Source: Acidimicrobiia bacterium (GTDB taxonomy: Bacteria; Acidobacteriota; Vicinamibacteria; Vicinamibacterales; UBA2999). Taken from it: a stretch of 64,000 nucleotides of DNA. This document shows, piece after piece, positions 1 to 64,000 of the stretch. Within the stretch, counting starts at the first letter, position 1, and each line of letters begins with the position of its first letter. The stretch is taken from the NCBI GenBank assembly GCA_016871255.1, contig VFZH01000002.1, positions 851-64,850 on the forward strand. The letters run 5' to 3'. Made by a program: the position numbers and the translations under genes. The notes under the pieces are model-generated. The model saw only the letters and a list, made by a program, of their open reading frames with translations. It made no database searches and was not told where the DNA came from.

Positions 1-156
1 ATCGGACACCTCGAGCGACTCGACGGCCTTGCCGGTCCCGCGTGCGACGACCTCCAGGCACTGCGCGAGGTCCCGCTGGTAGGCGCGCACGGTGTGCGTG
101 GACGCGTTCCGATTGAGTTCCAGGTACGCCAGGAACGCGGCGAGCTGTTCACGCAC
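1..156 (-). CDS. xerC: tyrosine recombinase XerC/XerD family, first 52 codons only (gene runs off the left edge)
   Basis: The minus-strand frame ending exactly at base 1 reads VREQLAAFLAYLELNRNASTHTVRAYQRDLAQCLEVV. This is the N-terminal core-binding motif of Xer recombinases. GTG at 156-154 overlaps the trmFO stop. The position after topA-trmFO matches the topA-gid-codV order known in Bacillus. It is absent from the ORF track because it is truncated. Confidence 0.6.
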   Translation of the reverse strand, partial: MREQLAAFLAYLELNRNASTHTVRAYQRDLAQCLEVVARGTGKAVESLEVSD

Positions 157-1504
157 CGACGGCCATCCAGTCGTCCAGCGCCGCCAGCGCGCGCTCGGCG
201 ATCGCCTGCTTGCGCTCGACCTTCCTCTTCGGCGCCCGCTCCAGCGGCGCCATGATGCCGAACGTGATGTTGGTCGGCTGGTAGCCGTCCGGGGCGGCGT
301 GCGACACGTAGTACGCCAGCGCGCCGATGGCCGTCGTGCGCGGCAGCGCCACGGGCGGCGCGCCGAGCGACACGAGCGCGGCGTTGCGCCCGGCGATCAG
401 GCCCGAGGCGGCCGACTCCACGTACCCTTCGACACCCGAGATCTGCCCCGCGAAGAACAGGTCCGGCCTCGCGCGCGTCTGCCACGTCTCGTGCAGCACC
501 CGCGGCCCGTTGATGTACGTGTTCCGGTGGACCATCCCGAACCGCACGAACTCGGCCGCCTGCAGGCCGGGGATCATCTTCAGCACGCGCGCCTGCTCAC
601 CCCACTTGAGCTGCGTCTGGAAGCCGACCAGGCTGTAGTGATCCCCAGCCAGGTTGTCCTGCCGAAGCTGCACCACGGCATACGGGGTTCGTCCGGTCCG
701 GGGATCGACGAGCCCCACGGGTTTCATCGGACCGAAGCGCAGCGTGTCTCGTCCACGATGGGCCATGACCTCGACCGGCAGGCACCCTTCGAAGAACGTC
801 GCCGTGTCGAAGTCGTGGACGGTCGCGGACTCCGCCGCCACGAGCGCGTCGTAGAACCGCTCGTACTCCTCCCGCGTCAACGGGCAGTTCAGGTAGTCCC
901 CTCCGCCATCGTCACCGCACGCGGGGCCCGCGGCATCCGGCCCACGCAGGCTGCGCCCCCAGCGCGACGCGCGGAACACGGTGTCGCGATCGATCGACTC
1001 GGCCAGGACAATCGGGCTGATGGCGTCGTAGAAGTAGAGGTGGTCGGCGCCCACGAACCGGGCCACGTCGTCCGACAGCGACGCGGACGTCAGCGGGCCG
1101 GTCGCGATGACCAGCGGAAACATGGCCGGGTCGCCGGGGATCCGCGTCACCTCGTCGCGCGCAACGGTGATGAGCGGGTGCGAGGTGATCGCCCCGGTCA
1201 CGGCGGCCGAAAACGCCTCGCGGTCCACGGCGAGGGCGGCGCCGGCGGGCACCCGGCACCGGTCGGCTGCGTCCATCACGAGGGAGCCCAGCCGGCGCAT
1301 CTCCTCTTTCAGGAGGCCGACCGCGTTATCGAGCTTGTCGCCGCGGAAGGAGTTCGAGCAGACGAGCTCCGCGAGGCGATCGGTCTTGTGTACGGCCGTG
1401 GCCCGCGCGGGGCGCATCTCGTGCAGGGTGACCCGCACGCCCATCGAGGCCGCCTGCCATGCGGCCTCGGATCCCGCCAGGCCACCGCCGATGATGTGAA
1501 TCAC
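149..1504 (-). CDS. trmFO: methylenetetrahydrofolate--tRNA-(uracil-5)-methyltransferase TrmFO (Gid)
   Basis: 451-aa ORF. It has the N-terminal FAD fold MIHIIGGGLAGSEAAWQAA, plus FFAGQISGVEGYVESAASG and overall TrmFO-like length. Its start lies 3 nt downstream of the topA stop. Confidence 0.92.
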   Translation of the reverse strand: MIHIIGGGLAGSEAAWQAASMGVRVTLHEMRPARATAVHKTDRLAELVCSNSFRGDKLDNAVGLLKEEMRRLGSLVMDAADRCRVPAGAALAVDREAFSAAVTGAITSHPLITVARDEVTRIPGDPAMFPLVIATGPLTSASLSDDVARFVGADHLYFYDAISPIVLAESIDRDTVFRASRWGRSLRGPDAAGPACGDDGGGDYLNCPLTREEYERFYDALVAAESATVHDFDTATFFEGCLPVEVMAHRGRDTLRFGPMKPVGLVDPRTGRTPYAVVQLRQDNLAGDHYSLVGFQTQLKWGEQARVLKMIPGLQAAEFVRFGMVHRNTYINGPRVLHETWQTRARPDLFFAGQISGVEGYVESAASGLIAGRNAALVSLGAPPVALPRTTAIGALAYYVSHAAPDGYQPTNITFGIMAPLERAPKRKVERKQAIAERALAALDDWMAVGA

Positions 1505-1506
1505 GA

Positions 1507-4275
1507 TCAGGCGCCGGCGGTCTTCCTCGCGCGGGACTGCGACGTGGCCCCGGCCGTCTTCGTGGTCTTGGCGGCCTTCGCCTTGGCAGTCTTGGTCGCC
1601 TTGGTGGCCTTCGCCGCCCGGACGGCGCCGGGCCGTCCCCGCCCGCGGCGCCGCGGCTGCCTGGCGCTCTCCCGGCGGGCTGCGAGCAGCTCCTGCGCCT
1701 GCTCCAGCGTGAGCGATACGGGATCGACGTCCTTGGGAACGGACGCGTTCGTCTCGCCGTCGGTCACGTACGGACCGTAGCGGCCCGCGTACACCTTGAG
1801 CGGCGCCGATCCATCGACCGCCAGCTCCGCCAGCACCTTCTTCTGCGCCGCCTGGCGGCGCGAGCGCTTCGGCGCCCGGAGCAGCGCCACCGCCGCATCG
1901 AGGCCGATCGTGAACACGTCGTCGTCAGTTTCGAGCGATCGGAACTCCGACTGGTGCTTGAGGTAGGGACCGAACCGGCCGAAGCCGGCCAGGATCGGCT
2001 CCCCGTCGTCCGGGTGCGGCCCCACCGTCCGCGGCAGCGCGAGCAGCGTCAGCGCCTGGTCGAGGGTGACCGTGGACTCGGTCATGTCGCCCTGGAGGGA
2101 GGCGCGCTTCGGCTTGGGGGCGCCCTTGCCGTCCGGCGTCTCGCCGAGCTGCACGTAGGCGCCGAAGCGCCCGTTCATCACGTAGACCTGCAGGCCCGTC
2201 TCCGGATCCTCGCCGAGCGCACGCGGGCCTTCCGCTTTCGCGCGCACCAGCTCCAGCGCCCTGGCCACGGACAGATCCGCCGGCGCCACGTCCTCGGGCA
2301 GCGACGCCGTGCGGCCGGGGCCGCCCTCGCCGAGCTGGACGAAGGGACCGAAGCGGCCGATGCGCACGCGGACCGGCTGACCCGACTCCTCCTCGGTGCC
2401 GAGATCGAGCACCGGGTAGTCGGCACTCTCCGTCCCCTCGGTCACGGCGGGCAGCAGGCCCCGATGTTTCCCGTCGCCGAAGTAGAACTGGCGGAGGAAG
2501 GCCACCGAGTCGCGTTCGCCGCGCGAGATCTCGTCGAGGTCCTCCTCCATCTCCGCGGTGAACCCGGTTTCGACGAAATCGCCGAAGTGTTCGCGCAGCA
2601 GCTTCGTCACGGCGAACGCCGTGAAGCTGGGGACCAGCGCGCGCGCCTGGCGGAACACGTAGCCGCGCCGGACGATCGTGGCGATCGTCGGTGCGTAGGT
2701 GGAGGGCCGTCCGATGCCGAGCCGCTCGAGCTCCTTGATGAGCGCCGCCTCGGTGAAGCGCGCGGGCGGCAGCGTCTCGTGTCGCCTGGCGTCCACCCGC
2801 CGCAGCTGCACCGCCGTCCCCTCGCGCGCGATCCGGTCGCCCACGGCCATCTTCGGCAGAATCGCTTCCTGCTCCTCCAGCTCGGCGGCCGGGTCGTCGC
2901 TGCCCTCGACGTACGCGCGGCGGAACCCGGCAAACTCGATCGCCTTGCCGCTGGCCGCCAGCACGACCGCCTGCCCGTCAGCCCCGCCGGCCGTGATCTC
3001 GACCGAGGTGCGCAGCACGCGGGCGTCCACCATCTGCGACGCCATCGTGCGCTTCCAGACCAGCTCGTACAGCTTCAGGTCGTCCGGATCCAGCACCCGC
3101 TCGAGGCGGCCTGGCGCCAGCATGAAGTCGGTGGGCCGGATCGCTTCGTGCGCCTCCTGGGCGTTCTTCACCTTCGTCTGGTACCGGCGCGGCCCGTCGT
3201 GGTACTCCGCGCCGAACAGCTCCCGGATCACGCGCGCCGACTCGGTCAGCGCGCGATCGCTCAGCGTGGTCGAGTCGGTCCGGTGGTAGGTGATCAACCC
3301 TTCCATCTGCCCGTTGCCGACGTCCACGCCCTGGAAGAGCCGCTGCGCCGCCTGCATCGTGCGCTCGGTGGAGAAGCCGAGCTTGCGGCTGGCTTCCTGC
3401 GTGAGCGTCGAGGTCGTGAACGGCGGGGCCGGCCGTTCGACGCCAGGCTTCTGTTCGACGGCGCTGACGCTCCAGGGCAGGTTCGCCTCCACGGCCTGCC
3501 GCAATCGGCCGGCCGCAGCCTCGTCGAGCAGCCGCACCTGCGATCCCTTCAGCGCACCGGTGTGGGAATCGAAGTCCTTCCCGGTCGCGACGCGCGCGTC
3601 GCCAACCCGCGTGAGGGTCGCCGTGAACGTCCTGCCGTCGCCCTGGAACGTGGCGTCGAGGTCCCAGTAGACGCCCGCGCGGAACCGGCGCCGCTCCTCC
3701 TCGCGCTCGACGATGAGGCGCACCGCCACGCTCTGCACGCGGCCGGCGCTCAGCCCGGTCTGGACCTTCTTCCAGAGCAGCGGCGAGAGCGTGTAGCCGT
3801 AGAGCCGGTCGAGGATCCGCCGGCTTTCCTGCGCCCGCACCAGGTTGTCGTTCACCGTCGACGGGCGCTCCAGCGCGTGGTTGACCGCGTCTTCGGTGAT
3901 CTCGTGGAAGACGATCCGGCGTACGGGCACCTTCGGCTTGAGCACCTCGCGGAGGTGCCAGCTGATCGACTCGCCTTCGCGGTCGGGATCGGTCGCGAGC
4001 AGAATCTCGGACGCGTCCTTCATCGCCGCCCGCAGCTGCGTCACGTACTTCCGCTTGTCGGCCGGGATGACGTAGTAGGGCGTGAAGTCGCTCTCGACGT
4101 CCACGCCGAGGCGGCCCCACTCACGGGGCTTGATTTCCTTCGGCACCTCAGCCGCGGACTCCGGCAGATCCCGGATGTGTCCGTAGCTCGCCTCCACGCG
4201 GTACCGGCTGCCCAGAAAGCGGCCGAGCGTCTTGGCTTTCGCCGGGGATTCGACGATGACCAGCGGTTTTGCCAT
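1507..4275 (-). CDS. topA: DNA topoisomerase I (Cys-free C-terminal repeat type with a Lys/Ala-rich tail)
   Basis: 922-aa ORF. It has the Toprim start MAKPLVIVESPAKAKTLGRFLG and the active-site region GLITYHRTDS. Four GRFGPY-like C-terminal repeats are followed by the tail KATKATKTAKAKAAKTTK. Confidence 0.95.
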   Translation of the reverse strand: MAKPLVIVESPAKAKTLGRFLGSRYRVEASYGHIRDLPESAAEVPKEIKPREWGRLGVDVESDFTPYYVIPADKRKYVTQLRAAMKDASEILLATDPDREGESISWHLREVLKPKVPVRRIVFHEITEDAVNHALERPSTVNDNLVRAQESRRILDRLYGYTLSPLLWKKVQTGLSAGRVQSVAVRLIVEREEERRRFRAGVYWDLDATFQGDGRTFTATLTRVGDARVATGKDFDSHTGALKGSQVRLLDEAAAGRLRQAVEANLPWSVSAVEQKPGVERPAPPFTTSTLTQEASRKLGFSTERTMQAAQRLFQGVDVGNGQMEGLITYHRTDSTTLSDRALTESARVIRELFGAEYHDGPRRYQTKVKNAQEAHEAIRPTDFMLAPGRLERVLDPDDLKLYELVWKRTMASQMVDARVLRTSVEITAGGADGQAVVLAASGKAIEFAGFRRAYVEGSDDPAAELEEQEAILPKMAVGDRIAREGTAVQLRRVDARRHETLPPARFTEAALIKELERLGIGRPSTYAPTIATIVRRGYVFRQARALVPSFTAFAVTKLLREHFGDFVETGFTAEMEEDLDEISRGERDSVAFLRQFYFGDGKHRGLLPAVTEGTESADYPVLDLGTEEESGQPVRVRIGRFGPFVQLGEGGPGRTASLPEDVAPADLSVARALELVRAKAEGPRALGEDPETGLQVYVMNGRFGAYVQLGETPDGKGAPKPKRASLQGDMTESTVTLDQALTLLALPRTVGPHPDDGEPILAGFGRFGPYLKHQSEFRSLETDDDVFTIGLDAAVALLRAPKRSRRQAAQKKVLAELAVDGSAPLKVYAGRYGPYVTDGETNASVPKDVDPVSLTLEQAQELLAARRESARQPRRRGRGRPGAVRAAKATKATKTAKAKAAKTTKTAGATSQSRARKTAGA

Positions 4276-4295
4276 CGCCCATTCCTATAGCACGG

Positions 4296-5363
4296 TCACG
4301 GCAGCCGCATGAAACGCCCTCCGCCAACCCGGCCGATCGCCCCCGCCAGTTCGAGGTCGAGCAGCCGGGTCAACAGCCGGGCCGGCGCGAGCCCGGACCC
4401 TTCCGCCAGCGCATCGAGGTCGTACGACACGCCCGGATCCATCCTGGCGAGCAACGAATCCCCGGAACCACCTGTCACACAGGGCTTTGTGCCTCCGGAC
4501 CACCTGTCGCCCAGCGGCGCCTGACCGTGCCGGCCGAGTCCCAGCGCATCGAGCACGTCGTCGGCGTGTTCCACGATGCCGGCGCCGTCACGGATCAGCG
4601 CGTGGCCACCCCGGTTCCGCCCGGACAACACGTTGCCGGGCACCACCAGCACCTCCCGGCCCTGGTCGAGCGCGGCACGCGCGGTGATCAGCGAACCACT
4701 CCGCTCGGCCGCCTCCACGATGACCACGGCCCGAGACAACCCGCTGATGATCCGGTTCCGTTCCGGGAAGCGGAACGGCTCGGGGCGGGTCCCGGGCGGG
4801 TACTCGCTCAGCACGATGCCTGCAGTCGCAATCCGATCGATCAGCGCCCCGTGCTCGCGCGGGTAGGGCACGTCCACGCCGGAGCCGAGCACGGCGGCGG
4901 TGCGGCCCGTCGAGGTGGAGAGTGCCCCGCGATGCGCGGCGGAATCGACGCCGCGCGCCAGACCGCTCACCACGGTGATGCCGGCGGCCGCGAGGTCCCG
5001 GCCCAGCTGTGCCGCGATCTCCAGCCCGGCGGCGGTTGCGGCCCGGGACCCGACCACGGCGACGGCCGGGGCGGTCAGTGCGGCCAGGTCCCCGCGGTAC
5101 CAGAGGACCAGGGGTCGATCGCCAGGCGGCAGCAGGGCGGCCGGATAGCCCGGGTCGCCGGCGGTGACGATGCCGATGCCGGCACGCGCCGCGCGATCGA
5201 TCATCTGGCGAGCCCGTGCGACGTACGGGAGACCCAGCCGAACCGGGACGTCTCCGGAACGCAGCAGGTCGGGGAGGCCGGCGCGGACGCTGGCCGGCAG
5301 GAGCGAAAGGGCGAGGATTTCGTCGAGCGTCATCGAGGCGCACCCGGAAGTGTCCGCGCGCAC
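4296..5363 (-). CDS. dprA: DNA processing protein DprA (Smf)
   Basis: 355-aa ORF with DprA core motifs VVSGLARGVDSAAHRGAL, GSGVDVPYPREH and FPERNRIISGL. An alternative start is ATG 5333. Confidence 0.85.
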   Translation of the reverse strand: MRADTSGCASMTLDEILALSLLPASVRAGLPDLLRSGDVPVRLGLPYVARARQMIDRAARAGIGIVTAGDPGYPAALLPPGDRPLVLWYRGDLAALTAPAVAVVGSRAATAAGLEIAAQLGRDLAAAGITVVSGLARGVDSAAHRGALSTSTGRTAAVLGSGVDVPYPREHGALIDRIATAGIVLSEYPPGTRPEPFRFPERNRIISGLSRAVVIVEAAERSGSLITARAALDQGREVLVVPGNVLSGRNRGGHALIRDGAGIVEHADDVLDALGLGRHGQAPLGDRWSGGTKPCVTGGSGDSLLARMDPGVSYDLDALAEGSGLAPARLLTRLLDLELAGAIGRVGGGRFMRLP

Positions 5364-5380
5364 CCGACCTTCTGTCCGTC

Positions 5381-5386
5381 ATTATA
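5381..5386 (-). promoter_or_regulatory. candidate -10 box (perfect TATAAT) for dprA
   Basis: The minus strand reads TATAAT. This is an isolated AT hexamer in GC-rich DNA, 17 nt upstream of ATG 5363. No convincing -35 was found. Confidence 0.3.
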
Positions 5387-5500
5387 GGCGCCGCTGGGCA
5401 CAATCGGAGGCAGCACAGGAGGATCTGGCAACCATCCGAGCGCCATTTCCGCCCTGACCCGTGGTACGTGGCTTGCCTTGCAGCAACGACGCAAGACAGC

Positions 5501-5529
5501 TTGCACCCGGCTCGAACGGTGGCTATAGT
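5501..5529 (+). promoter_or_regulatory. candidate sigma-70-type promoter (TTGCAC - 17 nt - TATAGT)
   Basis: The hexamers have a 17-nt spacer. The -10 ends 13 nt before ATG 5543, and there is no Shine-Dalgarno in between. This implies a very short or absent leader. Confidence 0.45.
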
Positions 5530-5542
5530 TTCGACACTTCCG

Positions 5543-5896
5543 ATGACGCGTGGGCTCGTGCTGTCCCTGCTCGCCCTGGGGCTCCTGTCCTCCGTGCCGG
5601 CGTACGCGGATGCCCGCGGCGACGCCCGCCGGCAGGTCGAGTTCGGCCTGGAAGCGGCCGCGCACGGCCTCTGGCACGAGGCGGTGTACCGCTGGGAGCG
5701 CGCGGTCGAGATCGATCCCACGTACGCAGAGGCGTACAATGACCTGGCGGTCGCCTACGAGCACGCGGGCGAGCTCGACAAGGCGCGCGCGGCGTACGAG
5801 AAGGCACTGGAGCTGGCGCCTGGCAGTCCGTCCATCCGGCAGAACTACGAGCTGTTCAGGGAAATCAATGAGCGCACGAGCGGCGACGATTACTAG
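5543..5896 (+). CDS. secreted TPR-repeat protein
   Basis: Internal ATG of track ORF 5216..5896. It has the signal peptide MTRGLVLSLLALGLLSSVPAYA followed by TPR-like helices (AEAYNDLAVAYEHAGELDKARAAYEKALELAP). Confidence 0.7.
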   Translation: MTRGLVLSLLALGLLSSVPAYADARGDARRQVEFGLEAAAHGLWHEAVYRWERAVEIDPTYAEAYNDLAVAYEHAGELDKARAAYEKALELAPGSPSIRQNYELFREINERTSGDDY

Positions 5897-6647
5897 CGTG
5901 GTGGCGGCGCTGGCGGTGGCCTCGTGCGGCGGGTTGTACGAGATCTCGATCGAAACACCGATCCGCCCCAAGCTCGACGTGTCCGCGTTCCAGCGCGTGC
6001 TCGTCGCCGGCTTCGTGGCCGGGGGCAGCCAGGACGTGGACGCGAATCAGGAAACGGTGCGGCTGCTGCGCAGCCAGCTTCGCAGCAAGTCGCAGCTCCG
6101 GGTGATCGATGCCGACTCGGTCGGCCTGCTGGCAGCCTCGGCGCCCGAGCCCGAGCGCACCGGCGGGAGCGACAACGCGGTGTTCGACGATCCGGCGCTG
6201 GCAGACACCACGGAGTTCAGGGACGAGGAAGACCTCGAGCCGTACGAGCACATCTTCGCCGACGTCGAGTACTGGAAGAAGCTCGGCGAGGAGCACCAGG
6301 GCCCGCTGATCGTCACCGGGACGGTGCTCTTCACGCCCCGCCAGGCGTCCGGCTACGTGCAGCGCGAGGAGGAGGTCTACGACGCTTTCGGGCGCCGCAG
6401 AGTGGTCCCGATCCGGACCTACCAGGAGCGCAAGGGGTTCGTGCTCCGGCCGAAGTTCATCTTCATCGACGGGCGCACGGGGACAACGCTCTACTCCGAG
6501 TCGTTCCACGAAGAGGTGCTCTACCCGGCGAACCAGACGACGCCCGCCCTCTCCTCGTACTTCGAGCTGATGGAGCGGCTGATCCCGAGCTTCCTCAACA
6601 CGTTGAGCAGCCAGAAGATCCGCGGCACGCGCATCCTGCTGAAGTAG
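5868..6647 (+). CDS. hypothetical lipoprotein
   Basis: Internal ATG of track ORF 5550..6647. The N-terminus MSARAATITSVVAALAVASCGG carries the lipobox VASC. The sequence beyond it is compositionally normal (non-Arg/Pro-rich). It overlaps the TPR gene by 29 nt. I recognise no family. Confidence 0.6.
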   Translation: MSARAATITSVVAALAVASCGGLYEISIETPIRPKLDVSAFQRVLVAGFVAGGSQDVDANQETVRLLRSQLRSKSQLRVIDADSVGLLAASAPEPERTGGSDNAVFDDPALADTTEFRDEEDLEPYEHIFADVEYWKKLGEEHQGPLIVTGTVLFTPRQASGYVQREEEVYDAFGRRRVVPIRTYQERKGFVLRPKFIFIDGRTGTTLYSESFHEEVLYPANQTTPALSSYFELMERLIPSFLNTLSSQKIRGTRILLK

Positions 6648-6713
6648 ACGCGCCCGCCGCCGACGGAGGCCGGTCCGAGGCCTGCCCTGAGCGGAGTCGA
6701 AGGGCCCTGTTCT

Positions 6714-6743
6714 TTGACGGACGTCGCTCTCCTTCGCTAGACT
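6714..6743 (+). promoter_or_regulatory. candidate sigma-70-type promoter for rplU-rpmA-obg (TTGACG - 18 nt - TAGACT)
   Basis: Hexamers are seen in sequence. They would give a leader of about 90 nt containing the hairpin GGGCCCG-ggaga-CGGGCCC just before the GAGGAG RBS and GTG 6836. Confidence 0.4.
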
Positions 6744-6835
6744 GGGGTGTTTCGGATACGGGCATCGGCCGGCCCGGCGACGGGTGACGGGGTGATGCCG
6801 CCAGCGGGCCCGGGAGACGGGCCCGAGGAGACGCT

Positions 6836-7150
6836 GTGTTCGCGATCATTCAGGCACGAGGGCGTCAGTTGCGCGTGGCTCCCGGCGACGTCGTGGACGT
6901 CGACGGCAGGCCCGGTGACGTGGGTTCGCCCGTGGTGTTCGAGGAAGTGCTGCTCGTGTCGAGGGACGCGGGCGACGTGGTGGCCGGCGCGCCCTTCGTG
7001 GCCAACGCGCGCGTGCTGGGCGTGGTGGGCGGCGAATCGCGCGGACCGAAGCTGCGCGTGTTCAAGAAGAAGCGGCGCAAGGGGATGCGGAAGACGCGCG
7101 GGCACCGCAGCATCTTCACGCGCGTGCAGATCACGGAAATCCAGGCGTAA
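6836..7150 (+). CDS. rplU: 50S ribosomal protein L21
   Basis: 104 aa, MFAIIQARGRQLRVAPGDVVDVD...KKKRRKGMRKTRGHRSIFTRVQI. GTG start with a GAGGAG RBS. Confidence 0.95.
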   Translation: MFAIIQARGRQLRVAPGDVVDVDGRPGDVGSPVVFEEVLLVSRDAGDVVAGAPFVANARVLGVVGGESRGPKLRVFKKKRRKGMRKTRGHRSIFTRVQITEIQA

Positions 7151-7202
7151 CAACGGGGGCCCTGTCCGGGGTTCGCGTGTCGTGACGCTCGTGGCGGCCA
7201 GG

Positions 7203-7239
7203 TTCAGCTGGCCGTGGGCCGGCTGAAGCCGGCTCCCAC
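7203..7239. repeat. intergenic hairpin element (GGCCGGCTGAAGCCGGC family) with two overlapping alternative stems
   Basis: TTCAGCTGGCC (7203-7213) can pair with GGCCGGCTGAA (7217-7227). Alternatively GTGGGCCGGC (7214-7223) can pair with GCCGGCTCCCAC (7228-7239). A related copy lies at 37353-37377. Confidence 0.45.
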
Positions 7240-7289
7240 GATCCACACGCGAAGGCCCGGATCACGAGCTCGCCACGGGAGCCGACGTC

Positions 7290-7547
7290 ATGGCACACAA
7301 GAAGGGACAGGGCAGCTCACGCAACGGCCGCGACAGCAACTCGCAGCGGCTCGGTGTGAAGCGGCACGACGGCAACCTCGTCACCGGTGGCTCGATCCTC
7401 GTTCGCCAGCGCGGACGGCGGTTCCAGCCCGGCCTCAATGTGGGCCTGGGCAAGGACGACACGCTCTACGCGAAGGTCCCGGGTCGCGTGCAGTTCGAGG
7501 ACCACGGCGGGCGCGGACGCCGCATCAGCATCGTCCCGGTCGAGTAG
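7290..7547 (+). CDS. rpmA: 50S ribosomal protein L27
   Basis: 85 aa, [35 protein letters not shown]. There is no N-terminal propeptide. Confidence 0.95.
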
Positions 7548-7616
7548 CCCCTCGACCATCCGGGACGTCCCGGCACGGCACCCGTCCCTGTCGTCGCGCC
7601 GCCTATACTGACCAGC

Positions 7617-8717
7617 GTGTTCGTCGACGAAGTCGACATCCAGGTCACCGCCGGCGCGGGCGGGCGAGGCTGCCTCAGCTTCCGCCGCGAGAAGCGCGTC
7701 CCGCGAGGCGGTCCGGACGGTGGGGATGGCGGTCACGGCGGCTCGGTGGTCATCGTCGCGACGCCCCGCCGCAACACGCTGATCGACTTCCGCTTCCATC
7801 CCGAGTTCGTCGCCCCGCGCGGCCGCCACGGCGAAGGGTCGAACCGCGCCGGTCAGAGCGGCGCGGACCTCGAGATCGAAGTGCCGATCGGCACGCTCGT
7901 CCACGAGCGTGTGCCCGGCACCCCGGAAACGGTCCTGCTTGCCGACCTCACGGAGAACGGCCAGCGCGTCGTCGTCGCGCGCGGCGGGCGCGGCGGCCTG
8001 GGGAACGCACGCTTCGCCACGGCCACCAACCGCGCCCCGCGGAAGGTGCAGCCGGGCGAGCCGGGGGAAGAGCGCTTCCTGCGGCTGCATCTGAAGCTGC
8101 TGGCCGACGTCGGGCTCGTCGGCTTTCCCAACGCCGGCAAGTCGACGTTCATCGCGCGAGTGTCGGCGGCGCGTCCGAAGATCGCCGATTACCCGTTCAC
8201 GACCCTCACCCCGAACCTGGGCGTCGTCACGCTGAGCGACGACAGGAGCTTCGTGCTGGCGGACGTGCCGGGGCTGATCGAAGGGGCGTGGGAGGGCCAC
8301 GGACTCGGCCACCGGTTCCTGAAGCACCTGGAGCGGACGAAGGTGCTGATCCACCTCGTGGACGTGTCGTCCGCCACCGGCCGCGATCCGGTGGCCGACT
8401 TCGAGACCGTGCAGCGGGAGCTGCGGCTGTTCGACGCCGCGCTCGCGGCGAAGCCGCAGATCGTCGCTGCCAGCAAGATCGACGCGCTGGACGAACCCGA
8501 CCGCCTGGCCCGGCTGACCGCTCACGTCTCCGCCCTCGGGCTTCCCGTGCTCGCCGTGTCCGGCGTCACGGGCCAGGGCGTCGACGCGCTGCTGGAGGCC
8601 GCCTGGCGCGACATCGTCCTGGCCAGACACCACGAGGCGCCCGACGCCCGGCAGAAGAGCGAAGATCCACCGCTCCAGGCTGGAGACCCGCCCGCCATGG
8701 AGCACGGGCCCCTGTGA
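7617..8717 (+). CDS. obg: GTPase Obg/CgtA
   Basis: 366 aa. It has the Obg fold start MFVDEVDIQVTAGAGGRGCLSFRREK and G motifs GFPNAGKST, DVPGLIEGA and SKID. Confidence 0.95.
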   Translation: MFVDEVDIQVTAGAGGRGCLSFRREKRVPRGGPDGGDGGHGGSVVIVATPRRNTLIDFRFHPEFVAPRGRHGEGSNRAGQSGADLEIEVPIGTLVHERVPGTPETVLLADLTENGQRVVVARGGRGGLGNARFATATNRAPRKVQPGEPGEERFLRLHLKLLADVGLVGFPNAGKSTFIARVSAARPKIADYPFTTLTPNLGVVTLSDDRSFVLADVPGLIEGAWEGHGLGHRFLKHLERTKVLIHLVDVSSATGRDPVADFETVQRELRLFDAALAAKPQIVAASKIDALDEPDRLARLTAHVSALGLPVLAVSGVTGQGVDALLEAAWRDIVLARHHEAPDARQKSEDPPLQAGDPPAMEHGPL

Positions 8718-9373
8718 AGCGGATCGGCGTCATCGGCGGGACGTTCGACCCGATCCACGTGGGTCACCTCGACGCCGCGGCCGCCGCCCGTCACGCGCTG
8801 GTGCTGGACCAGGTGATCGTCATGCCGTCGTTCGTGCCGCCGCATCGGGGGCAGGAACCGCGGGCGTCCCCGTTCCACCGCTTCGCCCTGGCCGCCCTGG
8901 CCGTCGAGCCGCTCGACGGCTACCGGGTCTCGGACGCCGAACTGCGCCGGGCCGGGCCCTCCTACACGGCCGACACGATGCGCGAACTCCACGCGTCGGG
9001 GTTGCGGCCGGCGGAGATTTTCTTCATCCTTGGAGGCGATGCCTTCCTGGACATCGCAGCCTGGCACGCGTACCCGAGTGTGCTGGAGGCCTGCCACTTC
9101 GTGGTGATCGCGCGCGGAGAGTCCACGATTGACGCGCGGCTGACCGGGCGGCCGGAGCTGGCCGCGCGGGTCAGGCCGCTCGACACGCGGTCCGACGCCC
9201 AACCGGCGATCTTCCTCGTGCCCGCGCAGACACGCGCCGTCTCGTCCACCGACATCCGGGACCGTCTCGCGGCAGGGCACTCGATCGATGGACTCGTGCC
9301 GCCGAACGTGGCGCGGCACATCCATCAGCACGGACTCTACGGCTCGACGGCCGAGGTGCATGGCCGGCTCTGA
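8714..9373 (+). CDS. nadD: nicotinate-nucleotide adenylyltransferase
   Basis: The GTG at 8714 overlaps the obg stop (GTGA). The sequence reads VKRIGVIGGTFDPIHVGHL (HxGH motif). This is the C-terminal 219 codons of the artefactual track ORF 7214..9373. Confidence 0.88.
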   Translation: MKRIGVIGGTFDPIHVGHLDAAAAARHALVLDQVIVMPSFVPPHRGQEPRASPFHRFALAALAVEPLDGYRVSDAELRRAGPSYTADTMRELHASGLRPAEIFFILGGDAFLDIAAWHAYPSVLEACHFVVIARGESTIDARLTGRPELAARVRPLDTRSDAQPAIFLVPAQTRAVSSTDIRDRLAAGHSIDGLVPPNVARHIHQHGLYGSTAEVHGRL

Positions 9374-9737
9374 TCCGAAGCCCGCACGCGTCGAGCCGCT
9401 CCCGGCGCCGGTGGCTCTGGCGGCCGAAGCCGCTCTCGGCAAGAAGGCCTTCGACGTCGTCGTGCTCGACCTGCGGAACGCGGGCGGCTTCACGGACTAC
9501 TTCGTGCTCTGCACGGGCGGGAGTCCGCGCCAGATCGCCGCGATTGCCGACGCGGTCGAAGACACGCTGCGTGTCGAGCTGGACGAGCGGCCGGGAGTCG
9601 TCGAGGGCCGCAAGTCGACCGACTGGGTCCTGCTCGACTACTTCCACTTCGTGGTGCACGTGTTCAGCCGGGAGCACCGGACGTTCTACGACCTCGAGCG
9701 GCTCTGGGGCACCGCCATCCGGCACGAGCTGTCATGA
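9360..9737 (+). CDS. rsfS: ribosome silencing factor RsfS (iojap family)
   Basis: Internal ATG of ORF 9288..9737. Motifs are FDVVVLDLRNAGGFTDYFVLCTGGSPRQIAAIAD and WVLLDYFHFVVHVFSREHRTFYDLERLW. Confidence 0.9.
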   Translation: MAGSDPKPARVEPLPAPVALAAEAALGKKAFDVVVLDLRNAGGFTDYFVLCTGGSPRQIAAIADAVEDTLRVELDERPGVVEGRKSTDWVLLDYFHFVVHVFSREHRTFYDLERLWGTAIRHELS

Positions 9738-10540
9738 CCGGTTTCGCGGCCTCGCCAGGTTCGCTCCACCCGCGCGCGGCTGCCCTCGGGCGACTGGCGG
9801 TCCAGGCCGCGGACGGGCTGCTGGCCGTGATGCTGGCGCCGCGCTGTGCCGCCTGCGACGCACAACTCGACTCGCCCACGGGCGGCCCGGTCTGTGCGGA
9901 CTGCTGGGCGGCCGTACGCCCGATTCCGGCACCCTGGTGCGATCGTTGCGGCGACCCGCTGACGACGTGGCGCACGATCGGCGACGAGCCTCCGGCGTGT
10001 ACGGCGTGCCGGCATGCTCCGGGAGTCGTGGATCGAAGCCGGGCGGCGGGCGCCTACGACGGCAGGCTTCGCTCCGTCATCCACGCGCTGAAGTACGACG
10101 GGCGCAGCGGGCTCGCGCGCCCGCTGGCCGCGCGGATGCAAGCCGCCGGACAGGACGTCCTGGCAGGCGCCACCTGCGTCGTGCCGGTGCCCCTGCACCC
10201 GTGGCGGCGGCTGCGACGCGGGTTCAACCAGGCCTCCGAGTTGTCGCGGCACCTTGGACTTCCCGTCGTGCACGCCCTCTGGCGGATCCGGGCCACGTCG
10301 CAGCAGACCGGGCTCACGGCCGCCGGCCGCCGGCGGAACGTCCACGGCGCGTTCGTGTTGTCCCCCTGGCTGCGGACGCGTCGGGCGCGGGATCGGTGGA
10401 TCGCAGGACGGCCGGTGGTGCTGGTGGACGACGTGCGCACGACCGGCGCGACGATCGAGGCGTGCGCCCGCGTGCTGAAAGCGGCAGGGGCCGCCGAGGT
10501 CCGGGCGCTGACCGCCGCCCGCGCGACCCCACCAGGCTAG
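9734..10540 (+). CDS. ComF family protein (phosphoribosyltransferase-like)
   Basis: ATGA overlap with rsfS. It has N-terminal Cys pairs (CAACD..CADCW, CDRCG..CTAC) and the PRT motif VVLVDDVRTTGATI. Confidence 0.8.
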   Translation: MTGFAASPGSLHPRAAALGRLAVQAADGLLAVMLAPRCAACDAQLDSPTGGPVCADCWAAVRPIPAPWCDRCGDPLTTWRTIGDEPPACTACRHAPGVVDRSRAAGAYDGRLRSVIHALKYDGRSGLARPLAARMQAAGQDVLAGATCVVPVPLHPWRRLRRGFNQASELSRHLGLPVVHALWRIRATSQQTGLTAAGRRRNVHGAFVLSPWLRTRRARDRWIAGRPVVLVDDVRTTGATIEACARVLKAAGAAEVRALTAARATPPG

Positions 10541-10549
10541 CCGTTTCCC

Positions 10550-11149
10550 TCAGGGGTGATCGGCCGACGGCCACCGGGCGGCCACCGCCTCCGCCACTGC
10601 CTGCGCGATCGCCTCCCGGGCGCCGGTTCCATCGAGCACGAGCCAGCCATCCTGCGCGAGCCGCAGGTAGGTCTCCCGTACACGGCCCAGCATCTCCAGG
10701 TCCCGTTCGTACCGGTCGCGATCGGCGATCTTGCGCGACGCGGCCCGCTCGGGGCTGATGTCGAGCAGCACGGTGAGATCGGGGACCGGCAGGAAGCGCT
10801 GGATGTCGCCGAGCCAGCCGGCCTCGAGCCCCTGCGCTTCCCCGTAGGCCACGCTGGACGCGCTGAACCGATCGCACACCACCGTCAGGCCGCCGGCGAG
10901 CCAGTGCTCGATCTCACCGCGGCGCTCGTAGCGATTCGCCACGTACAGGAGCTGCATGACGTCGGGCGGATACTCGCGTTCCCCCTGGAGCGCCCGGGCG
11001 ATTTCCTCGCCGATGGAGGTGCCGTAGTCGGGAAACGAGAGGAGACGCGCCTTGCGGCCCCCGGCGCGCAGGTGGTCGCGAAGCTGCTCGGCCTGCGTCT
11101 GCTTGCCGCTCTGGTCCATGCCCTCGAACGCGATCAGGAGCCCGCGCAC
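10550..11149 (-). CDS. tmk: thymidylate kinase
   Basis: This is the last 199 codons of track ORF 10550..12370, with a GTG at 11149. It has the P-loop LIAFEGMDQSGKQTQ and the DRF motif VVCDRFSASSVAYG. It overlaps the lysA stop by 16 nt. Confidence 0.85.
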   Translation of the reverse strand: MRGLLIAFEGMDQSGKQTQAEQLRDHLRAGGRKARLLSFPDYGTSIGEEIARALQGEREYPPDVMQLLYVANRYERRGEIEHWLAGGLTVVCDRFSASSVAYGEAQGLEAGWLGDIQRFLPVPDLTVLLDISPERAASRKIADRDRYERDLEMLGRVRETYLRLAQDGWLVLDGTGAREAIAQAVAEAVAARWPSADHP

Positions 11150-12408
11150 CCGGCCTCCTGTGTTTCGAGGGCCAGCACGTCGTCGAGCGTCTGGCGGCGG
11201 CGGATCAGGGTCCACGTCCCGCCGTCGACGAGGACTTCCGGCGGCAGCATGCGGCGATTGTAGTTCGAGCCCATCACCGCACCGTAGGCGCCGGCGTCGA
11301 GCACGGCGACCCGATCGTCCACCCGCAGTTCCGGCAGCACGCGGTCCTGGCCGAACACGTCGCTGCTCTCGCAGATCGGGCCCACGACGTCCCAGGGACC
11401 GACTGCCGCCCCCTCCGCAACAGGGCCGACCGGGACGATCCGGTGGAACGCGCCGTAGAGCGCGGGGCGCATCAGCTCCGTCATGCCCGCGTCCAGCACG
11501 GCGAAGCGCCGTCCGCCCGGGTAGGTCTTGGTGTCCACGACGCGCGCGACGAGCGCGCCCGCCGCAGCGACGATGGCGCGGCCGGGTTCGAGCAGGATCG
11601 GCAGGGGTGTACGGCGCAGCTCGGGCAGCACCGCCGCCGCCCAGGCCGCGGCGTCGAGGACGCGCCGCTCGTCGTAGGCGATGCCCAGCCCGCCACCGAG
11701 ATCGAGGTGCTCCAGCGGCACGCCATCGGCGCGGAGCGCTTCGCCGAGATCGACGAGCGTGCGGGCCGCGCGCGCCAGCGGTCCGGGGCTGGTGATCTGC
11801 GAACCGACGTGGATGTGGACGCCGGTGAAGCGGATGGACCCCACGTCGCGGCGCTCGCGGTAGATCGCGCGCGCCTCCTCGACCGGCACCCCGAACTTGT
11901 TGGACCGCAGCCCGGTCGAGATGTGCGGGTGGCTGCCGGCGTCGATGTCCGGGTTGACGCGGACCGCGACCGAGGCGACGCGGCCAAGCGCCAGCGCCCG
12001 CGCGGCGATCCGATCGACTTCCCCGGCGGACTCGGCGTTGATCGTGCCGATGCCGCGCGCGATCGCGTATGCGAGCTCGTCGGCGGTCTTCCCCACGCCC
12101 GTGAAGACGATGTCGGCGGCGCTGAAGCCCGCGCGCTCGGCGACGCGGATCTCCCCCCCGGAGTTGGCGTCGGCCCCGCTGCCCAGTTCGCGGAGCAGCC
12201 GCACCAGCGCCAGCGTGGAGTTCGCCTTGAGCGCGTAGTGGATCCGATGGGCCCGGCCCTCGAAAGCGGCATCCAGCGCGCGGTACGCGTCGCGCACGGC
12301 TTTCGCGCTGTAGACGTAGCACGGCGTCCCCACCTCGGATGCGAGGTCCGCGACGGACACGCCGTCGCACGCCAGTCCGGCTGCCGTCGAGATGAACGGG
12401 GAAGACAC
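11134..12408 (-). CDS. lysA: diaminopimelate decarboxylase
   Basis: 424 aa. It has the PLP-lysine region HYALKANS, GSGADANSGGE, and a C-terminal CESSD motif (GPICESSDVF). Confidence 0.93.
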   Translation of the reverse strand: MSSPFISTAAGLACDGVSVADLASEVGTPCYVYSAKAVRDAYRALDAAFEGRAHRIHYALKANSTLALVRLLRELGSGADANSGGEIRVAERAGFSAADIVFTGVGKTADELAYAIARGIGTINAESAGEVDRIAARALALGRVASVAVRVNPDIDAGSHPHISTGLRSNKFGVPVEEARAIYRERRDVGSIRFTGVHIHVGSQITSPGPLARAARTLVDLGEALRADGVPLEHLDLGGGLGIAYDERRVLDAAAWAAAVLPELRRTPLPILLEPGRAIVAAAGALVARVVDTKTYPGGRRFAVLDAGMTELMRPALYGAFHRIVPVGPVAEGAAVGPWDVVGPICESSDVFGQDRVLPELRVDDRVAVLDAGAYGAVMGSNYNRRMLPPEVLVDGGTWTLIRRRQTLDDVLALETQEAGCAGS

Positions 12409-12482
12409 GGTTGGAAGGGGGTCGGAGCGAATGTTATCATGCGCGCATTTCCGCCCCGTCCGCGTTCGCAGCCCCGCACGCC

Positions 12483-13121
12483 ATGTCCGCCGACGCCACG
12501 GATCAGGCGCAGCCGATCGACGAGCTCATCGAGCGCTGTCTCGGCGGAGACGACGCCGCGTGGGACGTCATCGTCCGCCAGCACCGCCGCCGCGTGTTCA
12601 ACATCGCCTACAAGTTCTCCGGCGCGTTCGACGAAGCCGAGGACCTGACGCAGGACATCTTCGTACGGGTGTTCCGCTCGCTCGGGACCTTCGACCGCCG
12701 CGCCAACTTCCAGACGTGGCTGTACAGCGTGAGCCGGAACCTCTGCATCGACCACTACCGGTCGGTCCGCAAGGAGCGCCTCACGTTCAACCGTGACGTC
12801 GATGCCGCCGACCTCGCCCCGGTGTCCACCGACGCGGGCCCGCACGCGGCCATCGAGCACCGCGACCGCGTGGCGCTGCTGCGCACGGCACTGGGCGGAC
12901 TCACTCCGGCCCTGCGCGGCGTGATCGTCATGCGCGACCTGCAGGAGCTGTCGTACCAGGAGATCGCGGACGCCCTCGGGCTGCCGGAGGGGACGGTGAA
13001 ATCGCGGATCAACCGCGGCCGCGCAGAGCTGGCCAGGCAGATTCATCGGCTGCGCGACGCCCAGGAGGAACGGGTGGCCCGCCGAGCCGACGGAAGACCC
13101 ACTCCAGGAGAGGAACGATGA
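12483..13121 (+). CDS. ECF-type RNA polymerase sigma factor
   Basis: Internal ATG of ORF 12411..13121. Region 2 reads RRVFNIAYKFSGAFDEAEDLTQDIFVRVF and region 4 reads LQELSYQEIADALGLPEGTVKSRINRGRAEL. Confidence 0.85.
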   Translation: MSADATDQAQPIDELIERCLGGDDAAWDVIVRQHRRRVFNIAYKFSGAFDEAEDLTQDIFVRVFRSLGTFDRRANFQTWLYSVSRNLCIDHYRSVRKERLTFNRDVDAADLAPVSTDAGPHAAIEHRDRVALLRTALGGLTPALRGVIVMRDLQELSYQEIADALGLPEGTVKSRINRGRAELARQIHRLRDAQEERVARRADGRPTPGEER

Positions 13122-13459
13122 ACGTGACCACCGATCGCACAGGCGGCGTCGCCATCGTCCGCATCGGGGAGCCGCGCCTGATGTACCCGCTCCTGTCGGA
13201 GCTGGCAGGAACCGTCGGCGGCCTCATCGGCGAGGGCGAGACCCGTCTGGTGCTGGACCTCTCACCCGTGACCTACGTGGACAGCGCCACGATCGGCTGC
13301 CTGATGGACCTGTACCGCCAGACGACCGCGGCGGGCGGCGTCCTGAAGCTGGCGGGGGTGCAGCCCCGCGTCGAAACCATGCTGACGATGACCGGCGCGC
13401 AGCACTTCCTGCAGATCCATCCCGATGAAGCCTCGGCGCTCCGGAGCTTCGGAGTGTGA
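13118..13459 (+). CDS. STAS-domain anti-sigma-factor antagonist
   Basis: ATGA overlap with the sigma gene. 113 aa, with LVLDLSPVTYVDSATIGCLMDLY. The Ser in VDSAT is at the SpoIIAA phospho-Ser position. Confidence 0.8.
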   Translation: MNVTTDRTGGVAIVRIGEPRLMYPLLSELAGTVGGLIGEGETRLVLDLSPVTYVDSATIGCLMDLYRQTTAAGGVLKLAGVQPRVETMLTMTGAQHFLQIHPDEASALRSFGV

Positions 13460-13746
13460 CCCCCATGCGCACCATCACCACCTCGACCGGCGTCTCGATC
13501 GATCTCGACGGCGACCTGCTGGCCATCGTCGAAGCGCTGTACCGCGAGGTCACCGCGCGGAGGGAGCTGGAGCGATCGTTCGAAGACCTGCTCCAGGAGA
13601 TCACCCACCTGATCGGGCAGATGAGTGACGAGGAGCGGCGCACGTACCTGGCGGAGAGCCTGTTCCTCAACACGGTGAAGTACGAAAACGACAGGCTGGA
13701 AGCCTACATCCGGAGGCTGACGGAGGGAGCGCGGGGACGGGAGTAA
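13456..13746 (+). CDS. hypothetical 96-aa helical, acidic protein
   Basis: GTGA overlap with the STAS stop (an ATG alternative is at 13465). Composition is non-repetitive and not Arg/Pro-biased, unlike the antisense artefacts. I recognise no family. Confidence 0.5.
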   Translation: MTPMRTITTSTGVSIDLDGDLLAIVEALYREVTARRELERSFEDLLQEITHLIGQMSDEERRTYLAESLFLNTVKYENDRLEAYIRRLTEGARGRE

Positions 13747-13784
13747 ACGCCCGGCGGCGGGACGTCCCGTCACCGGCGGGGGCC

Positions 13785-13840
13785 CGCTTCCGCCTGCGCT
13801 GAAGCTTCGGCGGACCGCCGTAGCCTTGGCGCAGGCGAGT
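13785..13840. repeat. REP-like intergenic hairpin element, copy A
   Basis: CCGCCTGCGC (13790-13799) pairs with GCGCAGGCG (13829-13837) around the core TGAAGCTTCGGCGGACCGCCGTAGCCTTG. It lies between convergent genes and is about 80% identical by eye to copy B. Confidence 0.6.
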
Positions 13841-13858
13841 GTCAACCCACGTGAGTTG

Positions 13859-14773
13859 TCAGTGGGCGAGGCTTTCGCCGTTGACCGGCACGGCCACCGG
13901 GGCGTCCACCGAGGCTGGATCGACGGGCGACTCGACGAACTCCCAGGCGTCGGTCTCCTGCAGCACGCGCGCCGCGAGCGCCGCGTGCAGGGCATGACCG
14001 CCGCGGTGGGCCACGACGTGTCCCACGATCCCGTGGCCGACCAGCGCCAGGTCACCGATGACGTCCAGGATCTTGTGGCGGACGAACTCGTCCTCGAAGC
14101 GCAGCGCGTTGTTCAGGACACCGGTGTCGCCGATCACCACGGCGTTCTCCAGCGACCCGCCGAGCGCGAGGCCGCGCTGGCGGAGCATCTCGACCTCCTT
14201 GAGGAAGCCGAAGGTCCGCGCCGGCGCGATCTCCTCGACGAACGATTCCTCGCTGATCCGGATCGTCCGCTCCTGGTGCCGCAGGAGCGGGTGGTCGAAG
14301 GCGATGGTGTAGGTGACCTTGAAGTGCTCCGACGGGTAGAGCGCGATGCGCTTGTCGCCGCTGCTGATGACGATCGGCTGGAGCACCTTCACGTACTTCC
14401 GCGGCGCCGCCAGCGCCTTCACCCCCGCCTCCTGAATCAGGTAGATGAACGGCGCAGCGCTGCCGTCCATGATCGGGACCTCCGGCGTGTTCAGTTCGAC
14501 GATCACGTTGTCCACACCCAGGCTGACCAGGGCGGCCAGCAGGTGCTCCACCGTCTCCACCGTGCCCGTGTCGCGCGCCAGCCCCGTGGCGTACGCGCTG
14601 CCACCCAGGTGCTGGACCGTCGCCGGAATCTCGACGCCGCCGAGATCGGTGCGGCGGAAACGGATGCCGAAGTCGGCCGGAGCCGGCTTGAGCGAAAGCT
14701 TGACCTTGTTGCCGGAGTGAAGACCGATGCCGGCACAGGCAACCGGCCGGCGAAGTGTCCGCTGTGTGTTCAT
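13859..14773 (-). CDS. lpxC: UDP-3-O-acyl-N-acetylglucosamine deacetylase
   Basis: 304 aa. Motifs are GIGLHSGNKV, TVEHLLAAL, IMDGSAAPF and HKILDVIGDLAL. Confidence 0.93.
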   Translation of the reverse strand: MNTQRTLRRPVACAGIGLHSGNKVKLSLKPAPADFGIRFRRTDLGGVEIPATVQHLGGSAYATGLARDTGTVETVEHLLAALVSLGVDNVIVELNTPEVPIMDGSAAPFIYLIQEAGVKALAAPRKYVKVLQPIVISSGDKRIALYPSEHFKVTYTIAFDHPLLRHQERTIRISEESFVEEIAPARTFGFLKEVEMLRQRGLALGGSLENAVVIGDTGVLNNALRFEDEFVRHKILDVIGDLALVGHGIVGHVVAHRGGHALHAALAARVLQETDAWEFVESPVDPASVDAPVAVPVNGESLAH

Positions 14774-14982
14774 TCAGCCTCTGCCCGCATTCGGATCCGC
14801 GCTGCAACAAGCAAGGAGGATACCGCGACGGATCGGAACCAGATCAGAGGCGTAAATAACTGCAGTCAGGACACTTGTGTTGATCGACCGATGGCGAGGA
14901 TCGCTGGGGTGTGGCAGGAGAGCCACAGTCATCCGGCGGAACACTGTGGCGATCCTACCACAAACGGATATCCGAGAAGGGG

Positions 14983-17892
<2,910 letters not shown>

Positions 17893-17970
17893 AGACGGCG
17901 TCTCGCCGGCAGGTCGAAACGGTCATTGTACCAGCGGTACCGGGCCTGCTGAAACCGGCCCCCGCGGCTG

Positions 17971-19449
17971 TCACGGCCGCCGCAGGCGGGAGTGGCGGGC
18001 GCCGTAGCAGGCGTAGATCGCGACCCCGATGGCGAGCCAGAGACCGAAGCGCTCCCACGCCTGCCGGGGCAGCCCCGTCATGATGAAGACACAGGCGCCC
18101 GCACCGGCCAGGGCCACGGGCCAGACGAACGGCACGCGGAACGGACGCGGCCGATCGGGCTCGATGACGCGCAGCACGAGCACCCCGATGCAGACGACGG
18201 CGAACGCGAAGAGCGTCCCGATGTTCGTCAGGTCATACGTCTCCGCGGCGTCGCCCACGAGCGAAGCCACGGCCACGAGCACGCCGGTCACGAGCGTCGT
18301 CGCATAGGGGATGCGGCGGGTCGGGTGTACACGGGCCGCCCACGCCGGCAGCAGACCGTCCCGCGCCATGGCGAAGAAGATCCGCGGCTGCCCGTACTGG
18401 AACACCAGCAGCACGGCGGTCATCGAGACGGCGGCCCCCAGGGCGACGATCAGGCCGACCGCCCGGAACCCGGCCGCCTGCAGCGCGTGCGCGAGCGGAT
18501 CGGCCACCCCGAGTTCGGTGTAGTCGATCATGCCGGTGAGCACGAACCCCACCAGCATGTAGATCAGCGTGCAGACGGCCAGGCCGCCCAGGATGCCGAT
18601 CGGCAGGTTGCGATTGGGATCCCTGGTCTCTTCCGCGGCCGTCGAAATCGCGTCGAACCCGATGTAGGCGAAGAACACGATGGCCGCACCCTGGTGGATG
18701 CCGGTGAACCCGTTCGGCGCGAACGGTGTGTAGCGGCCGGGGTCGAGGTGCGTCGCACCGACCCCGATGAACAGCGCCAGCGCCGCGAGCTTGATGACGA
18801 CCATGATGTTGTTGGCGCGGGCGCTCTCGCGCGCGCCCAGCAGCAGCACCCAGGTCACGGCCATCACGATGCCGAACGCCGGCAGGTTCACCAGCACGGG
18901 CACGCCGGCGAAGCGTGGTGCCGACTCGAGCAGGCCGTGGACCGCAGGGTCGGCGCTGAGCAGCGCCGTGCGATACCCGGTCGACAGCCAGGGCGGGAGC
19001 GCGAGACCCACGCCGTCGAGCAGCGTGGCGAAGTAGTCGCCCCACGAGATCGCCACGGCCACGTTGCCCACGGCGTACTCGAGGATGAGATCCCAGCCGA
19101 TGATCCACGCGACGAGCTCGCCCAGCGTCGCGTAGGCGTACGCATAGGCGCTCCCGGCCTGCGGGATCATCGAGGCCAGCTCGGCGTAGCAGAGGGCGGC
19201 GAGCGCACAGGCGCCACCGAGCAGCAGGAACGACAGCACGAGCGCCGGGCCGGCCCCGAGCCGGATGACCCCGCCGCCGGGCCCGACCTGTCCGGCCGCC
19301 GCCGTCCCGATCGCTCCGAAAATGCCGGCACCGATCACGGCCCCGATGGCCAGCATCACCAGGTCGCCCGCCCCGAGCACCCTCTGGAGCGAATGCGCGT
19401 CGGCGGGCAGGAGATCGGCGATCGCCTTGCGGCGGAAGAGGGACGTCAT
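17971..19449 (-). CDS. APC-family amino acid permease
   Basis: Internal ATG (MTSLFRRKAIADLL) of ORF 17971..19695. It is polytopic and hydrophobic throughout, with AIGAVIGAGIFGAIG near the N-terminus. Confidence 0.85.
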   Translation of the reverse strand: MTSLFRRKAIADLLPADAHSLQRVLGAGDLVMLAIGAVIGAGIFGAIGTAAAGQVGPGGGVIRLGAGPALVLSFLLLGGACALAALCYAELASMIPQAGSAYAYAYATLGELVAWIIGWDLILEYAVGNVAVAISWGDYFATLLDGVGLALPPWLSTGYRTALLSADPAVHGLLESAPRFAGVPVLVNLPAFGIVMAVTWVLLLGARESARANNIMVVIKLAALALFIGVGATHLDPGRYTPFAPNGFTGIHQGAAIVFFAYIGFDAISTAAEETRDPNRNLPIGILGGLAVCTLIYMLVGFVLTGMIDYTELGVADPLAHALQAAGFRAVGLIVALGAAVSMTAVLLVFQYGQPRIFFAMARDGLLPAWAARVHPTRRIPYATTLVTGVLVAVASLVGDAAETYDLTNIGTLFAFAVVCIGVLVLRVIEPDRPRPFRVPFVWPVALAGAGACVFIMTGLPRQAWERFGLWLAIGVAIYACYGARHSRLRRP

Positions 19450-19462
19450 CCGACGGCGGCGG

Positions 19463-20440
19463 TCAACCGAAACGGTAGACGGTTTCGTTCGCCGCGACGA
19501 CCAGCTCGCCGCCAGGCCCGAACGCCAGCCCGACGAGTGCGGCCGCGCCGACGACCAGCTCCGGCGGACCCCCCGGCACCACGCGGTAGACCCCGCTCGC
19601 GCCCGCCAGCGCTTCGACGACGTGGAGCACGCCGTCCCCGTCGAACGCCAGCCCCTGCGGGCGGCCGAAGGTGACCGGCAGCGTGGACACCTCACCCGCC
19701 GCGTCGATTCGGTAGATGTGGTCCCGGGGCGACAGCGTCGGCGCCGCCACGTGCAGCTCGCCGACGGGACTCATCGCGAGGTGAAAACAGGCCACGCTCG
19801 CCGGCAGGGTCGCGAACCGTTCCGCGCGCCCATCGCGCAGACGGAAGATCGTGCCCGTGCGATCGCCCACGTACAGCCGCCCCTCGGCGTCGAACGCCAG
19901 GCCGCAGGCCACGCCCAGCTCGCCGGCGACCATCTCGCGCGTGCCGTCGGGGCGAATACGGTACACCATGCCCTCGAAGCGGCTCGACACGTACAGCGCG
20001 CCGTCGGGCCCGAGCGTCATCGACGTCGCGTTGACGATGTCCGACACGAACGGCTCGCGCGTGCCCTGCCGGGTCACGCGGAAGATCGAGACGGGCGTTT
20101 CCTGGCCCCGGGCGCCGCTGTAGGTGACGTAGAGACCGCCGGAGCGGTCGCAGACGGGGTTGTCGACCTGGTGCAGACCGGTCGCCCACGGCCGGCCCAC
20201 CGAGAGCGAGGCCCGGCCCGTGTCCGCACCACCGACCACGAGCGGCATCTCGCCGCCGTCGAGTTCGTCCGGCACGACCACGACCAGCCGGCGCGCGGAC
20301 AGGGCGGCCACACGCGCCGGCGTTCCGCCAACGGTGACGTGGCCGAGCGTGTCCTCCGGGTCGAAGGCGCCGGTGAGCACGACACGGCCCCCTTCGACGG
20401 CCTTCGCCGGCACGATGGAGTCGATGCGGGGCACCCTCAC
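19463..20440 (-). CDS. IPT/TIG domain + six-bladed NHL/SMP-30-like beta-propeller protein, no signal peptide
   Basis: It starts at GTG 20440 (or 20434), 17 nt after the HNH stop. The N-terminus reads VPRIDSIVPAKAVEGGRVVLTGAF..VTVGG (IPT-like). Repeated blades follow (GLYVTYS, ALYVSSR, RLYVGDR, ELHVAAP, VLHVVE). Confidence 0.6.
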   Translation of the reverse strand: MRVPRIDSIVPAKAVEGGRVVLTGAFDPEDTLGHVTVGGTPARVAALSARRLVVVVPDELDGGEMPLVVGGADTGRASLSVGRPWATGLHQVDNPVCDRSGGLYVTYSGARGQETPVSIFRVTRQGTREPFVSDIVNATSMTLGPDGALYVSSRFEGMVYRIRPDGTREMVAGELGVACGLAFDAEGRLYVGDRTGTIFRLRDGRAERFATLPASVACFHLAMSPVGELHVAAPTLSPRDHIYRIDAAGEVSTLPVTFGRPQGLAFDGDGVLHVVEALAGASGVYRVVPGGPPELVVGAAALVGLAFGPGGELVVAANETVYRFG

Positions 20441-20456
20441 CGGCGAGTCACCGGCC

Positions 20457-21002
20457 TCAGGCGTCGTCGAGTTCGACGTTCCAGTACAGGTAGTCGCGCC
20501 AGCTCTCCGGCGCGTTGCGCAGCCCGATCGTGATGCGGAAGGCCGGCACCGTGTCCGGGCGGCGTGGCGCACGGACCAGGCGCATGCCGGCCTCGGCGGG
20601 CGTGCGTCCACCCTTGCGCCGGTTGCACCGGACGCAGCAGGTGACGATGTTCTCCCAGTCCTTCCGCCCGCCCTGGGCCACCGGCACCACGTGGTCGAAC
20701 GTCAGGTCCGCGGCCTGGTAGACCTCGTCGCAGTACTGACACGTGTAGTTGTCGCGCCCGTAGATGTTGGCACGCGAGAACGGCACGTAATCGAAACGGC
20801 GCTTGATGCGAACGAACCGGAGGAGGCGGATGACGGAAGGCAGCTTGACGCTGAACGACACCGCGCGTATTTCGCGGTCGTGGACCGCGATCACCTCGAC
20901 CTTCCCCTGGCAGAGCAGCGTGATCGCCTTCTGCCAGTGCACGACCTTCAGCGGCTCGTAGGACGCGTTGAGGAGCAGCGTCTGTTCCATGACCCGCTTC
21001 AT
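20457..21002 (-). CDS. HNH endonuclease (McrA-like small family)
   Basis: 181 aa. The motif is CQYCDEVYQAADLTFDHVVPVAQGGRKDWENIVTCCVRCNRRKG (Cys4 plus HNH). Confidence 0.85.
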   Translation of the reverse strand: MKRVMEQTLLLNASYEPLKVVHWQKAITLLCQGKVEVIAVHDREIRAVSFSVKLPSVIRLLRFVRIKRRFDYVPFSRANIYGRDNYTCQYCDEVYQAADLTFDHVVPVAQGGRKDWENIVTCCVRCNRRKGGRTPAEAGMRLVRAPRRPDTVPAFRITIGLRNAPESWRDYLYWNVELDDA

Positions 21003-21069
21003 GATGCCCGGAGCTCTTCAGGACTGTCAAGAGACCGGGCGTCTGTAAGAGATAGTGCCTGCAAGGGTT

Positions 21070-21230
21070 AGGGCCCTGGCCTGAATACGGTTGCCGACTC
21101 CCGGGCGGCGAGGCGCCCGGATCGCCAGGCGCGAGGAGGGAGCAGGCCGGGTGCCTGTGACCGACGAGCAACGCCGCGAGGCGGGATGCATCGTCGGCCG
21201 AGATGGCAACCTTGTTCAGGCCAGGGCCCT
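21070..21230. repeat. 161-bp element closed by a 16-bp perfect inverted repeat plus a 7-bp second stem
   Basis: AGGGCCCTGGCCTGAA (21070-21085) is the exact reverse complement of TTCAGGCCAGGGCCCT (21215-21230). After 3x3 unpaired nt, GGTTGCC (21089-21095) pairs with GGCAACC (21205-21211). An internal hairpin CCGGGCG-gcgagg-CGCCCGG lies at 21101-21120. Confidence 0.6.
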
Positions 21231-21324
21231 TGGCGACAAGCGATCGTCACGGCTGTCACGAGCGCGCCACGCCTCAAGGCCGCGCGGCTTCGGGCCGATA
21301 GGACTCTCTGTGAACCGATCCCTG

Positions 21325-21831
21325 ATGACGCTGATCGTGGCGGCGGTGTTGGCCACGGGTTGCGCCAGCTCGGGAGCGGTGCCGAGACCGCGACCGTTCC
21401 CGGGCGCCGGGACGCCGGCCGCGGAGCCGCCGGTGCCGCGCGCGCCACTGCCACCCGGGCTGTCGTCGCTGTCAGGGGTCGTGGACACCGCCCTCACCTA
21501 CCTGGGAACCCCCTATCGGTACGGGGGCAGCGACCCGCGCGGCTTCGACTGCAGCGGCTTCGTCCAGTACGTGTTCGCGCGACACGGCGTCGCGCTGCCC
21601 CGCGAGGTCGGCGATCAGTACCACCTCGGCCGGCGCGTGCAGCCGTCAGACGTGAAGCAGGGGGATCTGATCTTCTTCTCGACCGTGGCCCGCGGGCCGT
21701 CGCACGTGGGCATGGCGATCTCGAACAGCACGTTCGTCCACGCCCCGAGCTCGAAGGGGGTCGTCCGGGTGGAGCGGTTCGGGTCGCGCTACTGGGCCCG
21801 GCGGCTGGTCGCCGTCAAGCGGCTTCACTGA
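21325..21831 (+). CDS. NlpC/P60 family peptidoglycan endopeptidase (lipoprotein)
   Basis: Internal ATG (or GTG 21310) of ORF 21091..21831. It has the lipobox LATGC and the catalytic region YRYGGSDPRGFDCSGFVQYVF ... HVGMAI. Confidence 0.85.
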   Translation: MTLIVAAVLATGCASSGAVPRPRPFPGAGTPAAEPPVPRAPLPPGLSSLSGVVDTALTYLGTPYRYGGSDPRGFDCSGFVQYVFARHGVALPREVGDQYHLGRRVQPSDVKQGDLIFFSTVARGPSHVGMAISNSTFVHAPSSKGVVRVERFGSRYWARRLVAVKRLH

Positions 21832-21834
21832 CCT

Positions 21835-22749
21835 TCATTCGAGCGGCGCGGCCGCATCCGGCGCGGGCGTTGCCGGTTCGGCGGCCGCGGGGATCCCTTC
21901 GGCGCCTTCGGTGGCCTCCGCCTCGGGCGGATCGAGCGGCAGCTCCTCCGGCACGGATACCGGCGAGGCATCCACGTCCGGCGCCTCCAGGTCCGCATCT
22001 TCCACCACCGGCGGCAGCGTGGCGCTCAGCACCGGCGTGGCGGACGGCGGGGTGACGTCTCCCATGCGTCCGAGGATGAGCTGCTGACGCCGCACGACGC
22101 CCCTCGTCGGCTTCGCGGGATTCAGGACACGCGGGTTGATGATGACGGCGGCCAGCAGCGCGGCCTGATCGCGTGTCAGGGCTGCGGCCGCCTGGCCGAA
22201 GTGCTGGCGCGACGCCGCCTCGGCGCCCCAGACGCCGTTCCCCCACTCGATCAGGTTCAGGTACAGCTCCAGGATCCGTTCCTTCGTCAGGGCCGCTTCG
22301 AGTCGCCTGGTGATGACGAGCTCGCGGAACTTGCGCAGTGGATTCCGGGACGGCGACAGGTACAGGTTCTTGGCGAGCTGCTGCGTGATGGTGCTGGCGC
22401 CGCGCATCGGCTCACCGGTTTCCAGCCGGTCCTCGATGGCCCTGCGCAGTTGCACGAGGTCCACCCCCTCGTGGTCCCAGAAGGCGTCGTCTTCGGCCAC
22501 GAGCACCGCGCGCTTGAGATGCGACGAGATGCGGTTGTACGGGACCCACGTGTGGTGGTGCGGCAGGGAGCGACCAGCGGCCGCGGCCTCCCGCTGCCGC
22601 AGCTCCATCATCGCGGTCGTGGACGGGTTCACGTGCGCCAGCGGACGGACGTCCGGGAGCGTCACGTACATGTAGGCCAGCAGCGTGAACACCGCCCCGG
22701 CCGTCGCCAGGACGGTGCGGGTCACGGAGGCGCGCAGGCTGACGTTCAC
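21835..22749 (-). CDS. mtgA: monofunctional peptidoglycan glycosyltransferase (GT51)
   Basis: 304 aa. GT51 motifs are VLVAEDDAFWDHEGVD, GASTITQQLAKNLYL and RKFRELVITRRLE. The GTG start overlaps the upstream stop by 1 nt. Confidence 0.85.
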   Translation of the reverse strand: MNVSLRASVTRTVLATAGAVFTLLAYMYVTLPDVRPLAHVNPSTTAMMELRQREAAAAGRSLPHHHTWVPYNRISSHLKRAVLVAEDDAFWDHEGVDLVQLRRAIEDRLETGEPMRGASTITQQLAKNLYLSPSRNPLRKFRELVITRRLEAALTKERILELYLNLIEWGNGVWGAEAASRQHFGQAAAALTRDQAALLAAVIINPRVLNPAKPTRGVVRRQQLILGRMGDVTPPSATPVLSATLPPVVEDADLEAPDVDASPVSVPEELPLDPPEAEATEGAEGIPAAAEPATPAPDAAAPLE

Positions 22750-24191
22750 TACCCTCCGACGACGATCTTGATCCGGCGGCCGGGCTCCGGTCTGGAGCCG
22801 GCGGGTGAATCGTTCATGATCGCGAGCGTCTGCGCATCGACGATCCCGCCCGAGGCTTCGGCGATGGAAGCCCAGGTGTCGTTGCTCCGCACCGTGTACA
22901 GATCGATGCGGTTCGGATGGATCGCTTCCGCCTCCGCAGCCGACAGCGCCCGGAACGAGCGGATGGTGCGCAGGAACTCCGCATCCACCTGCTCGAACGC
23001 CGCGGGGGGCGCGATCCCGGCCACGAGGTAGATCTGGCGGTTGTGGGAGATGTGCCCGGCGCGCAGCACCACGTTGCCAAGACCCTGCAGGCGTCCGCGG
23101 TACACGCCCACCCAGGCCTCGAGACCGTTGAGGGTTGCCCGATCGCCCTGGACGGGTGCCAGACCGGCGCCCCGCATGCTGTTCAGCGCCACCTCCTGGA
23201 CGGTCCTCCCCTGCGGCTGCTGCACGATCTCCATGAGCATGACCAGGTCCGCCCCGGGGGCGCTGGCAACCACCTGCCGGGGTGAGTTCATGACCTCCCA
23301 GGTCTGCGGGAACTCGAGCTGCAGGCGCAGCTCCGGGTGCAGGAAGGTGCTGCCGCGGACGATCCCCTGTTCGGGGTTGTCGCCGTAGAGCATGCCGTCC
23401 ACGCGGCGCAGATAGCCGTCGCGCTCCACGGTGAACGAACCACCGGCCGCGGTGAGCTGCTGGACGAGCGGCTGGATGTCCTTGACGCGTGAAGCGGGTT
23501 CCGGATGGGTCGAGAGCCAGTTGGGCACGCCCCGCGTCGATCCCTCACTCAGCCGGCCGAGCGTGGTCAGAAACGCCGGCACCTGCCGCGGATCCCAGCC
23601 GTTGGTGGCCGCGTACCGCGCTCCGAGATCGTCGGCCTGCAGCTCGTCGTCGCGGCCGTACTTCAGAAACAGGGCCCCGACTGCCGTACTGGTGACGTCG
23701 CCAAGCGGCCGCGCGGCAGGCACGAAGATGCCAAGCGCCGCGAGGCCGACCGAACCGCTCACCTGCCGCGTGTACTGCTGCGCCGAATGGCGCGCCGTGA
23801 CGTGTCCGATCTCGTGCCCGAGCACGCCGACGAGCTGCGCCTCGTTGTCGAGGTAGGACAGGATGCCTCGCGTGATGTAGATGAACCCGCCCGGCACGGC
23901 GAAGGCATTCACCACGGGCTGATCGACCACGGTGAAGTGCCAGGGCAGGTCCGGGCGCTCGGACCGCCGCGCCAGGCGCTGGCCGAGCTCGTTGACGTAC
24001 TGCTGAAGCGCCGGGTCGTCGTATTCCCCCATCTCCTCGAGGATCTGGGGGTGGCTCTCCTGCCCGATCCCGATTTCCTGGGACTCGCTCATCAGCATGA
24101 CCTCGCGCCGCCCGGTGACCGGGTTGGTGGCGCAGGCCACGAGCCCGCCAAGGATCGCGGCCACGAGCGGCAGGGCAAGTTGGACTCGCAC
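22749..24191 (-). CDS. M48-family zinc metalloprotease with a C-terminal LysM domain
   Basis: GTG at 24191 with a GGAGGAG RBS 5 nt upstream. Features are the lipoprotein-like LVACA, HEIGHVTARH (HExxH), and the C-terminal YTVRSNDTWASIAEASG (LysM). Confidence 0.8.
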   Translation of the reverse strand: MRVQLALPLVAAILGGLVACATNPVTGRREVMLMSESQEIGIGQESHPQILEEMGEYDDPALQQYVNELGQRLARRSERPDLPWHFTVVDQPVVNAFAVPGGFIYITRGILSYLDNEAQLVGVLGHEIGHVTARHSAQQYTRQVSGSVGLAALGIFVPAARPLGDVTSTAVGALFLKYGRDDELQADDLGARYAATNGWDPRQVPAFLTTLGRLSEGSTRGVPNWLSTHPEPASRVKDIQPLVQQLTAAGGSFTVERDGYLRRVDGMLYGDNPEQGIVRGSTFLHPELRLQLEFPQTWEVMNSPRQVVASAPGADLVMLMEIVQQPQGRTVQEVALNSMRGAGLAPVQGDRATLNGLEAWVGVYRGRLQGLGNVVLRAGHISHNRQIYLVAGIAPPAAFEQVDAEFLRTIRSFRALSAAEAEAIHPNRIDLYTVRSNDTWASIAEASGGIVDAQTLAIMNDSPAGSRPEPGRRIKIVVGG

Positions 24192-24207
24192 CGAATCTCC
24201 TCCTCGC

Positions 24208-25398
24208 TCACTCCCGAAGCAGGGTTTCCGCCAGACTGGCGGTGGCAGCGGCGCGGCCCGCACCCGGCTCCAGCCGGTGTCCGTGGGCAGTCAACGCCCT
24301 TTCCAGGGCATCCAGCAGGGTCAGGAGTGTGTCGGAGGTTGACCCGGCGCCCATCAGCCCGACGCGCCAGATGCGTCCGGCGAGCGGCCCCAGACCACCC
24401 CCTATCTCGATCTGCCATCGATCCAGCAGCATGCGCCTGACCGACGCTTCGTCCACACCGTCCGGCACCCGCACCGCATGCAGGGTGTGCAGGCGGTCGG
24501 CTGGCGCCGGCAGCAGCGACAGGCCCATGGCTTCGAGCGCCGCGATGAACGCAACGTGATGCCGCCGATGCCTGGCCCACCGCTGCTCGAGCCCTTCCTC
24601 GTCGATCAGGATCAGCGCCTCGAGCAGCGCGTAGACGAGCGAGGCCGACAGCGTGTGGTGGTACGACCGCTCGCGCCAGTAGCGTTCGAGCAGGGCGAGG
24701 TCGAGGTAGAAGCTGCGCGCGGGCACCAGGGCCTGCCTGGACGGGCCCGAGACGGCGATCGGCGCGAGCCCCGAGGGCGAGCCGATGCACTTCTGCGTGC
24801 ACGAGTAGGCGACGTCGATCCCCCACTCCGCGAGGCGGACCTCGTGTCCGCCAAGCGAGGTGACCATGTCGGCGATCGTGCGCGCGCCGTGAGCGCGGGC
24901 GACCGAAGCCAGGTCGCGTGCCGGGTTGAGGACGCCCGTCGAGGTTTCGGCGTGGACGAAGGCGACCATGTCTGCGCGGTCCCGGACCAGCGCCGCGCGG
25001 AGGCGATCCGGGTCGCAGGCCTGGCCCCACTCGACTTCCAGGCGGCGGACCTGCCCCCCGTAGCGCTGGCACATCTGTGCCAGCCGATCGCCGAAGTAGC
25101 CCGTGACCACGACGAGCACGCGCGCGCCGTCCGCGACCGTATTCGCAACGGCGGCTTCCATACCGGACGTGCCCGTGCCGGGAGTCGCCAGCGCCAGCGA
25201 TTCACCATCGGCGCCGAAGAGCCGCTGCAGCCGCGCCCGCACCTCGTCGAGCAATGGGACGAAGGCCGGGTCCAGATGGCTCAGCACCGGGTGGCCGAGT
25301 GCGGCCATCACGCGGGGCGCCATCGGGCTGGGCCCGGGGCCCAGCAACAGCCGGTCGGGGATGCGAGGCCGGGAGGATTCGGGAGGCATCGGCATCAC
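24208..25398 (-). CDS. class-V aminotransferase (alanine-glyoxylate / serine-pyruvate aminotransferase family)
   Basis: 396 aa. Motifs are LLGPGPSPMAPRV, TPGTGTSGMEAA and the PLP-lysine motif SCTQKCIGSPSGLAPIAVS. Confidence 0.85.
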   Translation of the reverse strand: MMPMPPESSRPRIPDRLLLGPGPSPMAPRVMAALGHPVLSHLDPAFVPLLDEVRARLQRLFGADGESLALATPGTGTSGMEAAVANTVADGARVLVVVTGYFGDRLAQMCQRYGGQVRRLEVEWGQACDPDRLRAALVRDRADMVAFVHAETSTGVLNPARDLASVARAHGARTIADMVTSLGGHEVRLAEWGIDVAYSCTQKCIGSPSGLAPIAVSGPSRQALVPARSFYLDLALLERYWRERSYHHTLSASLVYALLEALILIDEEGLEQRWARHRRHHVAFIAALEAMGLSLLPAPADRLHTLHAVRVPDGVDEASVRRMLLDRWQIEIGGGLGPLAGRIWRVGLMGAGSTSDTLLTLLDALERALTAHGHRLEPGAGRAAATASLAETLLRE

Positions 25399-26291
25399 GC
25401 GCGCACGGGCAGCGCCCCGAGCGCTGCGAGCTCGACACGGAGCGCGTCGACGAGCGATGGAGGCGGCGGCAGCAGCGGCGGCCTGGGCCGCCCCCCGGTC
25501 AGGCCGATCAGGTCGATTGCCGCTTTCAGCGCCGGCACACCGCCCGTGGCGCCGACCAGACGGCCAAGGGGGGCCAGGCGCCGCTGGAGCGACCGCGCGT
25601 CCTCCAGCCGTTCACCCTGCATGAGCGACCGGAGGTGGCTGCACAGGCCGGGAACGAGAGCCGCCAGGGCGAGCACTGCGCCCGAGCAGCCGACAGCCAG
25701 CGCCGGCAGGAACGTGGAGGCCGAGCCGGCGAGCACCGCGAAATCCGGTGGCGTGCGCGCGACGAACTCCGCAAGCTGCGCGACGTCACCCCCCGACTCC
25801 TTGATGCCGGCCACGTTCGGATGGGTCGCCAGCCGCTCGACCGCATCAGGGGGCAGGTTCACACCGGTGAACATGGCGACGTTGTAGAGCAGGACCGGCA
25901 CCGGGGAGGCGTCCGCAACGGCGGTGTAGTGCCGGACGAACACCTCGGTCGTCATCTGTGGCTTGAAGAACGATGGCGTCCGCACCAGCACCGCGTCCAC
26001 GCCAGCCGCCGCCGCCCTGCGCGTCGCCTGGATCGCCTCGCGCGTCGATTCGCGTCCAGTGCCCGCCACCAGCAGGCGTCCCGAGGGAACGACGGAACGC
26101 GACACGGCGATCGCACGATCGGCTTCGTCGTCATCGAGCGCGACCGATTCGCCGTTGGACCCGAGAACGACCACACCATCGAGGGGGGTCGCCATCCAGT
26201 GCGCCAGGTTGCGGGCAAGGCCCGCTTCATCGAGTGTGTCCCGTTCCGTGAACGGAGTCGGGATGGGCGCGAACAGCCCGGACAGGCGCAC
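25395..26291 (-). CDS. DapA/DHDPS-family class I aldolase (specific substrate not assignable)
   Basis: 298 aa. Motifs are PIPTPF, VVLGSNGES, LLYNVAMFTG and the Schiff-base lysine in VAGIKESGGD. It has a 4-nt overlap with the downstream aminotransferase. Confidence 0.85.
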   Translation of the reverse strand: MRLSGLFAPIPTPFTERDTLDEAGLARNLAHWMATPLDGVVVLGSNGESVALDDDEADRAIAVSRSVVPSGRLLVAGTGRESTREAIQATRRAAAAGVDAVLVRTPSFFKPQMTTEVFVRHYTAVADASPVPVLLYNVAMFTGVNLPPDAVERLATHPNVAGIKESGGDVAQLAEFVARTPPDFAVLAGSASTFLPALAVGCSGAVLALAALVPGLCSHLRSLMQGERLEDARSLQRRLAPLGRLVGATGGVPALKAAIDLIGLTGGRPRPPLLPPPPSLVDALRVELAALGALPVRA

Positions 26292-26544
26292 CAGGCCATT
26301 CTAGCGGAGGCAGTGACAGCCCCCGGGCAGCGTCACCACCCACCACAGGCCAATCAGCTCAGCCGGACAGGTTGTTCTCCCCAAGGATGGACAGAGTTCG
26401 CCCTGAAGGCAGACTGAATTTTCGTGCTGCCGCCGTTCGAGCCATGAGTCTCGGCTATCATGGTGCGAGCGTGTCGGTGTCGGGTGGGGAAGTGTGTACG
26501 TGTGCGGTGCGGGCGTCAGGCTCACTGGCGAGAGGGCAGAGCGA

Positions 26545-28233
26545 ATGACTCGATTCCCCGCAGCGGGTGTGAACGCGTTCGGTCGTCTACTGGTCGTGGT
26601 GCTGGTGGGGCTGACGGCGTCAGCGGCCGTGGCGGAAGCCCAGTCCGCCTTCCCGCGCCGGGCGCTGCTGTCACCGACGCCGCAGCAGATGGTGGCGGAC
26701 GACGACTTCAGCGCCCCCTCTGACGACGCCACGAGGCTGGTGCTGACGGGCACCCGCCGGCAGATCAACGACCTTGCTTCCAGGCACGGTCTGCGCATCA
26801 GAAAGCGGCTGGCCTGGGGCGCGGCCGTGGACGTCCCACCGGGCATGCTTCGGGAAGTCGTGGATGACGGGGAGCTCGACCAGGCCGCGATCGACCTTCG
26901 GGTTGCCGGCTCGATGGACGTGTCCGGCATCTCGACGGGCGCCGATCAGGCGTGGTCGAACCAGTGGCGCATCAGCGGCGCCTTCAAGCCCTCGCCTGGC
27001 TTTCCGGTCAACGGCACCGGTGTCACCATCGCGATCATCGACTCCGGGATCGATCCGCACCCGGCCCTCAGCGGTCGCGTACTCGCGAGCGTGAACTTCA
27101 CCGGTGCTGCCGACGCCACGGACGACCACGGGCACGGCACGCACGTCGCCGGCATCGTGGCGGGCGCGAACATCAGCCAGAACCCGCCCGCGTCGGGCGT
27201 GGCACCGGGCGCGCTGCTGGTCAACCTGAAGGTGCTCGGGGCGGACGGTTCCGGCTACACCAGCGACGTGATCGAGGCCATCGACTGGGCGATCGCGAAC
27301 AGGACGGCGTACAACATCCGCATCATCAACCTGTCGCTGGGGCACCCGTCCATCGAATCGTGGGCCGCCGACCCGCTGTGCCAGGCGGTCGAACGCGCGT
27401 ACCACGCCGGCATCTTCGTCGTGGCGGCGGCGGGCAACCGCGGCAAGCACCCGGACACGGGCGAGAAGATCTACGGCCTGATCGACTCGCCGGGCGTATC
27501 GCCCTATGCGTTCACCGTGGGTGCGCTGAACACGTTCGCCACCGCGTTCCGGTCCGACGACGGGGTGACGACCTACAGCTCCCGCGGCCCGACGTGGATC
27601 GACCACCTCCCGAAGCCGGACATCGGCGCACCCGGCAACCGGATCCGGAGCCTGCTCGGGACGGATACGACGCTGGCGCAGGCGTATCCCCAGTTCGTGA
27701 TCGGGACCGGTCCGGACGCGGTGCTCGAGTTAAGCGGCAGCAGCATGGCGGCGGGGGTGGTGAGCGGCGCGGCGGCGCTGCTGCTGCAGGGCAAGCCGGC
27801 CACGACACCGCTCGGTCTGCGCGTGGCGCTCCAGTACTCGTCCAGTCTCGTGCCGGGAAGCACGGCGCTCGAGACAGGGGTCGGCAGCCTGAACGTCGTC
27901 AGCGCCTTGAAGGGGATCTTCTCGACCAAGGCCAAGTCGTTCCCGGCCCTGATCGCGGGCGAGCTGATCGCCAACCAACAGGGGGTCTTCGCTGCGGCCG
28001 TCGTGAACGCACCCGGCGCCGTTGGTGCAGACGGTATCGCGTGGTCAGACGGAATAGCCTGGTCTGATGGTATCGCGTGGGCTGATGGCATCGCGTGGGC
28101 TGACGGCATCGCGTGGGCTGACGGCATCGCGTGGTCGGATGGCATCTCATGGTCCGACGGCATCGCTTGGTCAGATGGCATCGCGTGGTCCGACGGCATC
28201 TCGTGGTCGGATGGCATCACCTTACCGGACTGA
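26545..28233 (+). CDS. secreted subtilisin-family (S8) serine protease with a C-terminal hexapeptide-repeat tail
   Basis: Internal ATG of ORF 26494..28233, with a signal peptide ending AVAEAQSA. The triad is Asp AIIDSGID, His HGTHVAGIVAG, Ser GSSMAAGVVSGAAALL. The tail is (DGI[AS]W[SA])x10. Confidence 0.88.
   Translation: MTRFPAAGVNAFGRLLVVVLVGLTASAAVAEAQSAFPRRALLSPTPQQMVADDDFSAPSDDATRLVLTGTRRQINDLASRHGLRIRKRLAWGAAVDVPPGMLREVVDDGELDQAAIDLRVAGSMDVSGISTGADQAWSNQWRISGAFKPSPGFPVNGTGVTIAIIDSGIDPHPALSGRVLASVNFTGAADATDDHGHGTHVAGIVAGANISQNPPASGVAPGALLVNLKVLGADGSGYTSDVIEAIDWAIANRTAYNIRIINLSLGHPSIESWAADPLCQAVERAYHAGIFVVAAAGNRGKHPDTGEKIYGLIDSPGVSPYAFTVGALNTFATAFRSDDGVTTYSSRGPTWIDHLPKPDIGAPGNRIRSLLGTDTTLAQAYPQFVIGTGPDAVLELSGSSMAAGVVSGAAALLLQGKPATTPLGLRVALQYSSSLVPGSTALETGVGSLNVVSALKGIFSTKAKSFPALIAGELIANQQGVFAAAVVNAPGAVGADGIAWSDGIAWSDGIAWADGIAWADGIAWADGIAWSDGISWSDGIAWSDGIAWSDGISWSDGITLPD
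28030..28221 (+). repeat. 18-bp in-frame tandem repeat, 10 full units plus a partial one (encodes DGIAWS-type hexapeptides)
   Basis: Units start every 18 nt from 28030 to 28192. They differ mostly at synonymous third positions (gac/gat, ggt/gga/ggc, atc/ata), plus A/S swaps. Confidence 0.95.
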
Positions 28234-28294
28234 GATCTCGTGACTTGGCACTAGTCAAGTCTCGCGCCCGTAAACGAGCAATTGCTGCAACCGG

Positions 28295-30232
28295 ATGTCT
28301 TGGCTGCCCAGCGAACTGCCACGAGGCGCCAGAATCTACATCGGCCTGACTGTCGCAGGTGGCCTACTCCTAGTCGGGCGCGCCTCCGTTTCGCTTCTTG
28401 TTGCAGCGCCACCGCGCGAGTGGCTCATTTTCGCGGCGCTGGCGCTCCTAAGCGGCGCATTCACCGTTAAGGTCCCGGGCGTTCCCCTTCGACTCTCAGT
28501 CGCCGAAGCGTTTGTATTCGCTACCGTACTCCTGTACGGAATCGAGGCCGCGATCCTCGTGGTCTCTCTTGACGCGATCGCGTCATCCCTCCGGCATCGA
28601 AGAACCGCAAAGTCTCTCTATCGAGCTCCGTTCACCGTCGCTTCTGTGGCGATAGGAATCTGGCTAGCTGGTTTGCTGTACGAAGCTCTACTTGGACAGG
28701 GCCTAACCGCTGCGGATGTAGCGCTAGACGACCTAATGCTTCCGTTGTTCGCGCTCTCAACTGCGTACTTCATCATCAACAGTGGACTAGTTGCTGTCGG
28801 TATGGGGCTCGAAAGACGAGTTTCCGCCCTGGTGCTGTGGCGAAGTAACTTCTTGTGGCTGGGCCTAAATTACCTTGGGGGCGCCTCGTTCGCGGCGCTG
28901 ATCGTCGTCTACAGACAGCAGTTTGACCTCGCGATGATCGCGGTTGTCGTGCCGCTCATCGTCATCACGTACCTCACGTTCCGAACATCGGTCGATCGGC
29001 TGGAAGACGCCAACCGGCACGTCAGTCAGCTGAACGAGCTGTACCTGTCGACCATCGAGACGCTGGCCATGGCCGTGGACGCCAAGGACCAGATCACCCA
29101 CGGCCACATCCGGCGCGTGCAGGTGTACGCCACCGAGCTCGGGCGGCGGATGGGCGTGACCGATCACAGCCAGCTTCGCGCCATCGAGGCCGCCGCCCTG
29201 CTCCACGACATGGGCAAGCTGGCGATCCCCGAAACGATCCTGAACAAGCCCGGGAAGCTGTCCGACGCCGAGTACGACCGGATCAAGGAGCACGCGAGCA
29301 TCGGCGCCGACCTGCTGTCGGTCATCCGCTTTCCCTACCCCGTCGTGCCGATCGTCCGGCACCACCACGAGTTCTGGAACGGCAAGGGCTACCCGAGCGG
29401 CATCTCGGGCACCGACATCCCGCTCGGCGCCCGGATCCTGTCCGTGGTCGACTGCTTCGACGCGCTGACCTCGGACCGCCCGTACCGCCCCCGCCTGAGC
29501 CGTGACGAGGCGTTCGCGATCCTGCGCGAGCGCCGCGGATCGATGTACGACCCTCTGGTGGTCGACCGCTTCGTCGGGGCCTTCGATGACATCCACCCGC
29601 TGGCGGTCGCCGCGGGCGAACAGGCCCGGAGCCTCATTCCCGGCGTGCAGGCTGACCAGTGGGCTGTCGCTGCCGGGGCCCTGCCGCTGCGGCAGATCCG
29701 CGCGAGCGCGGAAGACAGCGCCCTGAGCTTCGAGGTTCGTCGTGCCCTGCTGGGCGCCTCCTCGCCCCAGGAGGCCTTCCTGCACGTGGCGAGGTACATC
29801 CGCCAGCAGACGCCAGCCACGCTCTGCGCTCTCTTCCGCCCTGAACCTGGGAGCGACCTGCTGACGTGCGTGCAGGCGTCAGGAGAAGGAGCGGAGCTGC
29901 TGCTCGGGTTTTCGATACGAACGGGCGAGCGGATCACCGGCTGGGCAGCCGCGCACCGGCAGACGATCTGCAACTCCGACCCCACCCTGGATTTCGGAAA
30001 CATCGTTAAGTCCTTCCGCTGCCAACCCAAGAGTACCCTCGCGGCACCTATACTTGACACCGATTCAACACTAGGCGTAGTAACCGCATACGCACTGACG
30101 CAAGAGGCATTCTCAAACGACCATCGCCATACGATCGATGAGATCGTGGTTCATCTAGGGCGGTCGCTGAGAGAGAGTGAGAAGGAGGAGAAGCGCCTCC
30201 TTGCAGTGGAAAACAAGAAAGACTTGGCCTAG
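28295..30232 (+). CDS. membrane-anchored HD-GYP domain protein (putative c-di-GMP phosphodiesterase) with a C-terminal GAF-like domain
   Basis: 645 aa, with about 6-7 N-terminal TM helices. HD-GYP motifs are HGHIRRV, AALLHDMGKLAIPE, HHHEFWNGKGYPSG and DCFDALTSDRPYR. The C-terminal roughly 190 aa looks GAF-like. Confidence 0.85.
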   Translation: MSWLPSELPRGARIYIGLTVAGGLLLVGRASVSLLVAAPPREWLIFAALALLSGAFTVKVPGVPLRLSVAEAFVFATVLLYGIEAAILVVSLDAIASSLRHRRTAKSLYRAPFTVASVAIGIWLAGLLYEALLGQGLTAADVALDDLMLPLFALSTAYFIINSGLVAVGMGLERRVSALVLWRSNFLWLGLNYLGGASFAALIVVYRQQFDLAMIAVVVPLIVITYLTFRTSVDRLEDANRHVSQLNELYLSTIETLAMAVDAKDQITHGHIRRVQVYATELGRRMGVTDHSQLRAIEAAALLHDMGKLAIPETILNKPGKLSDAEYDRIKEHASIGADLLSVIRFPYPVVPIVRHHHEFWNGKGYPSGISGTDIPLGARILSVVDCFDALTSDRPYRPRLSRDEAFAILRERRGSMYDPLVVDRFVGAFDDIHPLAVAAGEQARSLIPGVQADQWAVAAGALPLRQIRASAEDSALSFEVRRALLGASSPQEAFLHVARYIRQQTPATLCALFRPEPGSDLLTCVQASGEGAELLLGFSIRTGERITGWAAAHRQTICNSDPTLDFGNIVKSFRCQPKSTLAAPILDTDSTLGVVTAYALTQEAFSNDHRHTIDEIVVHLGRSLRESEKEEKRLLAVENKKDLA

Positions 30233-30282
30233 AAGGATCAACCACAGAGACGGCCTCTGGGGTTCCATCCAGGAGTAGTCAG

Positions 30283-33021
30283 ATGGGGCTATCGTACGAC
30301 GCCGCGCTCAACCTGTTCCGCTCTGGCGAGGTCTGCGAACTGCTTCGTCAGAGTGAGTCAAGTCCCCAAGACATCGCGAAAATCCCACGACCGGAACATC
30401 GCCTGCTCCTGGCTCGTTGCCTGTTCTACGTTGGCCGCGTGGAAGATGCTGCTTCTGTTGCGACAGCAACTCACTGCTCCAACCCGGCGACAGAGTCTCG
30501 AGCCGAAGTGACCCTCGGGCTCGTTGCCAAGAGACGCGGTGACTTTGACCTGGCACTGAAGCACCTCCAACACGCGGTCCACTTGGCGCGCTCTTCCCAA
30601 GACATACAGCAAGAAGGCTGGGCTCGCCTCCATCTGTTTAGACTGCTACTCGAAGTCGAGCGGTTCGAGACACTCGCTCCGATGCTTAGAGAGATCAAAC
30701 AGTGCGCTGTCCAAGCGGCAGATCCCCACCTTAACGTCTACCTTCACGACGCAGTCGCCGTCATGGAGGGACAAGTTGGAAGCTTGGAGCAAGCACGACG
30801 GCACGTTGCCATGGGGAGGTCGGTACTCGAGCGGTACCCAAACGCCCTGCTGGGAGAAATGATCGAGGTGACTGCTTCGTGTTTGGCCAGTCTCGAGTTG
30901 GACTTCCAATCAGCCAAAATTCACGAGCGGAAAGCCAGAGTCTTCGGAGCCGTCACGAGCCATGTGTTCTGTTCTTTGGTCCTTGAGGTCAACGAGGCAC
31001 ACCGATATCTCGTTAGTGGCAAGCTCATGAGTGCACGCGAAGCACTCCTCGCGATGCAGCGCTCTCCGGCCGCGTCGGTACGTGCAGCGGCAATTGACGG
31101 TTTGGCACGACTGTACGTTGCGACAGGACACGACGACCTCTGTGCCGCCGTCCTTGAGACAGCCGAACAGGCAATCCGCCACCCGAAGACAGGTGCCATG
31201 TACTCGCTGAGGTGGCTTGGACTCTCCCATGCGAAGCTCACCCTGAGACAGGGAAGACTCGACACCCTCGACGCGCATCTCGACCACGAGCTGCAGCGGG
31301 CGGAGGCGCTGCACGACGCTCCTCTGCTTGCGGCGCTCCGGCTGCTCAGAGCCGAGGGCGCCTCGATGCGGGGGCACGGTGAACAGGTGGGGCGGGAACT
31401 GCTCCTGGCCGCCGACCTGGGCGTCACGACGAACCCGGAGCTGCAGGGGCACTACCACCTCACCTGCAGCCGCGTGCTGGAGCGCACGGGCAGTGCGCTC
31501 GCTCCGCTGTTCCGGGCGCGCGCCGAGCGCGTCTGGCGCGAGCGGCGCAACCTGCTCGCGCTGATCGAAGCCGGAGCCTGGGACGGCCCCCCGATCGAGA
31601 TCGCCGACTACGACCAGGACCCGCGCTTCGCTGGCCCCCCGGCCCGGACCCCGGTGTCCGTGCCCGTCCAGACAGCGCCGGCCGCCGTGCTGAGCGCGGT
31701 CGCCAATGTCTTCGACCTCACCGCCATGCCGTCCGAACTCGGGGCCGAACTGCAGCAGATCATCGCCACCCTCGGCTGCGCGCCGTTCGCCCGCGTCCAG
31801 ACCGGCCGCGCCCCTGCGGCCGCGCCGGACGAGTTCACCGTGCCGCTCGGTGAGGACGGCGGCCGCGCGCTCGCGCTGACATACCGCGCAGCGCCCGATC
31901 CCGGCACCACCGTGCTGGTGAGCGCCCTCGCGCGGATCGCACGTGCCGCCCTGGCCGTGGAGCGCATGCGGCGCGACGAGAACGAACGCGCAGCGGTCTG
32001 GCCGGCCGCGGCGGCAGCCGATGGCGATCCCGTGTACGTGGACGAACAGATGGTCAGCCTGGTCGCGGCCGCCCGCCGGGTGGCGGGCGTCAACGTCTCG
32101 GTGCTCGTCACCGGCGAGACCGGCACGGGAAAGGAAGTCCTCGCGCGCCTGATCCACTCGGCATCGCCGCGATCGCGCGGCACCTTCCTGCCCTTCAACT
32201 GCGCCGCCTGCCCCCGCGACATCATCGACGCGCAGCTGTTCGGCCATCGCCGCGGCGCCTTCACGGGCGCCATGGAGAGCGCGCCCGGCGTGATCCGTGC
32301 CGCGGCTGGCGGGACGCTCTTCCTGGACGAGATCGGCGAGGCGCCGCTCGACATCCAGCCGAAACTCCTCCGCTTCCTCGAGTCGGGCGAAGTGCATCCC
32401 CTCGGCGAAGCCCACCCGGTGAAAGCCGACGTGCGCGTCATCGCGGCCACCAACGTCGACCTCGACGCGCTGGTATCCGCCGGCCGCTTCCGCGAAGACC
32501 TCTTCTACCGCCTCAACATCGTCCGGCTGCACCTGCCGCCCCTCCGGGAGCGGCGCGTCGAGATCGCCACGCTCGCGGAGCGGTACCTGAGCACCTACGC
32601 ACGGGAGTTCCACAAGGGTGACCTGCGCCTCGCGGAGGAGACGATGGAGTACCTCCTCCTGTACCGGTGGCCGGGCAACGTCCGCCAGCTCGCCAACGAG
32701 ATGCGCCGGCTGGCCGCCATGGCCGAATCCGGCGCCGTCCTCATGCCCGAGCACCTGTCACCCGACATCGCGCGCTCGCGCCGCACGGTGCCGCCGTCGG
32801 AGAGGCCGCTGAGCGCCAACGAGGTGGTGGTCAGGACCGATCAGCCGCTGCCCGCCGCTGTCGAACACCTCGAGCGCGCCATGGTCACGCGCGCGCTCCA
32901 GGCCTCCGACGGCCGCGTGGAAGATGCCGCCCGGCGTCTGGGCCTGTCGCGCAAGGGCCTGTATCTGAAACGTGTGCGGTTCGGGCTCGAGATCGGCGAG
33001 CAGGAAGCCCGCTCCGCCTGA
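30283..33021 (+). CDS. sigma-54-dependent transcriptional activator (bEBP) with a roughly 560-aa TPR/MalT-like N-terminal domain and no receiver domain
   Basis: 912 aa. It has Walker A VTGETGTGKE, the GAFTGA loop (HRRGAFTGA), Walker B GTLFLDEIG, RWPGNVRQL and a C-terminal HTH AARRLGLSRKGLYLKRVRFGL. An AGGAG RBS sits at 30271. Confidence 0.88.
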   Translation: MGLSYDAALNLFRSGEVCELLRQSESSPQDIAKIPRPEHRLLLARCLFYVGRVEDAASVATATHCSNPATESRAEVTLGLVAKRRGDFDLALKHLQHAVHLARSSQDIQQEGWARLHLFRLLLEVERFETLAPMLREIKQCAVQAADPHLNVYLHDAVAVMEGQVGSLEQARRHVAMGRSVLERYPNALLGEMIEVTASCLASLELDFQSAKIHERKARVFGAVTSHVFCSLVLEVNEAHRYLVSGKLMSAREALLAMQRSPAASVRAAAIDGLARLYVATGHDDLCAAVLETAEQAIRHPKTGAMYSLRWLGLSHAKLTLRQGRLDTLDAHLDHELQRAEALHDAPLLAALRLLRAEGASMRGHGEQVGRELLLAADLGVTTNPELQGHYHLTCSRVLERTGSALAPLFRARAERVWRERRNLLALIEAGAWDGPPIEIADYDQDPRFAGPPARTPVSVPVQTAPAAVLSAVANVFDLTAMPSELGAELQQIIATLGCAPFARVQTGRAPAAAPDEFTVPLGEDGGRALALTYRAAPDPGTTVLVSALARIARAALAVERMRRDENERAAVWPAAAAADGDPVYVDEQMVSLVAAARRVAGVNVSVLVTGETGTGKEVLARLIHSASPRSRGTFLPFNCAACPRDIIDAQLFGHRRGAFTGAMESAPGVIRAAAGGTLFLDEIGEAPLDIQPKLLRFLESGEVHPLGEAHPVKADVRVIAATNVDLDALVSAGRFREDLFYRLNIVRLHLPPLRERRVEIATLAERYLSTYAREFHKGDLRLAEETMEYLLLYRWPGNVRQLANEMRRLAAMAESGAVLMPEHLSPDIARSRRTVPPSERPLSANEVVVRTDQPLPAAVEHLERAMVTRALQASDGRVEDAARRLGLSRKGLYLKRVRFGLEIGEQEARSA

Positions 33022-33070
33022 CGGCCCGGCAAGCCGTCCCGTCGCCCCCGCTCGCTCCACCCGCCCTGAT

Positions 33071-33544
33071 CTAGTCTGCCTTCCCGCCCTGTCGGCCCCG
33101 CCGCGCACGCCCTTCGAGCAGGCGGCGGACCCGGCGCAGGTCATCCTTCAGGCGGGAGGCGCGCACCCACGGCACCAGCGGGGCCAGCACGTGCCACACA
33201 TCGAAGGTCTGCTCCACCACGAGAAGGGACCGCTGTGCGCTGATTGGCCGCACCTCACGGACCTGGCGCTGCCACCAGGGGTGATGGCCGGGCGTTTCGA
33301 GCACCACCCGTCTCGGCGGCTCCAGGGCCGTCACGGTGAACGGCGTCATCGAGTGGAAGACGCGCAGCGTCGTGCGGCTCTCGCGGCAATGCCGGCCCAC
33401 GGCGAGCGGGCCGGACACCTCCACGGCGTAGACACCCTCGCGCCAGCGCGGGTCGTTCGCGCTGTCGGCCACGAGGGTAAACACCTCGGCAGCCGCGCAC
33501 GCCACGTGCACCGAGTGCCGGATGGTCGGCTGTTCACGCTCCAT
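33071..33544 (-). CDS. SRPBCC (START/polyketide-cyclase-like) family protein
   Basis: 157 aa. IRHSVHVACAAAEVFTLVADSANDPRWREGV is typical of the SRPBCC N-terminus. It is convergent with the bEBP gene. Confidence 0.6.
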   Translation of the reverse strand: MEREQPTIRHSVHVACAAAEVFTLVADSANDPRWREGVYAVEVSGPLAVGRHCRESRTTLRVFHSMTPFTVTALEPPRRVVLETPGHHPWWQRQVREVRPISAQRSLLVVEQTFDVWHVLAPLVPWVRASRLKDDLRRVRRLLEGRARRGRQGGKAD

Positions 33545-33919
33545 TCAGACGGATCCCGTCGTCCGGGACCCCGACGGGCCGCCCGTCCTGGCTGGTCCCC
33601 GCGGTCCCCCGAGCCCCCCAATCGTAGTCGGGAACGAGCACGCTGCAACGGCCCGGCCCGGGGCCGCCTGAACGGGCGGCCCGGCCGCTCCCCCGCAGCC
33701 CCCCACGGCTCGAGGCGCCGCCGGAACGGCCCAGCTTGTCTTCGGTTGACGTCGACGAACGCGGGTGGCAGCCTCTGCGGTTGGCACGCGGCGGCTCCGC
33801 CCCCGTGCCGGACCTGCCGCCGCACGGGCACCCTGTTCGGGCGCGCACGGCATGCCGTCCCGGACTGCCGAGCAGGTGCGCCGACCTCCGGAACATGGGC
33901 TTCTTCGCCCAGGACCAAC

Positions 33920-33971
33920 TCGACTTCCGCGTCGCCAAGGGGGCGGGGTGAGCTGTCGGCTCGCCCCGCCC
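33920..33971 (+). pseudogene. possible relic of a TonB-dependent-receptor 3' end plus its terminator hairpin
   Basis: 33920-33940 (tcgacttccgcgtcgccaagg, reading ..LDFRVAK) matches 37048-37068 of the downstream receptor gene at 20 of 21 nt. The hairpin GGGCGGGGTGAGC-tgtcg-GCTCGCCCCGCCC (33941-33971) begins with the same 13 nt as the terminator at 37290. Confidence 0.3.
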
Positions 33972-34064
33972 GTGCTGCGACCAGTCATGCACCAAGGCTC
34001 CCGTGCTCCTGCGAAGCCACCCCAGGGGCAGCCAGCCTCGACAAACGCCTTTCCAGGCTGGTCT

Positions 34065-34093
34065 TTGACACCGCTGCGCTCGCGATCTAGGCT
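34065..34093 (+). promoter_or_regulatory. candidate sigma-70-type promoter (TTGACA - 17 nt - TAGGCT) upstream of the Oar-like receptor
   Basis: The -35 is perfect, but the -10 matches TATAAT at only 3 of 6 positions. This site competes with the sigma-54-like site 20 nt downstream. Confidence 0.35.
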
Positions 34094-34111
34094 TCCCATC
34101 ACACGCATCGT

Positions 34112-34127
34112 TGGATATATGACTGCA
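34112..34127 (+). promoter_or_regulatory. sigma-54-like -24/-12 element (TGGatatatgacTGCA)
   Basis: GG (34113-14) and GC (34125-26) are separated by exactly 10 nt. The element sits in a striking AT-rich patch 73 nt upstream of ATG 34200 and downstream of a bEBP gene. The -24 lacks the CAC of TGGCAC. Confidence 0.3.
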
Positions 34128-34199
34128 GCTCAGGCGTACCAATCGGTACTCAGGCGTGATGTCGCATTGTCGCATCCGTCAATCGCGAGGAGGGGAACT

Positions 34200-37100
34200 A
34201 TGGCCGCCGCACTGAGGTTGAGGATGAGGATGAAACGAACGTTGTGTCTTGCGCTGCTGGTGACGGCCGGGATGCTGGTGGCGTCAGGAACAGCGCGGGC
34301 CCAGACCGGTGCGATCGCCGGCACGGTCGCCGATGCGACGGGCGCTGTGCTGCCCGGCGTGACCGTCACGGCGACCAGTCCTGTCGAGGGTGCCCCCCGG
34401 ACGGTGGTGACAGGGAGCCAGGGTCTCTACACCATCACGGCTCTCCGCGCTCCCGGGGTCTACGCGGTGGAGTTCACCCTCCCCGGGTTCAGCACCGTGC
34501 GGCGCGAAGGCGTCGAGCTGACGACCGGATTCACCGCGAACATCAACGTTCAGATGGTGGTGGGCGGCGTCGAGGAGACGGTCACCGTCACCGGGGCGAC
34601 TCCGACCGTTGACATCCAGAACGTCGCAGCCCAGAACAGGCTGAGCCGAGGCGTGCTGGACTCGCTTCCGAATGCCCAGAACATCAGTTCCTTTGCGGCG
34701 CTGACCTTGGGCATGTCCATCGTCGGCGCCAGCGGCATCGGGGGACAGGATGTCGGCGGCACCGGTGGCGAGATGGGGATCGCGTCGATCAACAACAATC
34801 GCGGCGAAGACCAGAAGATGACCCAGGATGGGATGAACGTCAACAACGCGATGGGGACCAACGGTGGGATCTTCCGGGCGGGCATGCAGTTCAACATGGA
34901 AGGCGTGGCGGAGGTCACGATCGGTCACACCGGGATGAGCGCCGAGACGGAGACCGCTGGGGTGAACATGAACTACATCCCCAAGGAGGGCGGGAACCGG
35001 CTCTCCGGGTCGGCCCGAGCCACATTCACCAACGAAGACTTCCAGTCGGACAACTTGGGTGACCTGGCTCAACGCAGGGGTACCCTCGGGTCGATGAAGC
35101 AGGTGTATGACTACGGCGCCTCCTTTGGTGGTCGGATCGTCCGCGACAAACTCTGGTTCTTCACGGCGCATCGATGGTGGGGTGACGAGGTCTACTCGCC
35201 GAACTCCTTTTTCAACGCCATTCAGGGGCAGAAGGCGGCCAATGGCGTGCCGCTCTACGCGCCGGACAGAAGCAAGCGCGGCTTCATCCAGAACTACAAC
35301 CAGGAGAACTCGGGCCGCATCACCTGGCAGGCGTCGAGCAAGGACAAGCTCGCCTACTTTGGCAACCGCAACGACAACTGCGTCTGTTTCCGAGGTGTCC
35401 AGGCGATCCTCACTCCAGAGGCGAGCTTCAACAACTTCCTGCCGCAGAATCACCTGTCCCAGATCACCTACACCCGCGCCCACTCGAACAACGTTCTGAT
35501 CGAGGCGGGGGCGTCGATCCTGATCAACCCGTTCGGGTTCGGCCGGGAAAACACGAATGTCGATTTCGACGACGTGGCGATCTTGGCGATTGCGGGAGGC
35601 GCGACAACCGCGGGTGCGCCGCTCCTGATCTACAACGCGAAGGGGAGCGACTTCTTGCCATACAACGACGGCACCGGCCCGGGCGCTGGCCTCAGTGAAG
35701 CCGGCCAGCAGAACGCACGCGGGGCGCTTTCGTATGTCACCGGGTCCCACACCCTGAAGTTCGGGTTCAGCTGGGCGCACGGCCTCGTCGAGGCCAATGG
35801 TGAGAGCAACCACATTCCCGGGTTCGGCCCGGGACAGGTGACGACGATCGGCGGGGTGCCGTTCTCGATCACCGCGTACGCCCAGCCGTTCTACAACCGG
35901 AGCGACTTCCAGAACATCGGTATCTACGCGCAGGACCAGTGGACACTCGACCGCTTCACGTTCAATGCGGGCGTTCGCTTCGACATGTTCGACGGGTGGA
36001 CCCCGGCCGCTGCGGTCATGCCGAGCCGTTTCACACCCGGGTTCTCGTTCAACAAGGTCTCGGACGCACCAACCTACCGGGATGTCTCCCCGCGTCTGGG
36101 CCTGGCCTGGAACGTGAGGGGTGACGGCAAGACGGCGTTCAAGGCCTCGGCTGGCCGGTACGTCGCAGCCCAGGGGACCGGCAACGCACAGGTGTTCAAC
36201 CCCGCGCGAGCCATTTCGACGAGCACCACGCGCACTTGGGCTGACGCCAATTCCGACTTCGTCGTCCAGGGTAATGGAAGCAACCCGCTGGCCAACGGCG
36301 AACTGGGACCAAGCACGAATCCGTCGTTTGGCAGCCCCGTGATCATCCGATCCTTCAGCGACGACTTCGCCACCAAGAATCGCCAATACACCTGGCAGTA
36401 CTCGGTGTCGGTCGACCAGGAGCTGCGGGACAACGTCAGGCTGACCGTCGCCTACAACCGGACCGCGCACTACAATCAGAGCGTCACCGACAACCTGCTG
36501 GTCACCCCGGCCGACTACCAGAACTTCTGCGTCACGCCGACCAGCGGGCCGGCACAAGGTCGGCGGCTCTGCGAGTACTACGACCTGACCCCGGCGGCCA
36601 ACAGTCGGTTCGCGACCGGGTTCCTCCAGACTCGCCTCGAGGACACGTTCGGGGATCGGACCCAGATCTACAACGGGCTTTCCTTCGAGACGCAGGCGCG
36701 GTTCGACAACGGCGCGCTGGTCCAGGGAGGCATCGTCTTTGGCAAGACGGTCGACAACAACTGCTTCACCGTCGACTCTCCCGAGCAGCAGAACTTCCTG
36801 TGCGAGATCGTCTCACCCTGGTGGGACGTGGGTGGCCAGGTCAAGTTCGCCGGTCTCTACCCGCTGCCTTACGGCATCGAAGTCAGTGCCGTCTACCAGA
36901 ACCTCCCGGGGATCGAGATCCGGGCCCAGCAGCGGACGTTCACGACCGACGACGCCGGTCGCACCGGCCGACCGCTGACCCGGGCCACAAGCGTGCTGCT
37001 CGACACCATCCCGCGAAACAGTGCCTTCGAGGATCGGCTCAACCAGATCGACTTCCGCGTCGCGAAGGTGCTCAGGTTCGCTGACACCCGCACGCTGCTT

Positions 37101-37238
37101 ACGTTCGACCTCTACAACGCGTTGAACGCCAACAACGTTCGGGCCCGGGTGGATGAGCTTGGTGGCTCGTACGGCAACATCATCGCGTTCATGGGGGCTC
37201 GTACGGTCAAGGTCGGCGGTCAGTTCAGCTGGAACTAG
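34200..37238 (+). CDS. Oar-like TonB-dependent receptor (N-terminal carboxypeptidase-regulatory-like domain + plug + barrel), paralog 1
   Basis: ATG 34200 follows a GAGGAGGGG RBS, inside track ORF 33765..37238. The signal peptide is followed by AIAGTVADATGAVLPGVTVTATSP..GLYTI..L.PG.Y.V.F.L.GF. It is collinear with 40489..43497 over its full length. Confidence 0.8.
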   Translation: MAAALRLRMRMKRTLCLALLVTAGMLVASGTARAQTGAIAGTVADATGAVLPGVTVTATSPVEGAPRTVVTGSQGLYTITALRAPGVYAVEFTLPGFSTVRREGVELTTGFTANINVQMVVGGVEETVTVTGATPTVDIQNVAAQNRLSRGVLDSLPNAQNISSFAALTLGMSIVGASGIGGQDVGGTGGEMGIASINNNRGEDQKMTQDGMNVNNAMGTNGGIFRAGMQFNMEGVAEVTIGHTGMSAETETAGVNMNYIPKEGGNRLSGSARATFTNEDFQSDNLGDLAQRRGTLGSMKQVYDYGASFGGRIVRDKLWFFTAHRWWGDEVYSPNSFFNAIQGQKAANGVPLYAPDRSKRGFIQNYNQENSGRITWQASSKDKLAYFGNRNDNCVCFRGVQAILTPEASFNNFLPQNHLSQITYTRAHSNNVLIEAGASILINPFGFGRENTNVDFDDVAILAIAGGATTAGAPLLIYNAKGSDFLPYNDGTGPGAGLSEAGQQNARGALSYVTGSHTLKFGFSWAHGLVEANGESNHIPGFGPGQVTTIGGVPFSITAYAQPFYNRSDFQNIGIYAQDQWTLDRFTFNAGVRFDMFDGWTPAAAVMPSRFTPGFSFNKVSDAPTYRDVSPRLGLAWNVRGDGKTAFKASAGRYVAAQGTGNAQVFNPARAISTSTTRTWADANSDFVVQGNGSNPLANGELGPSTNPSFGSPVIIRSFSDDFATKNRQYTWQYSVSVDQELRDNVRLTVAYNRTAHYNQSVTDNLLVTPADYQNFCVTPTSGPAQGRRLCEYYDLTPAANSRFATGFLQTRLEDTFGDRTQIYNGLSFETQARFDNGALVQGGIVFGKTVDNNCFTVDSPEQQNFLCEIVSPWWDVGGQVKFAGLYPLPYGIEVSAVYQNLPGIEIRAQQRTFTTDDAGRTGRPLTRATSVLLDTIPRNSAFEDRLNQIDFRVAKVLRFADTRTLLTFDLYNALNANNVRARVDELGGSYGNIIAFMGARTVKVGGQFSWN

Positions 37239-37239
37239 A

Positions 37240-37267
37240 CCGCCTCCGCCGAGCCCTTCGGCGGGAC
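37240..37267. repeat. short REP-like hairpin (CCGCC..CTTCGGCGGGAC core), partial copy
   Basis: The sequence CCGCCTCCGCCGAGCCCTTCGGCGGGAC lies directly after the receptor stop. It shares the CTTCGGCGG(G)AC core with copies A-C. Confidence 0.35.
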
Positions 37268-37289
37268 GGAACTCGGGCAGAACACGAAC

Positions 37290-37327
37290 GGGCGGGGTGA
37301 GCAGTCACCCCGCCCGTTTGTGTGTGT
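37290..37327 (+). terminator. intrinsic terminator of the Oar-like receptor gene
   Basis: GGGCGGGGTGA-gcag-TCACCCCGCCC is followed by GTTTGTGTGTGTG. Confidence 0.7.
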
Positions 37328-37352
37328 GGAGACGCACCGGGGAGCCGGGACC

Positions 37353-37377
37353 CCGGCCAGCTGAAGCCGGCCGCTAC
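37353..37377. repeat. second copy of the GGCC(G/A)GCTGAAGCCGGC hairpin family
   Basis: The sequence CCGGCCAGCTGAAGCCGGCCGCTAC lies between convergent genes. Compare 7217-7239. Confidence 0.4.
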
Positions 37378-37435
37378 GGTCTGCCTTGCCGGTCGCCGCC
37401 GTTCAGGCCGGCTCAACCTGCAGCCGCGGGACCAG

Positions 37436-38368
37436 CTACTTGAGCTCGGCGTAGATGGCTTCGACCCAGGCGCGGGCGTGATCGAGCCGGTAGTTCTTGA
37501 ACCGCTCGGGAAGCCCCAGCGTGGCGACGGCCTGCTCGGCGCTCTTCCCCTCGGTCTTCGCGGCCCTGGCGGCATCGACGAACGCCCGGGCAAAGTCGGC
37601 GTACTCCTGCAGGTCGGTCATCGAGAACCAGCGCGGCACGTACGGGCCAGGCGGCGGCAACTGGCGGCTGCCCATCACGAACTTGATCGGCGGCTGCACG
37701 GCCTTGAGGGCGGTCACGGCCTTCGCCACGGTGTCCGCAATCGCCACGCCGCTGCCTCCCAGCGCGGAATCGATGACGGGCGTCATCTTGCCGGGGAACA
37801 GATCGCCCAGCACCACCGTGTTCAGGGACGGAAACACGACGACGGTATCACCGGCCGTGCTGCCGGGCCCGAAGTAGTGCAGGTCGATCCGGTTGGTGCC
37901 CTCCCCTTCGCCCACGGTCTTGACCGTGAACGACAGCGTGTCGGTGAACGTCTTGTTGGGCAGGAACTTCGCGTTGGCGCCCTTGAACGCATTCATCGCC
38001 GCCATCGCGGCTTTCGTCTTCTCGTGCGCGACGATCTCCGTTGCGTCCGTGTATTCGCCGATGCTGGCGCCGCCCCTGGCGTTGGTCAGGATGATCCGGA
38101 CGATGTCGCCTTCGGCGCCCTGCGCCACCTTGTTCGCGATGACGTTGCTGCTCCCTGGCGCCCGCGTGTCGAGCAGCGTGATGCGGTCGTCCTCGCCGCC
38201 GAAGGCGAACGAGTGCTGCTGCCCGTCGACCACGAAGATGAACAGCAGACCGACGTTGTCGCCCACGGCCATCATGCGCGGGTCGGCCCCCTGCGCGCGG
38301 GCAGGGACCGCCGCCGGCCCGAGCAGACCTCCCGACAGCAGCAGACCGGCTACGAACGCTCGCTTCAT
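37436..38368 (-). CDS. secreted metallo-beta-lactamase-fold protein with degenerate metal-binding motifs
   Basis: 310 aa with a signal peptide. It is collinear with the MBL fold as I remember it, but the His motifs are replaced. The HxHxDH position reads ILTNARGGASIG, the GPGHT position reads GPGSTAGD, GDLF is retained, and the PGHG position reads VMGSRQ. Confidence 0.45.
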   Translation of the reverse strand: MKRAFVAGLLLSGGLLGPAAVPARAQGADPRMMAVGDNVGLLFIFVVDGQQHSFAFGGEDDRITLLDTRAPGSSNVIANKVAQGAEGDIVRIILTNARGGASIGEYTDATEIVAHEKTKAAMAAMNAFKGANAKFLPNKTFTDTLSFTVKTVGEGEGTNRIDLHYFGPGSTAGDTVVVFPSLNTVVLGDLFPGKMTPVIDSALGGSGVAIADTVAKAVTALKAVQPPIKFVMGSRQLPPPGPYVPRWFSMTDLQEYADFARAFVDAARAAKTEGKSAEQAVATLGLPERFKNYRLDHARAWVEAIYAELK

Positions 38369-38399
38369 GTCGTCCTCCCTCAGCCCGTGGCTCCGATGT

Positions 38400-39704
38400 C
38401 TAGTCGGCCTTCAGCGAGGCACGGATGATTTCGCTGTCGTTGCGGGCGATGATGTGGCCGTTGGCGTACGCCGGGTGCATCCAGCTCACCGCGCCCAGAC
38501 GGCGCCGGTTGTACGGCTTCGTCGTCACCTCGACGAGCTGGATGCGATCCAGCTCCTCGTACCGCTCCGGCGTCAGGCGCGCGATGATCAGCTCGCCACG
38601 ATCGTTGTTGATGAAGTACTTGTCGGAATCCCCCACCCGCACTAGAAACGCGGACGAGAAGCGGGCACGCTCGGCCATCGGCGACTGCGACTCCCAGATC
38701 CGCTCACCGCTCTTCACGTTGAGCGCGCGAAGCTGCCCGTAGCTGCAGATGCCGTAGACGAACCCGTTCTTGACCATCGGCGGCGAGAACAGCGCGTGGA
38801 GATCTTCGGTGTCCACGTCGCTCACCCCTTCGCGCGAGCGCCACAACATCTTCGCGCCCGGCTTGTCGTCGTCGAGCTGCATGACCATCGACCCGAGGTT
38901 GAAGGTCGAGATCATCAGGATGTTCCCGTCCTTCACCGGCAGGCCCGGGTTCACGTCCCCGTAGGTCGCAAACGGCACGTCCCACAGCTTCCTTCCGGTG
39001 GCCGGGTCGAGGGCCAGCACCGCCTGCGTGTGCCAGATGAGCAACTGCCGCGCGCCGGCGTGCTCGATGATGACAGGCGCGGAGCCGCCGATCCCGTTGC
39101 TGAGGGGCGGCATCTTCCACACTTCCCCGCCCGTCATCCTGTCGAGCGCCACGACGTAGCCGCCGTCTTCGCTGTCGAGCTGCAGGATCACCAGGTTGCC
39201 GTCGACGATCGGGTGTGCCGACGTGTCCTGCCGGAAGTCCTTCCGCCACAGCTCCTCGCCCGTCGCCGCCTTCAGCGCGAACAGCAGGCCGGAGCGTCCC
39301 AGCACGTAGACGCGATCGCCGTCGACGGTCGGGGTGGCCGTCGGCCCGCTCCACGACATCATCGAGATGCGCGCCGCGGAGTAGTCCGCCGGCCACTCCT
39401 TCGTCCAGAGGATCTTCCCCGTCTGCTCGTCGAGCGCCAGGGCGCGCTCGGTGCCCTTGAGGTACTCGGTCTCATCGTAGTCGCTGATGAACACCCGTCC
39501 GTCGGCGACCGACGGGCCGCTCATGCCGGCCTTCAGCGGCACGCGCCACGCGACCTTGAGACCGCTCTCCGGAAACGTGTCGATGGTGCCGGTCTCGTTC
39601 CAGACGCCGGTTCGACCCTTGCCCCGGAACTCGGGCCAGTCCTCGGCCTGAAGCCAGGTCGATCCTGCGAGGAGCGCGACGAGGAGCGTGAGTGTTCTCT
39701 TCAT
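38400..39704 (-). CDS. secreted PQQ-like (BamB-like) beta-propeller repeat protein
   Basis: 434 aa. The signal peptide is followed by EDWPEFRGKGRTGVW (typical of the family) and repeated motifs such as G.VF., G..LW and DG.VY. Confidence 0.75.
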   Translation of the reverse strand: MKRTLTLLVALLAGSTWLQAEDWPEFRGKGRTGVWNETGTIDTFPESGLKVAWRVPLKAGMSGPSVADGRVFISDYDETEYLKGTERALALDEQTGKILWTKEWPADYSAARISMMSWSGPTATPTVDGDRVYVLGRSGLLFALKAATGEELWRKDFRQDTSAHPIVDGNLVILQLDSEDGGYVVALDRMTGGEVWKMPPLSNGIGGSAPVIIEHAGARQLLIWHTQAVLALDPATGRKLWDVPFATYGDVNPGLPVKDGNILMISTFNLGSMVMQLDDDKPGAKMLWRSREGVSDVDTEDLHALFSPPMVKNGFVYGICSYGQLRALNVKSGERIWESQSPMAERARFSSAFLVRVGDSDKYFINNDRGELIIARLTPERYEELDRIQLVEVTTKPYNRRRLGAVSWMHPAYANGHIIARNDSEIIRASLKAD

Positions 39705-39868
39705 GATGCTGGACTATAGCGGCTCTTGATGAACCGAAACAAGGTTTGCGCCCGCAGGTGTTCCGCAGGCGCCCAAACCCCTCAACTCTACACCATCGGC
39801 GGGCCGCCGGATTCCCCGGCCGGATGGTAGGATCGGCGCGCGGCTGGAAGCCGCGGGAGGAGACGACC

Positions 39869-40342
39869 ATGAGACATGTCATTGCCGGCGCCGTGCTCAC
39901 GGGCGCCCTGGCTGCCCTGCCTGCGGCCCAGTCGGGCGAACAGGGCGTGAAGGACGAGGTGATTGCCGCGCAGAAGCGCTTCTACACGGCCTACCGGACG
40001 TGCGACAAGGCGACGATGGCGACGCTGGTCACCGACGACATGATGTACCTGCATTCGACGGGAGGCCTGCAGAAGAACAAGGCCGAGCTCGTCGACTCGC
40101 TCAACCCGGCCAACTGTCCGTTCGAGATCCTGCAGGTGGATCCCACCAGCGTCCGGGTCTACGGCGACTCGGCGATCATCTTCGGCAACCTGCGCTACAA
40201 GCCGAAGAACGGTCCGGAAACCATGGGGAAGAAGATCGCCTCGCAGGTATTCGTGAAGCGCGACGGCCGGTGGCTCTTCGCCTCGAACATCTCGATGGAG
40301 CCCGTGCCGCTCGACACCAGCCTGAAGCTCTCCCAGAACTAG
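39869..40342 (+). CDS. secreted NTF2-like (SnoaL/DUF4440-type) protein
   Basis: ATG 39869 follows a GGGAGGAG RBS. It has a signal peptide. The NTF2-like pattern is VIAAQKRFYTAYRTCDKATMATLVTDDMMYLHSTG ... VFVKRDGRWLF. Confidence 0.6.
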   Translation: MRHVIAGAVLTGALAALPAAQSGEQGVKDEVIAAQKRFYTAYRTCDKATMATLVTDDMMYLHSTGGLQKNKAELVDSLNPANCPFEILQVDPTSVRVYGDSAIIFGNLRYKPKNGPETMGKKIASQVFVKRDGRWLFASNISMEPVPLDTSLKLSQN

Positions 40343-40359
40343 CCCCCTGAAACGCGAAA

Positions 40360-40399
40360 GCGGGGAGCCGGTTGCCCGGCTCCCCGCTTCGCTTCTTCC
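40360..40399 (+). terminator. intrinsic terminator
   Basis: GCGGGGAGCCGG-ttgc-CCGGCTCCCCGC is followed by TTCGCTTCTTCC. Confidence 0.7.
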
Positions 40400-40415
40400 C
40401 TGGTACTCGTGGCGG

Positions 40416-40478
40416 CCAGCTCCGCCTCCGCTGACGCTTCGGCGGACCACCGCAGCCTTGGCGGAGGTGGTCAGCTGG
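40416..40478. repeat. REP-like intergenic hairpin element, copy B
   Basis: CCAGCTCCGCCTCCGC (40416-40431) pairs with GCGGAGGTGGTCAGCTGG (40461-40478) around TGACGCTTCGGCGGACCACCGCAGCCTTG. The stem differs from copy A by a compensatory G:C to C:G swap. Confidence 0.6.
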
Positions 40479-40488
40479 CCCTTGCGAA

Positions 40489-43400
40489 CTAGAACGTGTA
40501 CTGCCCGTTGAACTTGATCGTCCGTGCGCCGAGGATGCGCGTCGGCGTGCCCCAGGCCCCGCCGAACGTGTTGTTGCGCGCCAGCACGGCCGCGCTGTTG
40601 AAGATGTTGTAGAGGTCCAGCGACAACCGCAGCCGCCCGACCCCGGTGTGCAGCAGCTTGGCCACCCGGAAATCGAGCTGGTTGATCCGATCCTCACGCA
40701 GCGTCAGGGGTTCGATCACCGGGATCGACACCGTCGCCGTGCAGGGCCCGCTCGCGTTGGCACAAGCCGCCGGGTTCCGGCCCAGCGCCTGGAAGATCTG
40801 CGCCGAGGTGAACGGCACGTTGGCGAGAATCTGCGCGCCCGCCAGGTTCTGGTACACACCAGACAGCTCGATGCCGTACGGCATCGGAAAGGACCCGGAG
40901 ACCTTCAGCTGGCCGCTGTTGCTGTTCCACCACGGCTCGCTCGTCTTGCAGAAGTGGAGCGCGTCCGGCGAGTCGACCACGACGCAGTTGTCCGTCACCT
41001 CGCTGCCGAGCGCCACGCCGCCCTGGAGCAGCGCGCCGTTCGGGAAGCGGCCGTGCATCTCGAGATCGACGCCGTTGAAGTACTGCTTCCGGTCGCCGAA
41101 CGTCTTCTCGTTGCGCACCAGCGTCCGGACCTGCCCGAACCTGGCCCGGCTGATCATCGACTGGTTGCACAGCTGGTAGCCGCCGCCGCCGGGCAGCCGC
41201 GAGTCGGTCGGCGCGTTGATGCAGAACGTGTCGTAGTCCGACGGTGTCACGAGCGTGTTGTCGCTCACCGTCTGGTCGAAATGCTGGATGCGGTAGTAGC
41301 TGATGCTCGCGCCGAGATTGTCGCGGAGCTCGCGCGAGAACGACCCCGAGTACTGCCACGAATACTCGCGGTTCTCGGTCAGGTAGTCCGGGTCGAAGAA
41401 CGTGGTGACCCGGGGCGAGCCGAACGCGGCGTCCGACAGCGGCCCCAGCTCGTTGGCCTGCGGCAGGAAGTCGCCGTTGGTGTCGCTCCAGGTCCGGATG
41501 GCCGACGTCACGATGGCCAGCGCGGGATTGGTCGGCTGCACCGTGCCGGAACCGGCCGCGGCGACGTAGCGACCTGCCGACACCTTCACGGCCGTCTTGC
41601 CGTCGCCGTTCAGATCCCATGCGAGACCCAGACGCGGCGACACGTCACGCCACGTCGGCGTGTCCTCGATGCGTGACACGCTGAAGCCAGGCACGAACGC
41701 GCCGTCCGGCGACGACTGATCCGGGCTCCAGCCATCGAACATGTCGAACCGCGCGCCCAGATTCAGCGTGAAGCGGTTGAGCGACCACTGGTCCTGTCCG
41801 TAGATGCCGACGTTCCGGAAATCCGCGCGGTTGAACTTCGGGTGCGCGAAGATCTGGATCGAGTTCGGCACGCCGTTGAAGAGCCGCAGGTCAACCGGGC
41901 CAAACCCCGCGAGCACGTTGTTCGAGCCGTTCTGCTCGACCAGGCCATGGGCCGCGGAGAAGCCGACCTTGAAGGCGTGCGATCCGGTGACGTACGAGAC
42001 CGACGCGCGACCGTTCTGCTGCCCGGCCTCGCTGTCGTCACACACGGGCTTCGGCCCCTGGCAGTCCGTGTACGGCAGCGCCCCGCTCGATCGGGCGCCC
42101 CAGACCCGGCCGAGCGCGAGGTCCGTGTACCGCAGGTCGTCGTAGTCCACGCCCTGGCGGCCCGTGCCCGGTTCCTGGCAGCGGTCCTCGTGGCAGAACG
42201 CGAACGGGTTCTTGAGGTACGTGAACCCGCCCTCGATCAGCAGCCGGCTCGTCTGCACCCGGTTCCACGTGATCTGCGACAGGTGGTTCGACGGCAGGTG
42301 GTTGTGCGACGCGGCCTCCGGCGCCACGTTCGCGCCGATGCCCAGGTAGCAGACGCACTGGTCGCCACGGTTACCGTAGTAGCCCAGCTTGTCCTTCTGC
42401 GTCATCTGCCAGTTGATCCGGCCCGTGTTGTCCTGGTTGTAGTTCTCCAGGTACCCCGGGCGGCTGGTGTCCGGCGTGTAGAACCGTGTGCCCTGCGTCG
42501 CGTTGAAAAAGCTCCCCGGCTGGTCCACCGAGTCGCCCCACCAGCGGTGGGCGGTGAAGAACCACAGCCGGTCGCGCTTGATCGGCCCGCCGACCGCGCC
42601 GCCGTAGTCGTAGATCTTCCTGATACTGCCCGGGGTCACGGCGCCGCGAGCGCGAAGGGCGTCGGTGATGTTTTCCGACTGGAGGTCGCCGCTGGTGTAG
42701 GCGGCGCGGCCGGAGCCCGAGAAGTTGTTGCCGCCGTCCTTCGGGACGAAGTTCACCTGCACGCCGGCGGTCTCCGTCTCCGCCGTCATGCCGCTGAAGG
42801 CCATCGTGGCCTCCTGCATCGCCTCCATGTTGTAGTGCTGGCCCGCGTGGAACGCGCCGCCGTTGGTCCCCATGGAGTTGTTCGTGTTCATCCCGTCCAT
42901 GGCGAACTTCTGGTCGGTGCCGCGGCTGCCGTGCACGGTCGTCGTGCCCTGCTCGCCCGCCGAGCCGGCCACGTCCTGCGTCGAGGCGCCGCCCATCACC
43001 ACGCCCAGTGTCAGCGCCGAGAAGCTCGCCAGCGTCTGCGCGTTCGGCAGCGCGTCGAGCACCTCGCGCGTCATCACGTTCTGCGCCCGGACGTTCTGCA
43101 CGTCCACCGTCGGGCTGGCGCCGGACACCGTGACGGTTTCCTCGAGCGAGCCGACCTTGAGCTGCGCGTTGACCGGGGCGGTGAACCCCTGCGTCAACGT
43201 GATCCCCTCACGCACGACCACGCTGAACCCGGTCAGCGTGAAGGTGACGGTGTAGGTGCCGGGACGCAGCAACGTCACGTTGTAGCGCCCCGTCCCGTCG
43301 GTCACGACGGTGCGGACGCCCTCGATGAGCGCCGGGCTGCTGACTTCGACGGTGACGCCGGGAAGGACGCCCCCGGTGTCGTCCGTGACGGTGCCCGAAA

Positions 43401-43497
43401 TGCCGCTGTCCTGGGCCAGGACCCGGCCGGGACTGACGAGCAGCGTCGCCAGGGCCAGGCAGCCCAGGCTCAGCCACATCCGTGCTGTGAATCTCAT
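40489..43497 (-). CDS. Oar-like TonB-dependent receptor, paralog 2
   Basis: ATG 43497 follows a GGAGGGGG RBS, inside ORF 40489..43539. Features are a signal peptide, GISGTVTDDTGGVLPGVTVEVSSP, RLWFFTAHRWWGD (also in paralog 1) and the terminal GQYTF. Confidence 0.8.
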   Translation of the reverse strand: MRFTARMWLSLGCLALATLLVSPGRVLAQDSGISGTVTDDTGGVLPGVTVEVSSPALIEGVRTVVTDGTGRYNVTLLRPGTYTVTFTLTGFSVVVREGITLTQGFTAPVNAQLKVGSLEETVTVSGASPTVDVQNVRAQNVMTREVLDALPNAQTLASFSALTLGVVMGGASTQDVAGSAGEQGTTTVHGSRGTDQKFAMDGMNTNNSMGTNGGAFHAGQHYNMEAMQEATMAFSGMTAETETAGVQVNFVPKDGGNNFSGSGRAAYTSGDLQSENITDALRARGAVTPGSIRKIYDYGGAVGGPIKRDRLWFFTAHRWWGDSVDQPGSFFNATQGTRFYTPDTSRPGYLENYNQDNTGRINWQMTQKDKLGYYGNRGDQCVCYLGIGANVAPEAASHNHLPSNHLSQITWNRVQTSRLLIEGGFTYLKNPFAFCHEDRCQEPGTGRQGVDYDDLRYTDLALGRVWGARSSGALPYTDCQGPKPVCDDSEAGQQNGRASVSYVTGSHAFKVGFSAAHGLVEQNGSNNVLAGFGPVDLRLFNGVPNSIQIFAHPKFNRADFRNVGIYGQDQWSLNRFTLNLGARFDMFDGWSPDQSSPDGAFVPGFSVSRIEDTPTWRDVSPRLGLAWDLNGDGKTAVKVSAGRYVAAAGSGTVQPTNPALAIVTSAIRTWSDTNGDFLPQANELGPLSDAAFGSPRVTTFFDPDYLTENREYSWQYSGSFSRELRDNLGASISYYRIQHFDQTVSDNTLVTPSDYDTFCINAPTDSRLPGGGGYQLCNQSMISRARFGQVRTLVRNEKTFGDRKQYFNGVDLEMHGRFPNGALLQGGVALGSEVTDNCVVVDSPDALHFCKTSEPWWNSNSGQLKVSGSFPMPYGIELSGVYQNLAGAQILANVPFTSAQIFQALGRNPAACANASGPCTATVSIPVIEPLTLREDRINQLDFRVAKLLHTGVGRLRLSLDLYNIFNSAAVLARNNTFGGAWGTPTRILGARTIKFNGQYTF

Positions 43498-43546
43498 ACC
43501 CCCTCCAGTTGCAAGGGCCCGCCAATCGGGCCACGCCAAGCTCTTC

Positions 43547-43576
43547 TTTATACAAAATGCCGAGCTAAGCGGTCAA
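43547..43576 (-). promoter_or_regulatory. candidate sigma-70-type promoter (TTGACC - 18 nt - TATAAA) for receptor paralog 2
   Basis: The minus strand reads GTTGACCgcttagctcggcattttgTATAAA, about 50 nt upstream of ATG 43497. Confidence 0.45.
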
Positions 43577-43660
43577 CCGTGAGCAAGCTCAGCGGTGACA
43601 GGGGTGTCAGACGCTCCCTGAGGGCCCCCGACACCTCGGGCGCGGGGGGGGCCTGGGAGC

Positions 43661-43687
43661 ACGGAAACCGCGCTCAGAAGGGCGCGG
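43661..43687 (-). terminator. possible terminator after the 43771..46023 gene
   Basis: The minus strand reads CCGCGC-ccttctga-GCGCGG followed by TTTCCGT. The stem is short. Confidence 0.3.
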
Positions 43688-43770
43688 GAGGCCGGAAAAC
43701 GGGGCAGGAGCAGGGACCCGCTGGCAGCCGGGAGGAAGCCAGCCGCCAGCGTGTCACTGATGAGCCTTCT

Positions 43771-46023
43771 CTAGCGGGCCAGCGGGTCGGGCCGGATCTG
43801 GAAATGGACCATCTTGCTCGTAGTCCCCTTCCCGCCCTCGGTCTGCCACACGAAGTTCGTGCCGTAGTTGGCCCAGAGCCCGCGTGCCTTCCACCCGCCG
43901 CTCGGGTCGTCGATCCGGCCGTCGAGCCCGCGTGAGTAGAACCCCAGCGGGTACGGCACCCGGAGCACGGTCCACTCGCGGGTCTGCGGGTTCAGGACCA
44001 GCAGCGAGTCCGAGCCGGAGCCGGTCGCAACGGGCAGGTTCTCGCCCAGGCCCGACGTGTTGAACTGGTCCACCCAGTTGTAATAGTGGAAGTCGGCGTT
44101 GATGTTGTCGGTGCCCCTGAAGTTGGGACCCGCCGTCAGCGGGTAGTGCGTCCAGCCCTCGTCGCAGTGCCGGCCGGCCGCCAGCTCGCGGCCGCTGAAC
44201 ACCTGGCACTTGCGGCGGTCGAAGCTGATGAAGCCGCCGCTTCCCGACAACGCCGACCAGACCACGCCGTTCCGATCGACGTCGATGCCGCGCGGCCCGA
44301 ACGCCACGTCGGGCGTGGGCACCTCGAACATCTCGGCCTTGCAGGTCTCCGGAGGGTTGCTGCCGAGCTCCAGGCGCACGAAGTTGCCGGGGTAGCTGGT
44401 GCCTGCCGACCACACGGAGTTGTCCGCAGGGCTGACGATGATGCCGTAGCTGCCGGCGTTGACGCGCGTATCCAGCTTGGGATCGAAGCTGTCCGCCAGC
44501 CGGCCGCCGCCACCGCCCTCGTCGACCGACCGGCCGCCGCCGGCGGGCTCGTTCCACGGCTTGGTGATCCGGCCGTCGCCATTGGTGTCGAGCACGGTCG
44601 GGCACCAGCCCTGCGCCTTCTGCTCGTCCTTCGTCTCGTCCCAGACCTTGGAGTCGACCCAGGGGATCACCGCTCCGCCGCCACTGAAGTACAGCGTTTC
44701 GTTCGGGTCTTCGCCGAACTGCAGGTGGTGCGTGCCGAAGCAGGTCATGATGAGGCCGAACTGCCCCGTCTTGGGGTCGTAGACCGAGGCGTGCCGGCCG
44801 GCGCGGCGCGGGAGGGGGTAGTACTCGGCGAACTTGTTGCCACTGCCCTCCAGGCACCACGAGGGCTGATCACCCTGCGACACCGTGGAGGTGTTCCAGA
44901 TCCGCCCCTTCGAGTCCATCATCGGGTTGTGCGGGTCCGACACGCCCGAGTGCACGATCTGATCACCCCAGTAGAGCGACGGCTTCGGCTGCGTGGCGGG
45001 GAACCGCGAGCGCATGGTCGAGGGATCGTCGCGCGTCGGTATCGGGATGTCCCACGCCCGGTTCTCGAGCGGGTCGAGCGCCACGATCGTGCCCGCTGCC
45101 GCGTCCACGGCGTAGACCGGGCCGTTGGCGCCCACAGTGGGATTCTGTTTCGAGGTCGTGATCTCGTCGTGCATGTAGGAGAACTCGTTGCCCCAGTCCC
45201 ACAGCGTCACGACGAGGTTCCGTTCGACACCCGAGGGGCGTGGCGGCTGCGGGGGCACTTCGCCCTTCATGATCCGATCGGTCCAGTCGGCGTACATCCC
45301 GAGGGTGCCCTTGAGACCGAGGCGAGCCGCCATGCCGTACATCTGGCCCCCGCGCTGGCCGGTCTGCACCCGGTACTCCCACGCGTCGTAGGTGGACTTG
45401 AGCCCGAACTTCGCGAGATCCATATGCCCGATCTCACGCGTGGGCTTGTTGCCGAGCTGGTGGCACAACTGACAGCCCTGCTTGAGCTGGTCGATGTACT
45501 GCGCCTGCGTCCGGTAGATCTCGGAGATGCCGTTCCCCTTCTCGCCCGTGCCGGGGAACTGATCCTTCGCCGGGATGTTCAGCAGCGAGTACCAGTAGTT
45601 GGCCGGGTAGACCTGCGCGGCCTCCTGCGGTGTGCGGGCCACAACGGCCTTCAGCGCGACGACAGGCTCCTTGCCTCCCTGGGTGACGGCAACCTGGACG
45701 GGTGTCGAGTCGGTCAGGCCGTACCCCCGCACCCACACCTCGTAGGTCGCCGCCGGCAGATCGGGCAGCACCCACCGCCCCTCGTCGTCAGTGACCACGA
45801 TCTTGACGAACTTCGTCGGAAGGTCGTCGGTCTCGGCGATCACCCACACGCCCGGCTCTCGGCCGGCTGCGCTCTCGACCGTGCCGCTCGCCGAGCCGTT
45901 GCGCGAGAGCTGCTGTGCCGCGGAGGGTTGCCCCTGCGTCGCCAGCGCCGCGCACACGGCCGCCACCAGCGCGCCCGTCGCGGCGCGAATCCAGACCTGA
46001 CGTCCCAGGGTGGTCATGGTCAT
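43771..46023 (-). CDS. secreted protein: CarboxypepD_reg-like domain + single CxxCH motif + beta-propeller-like C-terminal region
   Basis: ATG 46023 follows an AAGGAGAG RBS, inside ORF 43771..46149. After the signal peptide come GTVESAAGREPGVWVIAE..Y.V.V.G.G (CarboxypepD_reg-like) and LKQGCQLCHQLGN (CxxCH). The C-terminal half has repeated blade-like segments such as GPRGIDVDRNGVVWSA. Confidence 0.55.
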   Translation of the reverse strand: MTMTTLGRQVWIRAATGALVAAVCAALATQGQPSAAQQLSRNGSASGTVESAAGREPGVWVIAETDDLPTKFVKIVVTDDEGRWVLPDLPAATYEVWVRGYGLTDSTPVQVAVTQGGKEPVVALKAVVARTPQEAAQVYPANYWYSLLNIPAKDQFPGTGEKGNGISEIYRTQAQYIDQLKQGCQLCHQLGNKPTREIGHMDLAKFGLKSTYDAWEYRVQTGQRGGQMYGMAARLGLKGTLGMYADWTDRIMKGEVPPQPPRPSGVERNLVVTLWDWGNEFSYMHDEITTSKQNPTVGANGPVYAVDAAAGTIVALDPLENRAWDIPIPTRDDPSTMRSRFPATQPKPSLYWGDQIVHSGVSDPHNPMMDSKGRIWNTSTVSQGDQPSWCLEGSGNKFAEYYPLPRRAGRHASVYDPKTGQFGLIMTCFGTHHLQFGEDPNETLYFSGGGAVIPWVDSKVWDETKDEQKAQGWCPTVLDTNGDGRITKPWNEPAGGGRSVDEGGGGGRLADSFDPKLDTRVNAGSYGIIVSPADNSVWSAGTSYPGNFVRLELGSNPPETCKAEMFEVPTPDVAFGPRGIDVDRNGVVWSALSGSGGFISFDRRKCQVFSGRELAAGRHCDEGWTHYPLTAGPNFRGTDNINADFHYYNWVDQFNTSGLGENLPVATGSGSDSLLVLNPQTREWTVLRVPYPLGFYSRGLDGRIDDPSGGWKARGLWANYGTNFVWQTEGGKGTTSKMVHFQIRPDPLAR

Positions 46024-46306
46024 CTCTCCTTGTGAACACTCGACGGAGCCGACGGGGTCCACGGGGCGGCGTTCACGGCGGGCGCCACGCGGGCCACGAC
46101 TCCGGGCGAGCGGAGTCGGAACGCCCCATGATGCGGGAAGCCGCCGCACAGATCAACCGCCGAAAGGGTCACCGGGGGGACCGGGCAGGCAGGACGGGCC
46201 GCGGGCCACGGCGGCACGCCGGGGTCTGGGCCCGGAGCAAGGCACCCGGCGACCCTGGCGAAGCGCTCGGAGCCCCGCCAGAGTCGCCCGGGCCGAATGC
46301 GGGCGG

Positions 46307-46720
46307 TTACTGCTCTTGGGGAGCGCCGGTGCCGGACGAACCCGCGAACAGCCGCCGGCCGTCGGACAGCGTGACGTTGCTGGCGTTGGCGGTCGGCGTG
46401 CCGTCCTTGGCGAGCCAGCCGCGCACGGTCACGGCCGCGCCGACCGGCAGGTCGGTCCGGCGCCAGCCGCGGCGGTAGAGCGCCTGCGGCAGCGCGAACT
46501 CGATCGCCCAGTTCGTGATCTTGCCGGTTTCGTCCTTCACGTCGATGTGCAGCCAGGCGTGCGGGTTGACCCACTTCATCTCGGTGATGGTGCCTTCGAG
46601 GGTCACCGGCTTGTTCGCGTCGAACTCGGCCGAGAAGGAGTGGTGGGCCGTGAGCGGGGCCACGAGCGCCAGCGCGATGCCGGCCGCCAGGGCCATCGAG
46701 ACTGTGAGTCGAGCCTTCAT
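46307..46720 (-). CDS. small secreted protein (DUF6152-like; mature N-terminus HHSFSAEFD)
   Basis: ATG 46720 follows a GGGAGGAAG RBS. The signal peptide ends at TAHHSFSAEFDANKPVTLEGTITEMKWVNPHAWL. The family name is from memory and uncertain. Confidence 0.5.
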   Translation of the reverse strand: MKARLTVSMALAAGIALALVAPLTAHHSFSAEFDANKPVTLEGTITEMKWVNPHAWLHIDVKDETGKITNWAIEFALPQALYRRGWRRTDLPVGAAVTVRGWLAKDGTPTANASNVTLSDGRRLFAGSSGTGAPQEQ

Positions 46721-46769
46721 GAGATCTTCCTCCCTTTGCCCAGCGACCGTCTCGAGACGAATCGGCGCC

Positions 46770-46785
46770 GGCAACACTTTACCCG
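46770..46785 (-). promoter_or_regulatory. sigma-54-like -24/-12 element (cGGgtaaagtgTTGCc on the minus strand)
   Basis: GG (46784-83) and GC (46772-71) are separated by exactly 10 nt and the -12 reads TTGC. It lies about 50 nt upstream of ATG 46720. The -24 is weak (CGGG rather than TGGCAC). Confidence 0.3.
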
Positions 46786-46915
46786 AAAGTATGCGTCATG
46801 CGTCGGGTCGATCCGGCGCCGGCGCCTCACCTGACGGAAATTTCAGGCTGGCGCCCTCGCGTCCGCCGTGCGGGCAGGGCCGATGGCCCGTCGCCGCCGC
46901 GCGACAAGATGGTGC

Positions 46916-46944
46916 TTGACCCTCCCACGCCCGGGCCATACACT
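46916..46944 (+). promoter_or_regulatory. candidate sigma-70-type promoter (TTGACC - 17 nt - TACACT)
   Basis: Hexamers are seen in sequence. The -10 ends 12 nt before in-frame GTG 46957, the same geometry as at 5529/5543 and 51566/51580. Confidence 0.4.
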
Positions 46945-46956
46945 CGCACCGCACCC

Positions 46957-47868
46957 GTGAATCCACAGGAGGCCCCTCTGACCCCGACACAGAACGTTCG
47001 TGGCGTGCTCCCGCGTCGCGCGCCCCTGCTGGCCGCAGCGTGCGCGGGCGCCGTCCTGCTGAGCCAGGCGATCGGTGCGCAATCCACCTTCGTCTGGGAA
47101 CCGCTGATCGACCACGTCCAGCTCAACTCGGACGACGTGCGCAAGTCGACCGCTTTCTACCAGAACGTGCTCGGCCTGAACCTGCTGCGCGTCGGCCCGC
47201 CGAACGACCCGGCCTGCTGCCCGGACGAGTCGGCGTTCTTCGGCGTCGGCGATCGGCTGATCCTGGCGATCCGCAAGGTTCCCGGCCGCAGCATCGACCA
47301 CTACGCCCTGATGCTGCAGGGCTTCAACCAGGAGAGCTTCGCCGCGGAGATCAAGCGCCGTGGCGGCGTGGCACCGGTGCCGCACACCCAGGCTGGCTTC
47401 TACGTCGCCGATCCCGACGGCATGTTCATCCAGTTGATGGGCCAGCCCGGCCCCCCCGGAAAGACGACGGCCCCGGCACCGAAGGGCCAGGGGATGACGT
47501 TCGAATGGGCGCCGCTCATCGACCACATGCAGGTCAACAGCCGCGACGTGCGCAGGTCCACCGAGTACTACACGAAGGTCCTCGGGCTCGATCTCCTGCG
47601 GACGGGCCCGCCGAACAACCGGGACTGCTGCCCGGACGAGTCGGCGTTCTTCGGCGTCGGCAAGCGGCTGATTCTCGCGGTGCGCAAGCAGGAGCCTGCG
47701 CCCATGCTCGATCACTACGCGCTGCTGATGACCAACTTCAATCAGGAGGCGGTGACGAAGGAACTGACCGCGCGCGGCGCGCCGCCCAAGACGGACGCCT
47801 CGGGCTATCACGTGGTGGATCCGGACGGTGTCAAGATCCAGATCATGGGTCAGCCGGGCCCCCCGTAA
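46957..47868 (+). CDS. secreted two-domain VOC (glyoxalase/bleomycin-resistance/extradiol-dioxygenase) family protein
   Basis: Two internally duplicated halves of about 120 aa (..EPLIDHVQLNS..CCPDESAFFGVGDRLILA..DHYAL..DPDG..IQLMGQPGPP and the equivalent second copy). The start is uncertain: ATG 46909, GTG 46957 and GTG 47005 are all in frame. Confidence 0.65.
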   Translation: MNPQEAPLTPTQNVRGVLPRRAPLLAAACAGAVLLSQAIGAQSTFVWEPLIDHVQLNSDDVRKSTAFYQNVLGLNLLRVGPPNDPACCPDESAFFGVGDRLILAIRKVPGRSIDHYALMLQGFNQESFAAEIKRRGGVAPVPHTQAGFYVADPDGMFIQLMGQPGPPGKTTAPAPKGQGMTFEWAPLIDHMQVNSRDVRRSTEYYTKVLGLDLLRTGPPNNRDCCPDESAFFGVGKRLILAVRKQEPAPMLDHYALLMTNFNQEAVTKELTARGAPPKTDASGYHVVDPDGVKIQIMGQPGPP

Positions 47869-47907
47869 GGTGCAGCCGCCACAGCCAACCAGCCACTGAG
47901 CGAGGAG

Positions 47908-49029
47908 ATGCGGGGAATGACTCGACGAGTACTGGCAATTCTGGGCGCCGTCGCGATCGCCGTCGGCGCGCTCGCGGTGTCGGACATGCGCGGACAGCAG
48001 TTCGAGACCGTCGGCATGGACTTCCCGGCGGACTGGCCCGGCCGGATGAACATCGACAGCGCGACCTACAGCGACGAGGAGTTCCTGAAGCGCGGGTTCA
48101 AGAAGCCGCACGACGGCTACCAGACGGTCGCGGAGTACGAGAAGGTGTTCCGCCAGATCTCCAACTGGGGCCGCTGGGGCAAGAACGACCAGATGGGGAC
48201 CCTGAACCTCATCACCGACGAGAAGCGCCGCCAGGCCGCAGCCCTCGTCAAGTCGGGAATCGCCGTGTCGATGGCCCACACGGTCGTGCAGGAAGTCACC
48301 GCCGACATGCAGACGCCCTTCAAGCTCGAGGGCGGGGGCAGCCGCTTCACCTACGGGTTCCACAGCACGACGCAGAGCCACCTCGACGCGGTGTGCCAGT
48401 TCGACTACAAGGGGCGACTCTACAACGGCTTCCTCATCAAGGACACCAAGGGCCCGGACGGCTGCAAGGTGCAGGACGTGGACATGATGAAGGACGGCCT
48501 CATCACGCGTGGCGTGCTGATGGACATCCCCCGACTGAAGGGTCTTCCGTACCTGGAGCCGGGCACCCCGGTGTACGCGTCCGACTTCGAGGCCTGGGAG
48601 AAGAAGACGGGCGTCAAGGTCGGTCCGGGAGATGCGATCCTGCTGCGGACGGGGCGCTGGGCCCGCCGCGCGGAGAAGGGGCCGTGGCAGCTCTACCCCG
48701 CCCCGCCTGGCGAAGGCGAGGCGGGCTATCACGCGACGACGCCCATCTGGTTCAAGCAGCGTGACGTCGCCATCGTCGCCGCGGACGTGTCCAACGACGT
48801 GACACCACACGCGGAGGTGAAGCCGGAAGTGCTCGCCTACACGCGCGGCATGCCGGTCCACTCGCTGGCCATCGTCGCACTGGGCGCGATCGTCGTGGAT
48901 GCCCTGGACTTCGAAGCGGTGGCCGACACGGCCGCCAGGCTGAATCGCTATGAGTTCTTGGTGGTGGGCGCGCCGCCCCGCGTGACGGGGGCCACCGGCT
49001 CGCTCATCAACATGGTCGCCGTGTTCTAG
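47908..49029 (+). CDS. secreted cyclase-family protein (kynurenine-formamidase-like fold)
   Basis: 373 aa with a signal peptide. The family hallmark is SNWGRWGKNDQMGTLNLIT. The metal motif is only partly kept (HSTTQSHLDAVCQF). Confidence 0.65.
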   Translation: MRGMTRRVLAILGAVAIAVGALAVSDMRGQQFETVGMDFPADWPGRMNIDSATYSDEEFLKRGFKKPHDGYQTVAEYEKVFRQISNWGRWGKNDQMGTLNLITDEKRRQAAALVKSGIAVSMAHTVVQEVTADMQTPFKLEGGGSRFTYGFHSTTQSHLDAVCQFDYKGRLYNGFLIKDTKGPDGCKVQDVDMMKDGLITRGVLMDIPRLKGLPYLEPGTPVYASDFEAWEKKTGVKVGPGDAILLRTGRWARRAEKGPWQLYPAPPGEGEAGYHATTPIWFKQRDVAIVAADVSNDVTPHAEVKPEVLAYTRGMPVHSLAIVALGAIVVDALDFEAVADTAARLNRYEFLVVGAPPRVTGATGSLINMVAVF

Positions 49030-49058
49030 CCGCTCGCACAACGAGGAGACGTCCGCTC

Positions 49059-50213
49059 ATGACACGCACCATCCGCTCGTCGTTCGGCGCCCTGGCGATC
49101 GTGGCCGGCGCCCTGCTGTCCACGTACTGCGCCGGTGCGGCGCCGCCCCCTGCCGAAGGCGAGTCGGCCGCCGCCGAGGGTGTCCTCCCGGTGCTGTCCG
49201 AGAAGGGCGGCAGCGAGGAGACCGGCCCGTACGACGTCGTGGAGAACTGGCCGCAGCCGCTCGATCCCGAGTGGACCTGGGGCCGGACGGGCGGCGTCTG
49301 GGCGGAGTCGCCCGACCGCGTCTACATCATCCAGACGGGTGAAATCCCGGTCGCCACGCGCAATGCGGGCGGCAATCCGCCACGGATGCACGCCGTCGAT
49401 CACCCGGACACGCGGCACACCAAGCAGTTCATGGTCGTGGACCGCGAGGGCAAGCTGATCGAGTCGTGGGAGGAACAGGTCAAGGATCTCTTCGTCCACC
49501 CGCACAGCGTCAAGCAGAGCCCCTACGACGCCGACAAGCACGTGTGGATCACCGACGGCCGCAGCGAGTCCGGCGAAACGGCACACCAGGTCTGGAAGTT
49601 CTCGCACGACGGCAAGCTGGTCATGACGCTCGGCGAACACAAGGTCCAGGGCGCCGACGAGGGCCACTTCGGTGGGCCGTCCGACCTGGCCTTCCTGCCC
49701 AACGGCGACTTCCTCGTGGCCGATGGCTACCGCAACGGACGCATCGTCCGCTTCAGTGCGGACGGAAAGTACATCTCCGAGATCGGCACGAAGGGCAAGG
49801 AGCCCGGCCAGCTCTTCCAGATCCACGGCGTGGCGGTGGACGAAGACGGCCGGATCTACGCCGCCGACCGCGGCAACAGCCGCGTGCAGGTCTTCTCCGA
49901 GAGCGGTGAGCTGCTCGACCTCTGGCCGAACGTCCCGTTCCCGATGGATATCGCCGTCACCGCCGACGGCCACGTGTGGGTCGTGGACGGCCAGGTGAAC
50001 AAGTTCCTCAAGTTCAACAAGCAGGGAGAGCTGCTCTACGCCTGGGGTACGTTCGGTACCTCGCCCGGCCGCGTGTGGGGCACGCACCGCATCAGCGTGG
50101 ACAGCGAAGGCAACTTCTACACCGCCGACGTCTGGGGTGGCCGCGCACAGAAGTTCGTACCGAGGGCCGACGCCAACCCGGACCTCCTGGTCGGCCGGTT
50201 CCTGGGCTTCTGA
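49059..50213 (+). CDS. NHL-repeat beta-propeller, peptidyl-alpha-hydroxyglycine alpha-amidating lyase (PAL)-like, copy 1
   Basis: 384 aa with a GAGGAG RBS. Motifs are FVHPHSV, HVWITD, FGGPSDLAFLPNGDFLVADGYRNGRIVRFSADGKY (compare the eukaryotic PAL motif DGYCNSRIVQFS) and IYAADRGNSRVQVF. Confidence 0.8.
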   Translation: MTRTIRSSFGALAIVAGALLSTYCAGAAPPPAEGESAAAEGVLPVLSEKGGSEETGPYDVVENWPQPLDPEWTWGRTGGVWAESPDRVYIIQTGEIPVATRNAGGNPPRMHAVDHPDTRHTKQFMVVDREGKLIESWEEQVKDLFVHPHSVKQSPYDADKHVWITDGRSESGETAHQVWKFSHDGKLVMTLGEHKVQGADEGHFGGPSDLAFLPNGDFLVADGYRNGRIVRFSADGKYISEIGTKGKEPGQLFQIHGVAVDEDGRIYAADRGNSRVQVFSESGELLDLWPNVPFPMDIAVTADGHVWVVDGQVNKFLKFNKQGELLYAWGTFGTSPGRVWGTHRISVDSEGNFYTADVWGGRAQKFVPRADANPDLLVGRFLGF

Positions 50214-50283
50214 GACGCTGACGCGCGGCGCTGCCGGGTGGCAGCGCCGCCTCGTTCAGGTGTTGGGCAAGGAGATGTCGTCC

Positions 50284-51438
50284 ATGGCAGGAAACACGTT
50301 CAGGTCGTTCGGCGCGGCAGCGGCCATCGCCAGCGCCCTCCTTTTCACACATTGCACCGGCGCGGCACAACCGCCGGCCGACGGCGAAGGCGCCGCTGCC
50401 GGTGCCGCGACCGTCCTGTCCGGGAAGGGCGGCAGCGAGGAAGCCGGTCCGTACGACGTCGTCGAGAACTGGCCGCAGCCGCCCGACCCCGAGTGGACCT
50501 GGGGACGGACCGGCGGCGTCTGGGCGGAGTCGGTCGACCGCGTCTACATTGTGCAGACGGGCGAGATCCCGGTCGCCACACGCAACGCCGGGGGCAACCC
50601 GCCGCAGATGCACGCCGTCGACCACCCCGACACGCGGCACACCAAGCAGTTCATCGTCGTGGACCGCGAAGGCCGCATCATCGAGTCCTGGGAGGAACAG
50701 GCCAAGGGCCGCTTCGTCCATCCCCACAGCGTGAAGCAGAGCCCGTACGACCCGGACAGGCACGTGTGGGTCACGGACGGCCGCAGCGTCTCCGGCGATA
50801 CGGCGCACCAGGTCTGGAAGTTCAACCACAGCGGCGAGATCGTCATGACACTCGGCGAATACATGGTCCAGGGCGACGACGAGACGCACTTCGGCGGTCC
50901 CACGGACCTCGCCTTCCTCCCCAACGGCGACTTCTACGTCGCCGACGGCTACCGAAACGGCCGGATCGTGCGGTTCAACAGCGAGGGCAAGTACGTCTCG
51001 GCGTTCGGCACGCGCGGCAAGGAGCCGGGCCAGCTCAACACCGTGCACGGCGTCGCCGTGGACGAGGACGGGCGCGTCTACGCCGCCGATCGGAGCAACA
51101 GCCGCGTGCAGGTGTTCTCCGAAACCGGTGAGGTGCTCGACATCTGGCCGAACATCCCGATGCCGATGGACATCGCGGTCACCGAAGACGGCTACGTCTG
51201 GATCGCCGACGGCCAGGTCAACAAGATCCTCAAGTACAACAAGCAGGGACAGCTCCTGTACGCCTGGGGCACGTTCGGCACGTCCCCCGGCCGTATCTGG
51301 GGCACGCACCGGATCAGCGTCGACAACGAGGGCAACTTCTACACGGCCGACGTCTGGGGCGGGCGCGCGCAGAAGTTCGTCCCTCGCGCGGACGCGGTGC
51401 CCGAGCTGCTGGTCGGCAAGTTCCTCGACTTCGACTAG
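50284..51438 (+). CDS. NHL-repeat beta-propeller, PAL-like, copy 2 (tandem paralog)
   Basis: ATG 50284 lies 9 nt after AAGGAG, inside ORF 50137..51438. It is also 384 aa. By eye, roughly four in five residues are identical to copy 1. Confidence 0.8.
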   Translation: MAGNTFRSFGAAAAIASALLFTHCTGAAQPPADGEGAAAGAATVLSGKGGSEEAGPYDVVENWPQPPDPEWTWGRTGGVWAESVDRVYIVQTGEIPVATRNAGGNPPQMHAVDHPDTRHTKQFIVVDREGRIIESWEEQAKGRFVHPHSVKQSPYDPDRHVWVTDGRSVSGDTAHQVWKFNHSGEIVMTLGEYMVQGDDETHFGGPTDLAFLPNGDFYVADGYRNGRIVRFNSEGKYVSAFGTRGKEPGQLNTVHGVAVDEDGRVYAADRSNSRVQVFSETGEVLDIWPNIPMPMDIAVTEDGYVWIADGQVNKILKYNKQGQLLYAWGTFGTSPGRIWGTHRISVDNEGNFYTADVWGGRAQKFVPRADAVPELLVGKFLDFD

Positions 51439-51448
51439 TTGCCTCGCA

Positions 51449-51492
51449 CCGGCGGCACGTGCGCACCCCACTGGCGGCGCACGTGCCGCCGG
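51449..51492 (+). terminator. perfect 16-bp inverted repeat hairpin (terminator or protein-binding palindrome)
   Basis: CCGGCGGCACGTGCGC (51449-51464) and GCGCACGTGCCGCCGG (51477-51492) flank a 12-nt loop. There is no T-tract. Each arm contains CACGTG. Confidence 0.45.
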
Positions 51493-51557
51493 CTCACGTC
51501 AGCACCGCCGGACGCCCGGCTGCCCCCCAGCCACCGCGTGCGGGCCGCCGTTGCGGC

Positions 51558-51566
51558 TGGTACAAT
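51558..51566 (+). promoter_or_regulatory. candidate extended -10 promoter (TGgTACAAT)
   Basis: TG-n-TACAAT ends 13 nt before ATG 51580, with no Shine-Dalgarno in between. No clear -35 was found. Confidence 0.3.
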
Positions 51567-51579
51567 CCGAGCGACCATC

Positions 51580-53055
51580 ATGTCCAGACCACACTGCACG
51601 TCCCCGACGGCTCTCGCAGCCCTCTTCACCCTCGCCATCGGCCTGCCCGCCGCCCCGGCGACGGCCGCCGATCTCCGCGTCGTGCAGGCCGCCCGGGAGG
51701 GCGACCTGGCGGCCGTGCGCGCCCTGGTCAAGTCCGGCGCCCCGGTCAACGAGCGTCAGGGTGACGGCGCCACCGCGCTCCACTGGGCCGCACACTGGGA
51801 CGACGGGGAGATGGTCGAGACGCTCCTCGACGCCGGCGCCAACGTGAACGCCGTGAACGACCTGGGTGTGAGCCCGCTCTGGCTCGCCTGCGAGAACGGC
51901 AGCCCGCGCACGGCCACCCGGCTGCTGGCTGCCGGCGCCAACGCCAACGTCACGCTCCCCTCCGGTGAGACGGCCCTGATGACCGCCTCCCGAACGGGAA
52001 ACCCGGACGTCGTCCGGGCGCTGCTGGCCGCCGGTGCGGCCGTCAACGCGCGCGAACACTCCTATCACCAGACCGCCCTCATGTGGGCGATCTCGCAGCG
52101 CCACCCCGAAGTCGTTGGCATGCTGGTCGAGGCAGGGGCCGACGTCCACGCCCGTTCGATCGTGCGGCACCGCCGGGTGAACACGGAGAAGGGGGGATTC
52201 GGCCGGGAGATCCTGACCGAGGTTGATCTCGGAGGGTTCACACCGATCCTGTACGCCGCGCGGCACGGCGTGGTGGAGAGCGCAAGGCTGCTGGTCGAAG
52301 CGGGCGCCAACGTGAACGACCTCGGCGCCGAGGGCACGAGCGCACTGCTCGTGGCGACACACAGCAACCACCCGGAGATGGCCCTGTTCCTCCTGGACCA
52401 GGGCGCCGATCCGAACCTCGGCACGGCCGGCTACACCGCGCTGCACACGGCCATCCTGCACGGGCAGACCGGCGTCGTGAAGGCGCTCGTGGCGCGCGGC
52501 GCCGACATCAACGCCATCGTGGAACAGGGCACGCCGACCAGGCGATCGAGCGCGGACCACGCCATCACGGGCTACGAGGTGGGCGCCACCCCGATCTGGC
52601 TGGCCGCGCGCTACCGGTACCCGGACATCATGCGGGTCCTTGCCGCCGCCGGGGCGCTGCCCGGACGCTCAGAACTGGCCGACGGCGCATCGCTGCTCCA
52701 CGCGGCCGTTCAGGGATCGATCCCGACGATTCAGCCGTTCGAGGAGGACCCGTCAGTCGGCCGCGCGGCGATGCTCGAGGCCGTGACGGTGGCCCTCGAT
52801 GCCGGCGCCGCCGTGGACGCCGTGGACAAGGACGGGAACACGGCGCTGCACCTGGCCGCAAGCCGCGGGCAGGACCAGGTCGTTCGCCTGCTCGTCGAGC
52901 GCGGTGCGGCCATCGACGCGAAGAACGGCAAGGGGCAGACGCCGCTGGCGATGGCGCTGAGCGCCCGTGGCGGGAACAAGACCACGGCGGAGGTGCTGCG
53001 CGAGCTCGGCGCCGCGCCGGTGGACACGGCGAAGCCGGAGCAGGCGCAGCCGTAG
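51580..53055 (+). CDS. secreted ankyrin-repeat protein (Ank1)
   Basis: Internal ATG of ORF 51439..53055. The signal peptide is MSRPHCTSPTALAALFTLAIGLPAAPATA. At least 8 ankyrin repeats follow (GATALHWAAHWDDGEMVETLLDAGANVNA ...). Confidence 0.85.
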   Translation: MSRPHCTSPTALAALFTLAIGLPAAPATAADLRVVQAAREGDLAAVRALVKSGAPVNERQGDGATALHWAAHWDDGEMVETLLDAGANVNAVNDLGVSPLWLACENGSPRTATRLLAAGANANVTLPSGETALMTASRTGNPDVVRALLAAGAAVNAREHSYHQTALMWAISQRHPEVVGMLVEAGADVHARSIVRHRRVNTEKGGFGREILTEVDLGGFTPILYAARHGVVESARLLVEAGANVNDLGAEGTSALLVATHSNHPEMALFLLDQGADPNLGTAGYTALHTAILHGQTGVVKALVARGADINAIVEQGTPTRRSSADHAITGYEVGATPIWLAARYRYPDIMRVLAAAGALPGRSELADGASLLHAAVQGSIPTIQPFEEDPSVGRAAMLEAVTVALDAGAAVDAVDKDGNTALHLAASRGQDQVVRLLVERGAAIDAKNGKGQTPLAMALSARGGNKTTAEVLRELGAAPVDTAKPEQAQP

Positions 53056-53089
53056 GCGTCAGCCCCCGCAGCGCACACCAGTACGCAGC

Positions 53090-53139
53090 AAGGGCCGGCT
53101 TCCGCCTCGGCCACAGTGGCTTCGGCGGGACCGGCCCTT
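53090..53139. repeat. REP-like intergenic hairpin element, copy C
   Basis: AAGGGCCGGCTTCCGCC (53090-53106) pairs imperfectly with GGCGGGACCGGCCCTT (53124-53139). It shares GCTTCCGCC and GCTTCGGCGGGACC with copies A and B and lies between convergent genes. Confidence 0.5.
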
Positions 53140-53165
53140 GGTGTATCCCGCGAACTCCGGCGGAT

Positions 53166-54500
53166 CTAGACGTCCGGCAGCGTGTCGACCTGGAGCGGGC
53201 CCGTGCTGTTGCCCAGCTTCTCGACCGGCACCCCGACCTTGTCGAGCACCGACACCATGAGGTTCGCCAGCGGCGGTTCGTTGTCGAACTTCAGGTGGCG
53301 GTTTCCACGCAGATGGCCGGACGCGCCACCGAGCACCAGCACCGGGATGTTGTCCGGGCTGTGGGCGTTGCCGTCCGACATGCCGCACCCGTAGATCAGC
53401 GCCAGGCTGTCGAGCAGCGACTGGTCGCCGTCCCTGGTCGCACGCAGCTTCTCGAGATACTCCGCGAAGAGCGACATGTGGTACGTGTTGATCTTCGCGT
53501 TCAGCGCGACCTTCTGCGGGTCGTATTCGTGGTGCGACAGCGGATGATGCGCATCGCTCACGCCGATCTCCGGGTAGGTGCGCGAGCTCACCTCGCGGCC
53601 GACCATGAACGTGATCACGCGGGTCAGGTCGGTGCGGTAGGCCAGCAACTGCAGGTCGAACATGAGCCGGACGTGCTCGTCGAACGCCTGCGGGGCGCCT
53701 TCCGGACGCTCCATCACCGGCAGTTCGACGACGGACTGCTGTTCCGCCATCGAGATTCGCCGTTCGATGTCGCGGATGCCCTCGAGGTACTCGTCGAGCT
53801 TGATCCGGTCAGACGCGCCGAGGTCGCGGTTCAGGCCGGCGATCTTCTCGTTCACCGAATCGAGGACCGAGCGGCTGCGCTCGCGCTGGGCAGCCCGCAC
53901 GGCCGGGTCGGTGCTGCCCGTGTCCCCGAACATCCGCTCGAACACCGCCCGCGGGTTGTTCTCCATCGGGAGCGGTGTGGTCTGGTTCAGCCAGGAGATC
54001 GTGTTGGTGTAGACACAACTGTGGCCGCCGCTGCACTGCCCGGCGTTGGCGCGCGCCTCGATCGCCAGCTCGAGCGACGCCAGCTCGGTCTCCTTCGAGA
54101 ACTCCCGGGCCGCCACCTGATCCATGGAGATGTCGCACACCGGCTGCGTCTCGCCCGCCACGCCCTTCCAGCCGGTCAGGAACGTGGTGGACGCGCCCGC
54201 GTGCGCCGGAGTCCAGAGCGCCTTGGTGCCGGTCACGACCAGCATCTGGTCGCGATAGGGGGCCAGCGGCTCCAGGATCGGCGTCAGCTCGAAGTTGCGG
54301 CCGACGGTGGCCGGAGTCCAGTACTCCATGGCGATCCCGTTGGGGACGTACACGACGCCCAGCCTGCGCACGGGACCGGCCGCCGTGCGTGCGGTCGCCG
54401 TGAGCGCCGGCACCATGGCGTCGAGCAGCGGCAGGGCGAGCGTGGTGCCGATGCCCCTCAGGACCGTCCGCCGCGACAATGACCGCTTACTGATGATCAT
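53166..54500 (-). CDS. DUF1552-family protein with a twin-arginine-like signal (copy a)
   Basis: 444 aa. Features are MIISKRSLSRRTVLRGIGTTLALPLLDAM and the His-rich motif SDAHHPLSHHEYDP. It is collinear with 61123..62556. Confidence 0.85.
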   Translation of the reverse strand: MIISKRSLSRRTVLRGIGTTLALPLLDAMVPALTATARTAAGPVRRLGVVYVPNGIAMEYWTPATVGRNFELTPILEPLAPYRDQMLVVTGTKALWTPAHAGASTTFLTGWKGVAGETQPVCDISMDQVAAREFSKETELASLELAIEARANAGQCSGGHSCVYTNTISWLNQTTPLPMENNPRAVFERMFGDTGSTDPAVRAAQRERSRSVLDSVNEKIAGLNRDLGASDRIKLDEYLEGIRDIERRISMAEQQSVVELPVMERPEGAPQAFDEHVRLMFDLQLLAYRTDLTRVITFMVGREVSSRTYPEIGVSDAHHPLSHHEYDPQKVALNAKINTYHMSLFAEYLEKLRATRDGDQSLLDSLALIYGCGMSDGNAHSPDNIPVLVLGGASGHLRGNRHLKFDNEPPLANLMVSVLDKVGVPVEKLGNSTGPLQVDTLPDV

Positions 54501-56982
54501 GGCTGCTGACTCCCTCTCCGCCCGCCTTGCGCATCTGGAACGGCACGCTCCGGGCGATGCCTGTCACGATGGCCGACCAGCGGTAGTTCTCGCGGGCGGC
54601 GTCCCGGACGATGGCGCGAACGGTCGGCACATCATAGTACTCCAGTCCGCGGCCGAGCGCATAGGAGAGAAGCTTCGACGTCACCGTGGCCGCGAACTCG
54701 CGCTCCTGGCTCAGCAACAGCCCCCGCAGGCCGCTCGGCCCTTCGAACTTGGTCCCGTTCGGCATGATGCCGGTCGCGTCGATCGGCGTGCCGGCCTCGC
54801 TCCTGTCGCGCCACGCGCCGATCGCGTCGAAGTTCTCGAGGCCGAAGCCCATCGGGTCGATCGAGTTGTGGCAGGCGGCGCAGACCGGGTTGCGCCGGTG
54901 GTTCTCGAGCCGCTCACGGACCGAAGCCGGCTTGCCCCCCTCGCCCCTGTCCGGGAGACCCGGGACATTGGCCGGCGGCTCGGGCGGCGGCGCTCCGACG
55001 ATCGACTCGAGCAGCCACTTGCCGCGCACGACCGGCGAGGTCCGGTTCGGGTACGACGTGACCATCAGCAGACTCCCCTGGCCGAGCAGCCCGCCACGCG
55101 GGCTGTCCTCGGGCAGCGCCACCCGGCGGAACCGGGGGCCGTACACACCCTCGATGCCGTAGTGCCGGGCCAGCCGCTCGTTCACGAAGGTGTAGCGGGC
55201 TCGCAGCAGGTCGGTCACGCTGCGGTCCTCGCGGATGGTGCTCTCGACGAAGAGCTCCGTTTCCATCCGGAACGCCCGGCGCAGGTTCTCGTCGAAGTCC
55301 GGGAAGTCGCTGGATTCGCGGGCCGCATCCTCGAGGTTGCGCAGCCGGAGCCACTGGGCGGCGAAGCCGTCGACCAGCGTCCGTGAACGCTCGTCGGCCA
55401 GCATCCGCTGGACGTGCCCCTGCAGCACCTCCGGATCGTCGAGCGTGCCCTCGATCGCGCTGTCGAGCAGCGGTTCGTCCGGAATGCTGCTCCAGAGGAA
55501 GAACGAGAGCTTGGATGCCAGCTCCGTCTGTGTCCTGGGTCGCGCACCCGGCTCGTCCCCCGCCTCGATGCGGAACAGGAACTCCGGATCGACGAGGATC
55601 CGCTCGAGCGCGAACTGGATCCCGTCATCGAACGTACCTTCGCTCCGGCCTTCCTCGTAGAACGCCATCAACGGCGCCACGTCCGCGTCCGTCACGGCGC
55701 GCCGGAAGGCCCGCCTGGCGAGCCGGCCGATGATCCGCTCGGCGCAGGCGCGCTCCTCGGCGGCTGCCGACGGGCGGCACACGAAGATCTCGTGCCGGCT
55801 CGGCGTGTCCCCGGGGCCGCGGACGTTGTACGGCCCGCCAACCGCCACGCTTTCCACACGGGCAAGCGCCTCGTAGTGCTCGTTCACGAACATCCCGTAG
55901 CCCCGCTGGCGCGGCTGGAGGGGGCCGTCTTCTTCCGTCGTCAGGCGCTGGAACGACACCGACACCACGTGGGACCCGGCGGTCGCGGGGAAGCGCGCTT
56001 CGATCCCGGCGTCACCGGTGTTCATGAAGTACTCCCACTCGGCATCCCCTGCGATGTTGCCGGAGAAGCTCAAGGGGGCCATCCGCCCCTTCGAGTCGCC
56101 GTCCCCGACGGTGAAGCGCTTGACCAGCGCGCCATCCAGCCGGATCTCGAGGACGTGCGGCCGGGAGAACCCGATGATGTAGTCCGAGAAGTTCCGGTGC
56201 AGCTTCACCCGGGCGGTGTACTCCGCGTCCACCGGAAAGTAGTGGTCGACCGCGATCCCGCCGCGCGAGCCGAACGGCAGGTCCTCGTTGAGCCGGTCGT
56301 CCTGGAACACGTTCGGGTGCACGCGGTAGGTCGCCACCGCCGCGTCCTCCGGCGTGACCCCGACCGCTGTGCGGCTGACGCGGCCAGCCACCAGCAGGTA
56401 CCGGGACGTGAGCGAGGGCGACATCGAGAGCATGTCGGCGTTGTTGTCGAACCCGTGCTCGTAGGTGTCGTCGGCGGGCAGCAGCGACGCCACGTCGACG
56501 TCCAGGGCCAGGAGATCGCGGATGGCGTTCTGGTACTCGAGGCGGTTCAGCCGATGGAACGCCTGCGACGGGCCGGGGTTCGGTTCCTTCGCCCCCCGGG
56601 CATCAATCGTGTCCTCCAGCCACGTCCAGAGCGCCCGGTACCCGGCGGCATCGGGCCGGCGGCTTCCACCCGGCGGCATCGTGCCGGCACGCAGCTTCTG
56701 GATGACCTTCTCCCAGACGCGCGCTTCGTCGGGCACGCTGGCCATGTCGAGGCCCTGGAGCGACAGGTTGCCCGTCTTGAGACGGTCGCTGTGACACCCG
56801 ACGCAATACTGGTCGAGGGTCGCACGCACCGACGTGGCATCCATCACCGGGGCACCGCCCGCGGCGGCGCCGTTCGTGCCGGCCACCTGCGCTCGTCCGC
56901 TGATTCCGCCTGCCATCGCCAGCGCGGCGACAGCCGCGATCGTCCAGTTCCGTGTCGTCGTCATACGTGCACCCATCTGCAT
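54487..56982 (-). CDS. DUF1592/DUF1588/DUF1585-type protein with two CxxCH motifs (copy a)
   Basis: 831 aa with a signal peptide. Motifs are LDQYCVGCHSD..AGTMPP and NPVCAACHNSIDPMGFGLENFD. It overlaps the downstream DUF1552 gene by 14 nt. Confidence 0.85.
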   Translation of the reverse strand: MQMGARMTTTRNWTIAAVAALAMAGGISGRAQVAGTNGAAAGGAPVMDATSVRATLDQYCVGCHSDRLKTGNLSLQGLDMASVPDEARVWEKVIQKLRAGTMPPGGSRRPDAAGYRALWTWLEDTIDARGAKEPNPGPSQAFHRLNRLEYQNAIRDLLALDVDVASLLPADDTYEHGFDNNADMLSMSPSLTSRYLLVAGRVSRTAVGVTPEDAAVATYRVHPNVFQDDRLNEDLPFGSRGGIAVDHYFPVDAEYTARVKLHRNFSDYIIGFSRPHVLEIRLDGALVKRFTVGDGDSKGRMAPLSFSGNIAGDAEWEYFMNTGDAGIEARFPATAGSHVVSVSFQRLTTEEDGPLQPRQRGYGMFVNEHYEALARVESVAVGGPYNVRGPGDTPSRHEIFVCRPSAAAEERACAERIIGRLARRAFRRAVTDADVAPLMAFYEEGRSEGTFDDGIQFALERILVDPEFLFRIEAGDEPGARPRTQTELASKLSFFLWSSIPDEPLLDSAIEGTLDDPEVLQGHVQRMLADERSRTLVDGFAAQWLRLRNLEDAARESSDFPDFDENLRRAFRMETELFVESTIREDRSVTDLLRARYTFVNERLARHYGIEGVYGPRFRRVALPEDSPRGGLLGQGSLLMVTSYPNRTSPVVRGKWLLESIVGAPPPEPPANVPGLPDRGEGGKPASVRERLENHRRNPVCAACHNSIDPMGFGLENFDAIGAWRDRSEAGTPIDATGIMPNGTKFEGPSGLRGLLLSQEREFAATVTSKLLSYALGRGLEYYDVPTVRAIVRDAARENYRWSAIVTGIARSVPFQMRKAGGEGVSSHDHQ

Positions 56983-57030
56983 GCCTTCCAGGTTTCCCGC
57001 ACCCGCCCGGACGTTCCCGATCCCTCGCCG

Positions 57031-58479
57031 CTACTCGACGACGCCGCCCAGCGCCTTGAGCACTGCCGCCGTTGACGGCCGCAGGTACACCATACCTGCG
57101 GACTGGTAGCCGAGCGTGATCTTGTACGGCGTTTCCCCCTTCTCGTTGCGGGGGTTCACCTCCGCACCGTGGTCGTAGAGGAACTTCGCCACCGAATCGA
57201 GCCCCTGCAGCGCGGCCGCGTGCATGGCCGTGTTGCCGGCCGTGTTCGCGGCGTTGACCTCGTGCCCGAGGTCGAGGCAGATCTGCATGGCCTCCAGGAG
57301 CCGCTCCTCGGGAATCACGGTCTCCGAGTCCACGCGGGCGATGCCGGCAGCCGCGATGAGCGGCGTCGTGCCGTCCTTCGCCCCGACCATCGGATCGGCA
57401 CCCGCCGACAGCAGGAGCTTCATCACCGGCACGTCGGCCGCCACGGTCGCCACGAAGAACGGCGTTCCGCCGACCAGGTAGTTGGCCGGGAAGATCGACC
57501 CTCCGAAGCGGGGTGGTGGCCGCTGCACCCGCGCGTTGATGTCCGCGCCGGCGGCCAGGAGCGTCTTGATCAGATCGACCTTCGCCTCGAAGCCCGGCAC
57601 GCCGCCCAGCACCGACCACTCCTTCTCCTGCGTGGAAGCGTCGGGCGAGAAGAGATACTCGTGCGTGAAGATCGACTCCCACGTCCCGACCGCCCAGTGC
57701 AGCACCGTGTAGCCAGGGCCGCTGGCATTCGGATCCAGGCCCAGGCCGAGCAGGTACTTGGCGAACGGGAGGTGGCCGCGCACCACCGCCACGTGCAGCG
57801 CCGTCGTGCCATCCTCGGTGGTCCCCTTCGGGTCGGCCCCCCTCGACGCGAGGTACTGCGCGGTCGGGATGTCACCCGCCCGCGCTGCGAACAGATACGG
57901 CGTGAACCCGCTCGTAGACGTCGCCGTCACGCTGGCACCGTGGTCGACGAGCACGCGCACAACGTCGTCGTGCCCCTCGGCCACGGCCCACATCAGCGCC
58001 GTCTGGCCCATGTTCGACTCGATGGCGTCCACCTGGGCGCCACCGTCCAGCAGAGCCTTCACCACGTCGGCGCGCCCGCCCTGTGCCGCAGTCATCAGCG
58101 GCGTTTCACCGCTGGGAAACGCCACGTTCGGATCGGCCTTCGCCGCCAGCAGCCGCTCGACCATCGGCAGGCTGCCGTTCTGCGCGGCCAGCCACAGCGG
58201 CGTCGCGCCGTAGTCGTTCGCGGCGTTGACGCGGGCGCCCGCGTCGATCAGGAGTCCAGCCGTGTCCACGTCGTTCAGATGGGCCGCCCAGTGCAGCGCC
58301 GTCGCGCCATCGCCCTGCGCGGCGTCCACATCCACCTGCTGGCCGATGAGCGACCGGACCGCGGCCACATCCCGGCTCCTGACGGCCTCGATGAGCTCGG
58401 TCGCCTGCGCGAATGCCGGCACGGCGGCCAGCGCCGTCGCCAGCAATCCCGACACGCAGCCCTTCGTCCACGAGCGCAT
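57031..58479 (-). CDS. secreted ankyrin-repeat protein (Ank2)
   Basis: 482 aa with a GGAGGA RBS. The signal peptide is GLLATALAAVPAFAQA. Ankyrin repeats are collinear with Ank1 (GATALHWAAHLNDVDTAGLLIDAGARVNA ...). Confidence 0.85.
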   Translation of the reverse strand: MRSWTKGCVSGLLATALAAVPAFAQATELIEAVRSRDVAAVRSLIGQQVDVDAAQGDGATALHWAAHLNDVDTAGLLIDAGARVNAANDYGATPLWLAAQNGSLPMVERLLAAKADPNVAFPSGETPLMTAAQGGRADVVKALLDGGAQVDAIESNMGQTALMWAVAEGHDDVVRVLVDHGASVTATSTSGFTPYLFAARAGDIPTAQYLASRGADPKGTTEDGTTALHVAVVRGHLPFAKYLLGLGLDPNASGPGYTVLHWAVGTWESIFTHEYLFSPDASTQEKEWSVLGGVPGFEAKVDLIKTLLAAGADINARVQRPPPRFGGSIFPANYLVGGTPFFVATVAADVPVMKLLLSAGADPMVGAKDGTTPLIAAAGIARVDSETVIPEERLLEAMQICLDLGHEVNAANTAGNTAMHAAALQGLDSVAKFLYDHGAEVNPRNEKGETPYKITLGYQSAGMVYLRPSTAAVLKALGGVVE

Positions 58480-58690
58480 TCAGTCCTCCGAGGGCACGAG
58501 ACGGCCCGCCGTCACACGCGTCTGCGGGACCGAACGCCCCGCGGCCGGCTCTCCACCGGAACCCCTCTTGTTTGCAGGGCTTTCCACCCCATGTACGGGC
58601 ACTTTGGCTTTGTAAACATCATATACTTGTCGTGGCGGCTTCGCACCCCAGAACTCCGTCGGTGAAGCCGCGATCAGGAGTCGAAATACC

Positions 58691-61126
58691 ATGTCGTTCT
58701 CAGCACGAACCCGGCTCGCCTGCCTCGGCATCGGAGGCCTGATCGCCGTCACAGGCACGATTCCGTCCGGCACGCTTCAGGCCGCCGCCGGGGCGCAGGC
58801 CGGCTCGCAGGCGGCCTCGGAGCCGCGGGCCCTCGTCGATCAGTACTGCGTCGTCTGCCACAACGAGCGCAACAAGGCCAACGCCGCCGGACTGTCGCTG
58901 GCCGGGCTCGACCTCGCGGATGCCGGGACGAACGGCGCGGTGCTCGAAACCGTCGTGCGGAGGCTCCGCACCGGCGCGATGCCCCCGGTGGGCGCACGCA
59001 GGCCCGAAGAAGCCAGGCTGAGCGCCCTGGCTGGCTGGCTCGAGCAGAACCTCGACGCGCACGCGGCCGCCCATCCCGATCCGGGCCGGCCCGTCGCCCG
59101 CCGCCTCAACCGTACGGAGTACACCAACGCCGTCCGCGACCTGCTGGGCCTCGAGATCGACGGCAGGGCGATGCTGCCCACCGACAACTCCGGTCACGGC
59201 TTCGACAACATCGGTGACGTGCTGACCACGTCGCCCGCGCTGCTCGAGCGGTACCTCATCGCGGCCCAGCGGATCAGCCGGCTCGTGGTCGCCGACTCGA
59301 GCGTGCCGCCGGTTGCCGAGACCCACCGGGTGCCCTTCGGCATGCTGCAGGAAGCGCGGATGTCCGAGGACCTGCCGTTCGGATCACGGGGCGGCACGGC
59401 GTTCACCCATTACTTCCCGGCCAACGGTGACTACACCATCCGCATCATGATGCAGCGGCCGTCGATGAATCGTGGCGTCCGCGGCGAGGGGCGCGTCAAC
59501 GACGTGGACCTGCGGATCGACGGGAAGCGCGTGCAGTTGTTCACCATCGGCGGCAAGGCCCAGCGGCAGGGGTTCTATGACCAGCCGGAAGAAATCGACC
59601 AGCACCTGGAAGTCCGGGTCCCGATCGAGGCCGGTGAGCACCTGGTGTCCGTGTCGTTCCAGCGTGCCAACTTCCGGATGGAGGGCCTGGGGCCGGAGCA
59701 CCTGCCGACCACCAGCACGGGATACGCCAACTCCTCCCACACCGGCTCCGCCAACGGACGCATCGAGATGGGCGTGGACACGGTCACGATCACCGGGCCG
59801 TTCGACGCCACGGCGCCGGCCACCACGGCAAGCCGTGAGCGCGTTTTCGTGTGCCAGCCGGCAACGGCGGCCGACGAGCCCGCCTGCGCGCGCGCGATCG
59901 CCTCGACCCTGGCCCGCCGCGCCTACCGGCGCCCGGTCACCGACGCGGAAGTCTCCGATCTGATGGAGGCCTTCACCGCGGAGCGTGCGGCCTCCGGCTT
60001 CGACCGGGGCATTCGCCGTGTGGTCGAGCGCGTGCTGATGTCACCCAACTTCCTGTTCCGGGTGGAGTCCGATCCGGCCGGCGTGACGCCCGGGCAGCCG
60101 TACCCGGTGAGCGATCTCGACCTGGCCTCGCGCCTGTCGTTCTTCCTGTGGAGCAGCATCCCGGACGACGAACTGCTCCAGCTCGCCGCCGACGGGAAGC
60201 TGCGCGACCCTGCCGTACTGGATCAGCAGGTGCGGCGCATGCTGACCGACGAGCGCGCCCAGGCCATCATCGACAACTTCTTCGGGCAGTGGCTGTTCCT
60301 GCGCAACGTGGATCTGGTGCGGCCGGACCCGAAGGCGTTCCCCGAGTTCGACGAAAGCCTCCGGACGGCCTTCCGGACGGAGACCGAACTGTTCCTCAGG
60401 AGCCAGATCGCGGAGAACCGGAGCGTGCTCGACCTGGTGACCGCGAACTACACCTTCGTCAACGAGCAGCTCGCGAAGCACTACGACATCCCGGGCGTCT
60501 ACGGCGAGCGGTTCCGGCGGGTGGAGTTCACCGACACCCGGCGCGCGGGCATCCTCGGCCAGGGCTCACTGCTCACGGTGACCTCCTACGCCAACCGCAC
60601 GTCGCCGGTGAAGCGTGGACAGTGGCTGCTGGAGAACCTGCTCGGCACACCGCCGCCCGCACCGCCGGCCAACGTGCCGCCGTTCCCGGAAACCCGGGAA
60701 GGCGAAGCACCCAGGTCGGTTCGCGCCCGCATGGAACAGCACCGGCAGAACCCGGTCTGCGCGAGCTGCCACAGCCGCATCGACCCGCTGGGCTTCGCGC
60801 TGGAGAACTTCAACGGCGTGGGCAAGTGGCGCGACACCGACGCGAACGCCCCGGTGGACGCGTCCGGCAACTTCCCCAACGGGTCGAAGTTCTCGGGCCC
60901 TGGCGAGTTCCGCAGCGCACTGCTGGAGAGCAACGCAGACGCGTTCCTCGGCACGCTGACCGGAAAGCTGCTGACCTTTGCGCTCGGCCGCGGCGTCGAG
61001 CACACCGACATGCCGGCGATCCGGCAGATCCTGCGCGAGGCACGCAGGGACGACTACCGCTGGTCGTCCCTGGTGCTTGCCATCGTGACCAGCGAGCCGT
61101 TTCAAATGAGGAGAGCCGAATCATGA
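58691..61126 (+). CDS. DUF1592/DUF1588/DUF1585-type protein with two CxxCH motifs (copy b)
   Basis: 811 aa with an AGGAG RBS. Motifs are VDQYCVVCHNE..TGAMPP and NPVCASCHSRIDPLGFALENFN. Confidence 0.85.
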   Translation: MSFSARTRLACLGIGGLIAVTGTIPSGTLQAAAGAQAGSQAASEPRALVDQYCVVCHNERNKANAAGLSLAGLDLADAGTNGAVLETVVRRLRTGAMPPVGARRPEEARLSALAGWLEQNLDAHAAAHPDPGRPVARRLNRTEYTNAVRDLLGLEIDGRAMLPTDNSGHGFDNIGDVLTTSPALLERYLIAAQRISRLVVADSSVPPVAETHRVPFGMLQEARMSEDLPFGSRGGTAFTHYFPANGDYTIRIMMQRPSMNRGVRGEGRVNDVDLRIDGKRVQLFTIGGKAQRQGFYDQPEEIDQHLEVRVPIEAGEHLVSVSFQRANFRMEGLGPEHLPTTSTGYANSSHTGSANGRIEMGVDTVTITGPFDATAPATTASRERVFVCQPATAADEPACARAIASTLARRAYRRPVTDAEVSDLMEAFTAERAASGFDRGIRRVVERVLMSPNFLFRVESDPAGVTPGQPYPVSDLDLASRLSFFLWSSIPDDELLQLAADGKLRDPAVLDQQVRRMLTDERAQAIIDNFFGQWLFLRNVDLVRPDPKAFPEFDESLRTAFRTETELFLRSQIAENRSVLDLVTANYTFVNEQLAKHYDIPGVYGERFRRVEFTDTRRAGILGQGSLLTVTSYANRTSPVKRGQWLLENLLGTPPPAPPANVPPFPETREGEAPRSVRARMEQHRQNPVCASCHSRIDPLGFALENFNGVGKWRDTDANAPVDASGNFPNGSKFSGPGEFRSALLESNADAFLGTLTGKLLTFALGRGVEHTDMPAIRQILREARRDDYRWSSLVLAIVTSEPFQMRRAES

Positions 61127-62556
61127 CCCGTCGAGCCCCCCAGGGCCGTCCCCAGCTGCGTCGAGGGATGATCGTCACGAAGAAACATCTGCCCCGCCGG
61201 ACCGTACTGCGCGGCCTGGGGGCGACGATCGCGCTGCCGCTGCTGGACGGCATGATCCCTGCCTTCACGGCCACCAGGCTGACCGCAGCCGCGCCGGTGC
61301 GCCGGTTCGGCGCCGTCTACATGGCCATGGGGATGAACATGCCGCTGTTCACCCAGGACGGCACGGGAGACCTGCAGATCACGCCGATCCTGCAGCCGAT
61401 CGGCGCTTTCAAGGACCGCCTCACGGTCGTCCGAGGCCTCGGCATGGCGAACGCCGACTCGCGACAGGACGGCACCGGCCAGCACTCGCGGATCGGCCCC
61501 TGCTGGCTCACCGGCGTCCGGCCCAAGAAGACGGAAGGCGCGGACTTCCATGCCGGCGTCTCGATGGACCAGATCCTCGCCGCGCAGCTTGGCCAGGAGA
61601 CGCAGCTCGCCTCGATCGAGCTGGCGGCCGAGACGCCCGAGATGCTGGGCTCCTGCGAGTTCGGCTACACCTGCGCCTACACCTCGACGATGGCCTGGAA
61701 GACGCCAACCACGCCTCTGCCCATGGAGGTGAACCCGCGCAACGTCTTCGAGCGCATGTTCGGCGCCGGTGATTCCACCGACGCCAGGGCCCGCCTGGCG
61801 CAGCACCGGCGCGACCGGAGCCTGCTCGACGCGGTGTCCGAAGACGTCGCGCAACTGCGCCGCGACGTCGGCGAGAGCGACCGGGCCAAGCTCGGCGAGT
61901 TCATGGATTCGCTCCGCGACGTCGAGCGCCGCATCCAGAACGCCGAGGAGCAGGGCCTCGTGGAGCTGCCGGTCGTCGAGAAGCCGGTCGGTATCCCGGC
62001 GTCCTACGAAGAACACCTCAAGCTCCTGTTCGACCTCCTGACGCTGGCCTACCAGACGGACCTCACGCGCATCTCGACCTTCATGCTGGCGCGCGAGCTG
62101 AGCCTGCGGACGTACCCCGAAATCGGCGTGCCGGATCCACACCACCCGCTCTCGCACCACCAGAACAACCCGGAGCAGGTGGCGAAACTCGGCAAGCTCA
62201 ACGTCTTCCACCTCACGCTGTTCAGCCACTTCCTGGAGCGGATGGCCGCGACCCAGGACGGGGACGGCTCTCTGCTCGACCACACCCTCCTCCTCTTCGG
62301 ATCGGGCATGAGCGACTCGAACCTCCACCTCCCGCGCAGCATCCCGACGATCGTCGTCGGCGGCAAGGAGTTCGGCCTCCGGGGCGGGCGGCACATCCGG
62401 GTGGACGACACCAGCCGCACCGAGGAGATCGGCATCGCCGGCGAGATCGGCGCGGACGTGCCGCTCTGCAATCTCCAGCTCACGCTCATGGATCGCATGG
62501 GCGTGCGCGTGGACAGCTTCGGCGACAGCAGCGGCCATATCGACCTCACGGCCTGA
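61123..62556 (+). CDS. DUF1552-family protein with a twin-arginine-like signal (copy b)
   Basis: ATG 61123 overlaps the upstream stop (ATGA); an alternative is ATG 61168 (MIVTKKHLPRRTVLRGLGATIALPLLDGM). It carries the motif PDPHHPLSHHQNNP. This is the C-terminal part of track ORF 59851..62556. Confidence 0.85.
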   Translation: MTRRAPQGRPQLRRGMIVTKKHLPRRTVLRGLGATIALPLLDGMIPAFTATRLTAAAPVRRFGAVYMAMGMNMPLFTQDGTGDLQITPILQPIGAFKDRLTVVRGLGMANADSRQDGTGQHSRIGPCWLTGVRPKKTEGADFHAGVSMDQILAAQLGQETQLASIELAAETPEMLGSCEFGYTCAYTSTMAWKTPTTPLPMEVNPRNVFERMFGAGDSTDARARLAQHRRDRSLLDAVSEDVAQLRRDVGESDRAKLGEFMDSLRDVERRIQNAEEQGLVELPVVEKPVGIPASYEEHLKLLFDLLTLAYQTDLTRISTFMLARELSLRTYPEIGVPDPHHPLSHHQNNPEQVAKLGKLNVFHLTLFSHFLERMAATQDGDGSLLDHTLLLFGSGMSDSNLHLPRSIPTIVVGGKEFGLRGGRHIRVDDTSRTEEIGIAGEIGADVPLCNLQLTLMDRMGVRVDSFGDSSGHIDLTA

Positions 62557-62581
62557 CACGGCCCTACGCCGAGCGACTCAC

Positions 62582-62621
62582 GAAGCCCGGCAGGCCGACA
62601 GCGGCCTCGCCGGGCTTTTTC
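62582..62621 (+). terminator. intrinsic terminator
   Basis: GAAGCCCGGCAGGCCG-acag-CGGCCTCGCCGGGCTTTTT. Confidence 0.7.
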
Positions 62622-62701
62622 GTCAAGGGGCAACACCGGATTCGTGGAGTCGTACCTGATTGCAGCCCACGCGTTCGATCCCGCGAGCGGCCAGCTCGCG
62701 C

Positions 62702-62728
62702 GGCGCTTCCGCCGCACGGCGGCGCGCC
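62702..62728. repeat. short REP-like hairpin (GGCGCttCCGCCgcacGGCGGcGCGCC)
   Basis: Nested stems are seen in sequence. It shares the CTTCCGCC / GGCGG motif of the REP-like family. This is a weak assignment. Confidence 0.3.
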
Positions 62729-62744
62729 GGGACCCGTACACGGC

Positions 62745-62777
62745 AAAGGCCCGGCCGCCTGCGGCAGCCGGGCCTTT
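62745..62777 (-). terminator. hairpin terminator (possibly bidirectional) after the minus-strand Tat-subunit gene
   Basis: AAAGGCCCGGC-cgcctgcggca-GCCGGGCCTTT, with A/T runs on both flanks. Confidence 0.5.
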
Positions 62778-62844
62778 CATCCGTGTGGAGTCGTCGCCCG
62801 CCGTCAGGCAGTGACGGCGACCGGTGTCCGCTAAGGGCCCTGAG

Positions 62845-63456
62845 CTACGCCCGCCAGATCGGTCCCCGCTGGATCACGTCCTCCAGCGCGGCCACGTCGA
62901 AGCGAAGCGTGGGATCGACGTGTTCCTCCGGCGGCACCCAGCCGATCGCGTTCAGCACGTCCGGGTGGCTGTAGTAGCCCGCGTAGGTGGCGTGGAGCAG
63001 CGTCTCGAACGCCTCCTTGCGGGAGGCCTGCACGCGCGTCAGCACCTCGTCGAGCGCATCGGGCGCTCGGAGAACCGCGCGCCCCGCGAGCCGTACCTGA
63101 TCGAGCACGCCGAGAATCGGCTGACGCAGGTGCACGGCGTCGGCCAGGGCACCGTCGATGTACTCGACGATCCCGACGTCGGCAGCAGCCGGCATCGGGC
63201 CCTCGGCCGGAACCAGCCGGTTGACGACGGCGGTGAGCAGGTCGGCCTGCTCGTCGGTCAGCACCTTCAGCCCGGCCGAACTCGCCGGTGACGCCGGCGC
63301 CGACACCGCCCCGGCCGCCTCGGCATGACCCGGCGGCAGCGCGGCCGCGGCGCCCGTGGCAGCGGAGGCCGCCACGACGCTCTGAATGAACGTCCGTCGC
63401 GACACGGACCCCTCGTCTTCGGTTGCAGGCTTCTTCCTGATGTCTTTGGCCATCAC
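62845..63456 (-). CDS. gluconate 2-dehydrogenase subunit 3-like protein (Tat-signal small subunit of a GMC-type dehydrogenase)
   Basis: 203 aa with the Tat motif VSRRTFIQSVVAASAATGAAAA. LTDEQADLLTAVVNRLVPAEG is typical of the family. It lies immediately downstream of a GMC oxidoreductase. Confidence 0.75.
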   Translation of the reverse strand: MMAKDIRKKPATEDEGSVSRRTFIQSVVAASAATGAAAALPPGHAEAAGAVSAPASPASSAGLKVLTDEQADLLTAVVNRLVPAEGPMPAAADVGIVEYIDGALADAVHLRQPILGVLDQVRLAGRAVLRAPDALDEVLTRVQASRKEAFETLLHATYAGYYSHPDVLNAIGWVPPEEHVDPTLRFDVAALEDVIQRGPIWRA

Positions 63457-63480
63457 CTGTCCTCAGTGCGTCGCCGGGCG

Positions 63481-64000
63481 TCAGCCCTTGAGCAGATCCT
63501 TCGAGTTCGTCTTGACGTAGTCCGCGATCCGGAGGGCCAGTGTCTGCAGCGTGGAGGTGACCACGGCCGCGCCGGCCGACACGAAGATGCTGCCGTCGAT
63601 GACGAAGAGGTTGCGGACGTCGTGCGCCTGTCCCCACTTGTTCACCACCGACTTCGACGGGTCGTTCCCCATCTTCGCGGTGCCCATCAGGTGATAGGCG
63701 CCGCCCTCGGCCAGCGGGGCCGCGCGAGGGACGCCGCTGGCACCGGCGGCCATCATCGCGTCCGTCGTCCGATCGACGGCGAACTTGATCATCCTCTCCA
63801 GATTCTCGCTGCGCTTGAAGTGCAGCTTGATCCCGGGGACGCCGACCTCATCCGTGATCGACGAATCCAGCTCGAGGTAGTTCGTTTCCTGGGGGATCTC
63901 CTCGAAGAGGATCGACGTGCCCACGGTGTGCTTGTAGACCTCCTGGAACGCCGCGTGGTGCAGCCGGCCCCACTGGATGGGCCCCTCGCGCTTCACCTTC
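63481..64000 (-). CDS. GMC-family oxidoreductase, C-terminal part only (gene continues beyond the right edge)
   Basis: The GMC C-terminal domain is present: YHLMGTAKMGNDPSKSVVNKWGQAHDVRNLFVIDGSIFVSAGA. Confidence 0.8.
   Translation of the reverse strand, partial: KVKREGPIQWGRLHHAAFQEVYKHTVGTSILFEEIPQETNYLELDSSITDEVGVPGIKLHFKRSENLERMIKFAVDRTTDAMMAAGASGVPRAAPLAEGGAYHLMGTAKMGNDPSKSVVNKWGQAHDVRNLFVIDGSIFVSAGAAVVTSTLQTLALRIADYVKTNSKDLLKG

Follow-up and report, generated by a model that had tools for sequence, protein, structure and literature searches.

A predicted HD-GYP protein and TPR-type sigma-54 activator gene pair in a reduced operon of Acidobacteriota

FleQ and VpsR are activators that sense c-di-GMP, BerB is a sigma-54 activator, and the RpfR-BerB and NifL-NifA pairs offer models of direct contact between an activator and a trigger enzyme or anti-activator. 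In RpfR-BerB of Burkholderia cenocepacia, a c-di-GMP enzyme regulates by contact with a transcriptional regulator (PMC9684580). TPR sensors occur in MalT domain III and other TPR/SUPR STAND proteins, and in the RRNPP family (Rap, NprR and PlcR) of Firmicutes and phages. Classical NtrC-dependent promoters combine two upstream sites, an IHF bend and a -24/-12 element. The locus described here resembles each of these systems in part. It lies within a 64-kb stretch of DNA (the whole stretch is referred to as the window), and positions 26545-33021 hold a reduced version of a signalling operon that is conserved among Vicinamibacteria (Acidobacteriota). Its features are as follows.

26545-28233, plus strand: secreted subtilase (Peptidase_S8, Pfam E 1.9e-47), first gene of the conserved trio
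28030-28218, plus strand: array of tandem 18-nt repeats encoding the C-terminal end of the S8 protease (TRF, translation)
28243-28257, plus strand: tiny-ORF remnant, GTG ACT TGG CAC TAG, with no Shine-Dalgarno sequence (comparison with relatives)
28295-30232, plus strand: HD-GYP phosphodiesterase, polytopic membrane protein of 645 aa with a C-terminal GAF domain (Pfam)
30283-33021, plus strand: receiver-less sigma-54 activator of 912 aa (Pfam, AlphaFold2, Foldseek, PDB sequence search)

The sequence-only reading had described the HD-GYP protein as polytopic, with a GAF-like domain at its C-terminus, and Pfam matches bore this out: HD_5 (E 2.6e-40) and HD, together with GAF_2/GAF at residues 489-623 (GAF_2 E 1.2e-8). 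The N-terminal ~230 residues are hydrophobic and contain a sub-threshold match to MASE9. The motifs HGH, LHDMGK, HHHEFWNGKGYP, VVDCFD and DRPYR were all found, and the catalytic motifs are invariant in the 19 orthologs compared. The activator gene follows after a 50-nt gap. Pfam also agreed with the earlier description of its product, matching Sigma54_activat at 587-749 (E 4e-62), AAA_lid_14 and HTH_8 at 860-897, with an intact GAFTGA in the AAA+ domain and no receiver domain in the 912 residues; NtrC1 was matched with an E-value of 4e-64 in the PDB sequence search. An AlphaFold2 model of residues 1-585 (pLDDT 84, pTM 0.78) showed ~12 TPR-like helix pairs at 1-432 and a small alpha/beta domain at 462-572, followed in the full protein by the AAA+ domain (587-835) and a Fis-type HTH (856-900). 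A TPR/MalT-like sensor of ~560 aa had been proposed; the TPR fold was supported by AlphaFold2 and Foldseek, but the solenoid covers ~430 aa and is followed by the alpha/beta domain, for which Pfam gave no match. Both the Fis-type HTH and an R-x-A-x-W-P linker immediately N-terminal to the AAA+ domain are invariant in the activator family. The sensor domain family comprised 476 cluster representatives, and 17 of 18 sensor-domain matches in genomes were labelled Acidobacteriota, Acidobacteria or Vicinamibacteria.

Like the c-di-GMP-binding activators FleQ, VpsR and FlrA, the window activator combines a GAFTGA-containing AAA+ domain of the NtrC type (FleQ AAA+ match, E ~1e-59) with a C-terminal HTH, and is associated with c-di-GMP metabolism. 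However, it has a 430-aa TPR solenoid plus alpha/beta domain in place of a REC-like N-terminal domain, the linker arginine context of FleQ is not evident, binding of c-di-GMP by it would be hypothetical, and a phosphodiesterase is encoded within the same operon. RpfR-BerB is similar in pairing a c-di-GMP-metabolising sensor protein with a transcriptional regulator (PMC9684580), but RpfR is a soluble PAS-GGDEF-EAL protein, whereas the window protein is a membrane HD-GYP-GAF protein whose interaction with the activator is hypothetical. With MalT domain III (1hz4, among the Foldseek matches of the sensor model) and the STAND sensors the activator has a superhelical TPR fold in common, and its relatives match Pfam TPR_MalT; it differs in having the solenoid fused to a sigma-54 AAA+ domain, with no STAND NTPase or LuxR HTH. 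Rap-pheromone complexes gave the top target-normalised TM-scores against the sensor (0.67-0.73, Foldseek), a generic similarity with E-values of 1e-3. The likeness to RRNPP systems extends to the adjacent tiny ORF, the extracellular S8 protease and the neighbouring Opp-type importer of the activator's relatives. In contrast to RRNPP systems, the output is a sigma-54 AAA+ domain with a Fis-type HTH, the phylum is diderm, the tiny peptide of the relatives has no export signal, and the window lacks both the importer and the tiny ORF, of which just a remnant is left.

The order S8, HD-GYP, activator recurs over the related loci L001-L023, nearly all of which carry the label Acidobacteriota or Vicinamibacteria. 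In 21/23 informative loci the activator gene is preceded by the HD-GYP gene (directly so in all but one), which is absent from L004 and L023; the S8 gene precedes the HD-GYP gene in each locus reaching far enough, and the gene downstream of the activator is never conserved. In the window the S8 ORF opens with GTG at 26494, but translation likely starts at ATG 26545, which leads into a signal peptide. Its repeat array (period 18, 10.5 copies, TRF score 217) encodes ~11 hexapeptides, (A/S)DGI(A/S)W, which have no match in Pfam; all S8 orthologs carry similar W-containing repeats, e.g., GIVWSD, TIVWGN and AVLWGD. Between the S8 and HD-GYP genes of 17 related loci lies a tiny ORF (MRRLIIWGE) preceded by a Shine-Dalgarno sequence and coding for M-R-x-L-I-I/V-W-G-E/D with synonymous third-position variation, of which the window remnant retains just T..TGG. 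TTGGCAC at 28245 was considered as a -24 box and rejected, since it is part of this remnant.

A fuller operon with a complete sigma-54 architecture was found in 12-14 relatives. It consists of two GGCCAA-N4-TTGGCC palindromes, TGGCAC-N5-CCTGCC, a small HTH_17 gene and then the S8, tiny ORF, HD-GYP/GAF and activator genes, with an oligopeptide-type ABC importer encoded divergently. The promoter consensus, in which GG and GC are invariant in 13 aligned loci, sits 20-40 nt ahead of the Shine-Dalgarno sequence and HTH_17 ORF. The first palindrome is 190-220 nt 5' of the -24 box and near-perfect (exact in 9/12 loci, with a single T-for-C change in the other 3), and a degenerate second copy lies ~105-117 nt 5' of this box. 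Two palindromes ~95 bp apart upstream of a GG-N10-GC site, with an IHF-like WATCAR-N4-TTR in some relatives, recall the classical NtrC arrangement; the differences are the palindrome itself, which we infer to be a new enhancer sequence of this activator family, a -12 element that is CTGC rather than TTGC, and the complete lack of the architecture in the window. Neither the window nor L001 has the HTH gene, SBP5, the permease, the promoter or the palindromes. The block permease-SBP5-enhancers-promoter-HTH is missing between the DHDPS and S8 genes of the window, and the relaxed core of the palindrome occurs once in the 64 kb, within an ORF. The palindromes, promoter and HTH gene were apparently lost by one deletion. 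No rpoN was found within the window or the fetched related loci.

These observations suggest a model in which the activator would bind the two palindromes through its invariant HTH and drive its own operon via sigma-54, a positive autoregulation that rests on the co-location of palindromes, promoter and activator gene. The TPR solenoid and alpha/beta domain would restrain the AAA+ ring until a ligand or partner binds, and the co-expressed HD-GYP enzyme would lower c-di-GMP, as output or feedback. Since the window has lost the block and its tiny ORF has decayed, its trio must be transcribed from some other promoter, and the enhancer sites of its activator would lie beyond these 64 kb. Taken as a whole (reduced operon, autoregulated activator and coincidental adjacency to the Oar-like gene discussed below), we consider this explanation somewhat better than an even prospect. 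A variant compatible with it, which we hold tentatively and think rather unlikely, makes the HD-GYP/GAF protein the input of the activator and not its output, either by lowering local c-di-GMP sensed by the activator or as a trigger enzyme or anti-activator in direct contact with it. The tight gene pairing, the intact catalytic motifs, the GAF domain and the activator's conserved alpha/beta domain and invariant linker are in line with such a role, and c-di-GMP-binding activators and a phosphodiesterase contacting an activator provide precedents (PMC10723142, PMC9684580). However, the arginines in common with FleQ are general ATPase residues rather than a FleQ-type linker motif, no c-di-GMP-binding domain was detected in the activator, and its alpha/beta domain lacks a Pfam assignment. 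Direct control of the activator by c-di-GMP is hypothetical, binding of c-di-GMP by the activator itself being unsupported.

Downstream of the activator are the following features.

33071-33544, minus strand: SRPBCC/polyketide-cyclase-like gene (Polyketide_cyc2 E 8e-7), between the activator and Oar-like genes
34032-34061, no strand: inverted repeat CCAGCCT-N16-AGGCTGG, placed 50-80 nt before the candidate -24 box (sequence)
34065-34093, plus strand: competing sigma-70-like promoter TTGACA-17-TAGGCT (sequence)
34112-34127, plus strand: candidate sigma-54 -24/-12 element of the Oar-like gene, TGGATATATGACTGCA (sequence, matrix, orthologs)
34227-37238, plus strand: Oar-type TonB-dependent-like outer-membrane receptor (CarboxypepD_reg and OMP_b-brl_4)

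The SRPBCC gene, which had gone unmentioned in the sequence-only reading, is absent from all related loci and lies outside the conserved module. The start of the Oar-like gene (ATG 34227, with ATG 34200 as an alternative) was picked by homology to orthologs with 69-80% identity. The inverted repeat, sigma-70-like promoter and sigma-54-type site reported previously were all recovered at their positions. By score, the last could be a chance match, with the Oar-like gene transcribed from the sigma-70-like promoter: on a sigma-54 matrix reconstructed from the published consensus it reached 6.3 of a maximum 19.75 bits, no better than 66 other window sites (66 scoring at least as high vs. 78.6 in shuffles), a 350-nt stretch would contain such a site by chance with a probability of ~0.16, the competing -35 hexamer is perfect with a 17-nt spacing, and ortholog L028 has no sigma-54-like site upstream. 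Against this, three of the four orthologs have an upstream site of 11.6-14.5 bits (P ~5e-6 by chance), and the -10 hexamer of the sigma-70-like promoter matches at just 3/6 positions, under the threshold of the consensus scanner. The sites of L025 (AGGAACAGCGATTGCA, 12.7 bits) and L026 (GGGAACGGCGCTTGCA, 11.6 bits) are positional equivalents of that in the window, an equivalence based on distance to the homologous start codon (99 nt in the window, 92 in L025 and 99 in L026) and a common 7-mer, the MAFFT alignment of the intergenic regions being unstable; the three have GGA-N8-TGCAGCT in common, and GCT follows in all. Because strong sites are present in three of four orthologs, two of them at the equivalent position with TGCAGCT, the Oar-like gene is probably served by a sigma-54 promoter of its own, located at 34112-34127, and a chance match appears doubtful.

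Activators of this kind often adjoin their target genes, and the activator had been proposed to bind upstream of 34112, e.g., at CCAGCCT-N16-AGGCTGG, and to turn on the Oar-like gene via sigma-54, perhaps along with an operon at 46.7 kb, under control of c-di-GMP set by the HD-GYP protein. In favour of this, 1.1 kb separates the end of the activator gene from a probable promoter, the inverted repeat is plausibly spaced for an enhancer, and a short spacer and adjacent position are typical signs of local control. However, no Oar gene was found downstream of the activator in ~24 related loci, and neither an activator nor an HD-GYP gene near the four Oar orthologs; the region upstream of the Oar-like gene contains no GGCCAA-N4-TTGGCC although the activator HTH is invariant; and a gene on the opposite strand intervenes. 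The window contains 6.1 inverted repeats of 7 bp per kb, and L025 and L026 have a different palindrome, ATCCAAC-NN-GTTGGAT, ~95 nt 5' of their -24 box; the repeat at 34032-34061 could be a binding site but is unrelated to the family enhancer. A second sigma-54 site claimed at 46770-46785 on the minus strand (CGGGTAAAGTGTTGCC) is unsupported, as it scores -0.1 bits and overlaps an ORF start. We regard control of these neighbours by the activator as quite improbable. Its adjacency to the Oar-like gene is probably coincidental, with a different activator serving the Oar promoter.

Of the suggested c-di-GMP-linked sigma-54 circuit, what stands is the HD-GYP/activator pair, while its extension to neighbouring genes does not. 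As judged by comparative genomics, the HD-GYP gene and the TPR-type activator gene are a conserved pair, accompanied by a secreted protease, in soil Acidobacteria. Because this pair is conserved and the HD-GYP catalytic motifs are invariant, it can reasonably be inferred that c-di-GMP turnover is functionally linked to this sigma-54 activator.

We used open reading frame (ORF) listing, GC3 analysis and Pfam scans to obtain the following gene map.

24208-25398, minus strand, class-V aminotransferase gene
25395-26291, minus strand, DHDPS-family enzyme gene
26494/26545-28233, plus strand, secreted Peptidase_S8 gene
28295-30232, plus strand, HD-GYP/GAF membrane protein gene (Pfam)
30283-33021, plus strand, sigma-54 activator gene (Pfam)
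33071-33544, minus strand, SRPBCC protein gene
34200/34227-37238, plus strand, Oar-like receptor gene

The domain assignments of the sequence-only reading were correct for both the HD-GYP protein (HD_5, GAF) and the activator (Sigma54_activat, HTH_8), and most of what it described was right. The second sigma-54 site proposed there, on the minus strand at 46770-46785, CGGGTAAAGTGTTGCC, overlaps an ORF start and scored -0.1 bits on a -24/-12 matrix rebuilt from the published consensus (maximum 19.75 bits), which is no match to that consensus. The HD-GYP protein contains HD_5 (E 2.6e-40), a GAF domain at residues 489-623 and a hydrophobic N-terminal third with a sub-threshold match to MASE9. Its metal-binding H/HD/H/HH/D residues and GYP motif are invariant among the 19 orthologs compared, and the enzyme is therefore probably active. 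An Rfam scan of 26000-34400 gave no match.

The activator has Sigma54_activat (residues 587-749, E 4e-62), AAA_lid_14 and a DNA-binding HTH_8 that is invariant across its family; Pfam found no receiver domain. The AAA+ domain, which matched Aquifex NtrC1 among PDB sequences (E 4e-64), contains the Walker A/B motifs GETGTGKE and LFLDEIGE, the arginine fingers (REDLFYRL) and an intact GAFTGA loop, GHRRGAFTGAMES, the sole GAFTGA within the window. Sigma-54 activators are usually switched by receiver, GAF, PAS or V4R domains. Since Foldseek with the full-length model gave only AAA+ matches, the sensor domain was modelled separately. In the AlphaFold2 model of residues 1-585 (pLDDT 84, pTM 0.78), residues 1-432 form about 12 TPR-like helix pairs, followed by a small alpha/beta domain at 462-572 that has no Pfam match. 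Foldseek matched this model to generic TPR solenoids (E 1e-5 to 1e-3), including APC5, LGN, MalT domain III and Rap-pheromone complexes, the last with the best target-normalised TM-scores (0.67-0.73). MalT/STAND regulators have a STAND NTPase (NACHT or AAA_16) ahead of the TPR sensor, whereas the only NTPase of the activator is its sigma-54 AAA+ domain, C-terminal to the TPR region.

When 1.84 billion cluster representatives were searched with phmmer, 476 proteins proved to contain the sensor domain, and all full-length members are 860-950 aa, mostly about 900. The activators thus form a sizeable, uncharacterised family of fixed architecture; a literature search found neither characterised TPR-sensor sigma-54 activators nor work on sigma-54 regulation in Vicinamibacteria. 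An exact-sequence look-up of the window's activator returned no record, and the protein is identical to one from a MAG that NCBI lists as 'Acidimicrobiia bacterium'. Of the 18 genome loci with the sensor domain, 17 carry an Acidobacteriota, Acidobacteria or Vicinamibacteria label and one is labelled 'Bifidobacteriaceae'; the NCBI label of the source thus probably reflects a binning error. This question matters because Actinobacteria generally have neither sigma-54 nor outer membranes; the window encodes three Oar-type outer-membrane receptors. No RpoN box was found in the window or in any related locus scanned.

Synteny was assessed from the neighbourhoods of eight close homologs and by using tblastn to place the proteins of the window on 24 related loci, and the two approaches agreed. 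In 21 of the 23 informative loci (the exceptions being L004 and L023), the activator gene is preceded by the HD-GYP/GAF gene, which directly adjoins it in all of these except L018, where about 3 kb intervene. The S8 gene precedes the HD-GYP gene in every locus with enough sequence. The HD-GYP/activator pair is therefore real and conserved. The gene 3' of the activator, on the other hand, is different in every related locus, and tblastn found no Oar or SRPBCC gene downstream of the activator among the 24. Likewise, no activator or HD-GYP gene was found near the Oar orthologs in four further loci (L025-L028). Thus, the proposal that the activator controls its neighbours in the window is unsupported, and the case calls for caution: adjacency in one genome hinted at a regulatory link to which comparison with relatives lends no support.

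In relatives, this gene set is preceded by a candidate sigma-54 control region that has all the expected parts; putative enhancer and promoter occur together in 12-13 of them. A matrix scan identified a conserved TGGCAC-N5-CCTGCC(A) element in 11-13 relatives, with GG and GC invariant in a 13-locus alignment. It is located 20-40 nt before a Shine-Dalgarno (SD) sequence and the gene for a conserved 70-100-aa HTH_17 protein (HTH_17 E 5.9e-9; ...LGRSVSIDQAA.LLGVSRRTVYNRIRDGRLQTIRTLGGSQRVL..., also as LGRSVSIDQAA..LGVSRRTVYNRIRDGRL), which itself precedes the S8 gene. In 12 loci, a near-perfect GGCCAA-N4-TTGGCC palindrome (9 exact copies and 3 with a single T-for-C change) is found 190-220 nt ahead of the -24 box, together with a degenerate second copy some 105-117 nt ahead of it, and some loci have a tentative IHF-like WATCAR-N4-TTR between palindromes and promoter. 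The full region spans 5684-5893 in L009, with equivalents in L008, L011-L015, L017, L019 and L021-L023. In the same 12 loci, genes for an oligopeptide-type SBP_bac_5 protein and a permease are transcribed divergently from this region, towards the DHDPS and aminotransferase genes. We infer that the palindromes are the putative enhancer of the activator and that the operon would be positively autoregulated. There is also a resemblance between the recognition helix of the HTH_17 protein and the activator's Fis-type HTH. In L005, a second copy of the HTH_17 gene, under a promoter of its own (7196-7211, minus strand), follows closely behind the activator gene.

In the window and in L001, the DHDPS gene is directly divergent from the S8 gene, and the permease and SBP5 genes, palindromes, promoter and HTH_17 gene are all absent from this junction. 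We propose that the block was lost through a single deletion of about 4.3 kb, which would account for all of these differences. Neither a sigma-54 promoter nor the family enhancer was found upstream of the window's S8, HD-GYP or activator genes; 26292-26545 contains a single GG-N10-GC, CGGCTATCATGGTGCG, which is weak. A site resembling the family promoter at 61248, CGGCATGATCCCTGCC, was rejected as it is inside coding sequence. Across the 64-kb window, the relaxed palindrome core has one match, and this falls within an ORF; if the invariant HTH has kept its specificity, the targets of the activator would thus lie outside the window. Judged by this comparison, the window locus is a reduced copy of the more complete module of its relatives.

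A separate question is the promoter of the Oar-like gene. The site at 34112-34127, which the sequence-only reading put forward as sigma-54-like, has the correct 10-nt GG/GC spacing and, judged against the consensus TGGCAC-N5-TTGCW, scored 6.3 bits, which by itself is no better than chance: the window contains 66 sites of at least 6.3 bits versus 78.6 in shuffles, TGG-N9-TGC occurs 54 times, and the chance of such a site per 350 nt is about 0.16. The best sites upstream of the orthologs were as follows.

L026 Oar ortholog, 80% protein identity to the window Oar, GGGAACGGCGCTTGCA, 11.6 bits
L025 Oar ortholog, 77% protein identity, AGGAACAGCGATTGCA, 12.7 bits
L027 Oar ortholog, 73% protein identity, CGGCATGTCTTTTGCT, 14.5 bits
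L028 Oar ortholog, 69% protein identity, no upstream site

Given a background of 0.031 sites of at least 11.5 bits per kb per strand (1 Mb of these sequences), finding one upstream of three of four orthologs has P ~5e-6. L027 additionally contains a divergent Oar paralog with a site, AGGCATGTCTTTTGCG (12.3 bits). MAFFT alignments of the Oar intergenic regions were unstable, so positional equivalence rests on distance and shared motif: the site ends 99 nt (window), 92 nt (L025) and 99 nt (L026) before the homologous start codon (ATG at 34227 in the window), and all three sites continue with GCT, while the L027 site lies at a different distance. A metagenome scan for further Oar orthologs yielded only relatives of at most 51% identity, which were not usable.

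The ortholog comparison therefore raised our view of the 34112 site. In this group, the genes for Oar-type receptors probably depend on sigma-54, and despite its chance-level score and the lack of a site in L028, the equivalents in L025 and L026 make it fairly likely that 34112-34127 is a working sigma-54 promoter. A sigma-70-like TTGACA-17-TAGGCT sequence is a live rival as the element driving the gene; a scan of 33000-34300 for consensus sigma-70 promoters and terminators gave no match. The interpretation offered by the sequence-only reading was partly right, as regards the real, conserved gene pair and the probable sigma-54 dependence of the Oar gene, but its central claim, activator control of the neighbours, is unsupported.

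About 95 nt upstream of the Oar sigma-54-like promoters in L025 (5779-5796) and L026 (1017-1034) is a palindrome, ATCCAAC-NN-GTTGGAT, which has the CCAA-N4-TTGG core in common with the family enhancer but differs in the outer bases. Among the YCAA-N4-TTGR palindromes of the Oar-ortholog loci, these were the only conserved upstream sites (L025 5782, L026 1020), and we rejected them as family-type enhancers because of those outer bases. The window has no counterpart, having CCAGCCT-N16-AGGCTGG instead. The YCAA-N4-TTGR palindromes in L026 (4494, 4508), L027 and L028 were also rejected as shared enhancers, since they form hairpins with GGATCC at the centre, in some cases close to transposase genes. 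Two further Oar-like/CarboxypepD_reg genes are located downstream in the window (40489-43539 and 43771-46149, both minus strand); in the 350 nt before each of them, no sigma-54-like site exceeded 4.4 bits. Of all sigma-54-like sites in the window, TGGTACGTGGCTTGCC (5462-5477, plus strand, 14.5 bits) scored highest; it is intergenic, 73 nt upstream of a 365-aa ORF (5550-6647) that is divergent from dprA and has no Pfam match. The second best, TGGAACAGACGCTGCT (20974-20989, minus strand, 13.8 bits), is at the 5' end of the longest ORF of an HNH endonuclease gene (20457-21002) and may precede the true start of that gene.

Because the gene pairing is conserved, a functional link between the HD-GYP enzyme and the activator is likely. 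If the operon is autoregulated, the enzyme would be an output, lowering c-di-GMP together with the action of the secreted protease. Alternatively, HD-GYP could act as an input, with the activator either sensing c-di-GMP in the manner of FleQ, a c-di-GMP-responsive activator with coordinating residues R138, R144, R185, E330 and R334 (PMC10723142), or contacting the enzyme directly, as in regulation by RpfR-BerB (PMC9684580). With regard to the FleQ-like variant, R185 and R334 are general ATPase residues, as is the post-Walker-A arginine present in the activator (KEVLARLIH), and the activator's linker has a family-specific R-x-A-x-W-P motif that is not FleQ-like.

The protease and its surroundings point to a further possibility. 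The S8 C-terminus consists of about 11 tandem (A/S)DGI(A/S)W hexapeptide repeats (encoded at 28030-28218), for which there is no Pfam family, and all S8 orthologs have Trp-containing repeat tails (GIVWSD, TIVWGN, AVLWGD, NANNILWG and others). In 17 relatives, the interval separating the S8 gene from the HD-GYP gene contains an ORF of 8-20 codons preceded by a strong SD (7990-8020 in L009, and 16 other loci), most commonly MRRLIIWGE, with synonymous third-position variation and a conserved CCGATA following. Its peptide looks like one unit of the S8 tail repeat. The window retains a remnant, GTG ACT TGG CAC TAG (28243-28257), which explains the TTGGCAC at 28245 that opens the interval of the sequence-only reading; as a -24 box this was rejected, having no correctly spaced GC.

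The tiny ORF and S8 repeats, the TPR sensor and the Opp-like importer together suggest a peptide-sensing logic. The cue would be Trp-containing hexapeptides that the secreted S8 protease cuts from its own C-terminal array, and/or MRRLIIWGE, the 9-aa product of the tiny ORF; the divergently encoded importer would take the peptide in, and the TPR solenoid would bind it and activate the operon together with its HD-GYP enzyme, which would lower c-di-GMP. In RRNPP-type quorum sensing, a TPR receptor is paired with an adjacent gene for a small exported propeptide, which is imported through Opp. Similarities to RRNPP systems include the TPR fold and, in relatives, the tiny ORF and SBP5/permease genes next door; on the other hand, the tiny peptide has no signal sequence, and the window has neither tiny ORF nor importer. 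Since an export signal is missing from the peptide and the Rap fold similarity is generic, we consider it improbable that the module is an RRNPP-kind circuit in a diderm phylum, with the window copy decayed, 'deaf' or rewired.

The putative GGCCAA-N4-TTGGCC enhancer and its candidate promoter provide concrete, testable elements for this activator family, in which a TPR solenoid stands in for the usual sensor domains (~900-aa proteins, 476 cluster representatives). Vicinamibacteria are abundant, little-studied soil bacteria, and the near-obligate pairing of the activator with a membrane HD-GYP protein and a secreted protease in this group points to an unstudied switch, through which c-di-GMP, proteolysis and peptide uptake would be coupled to a cue that is external or arises at the envelope.
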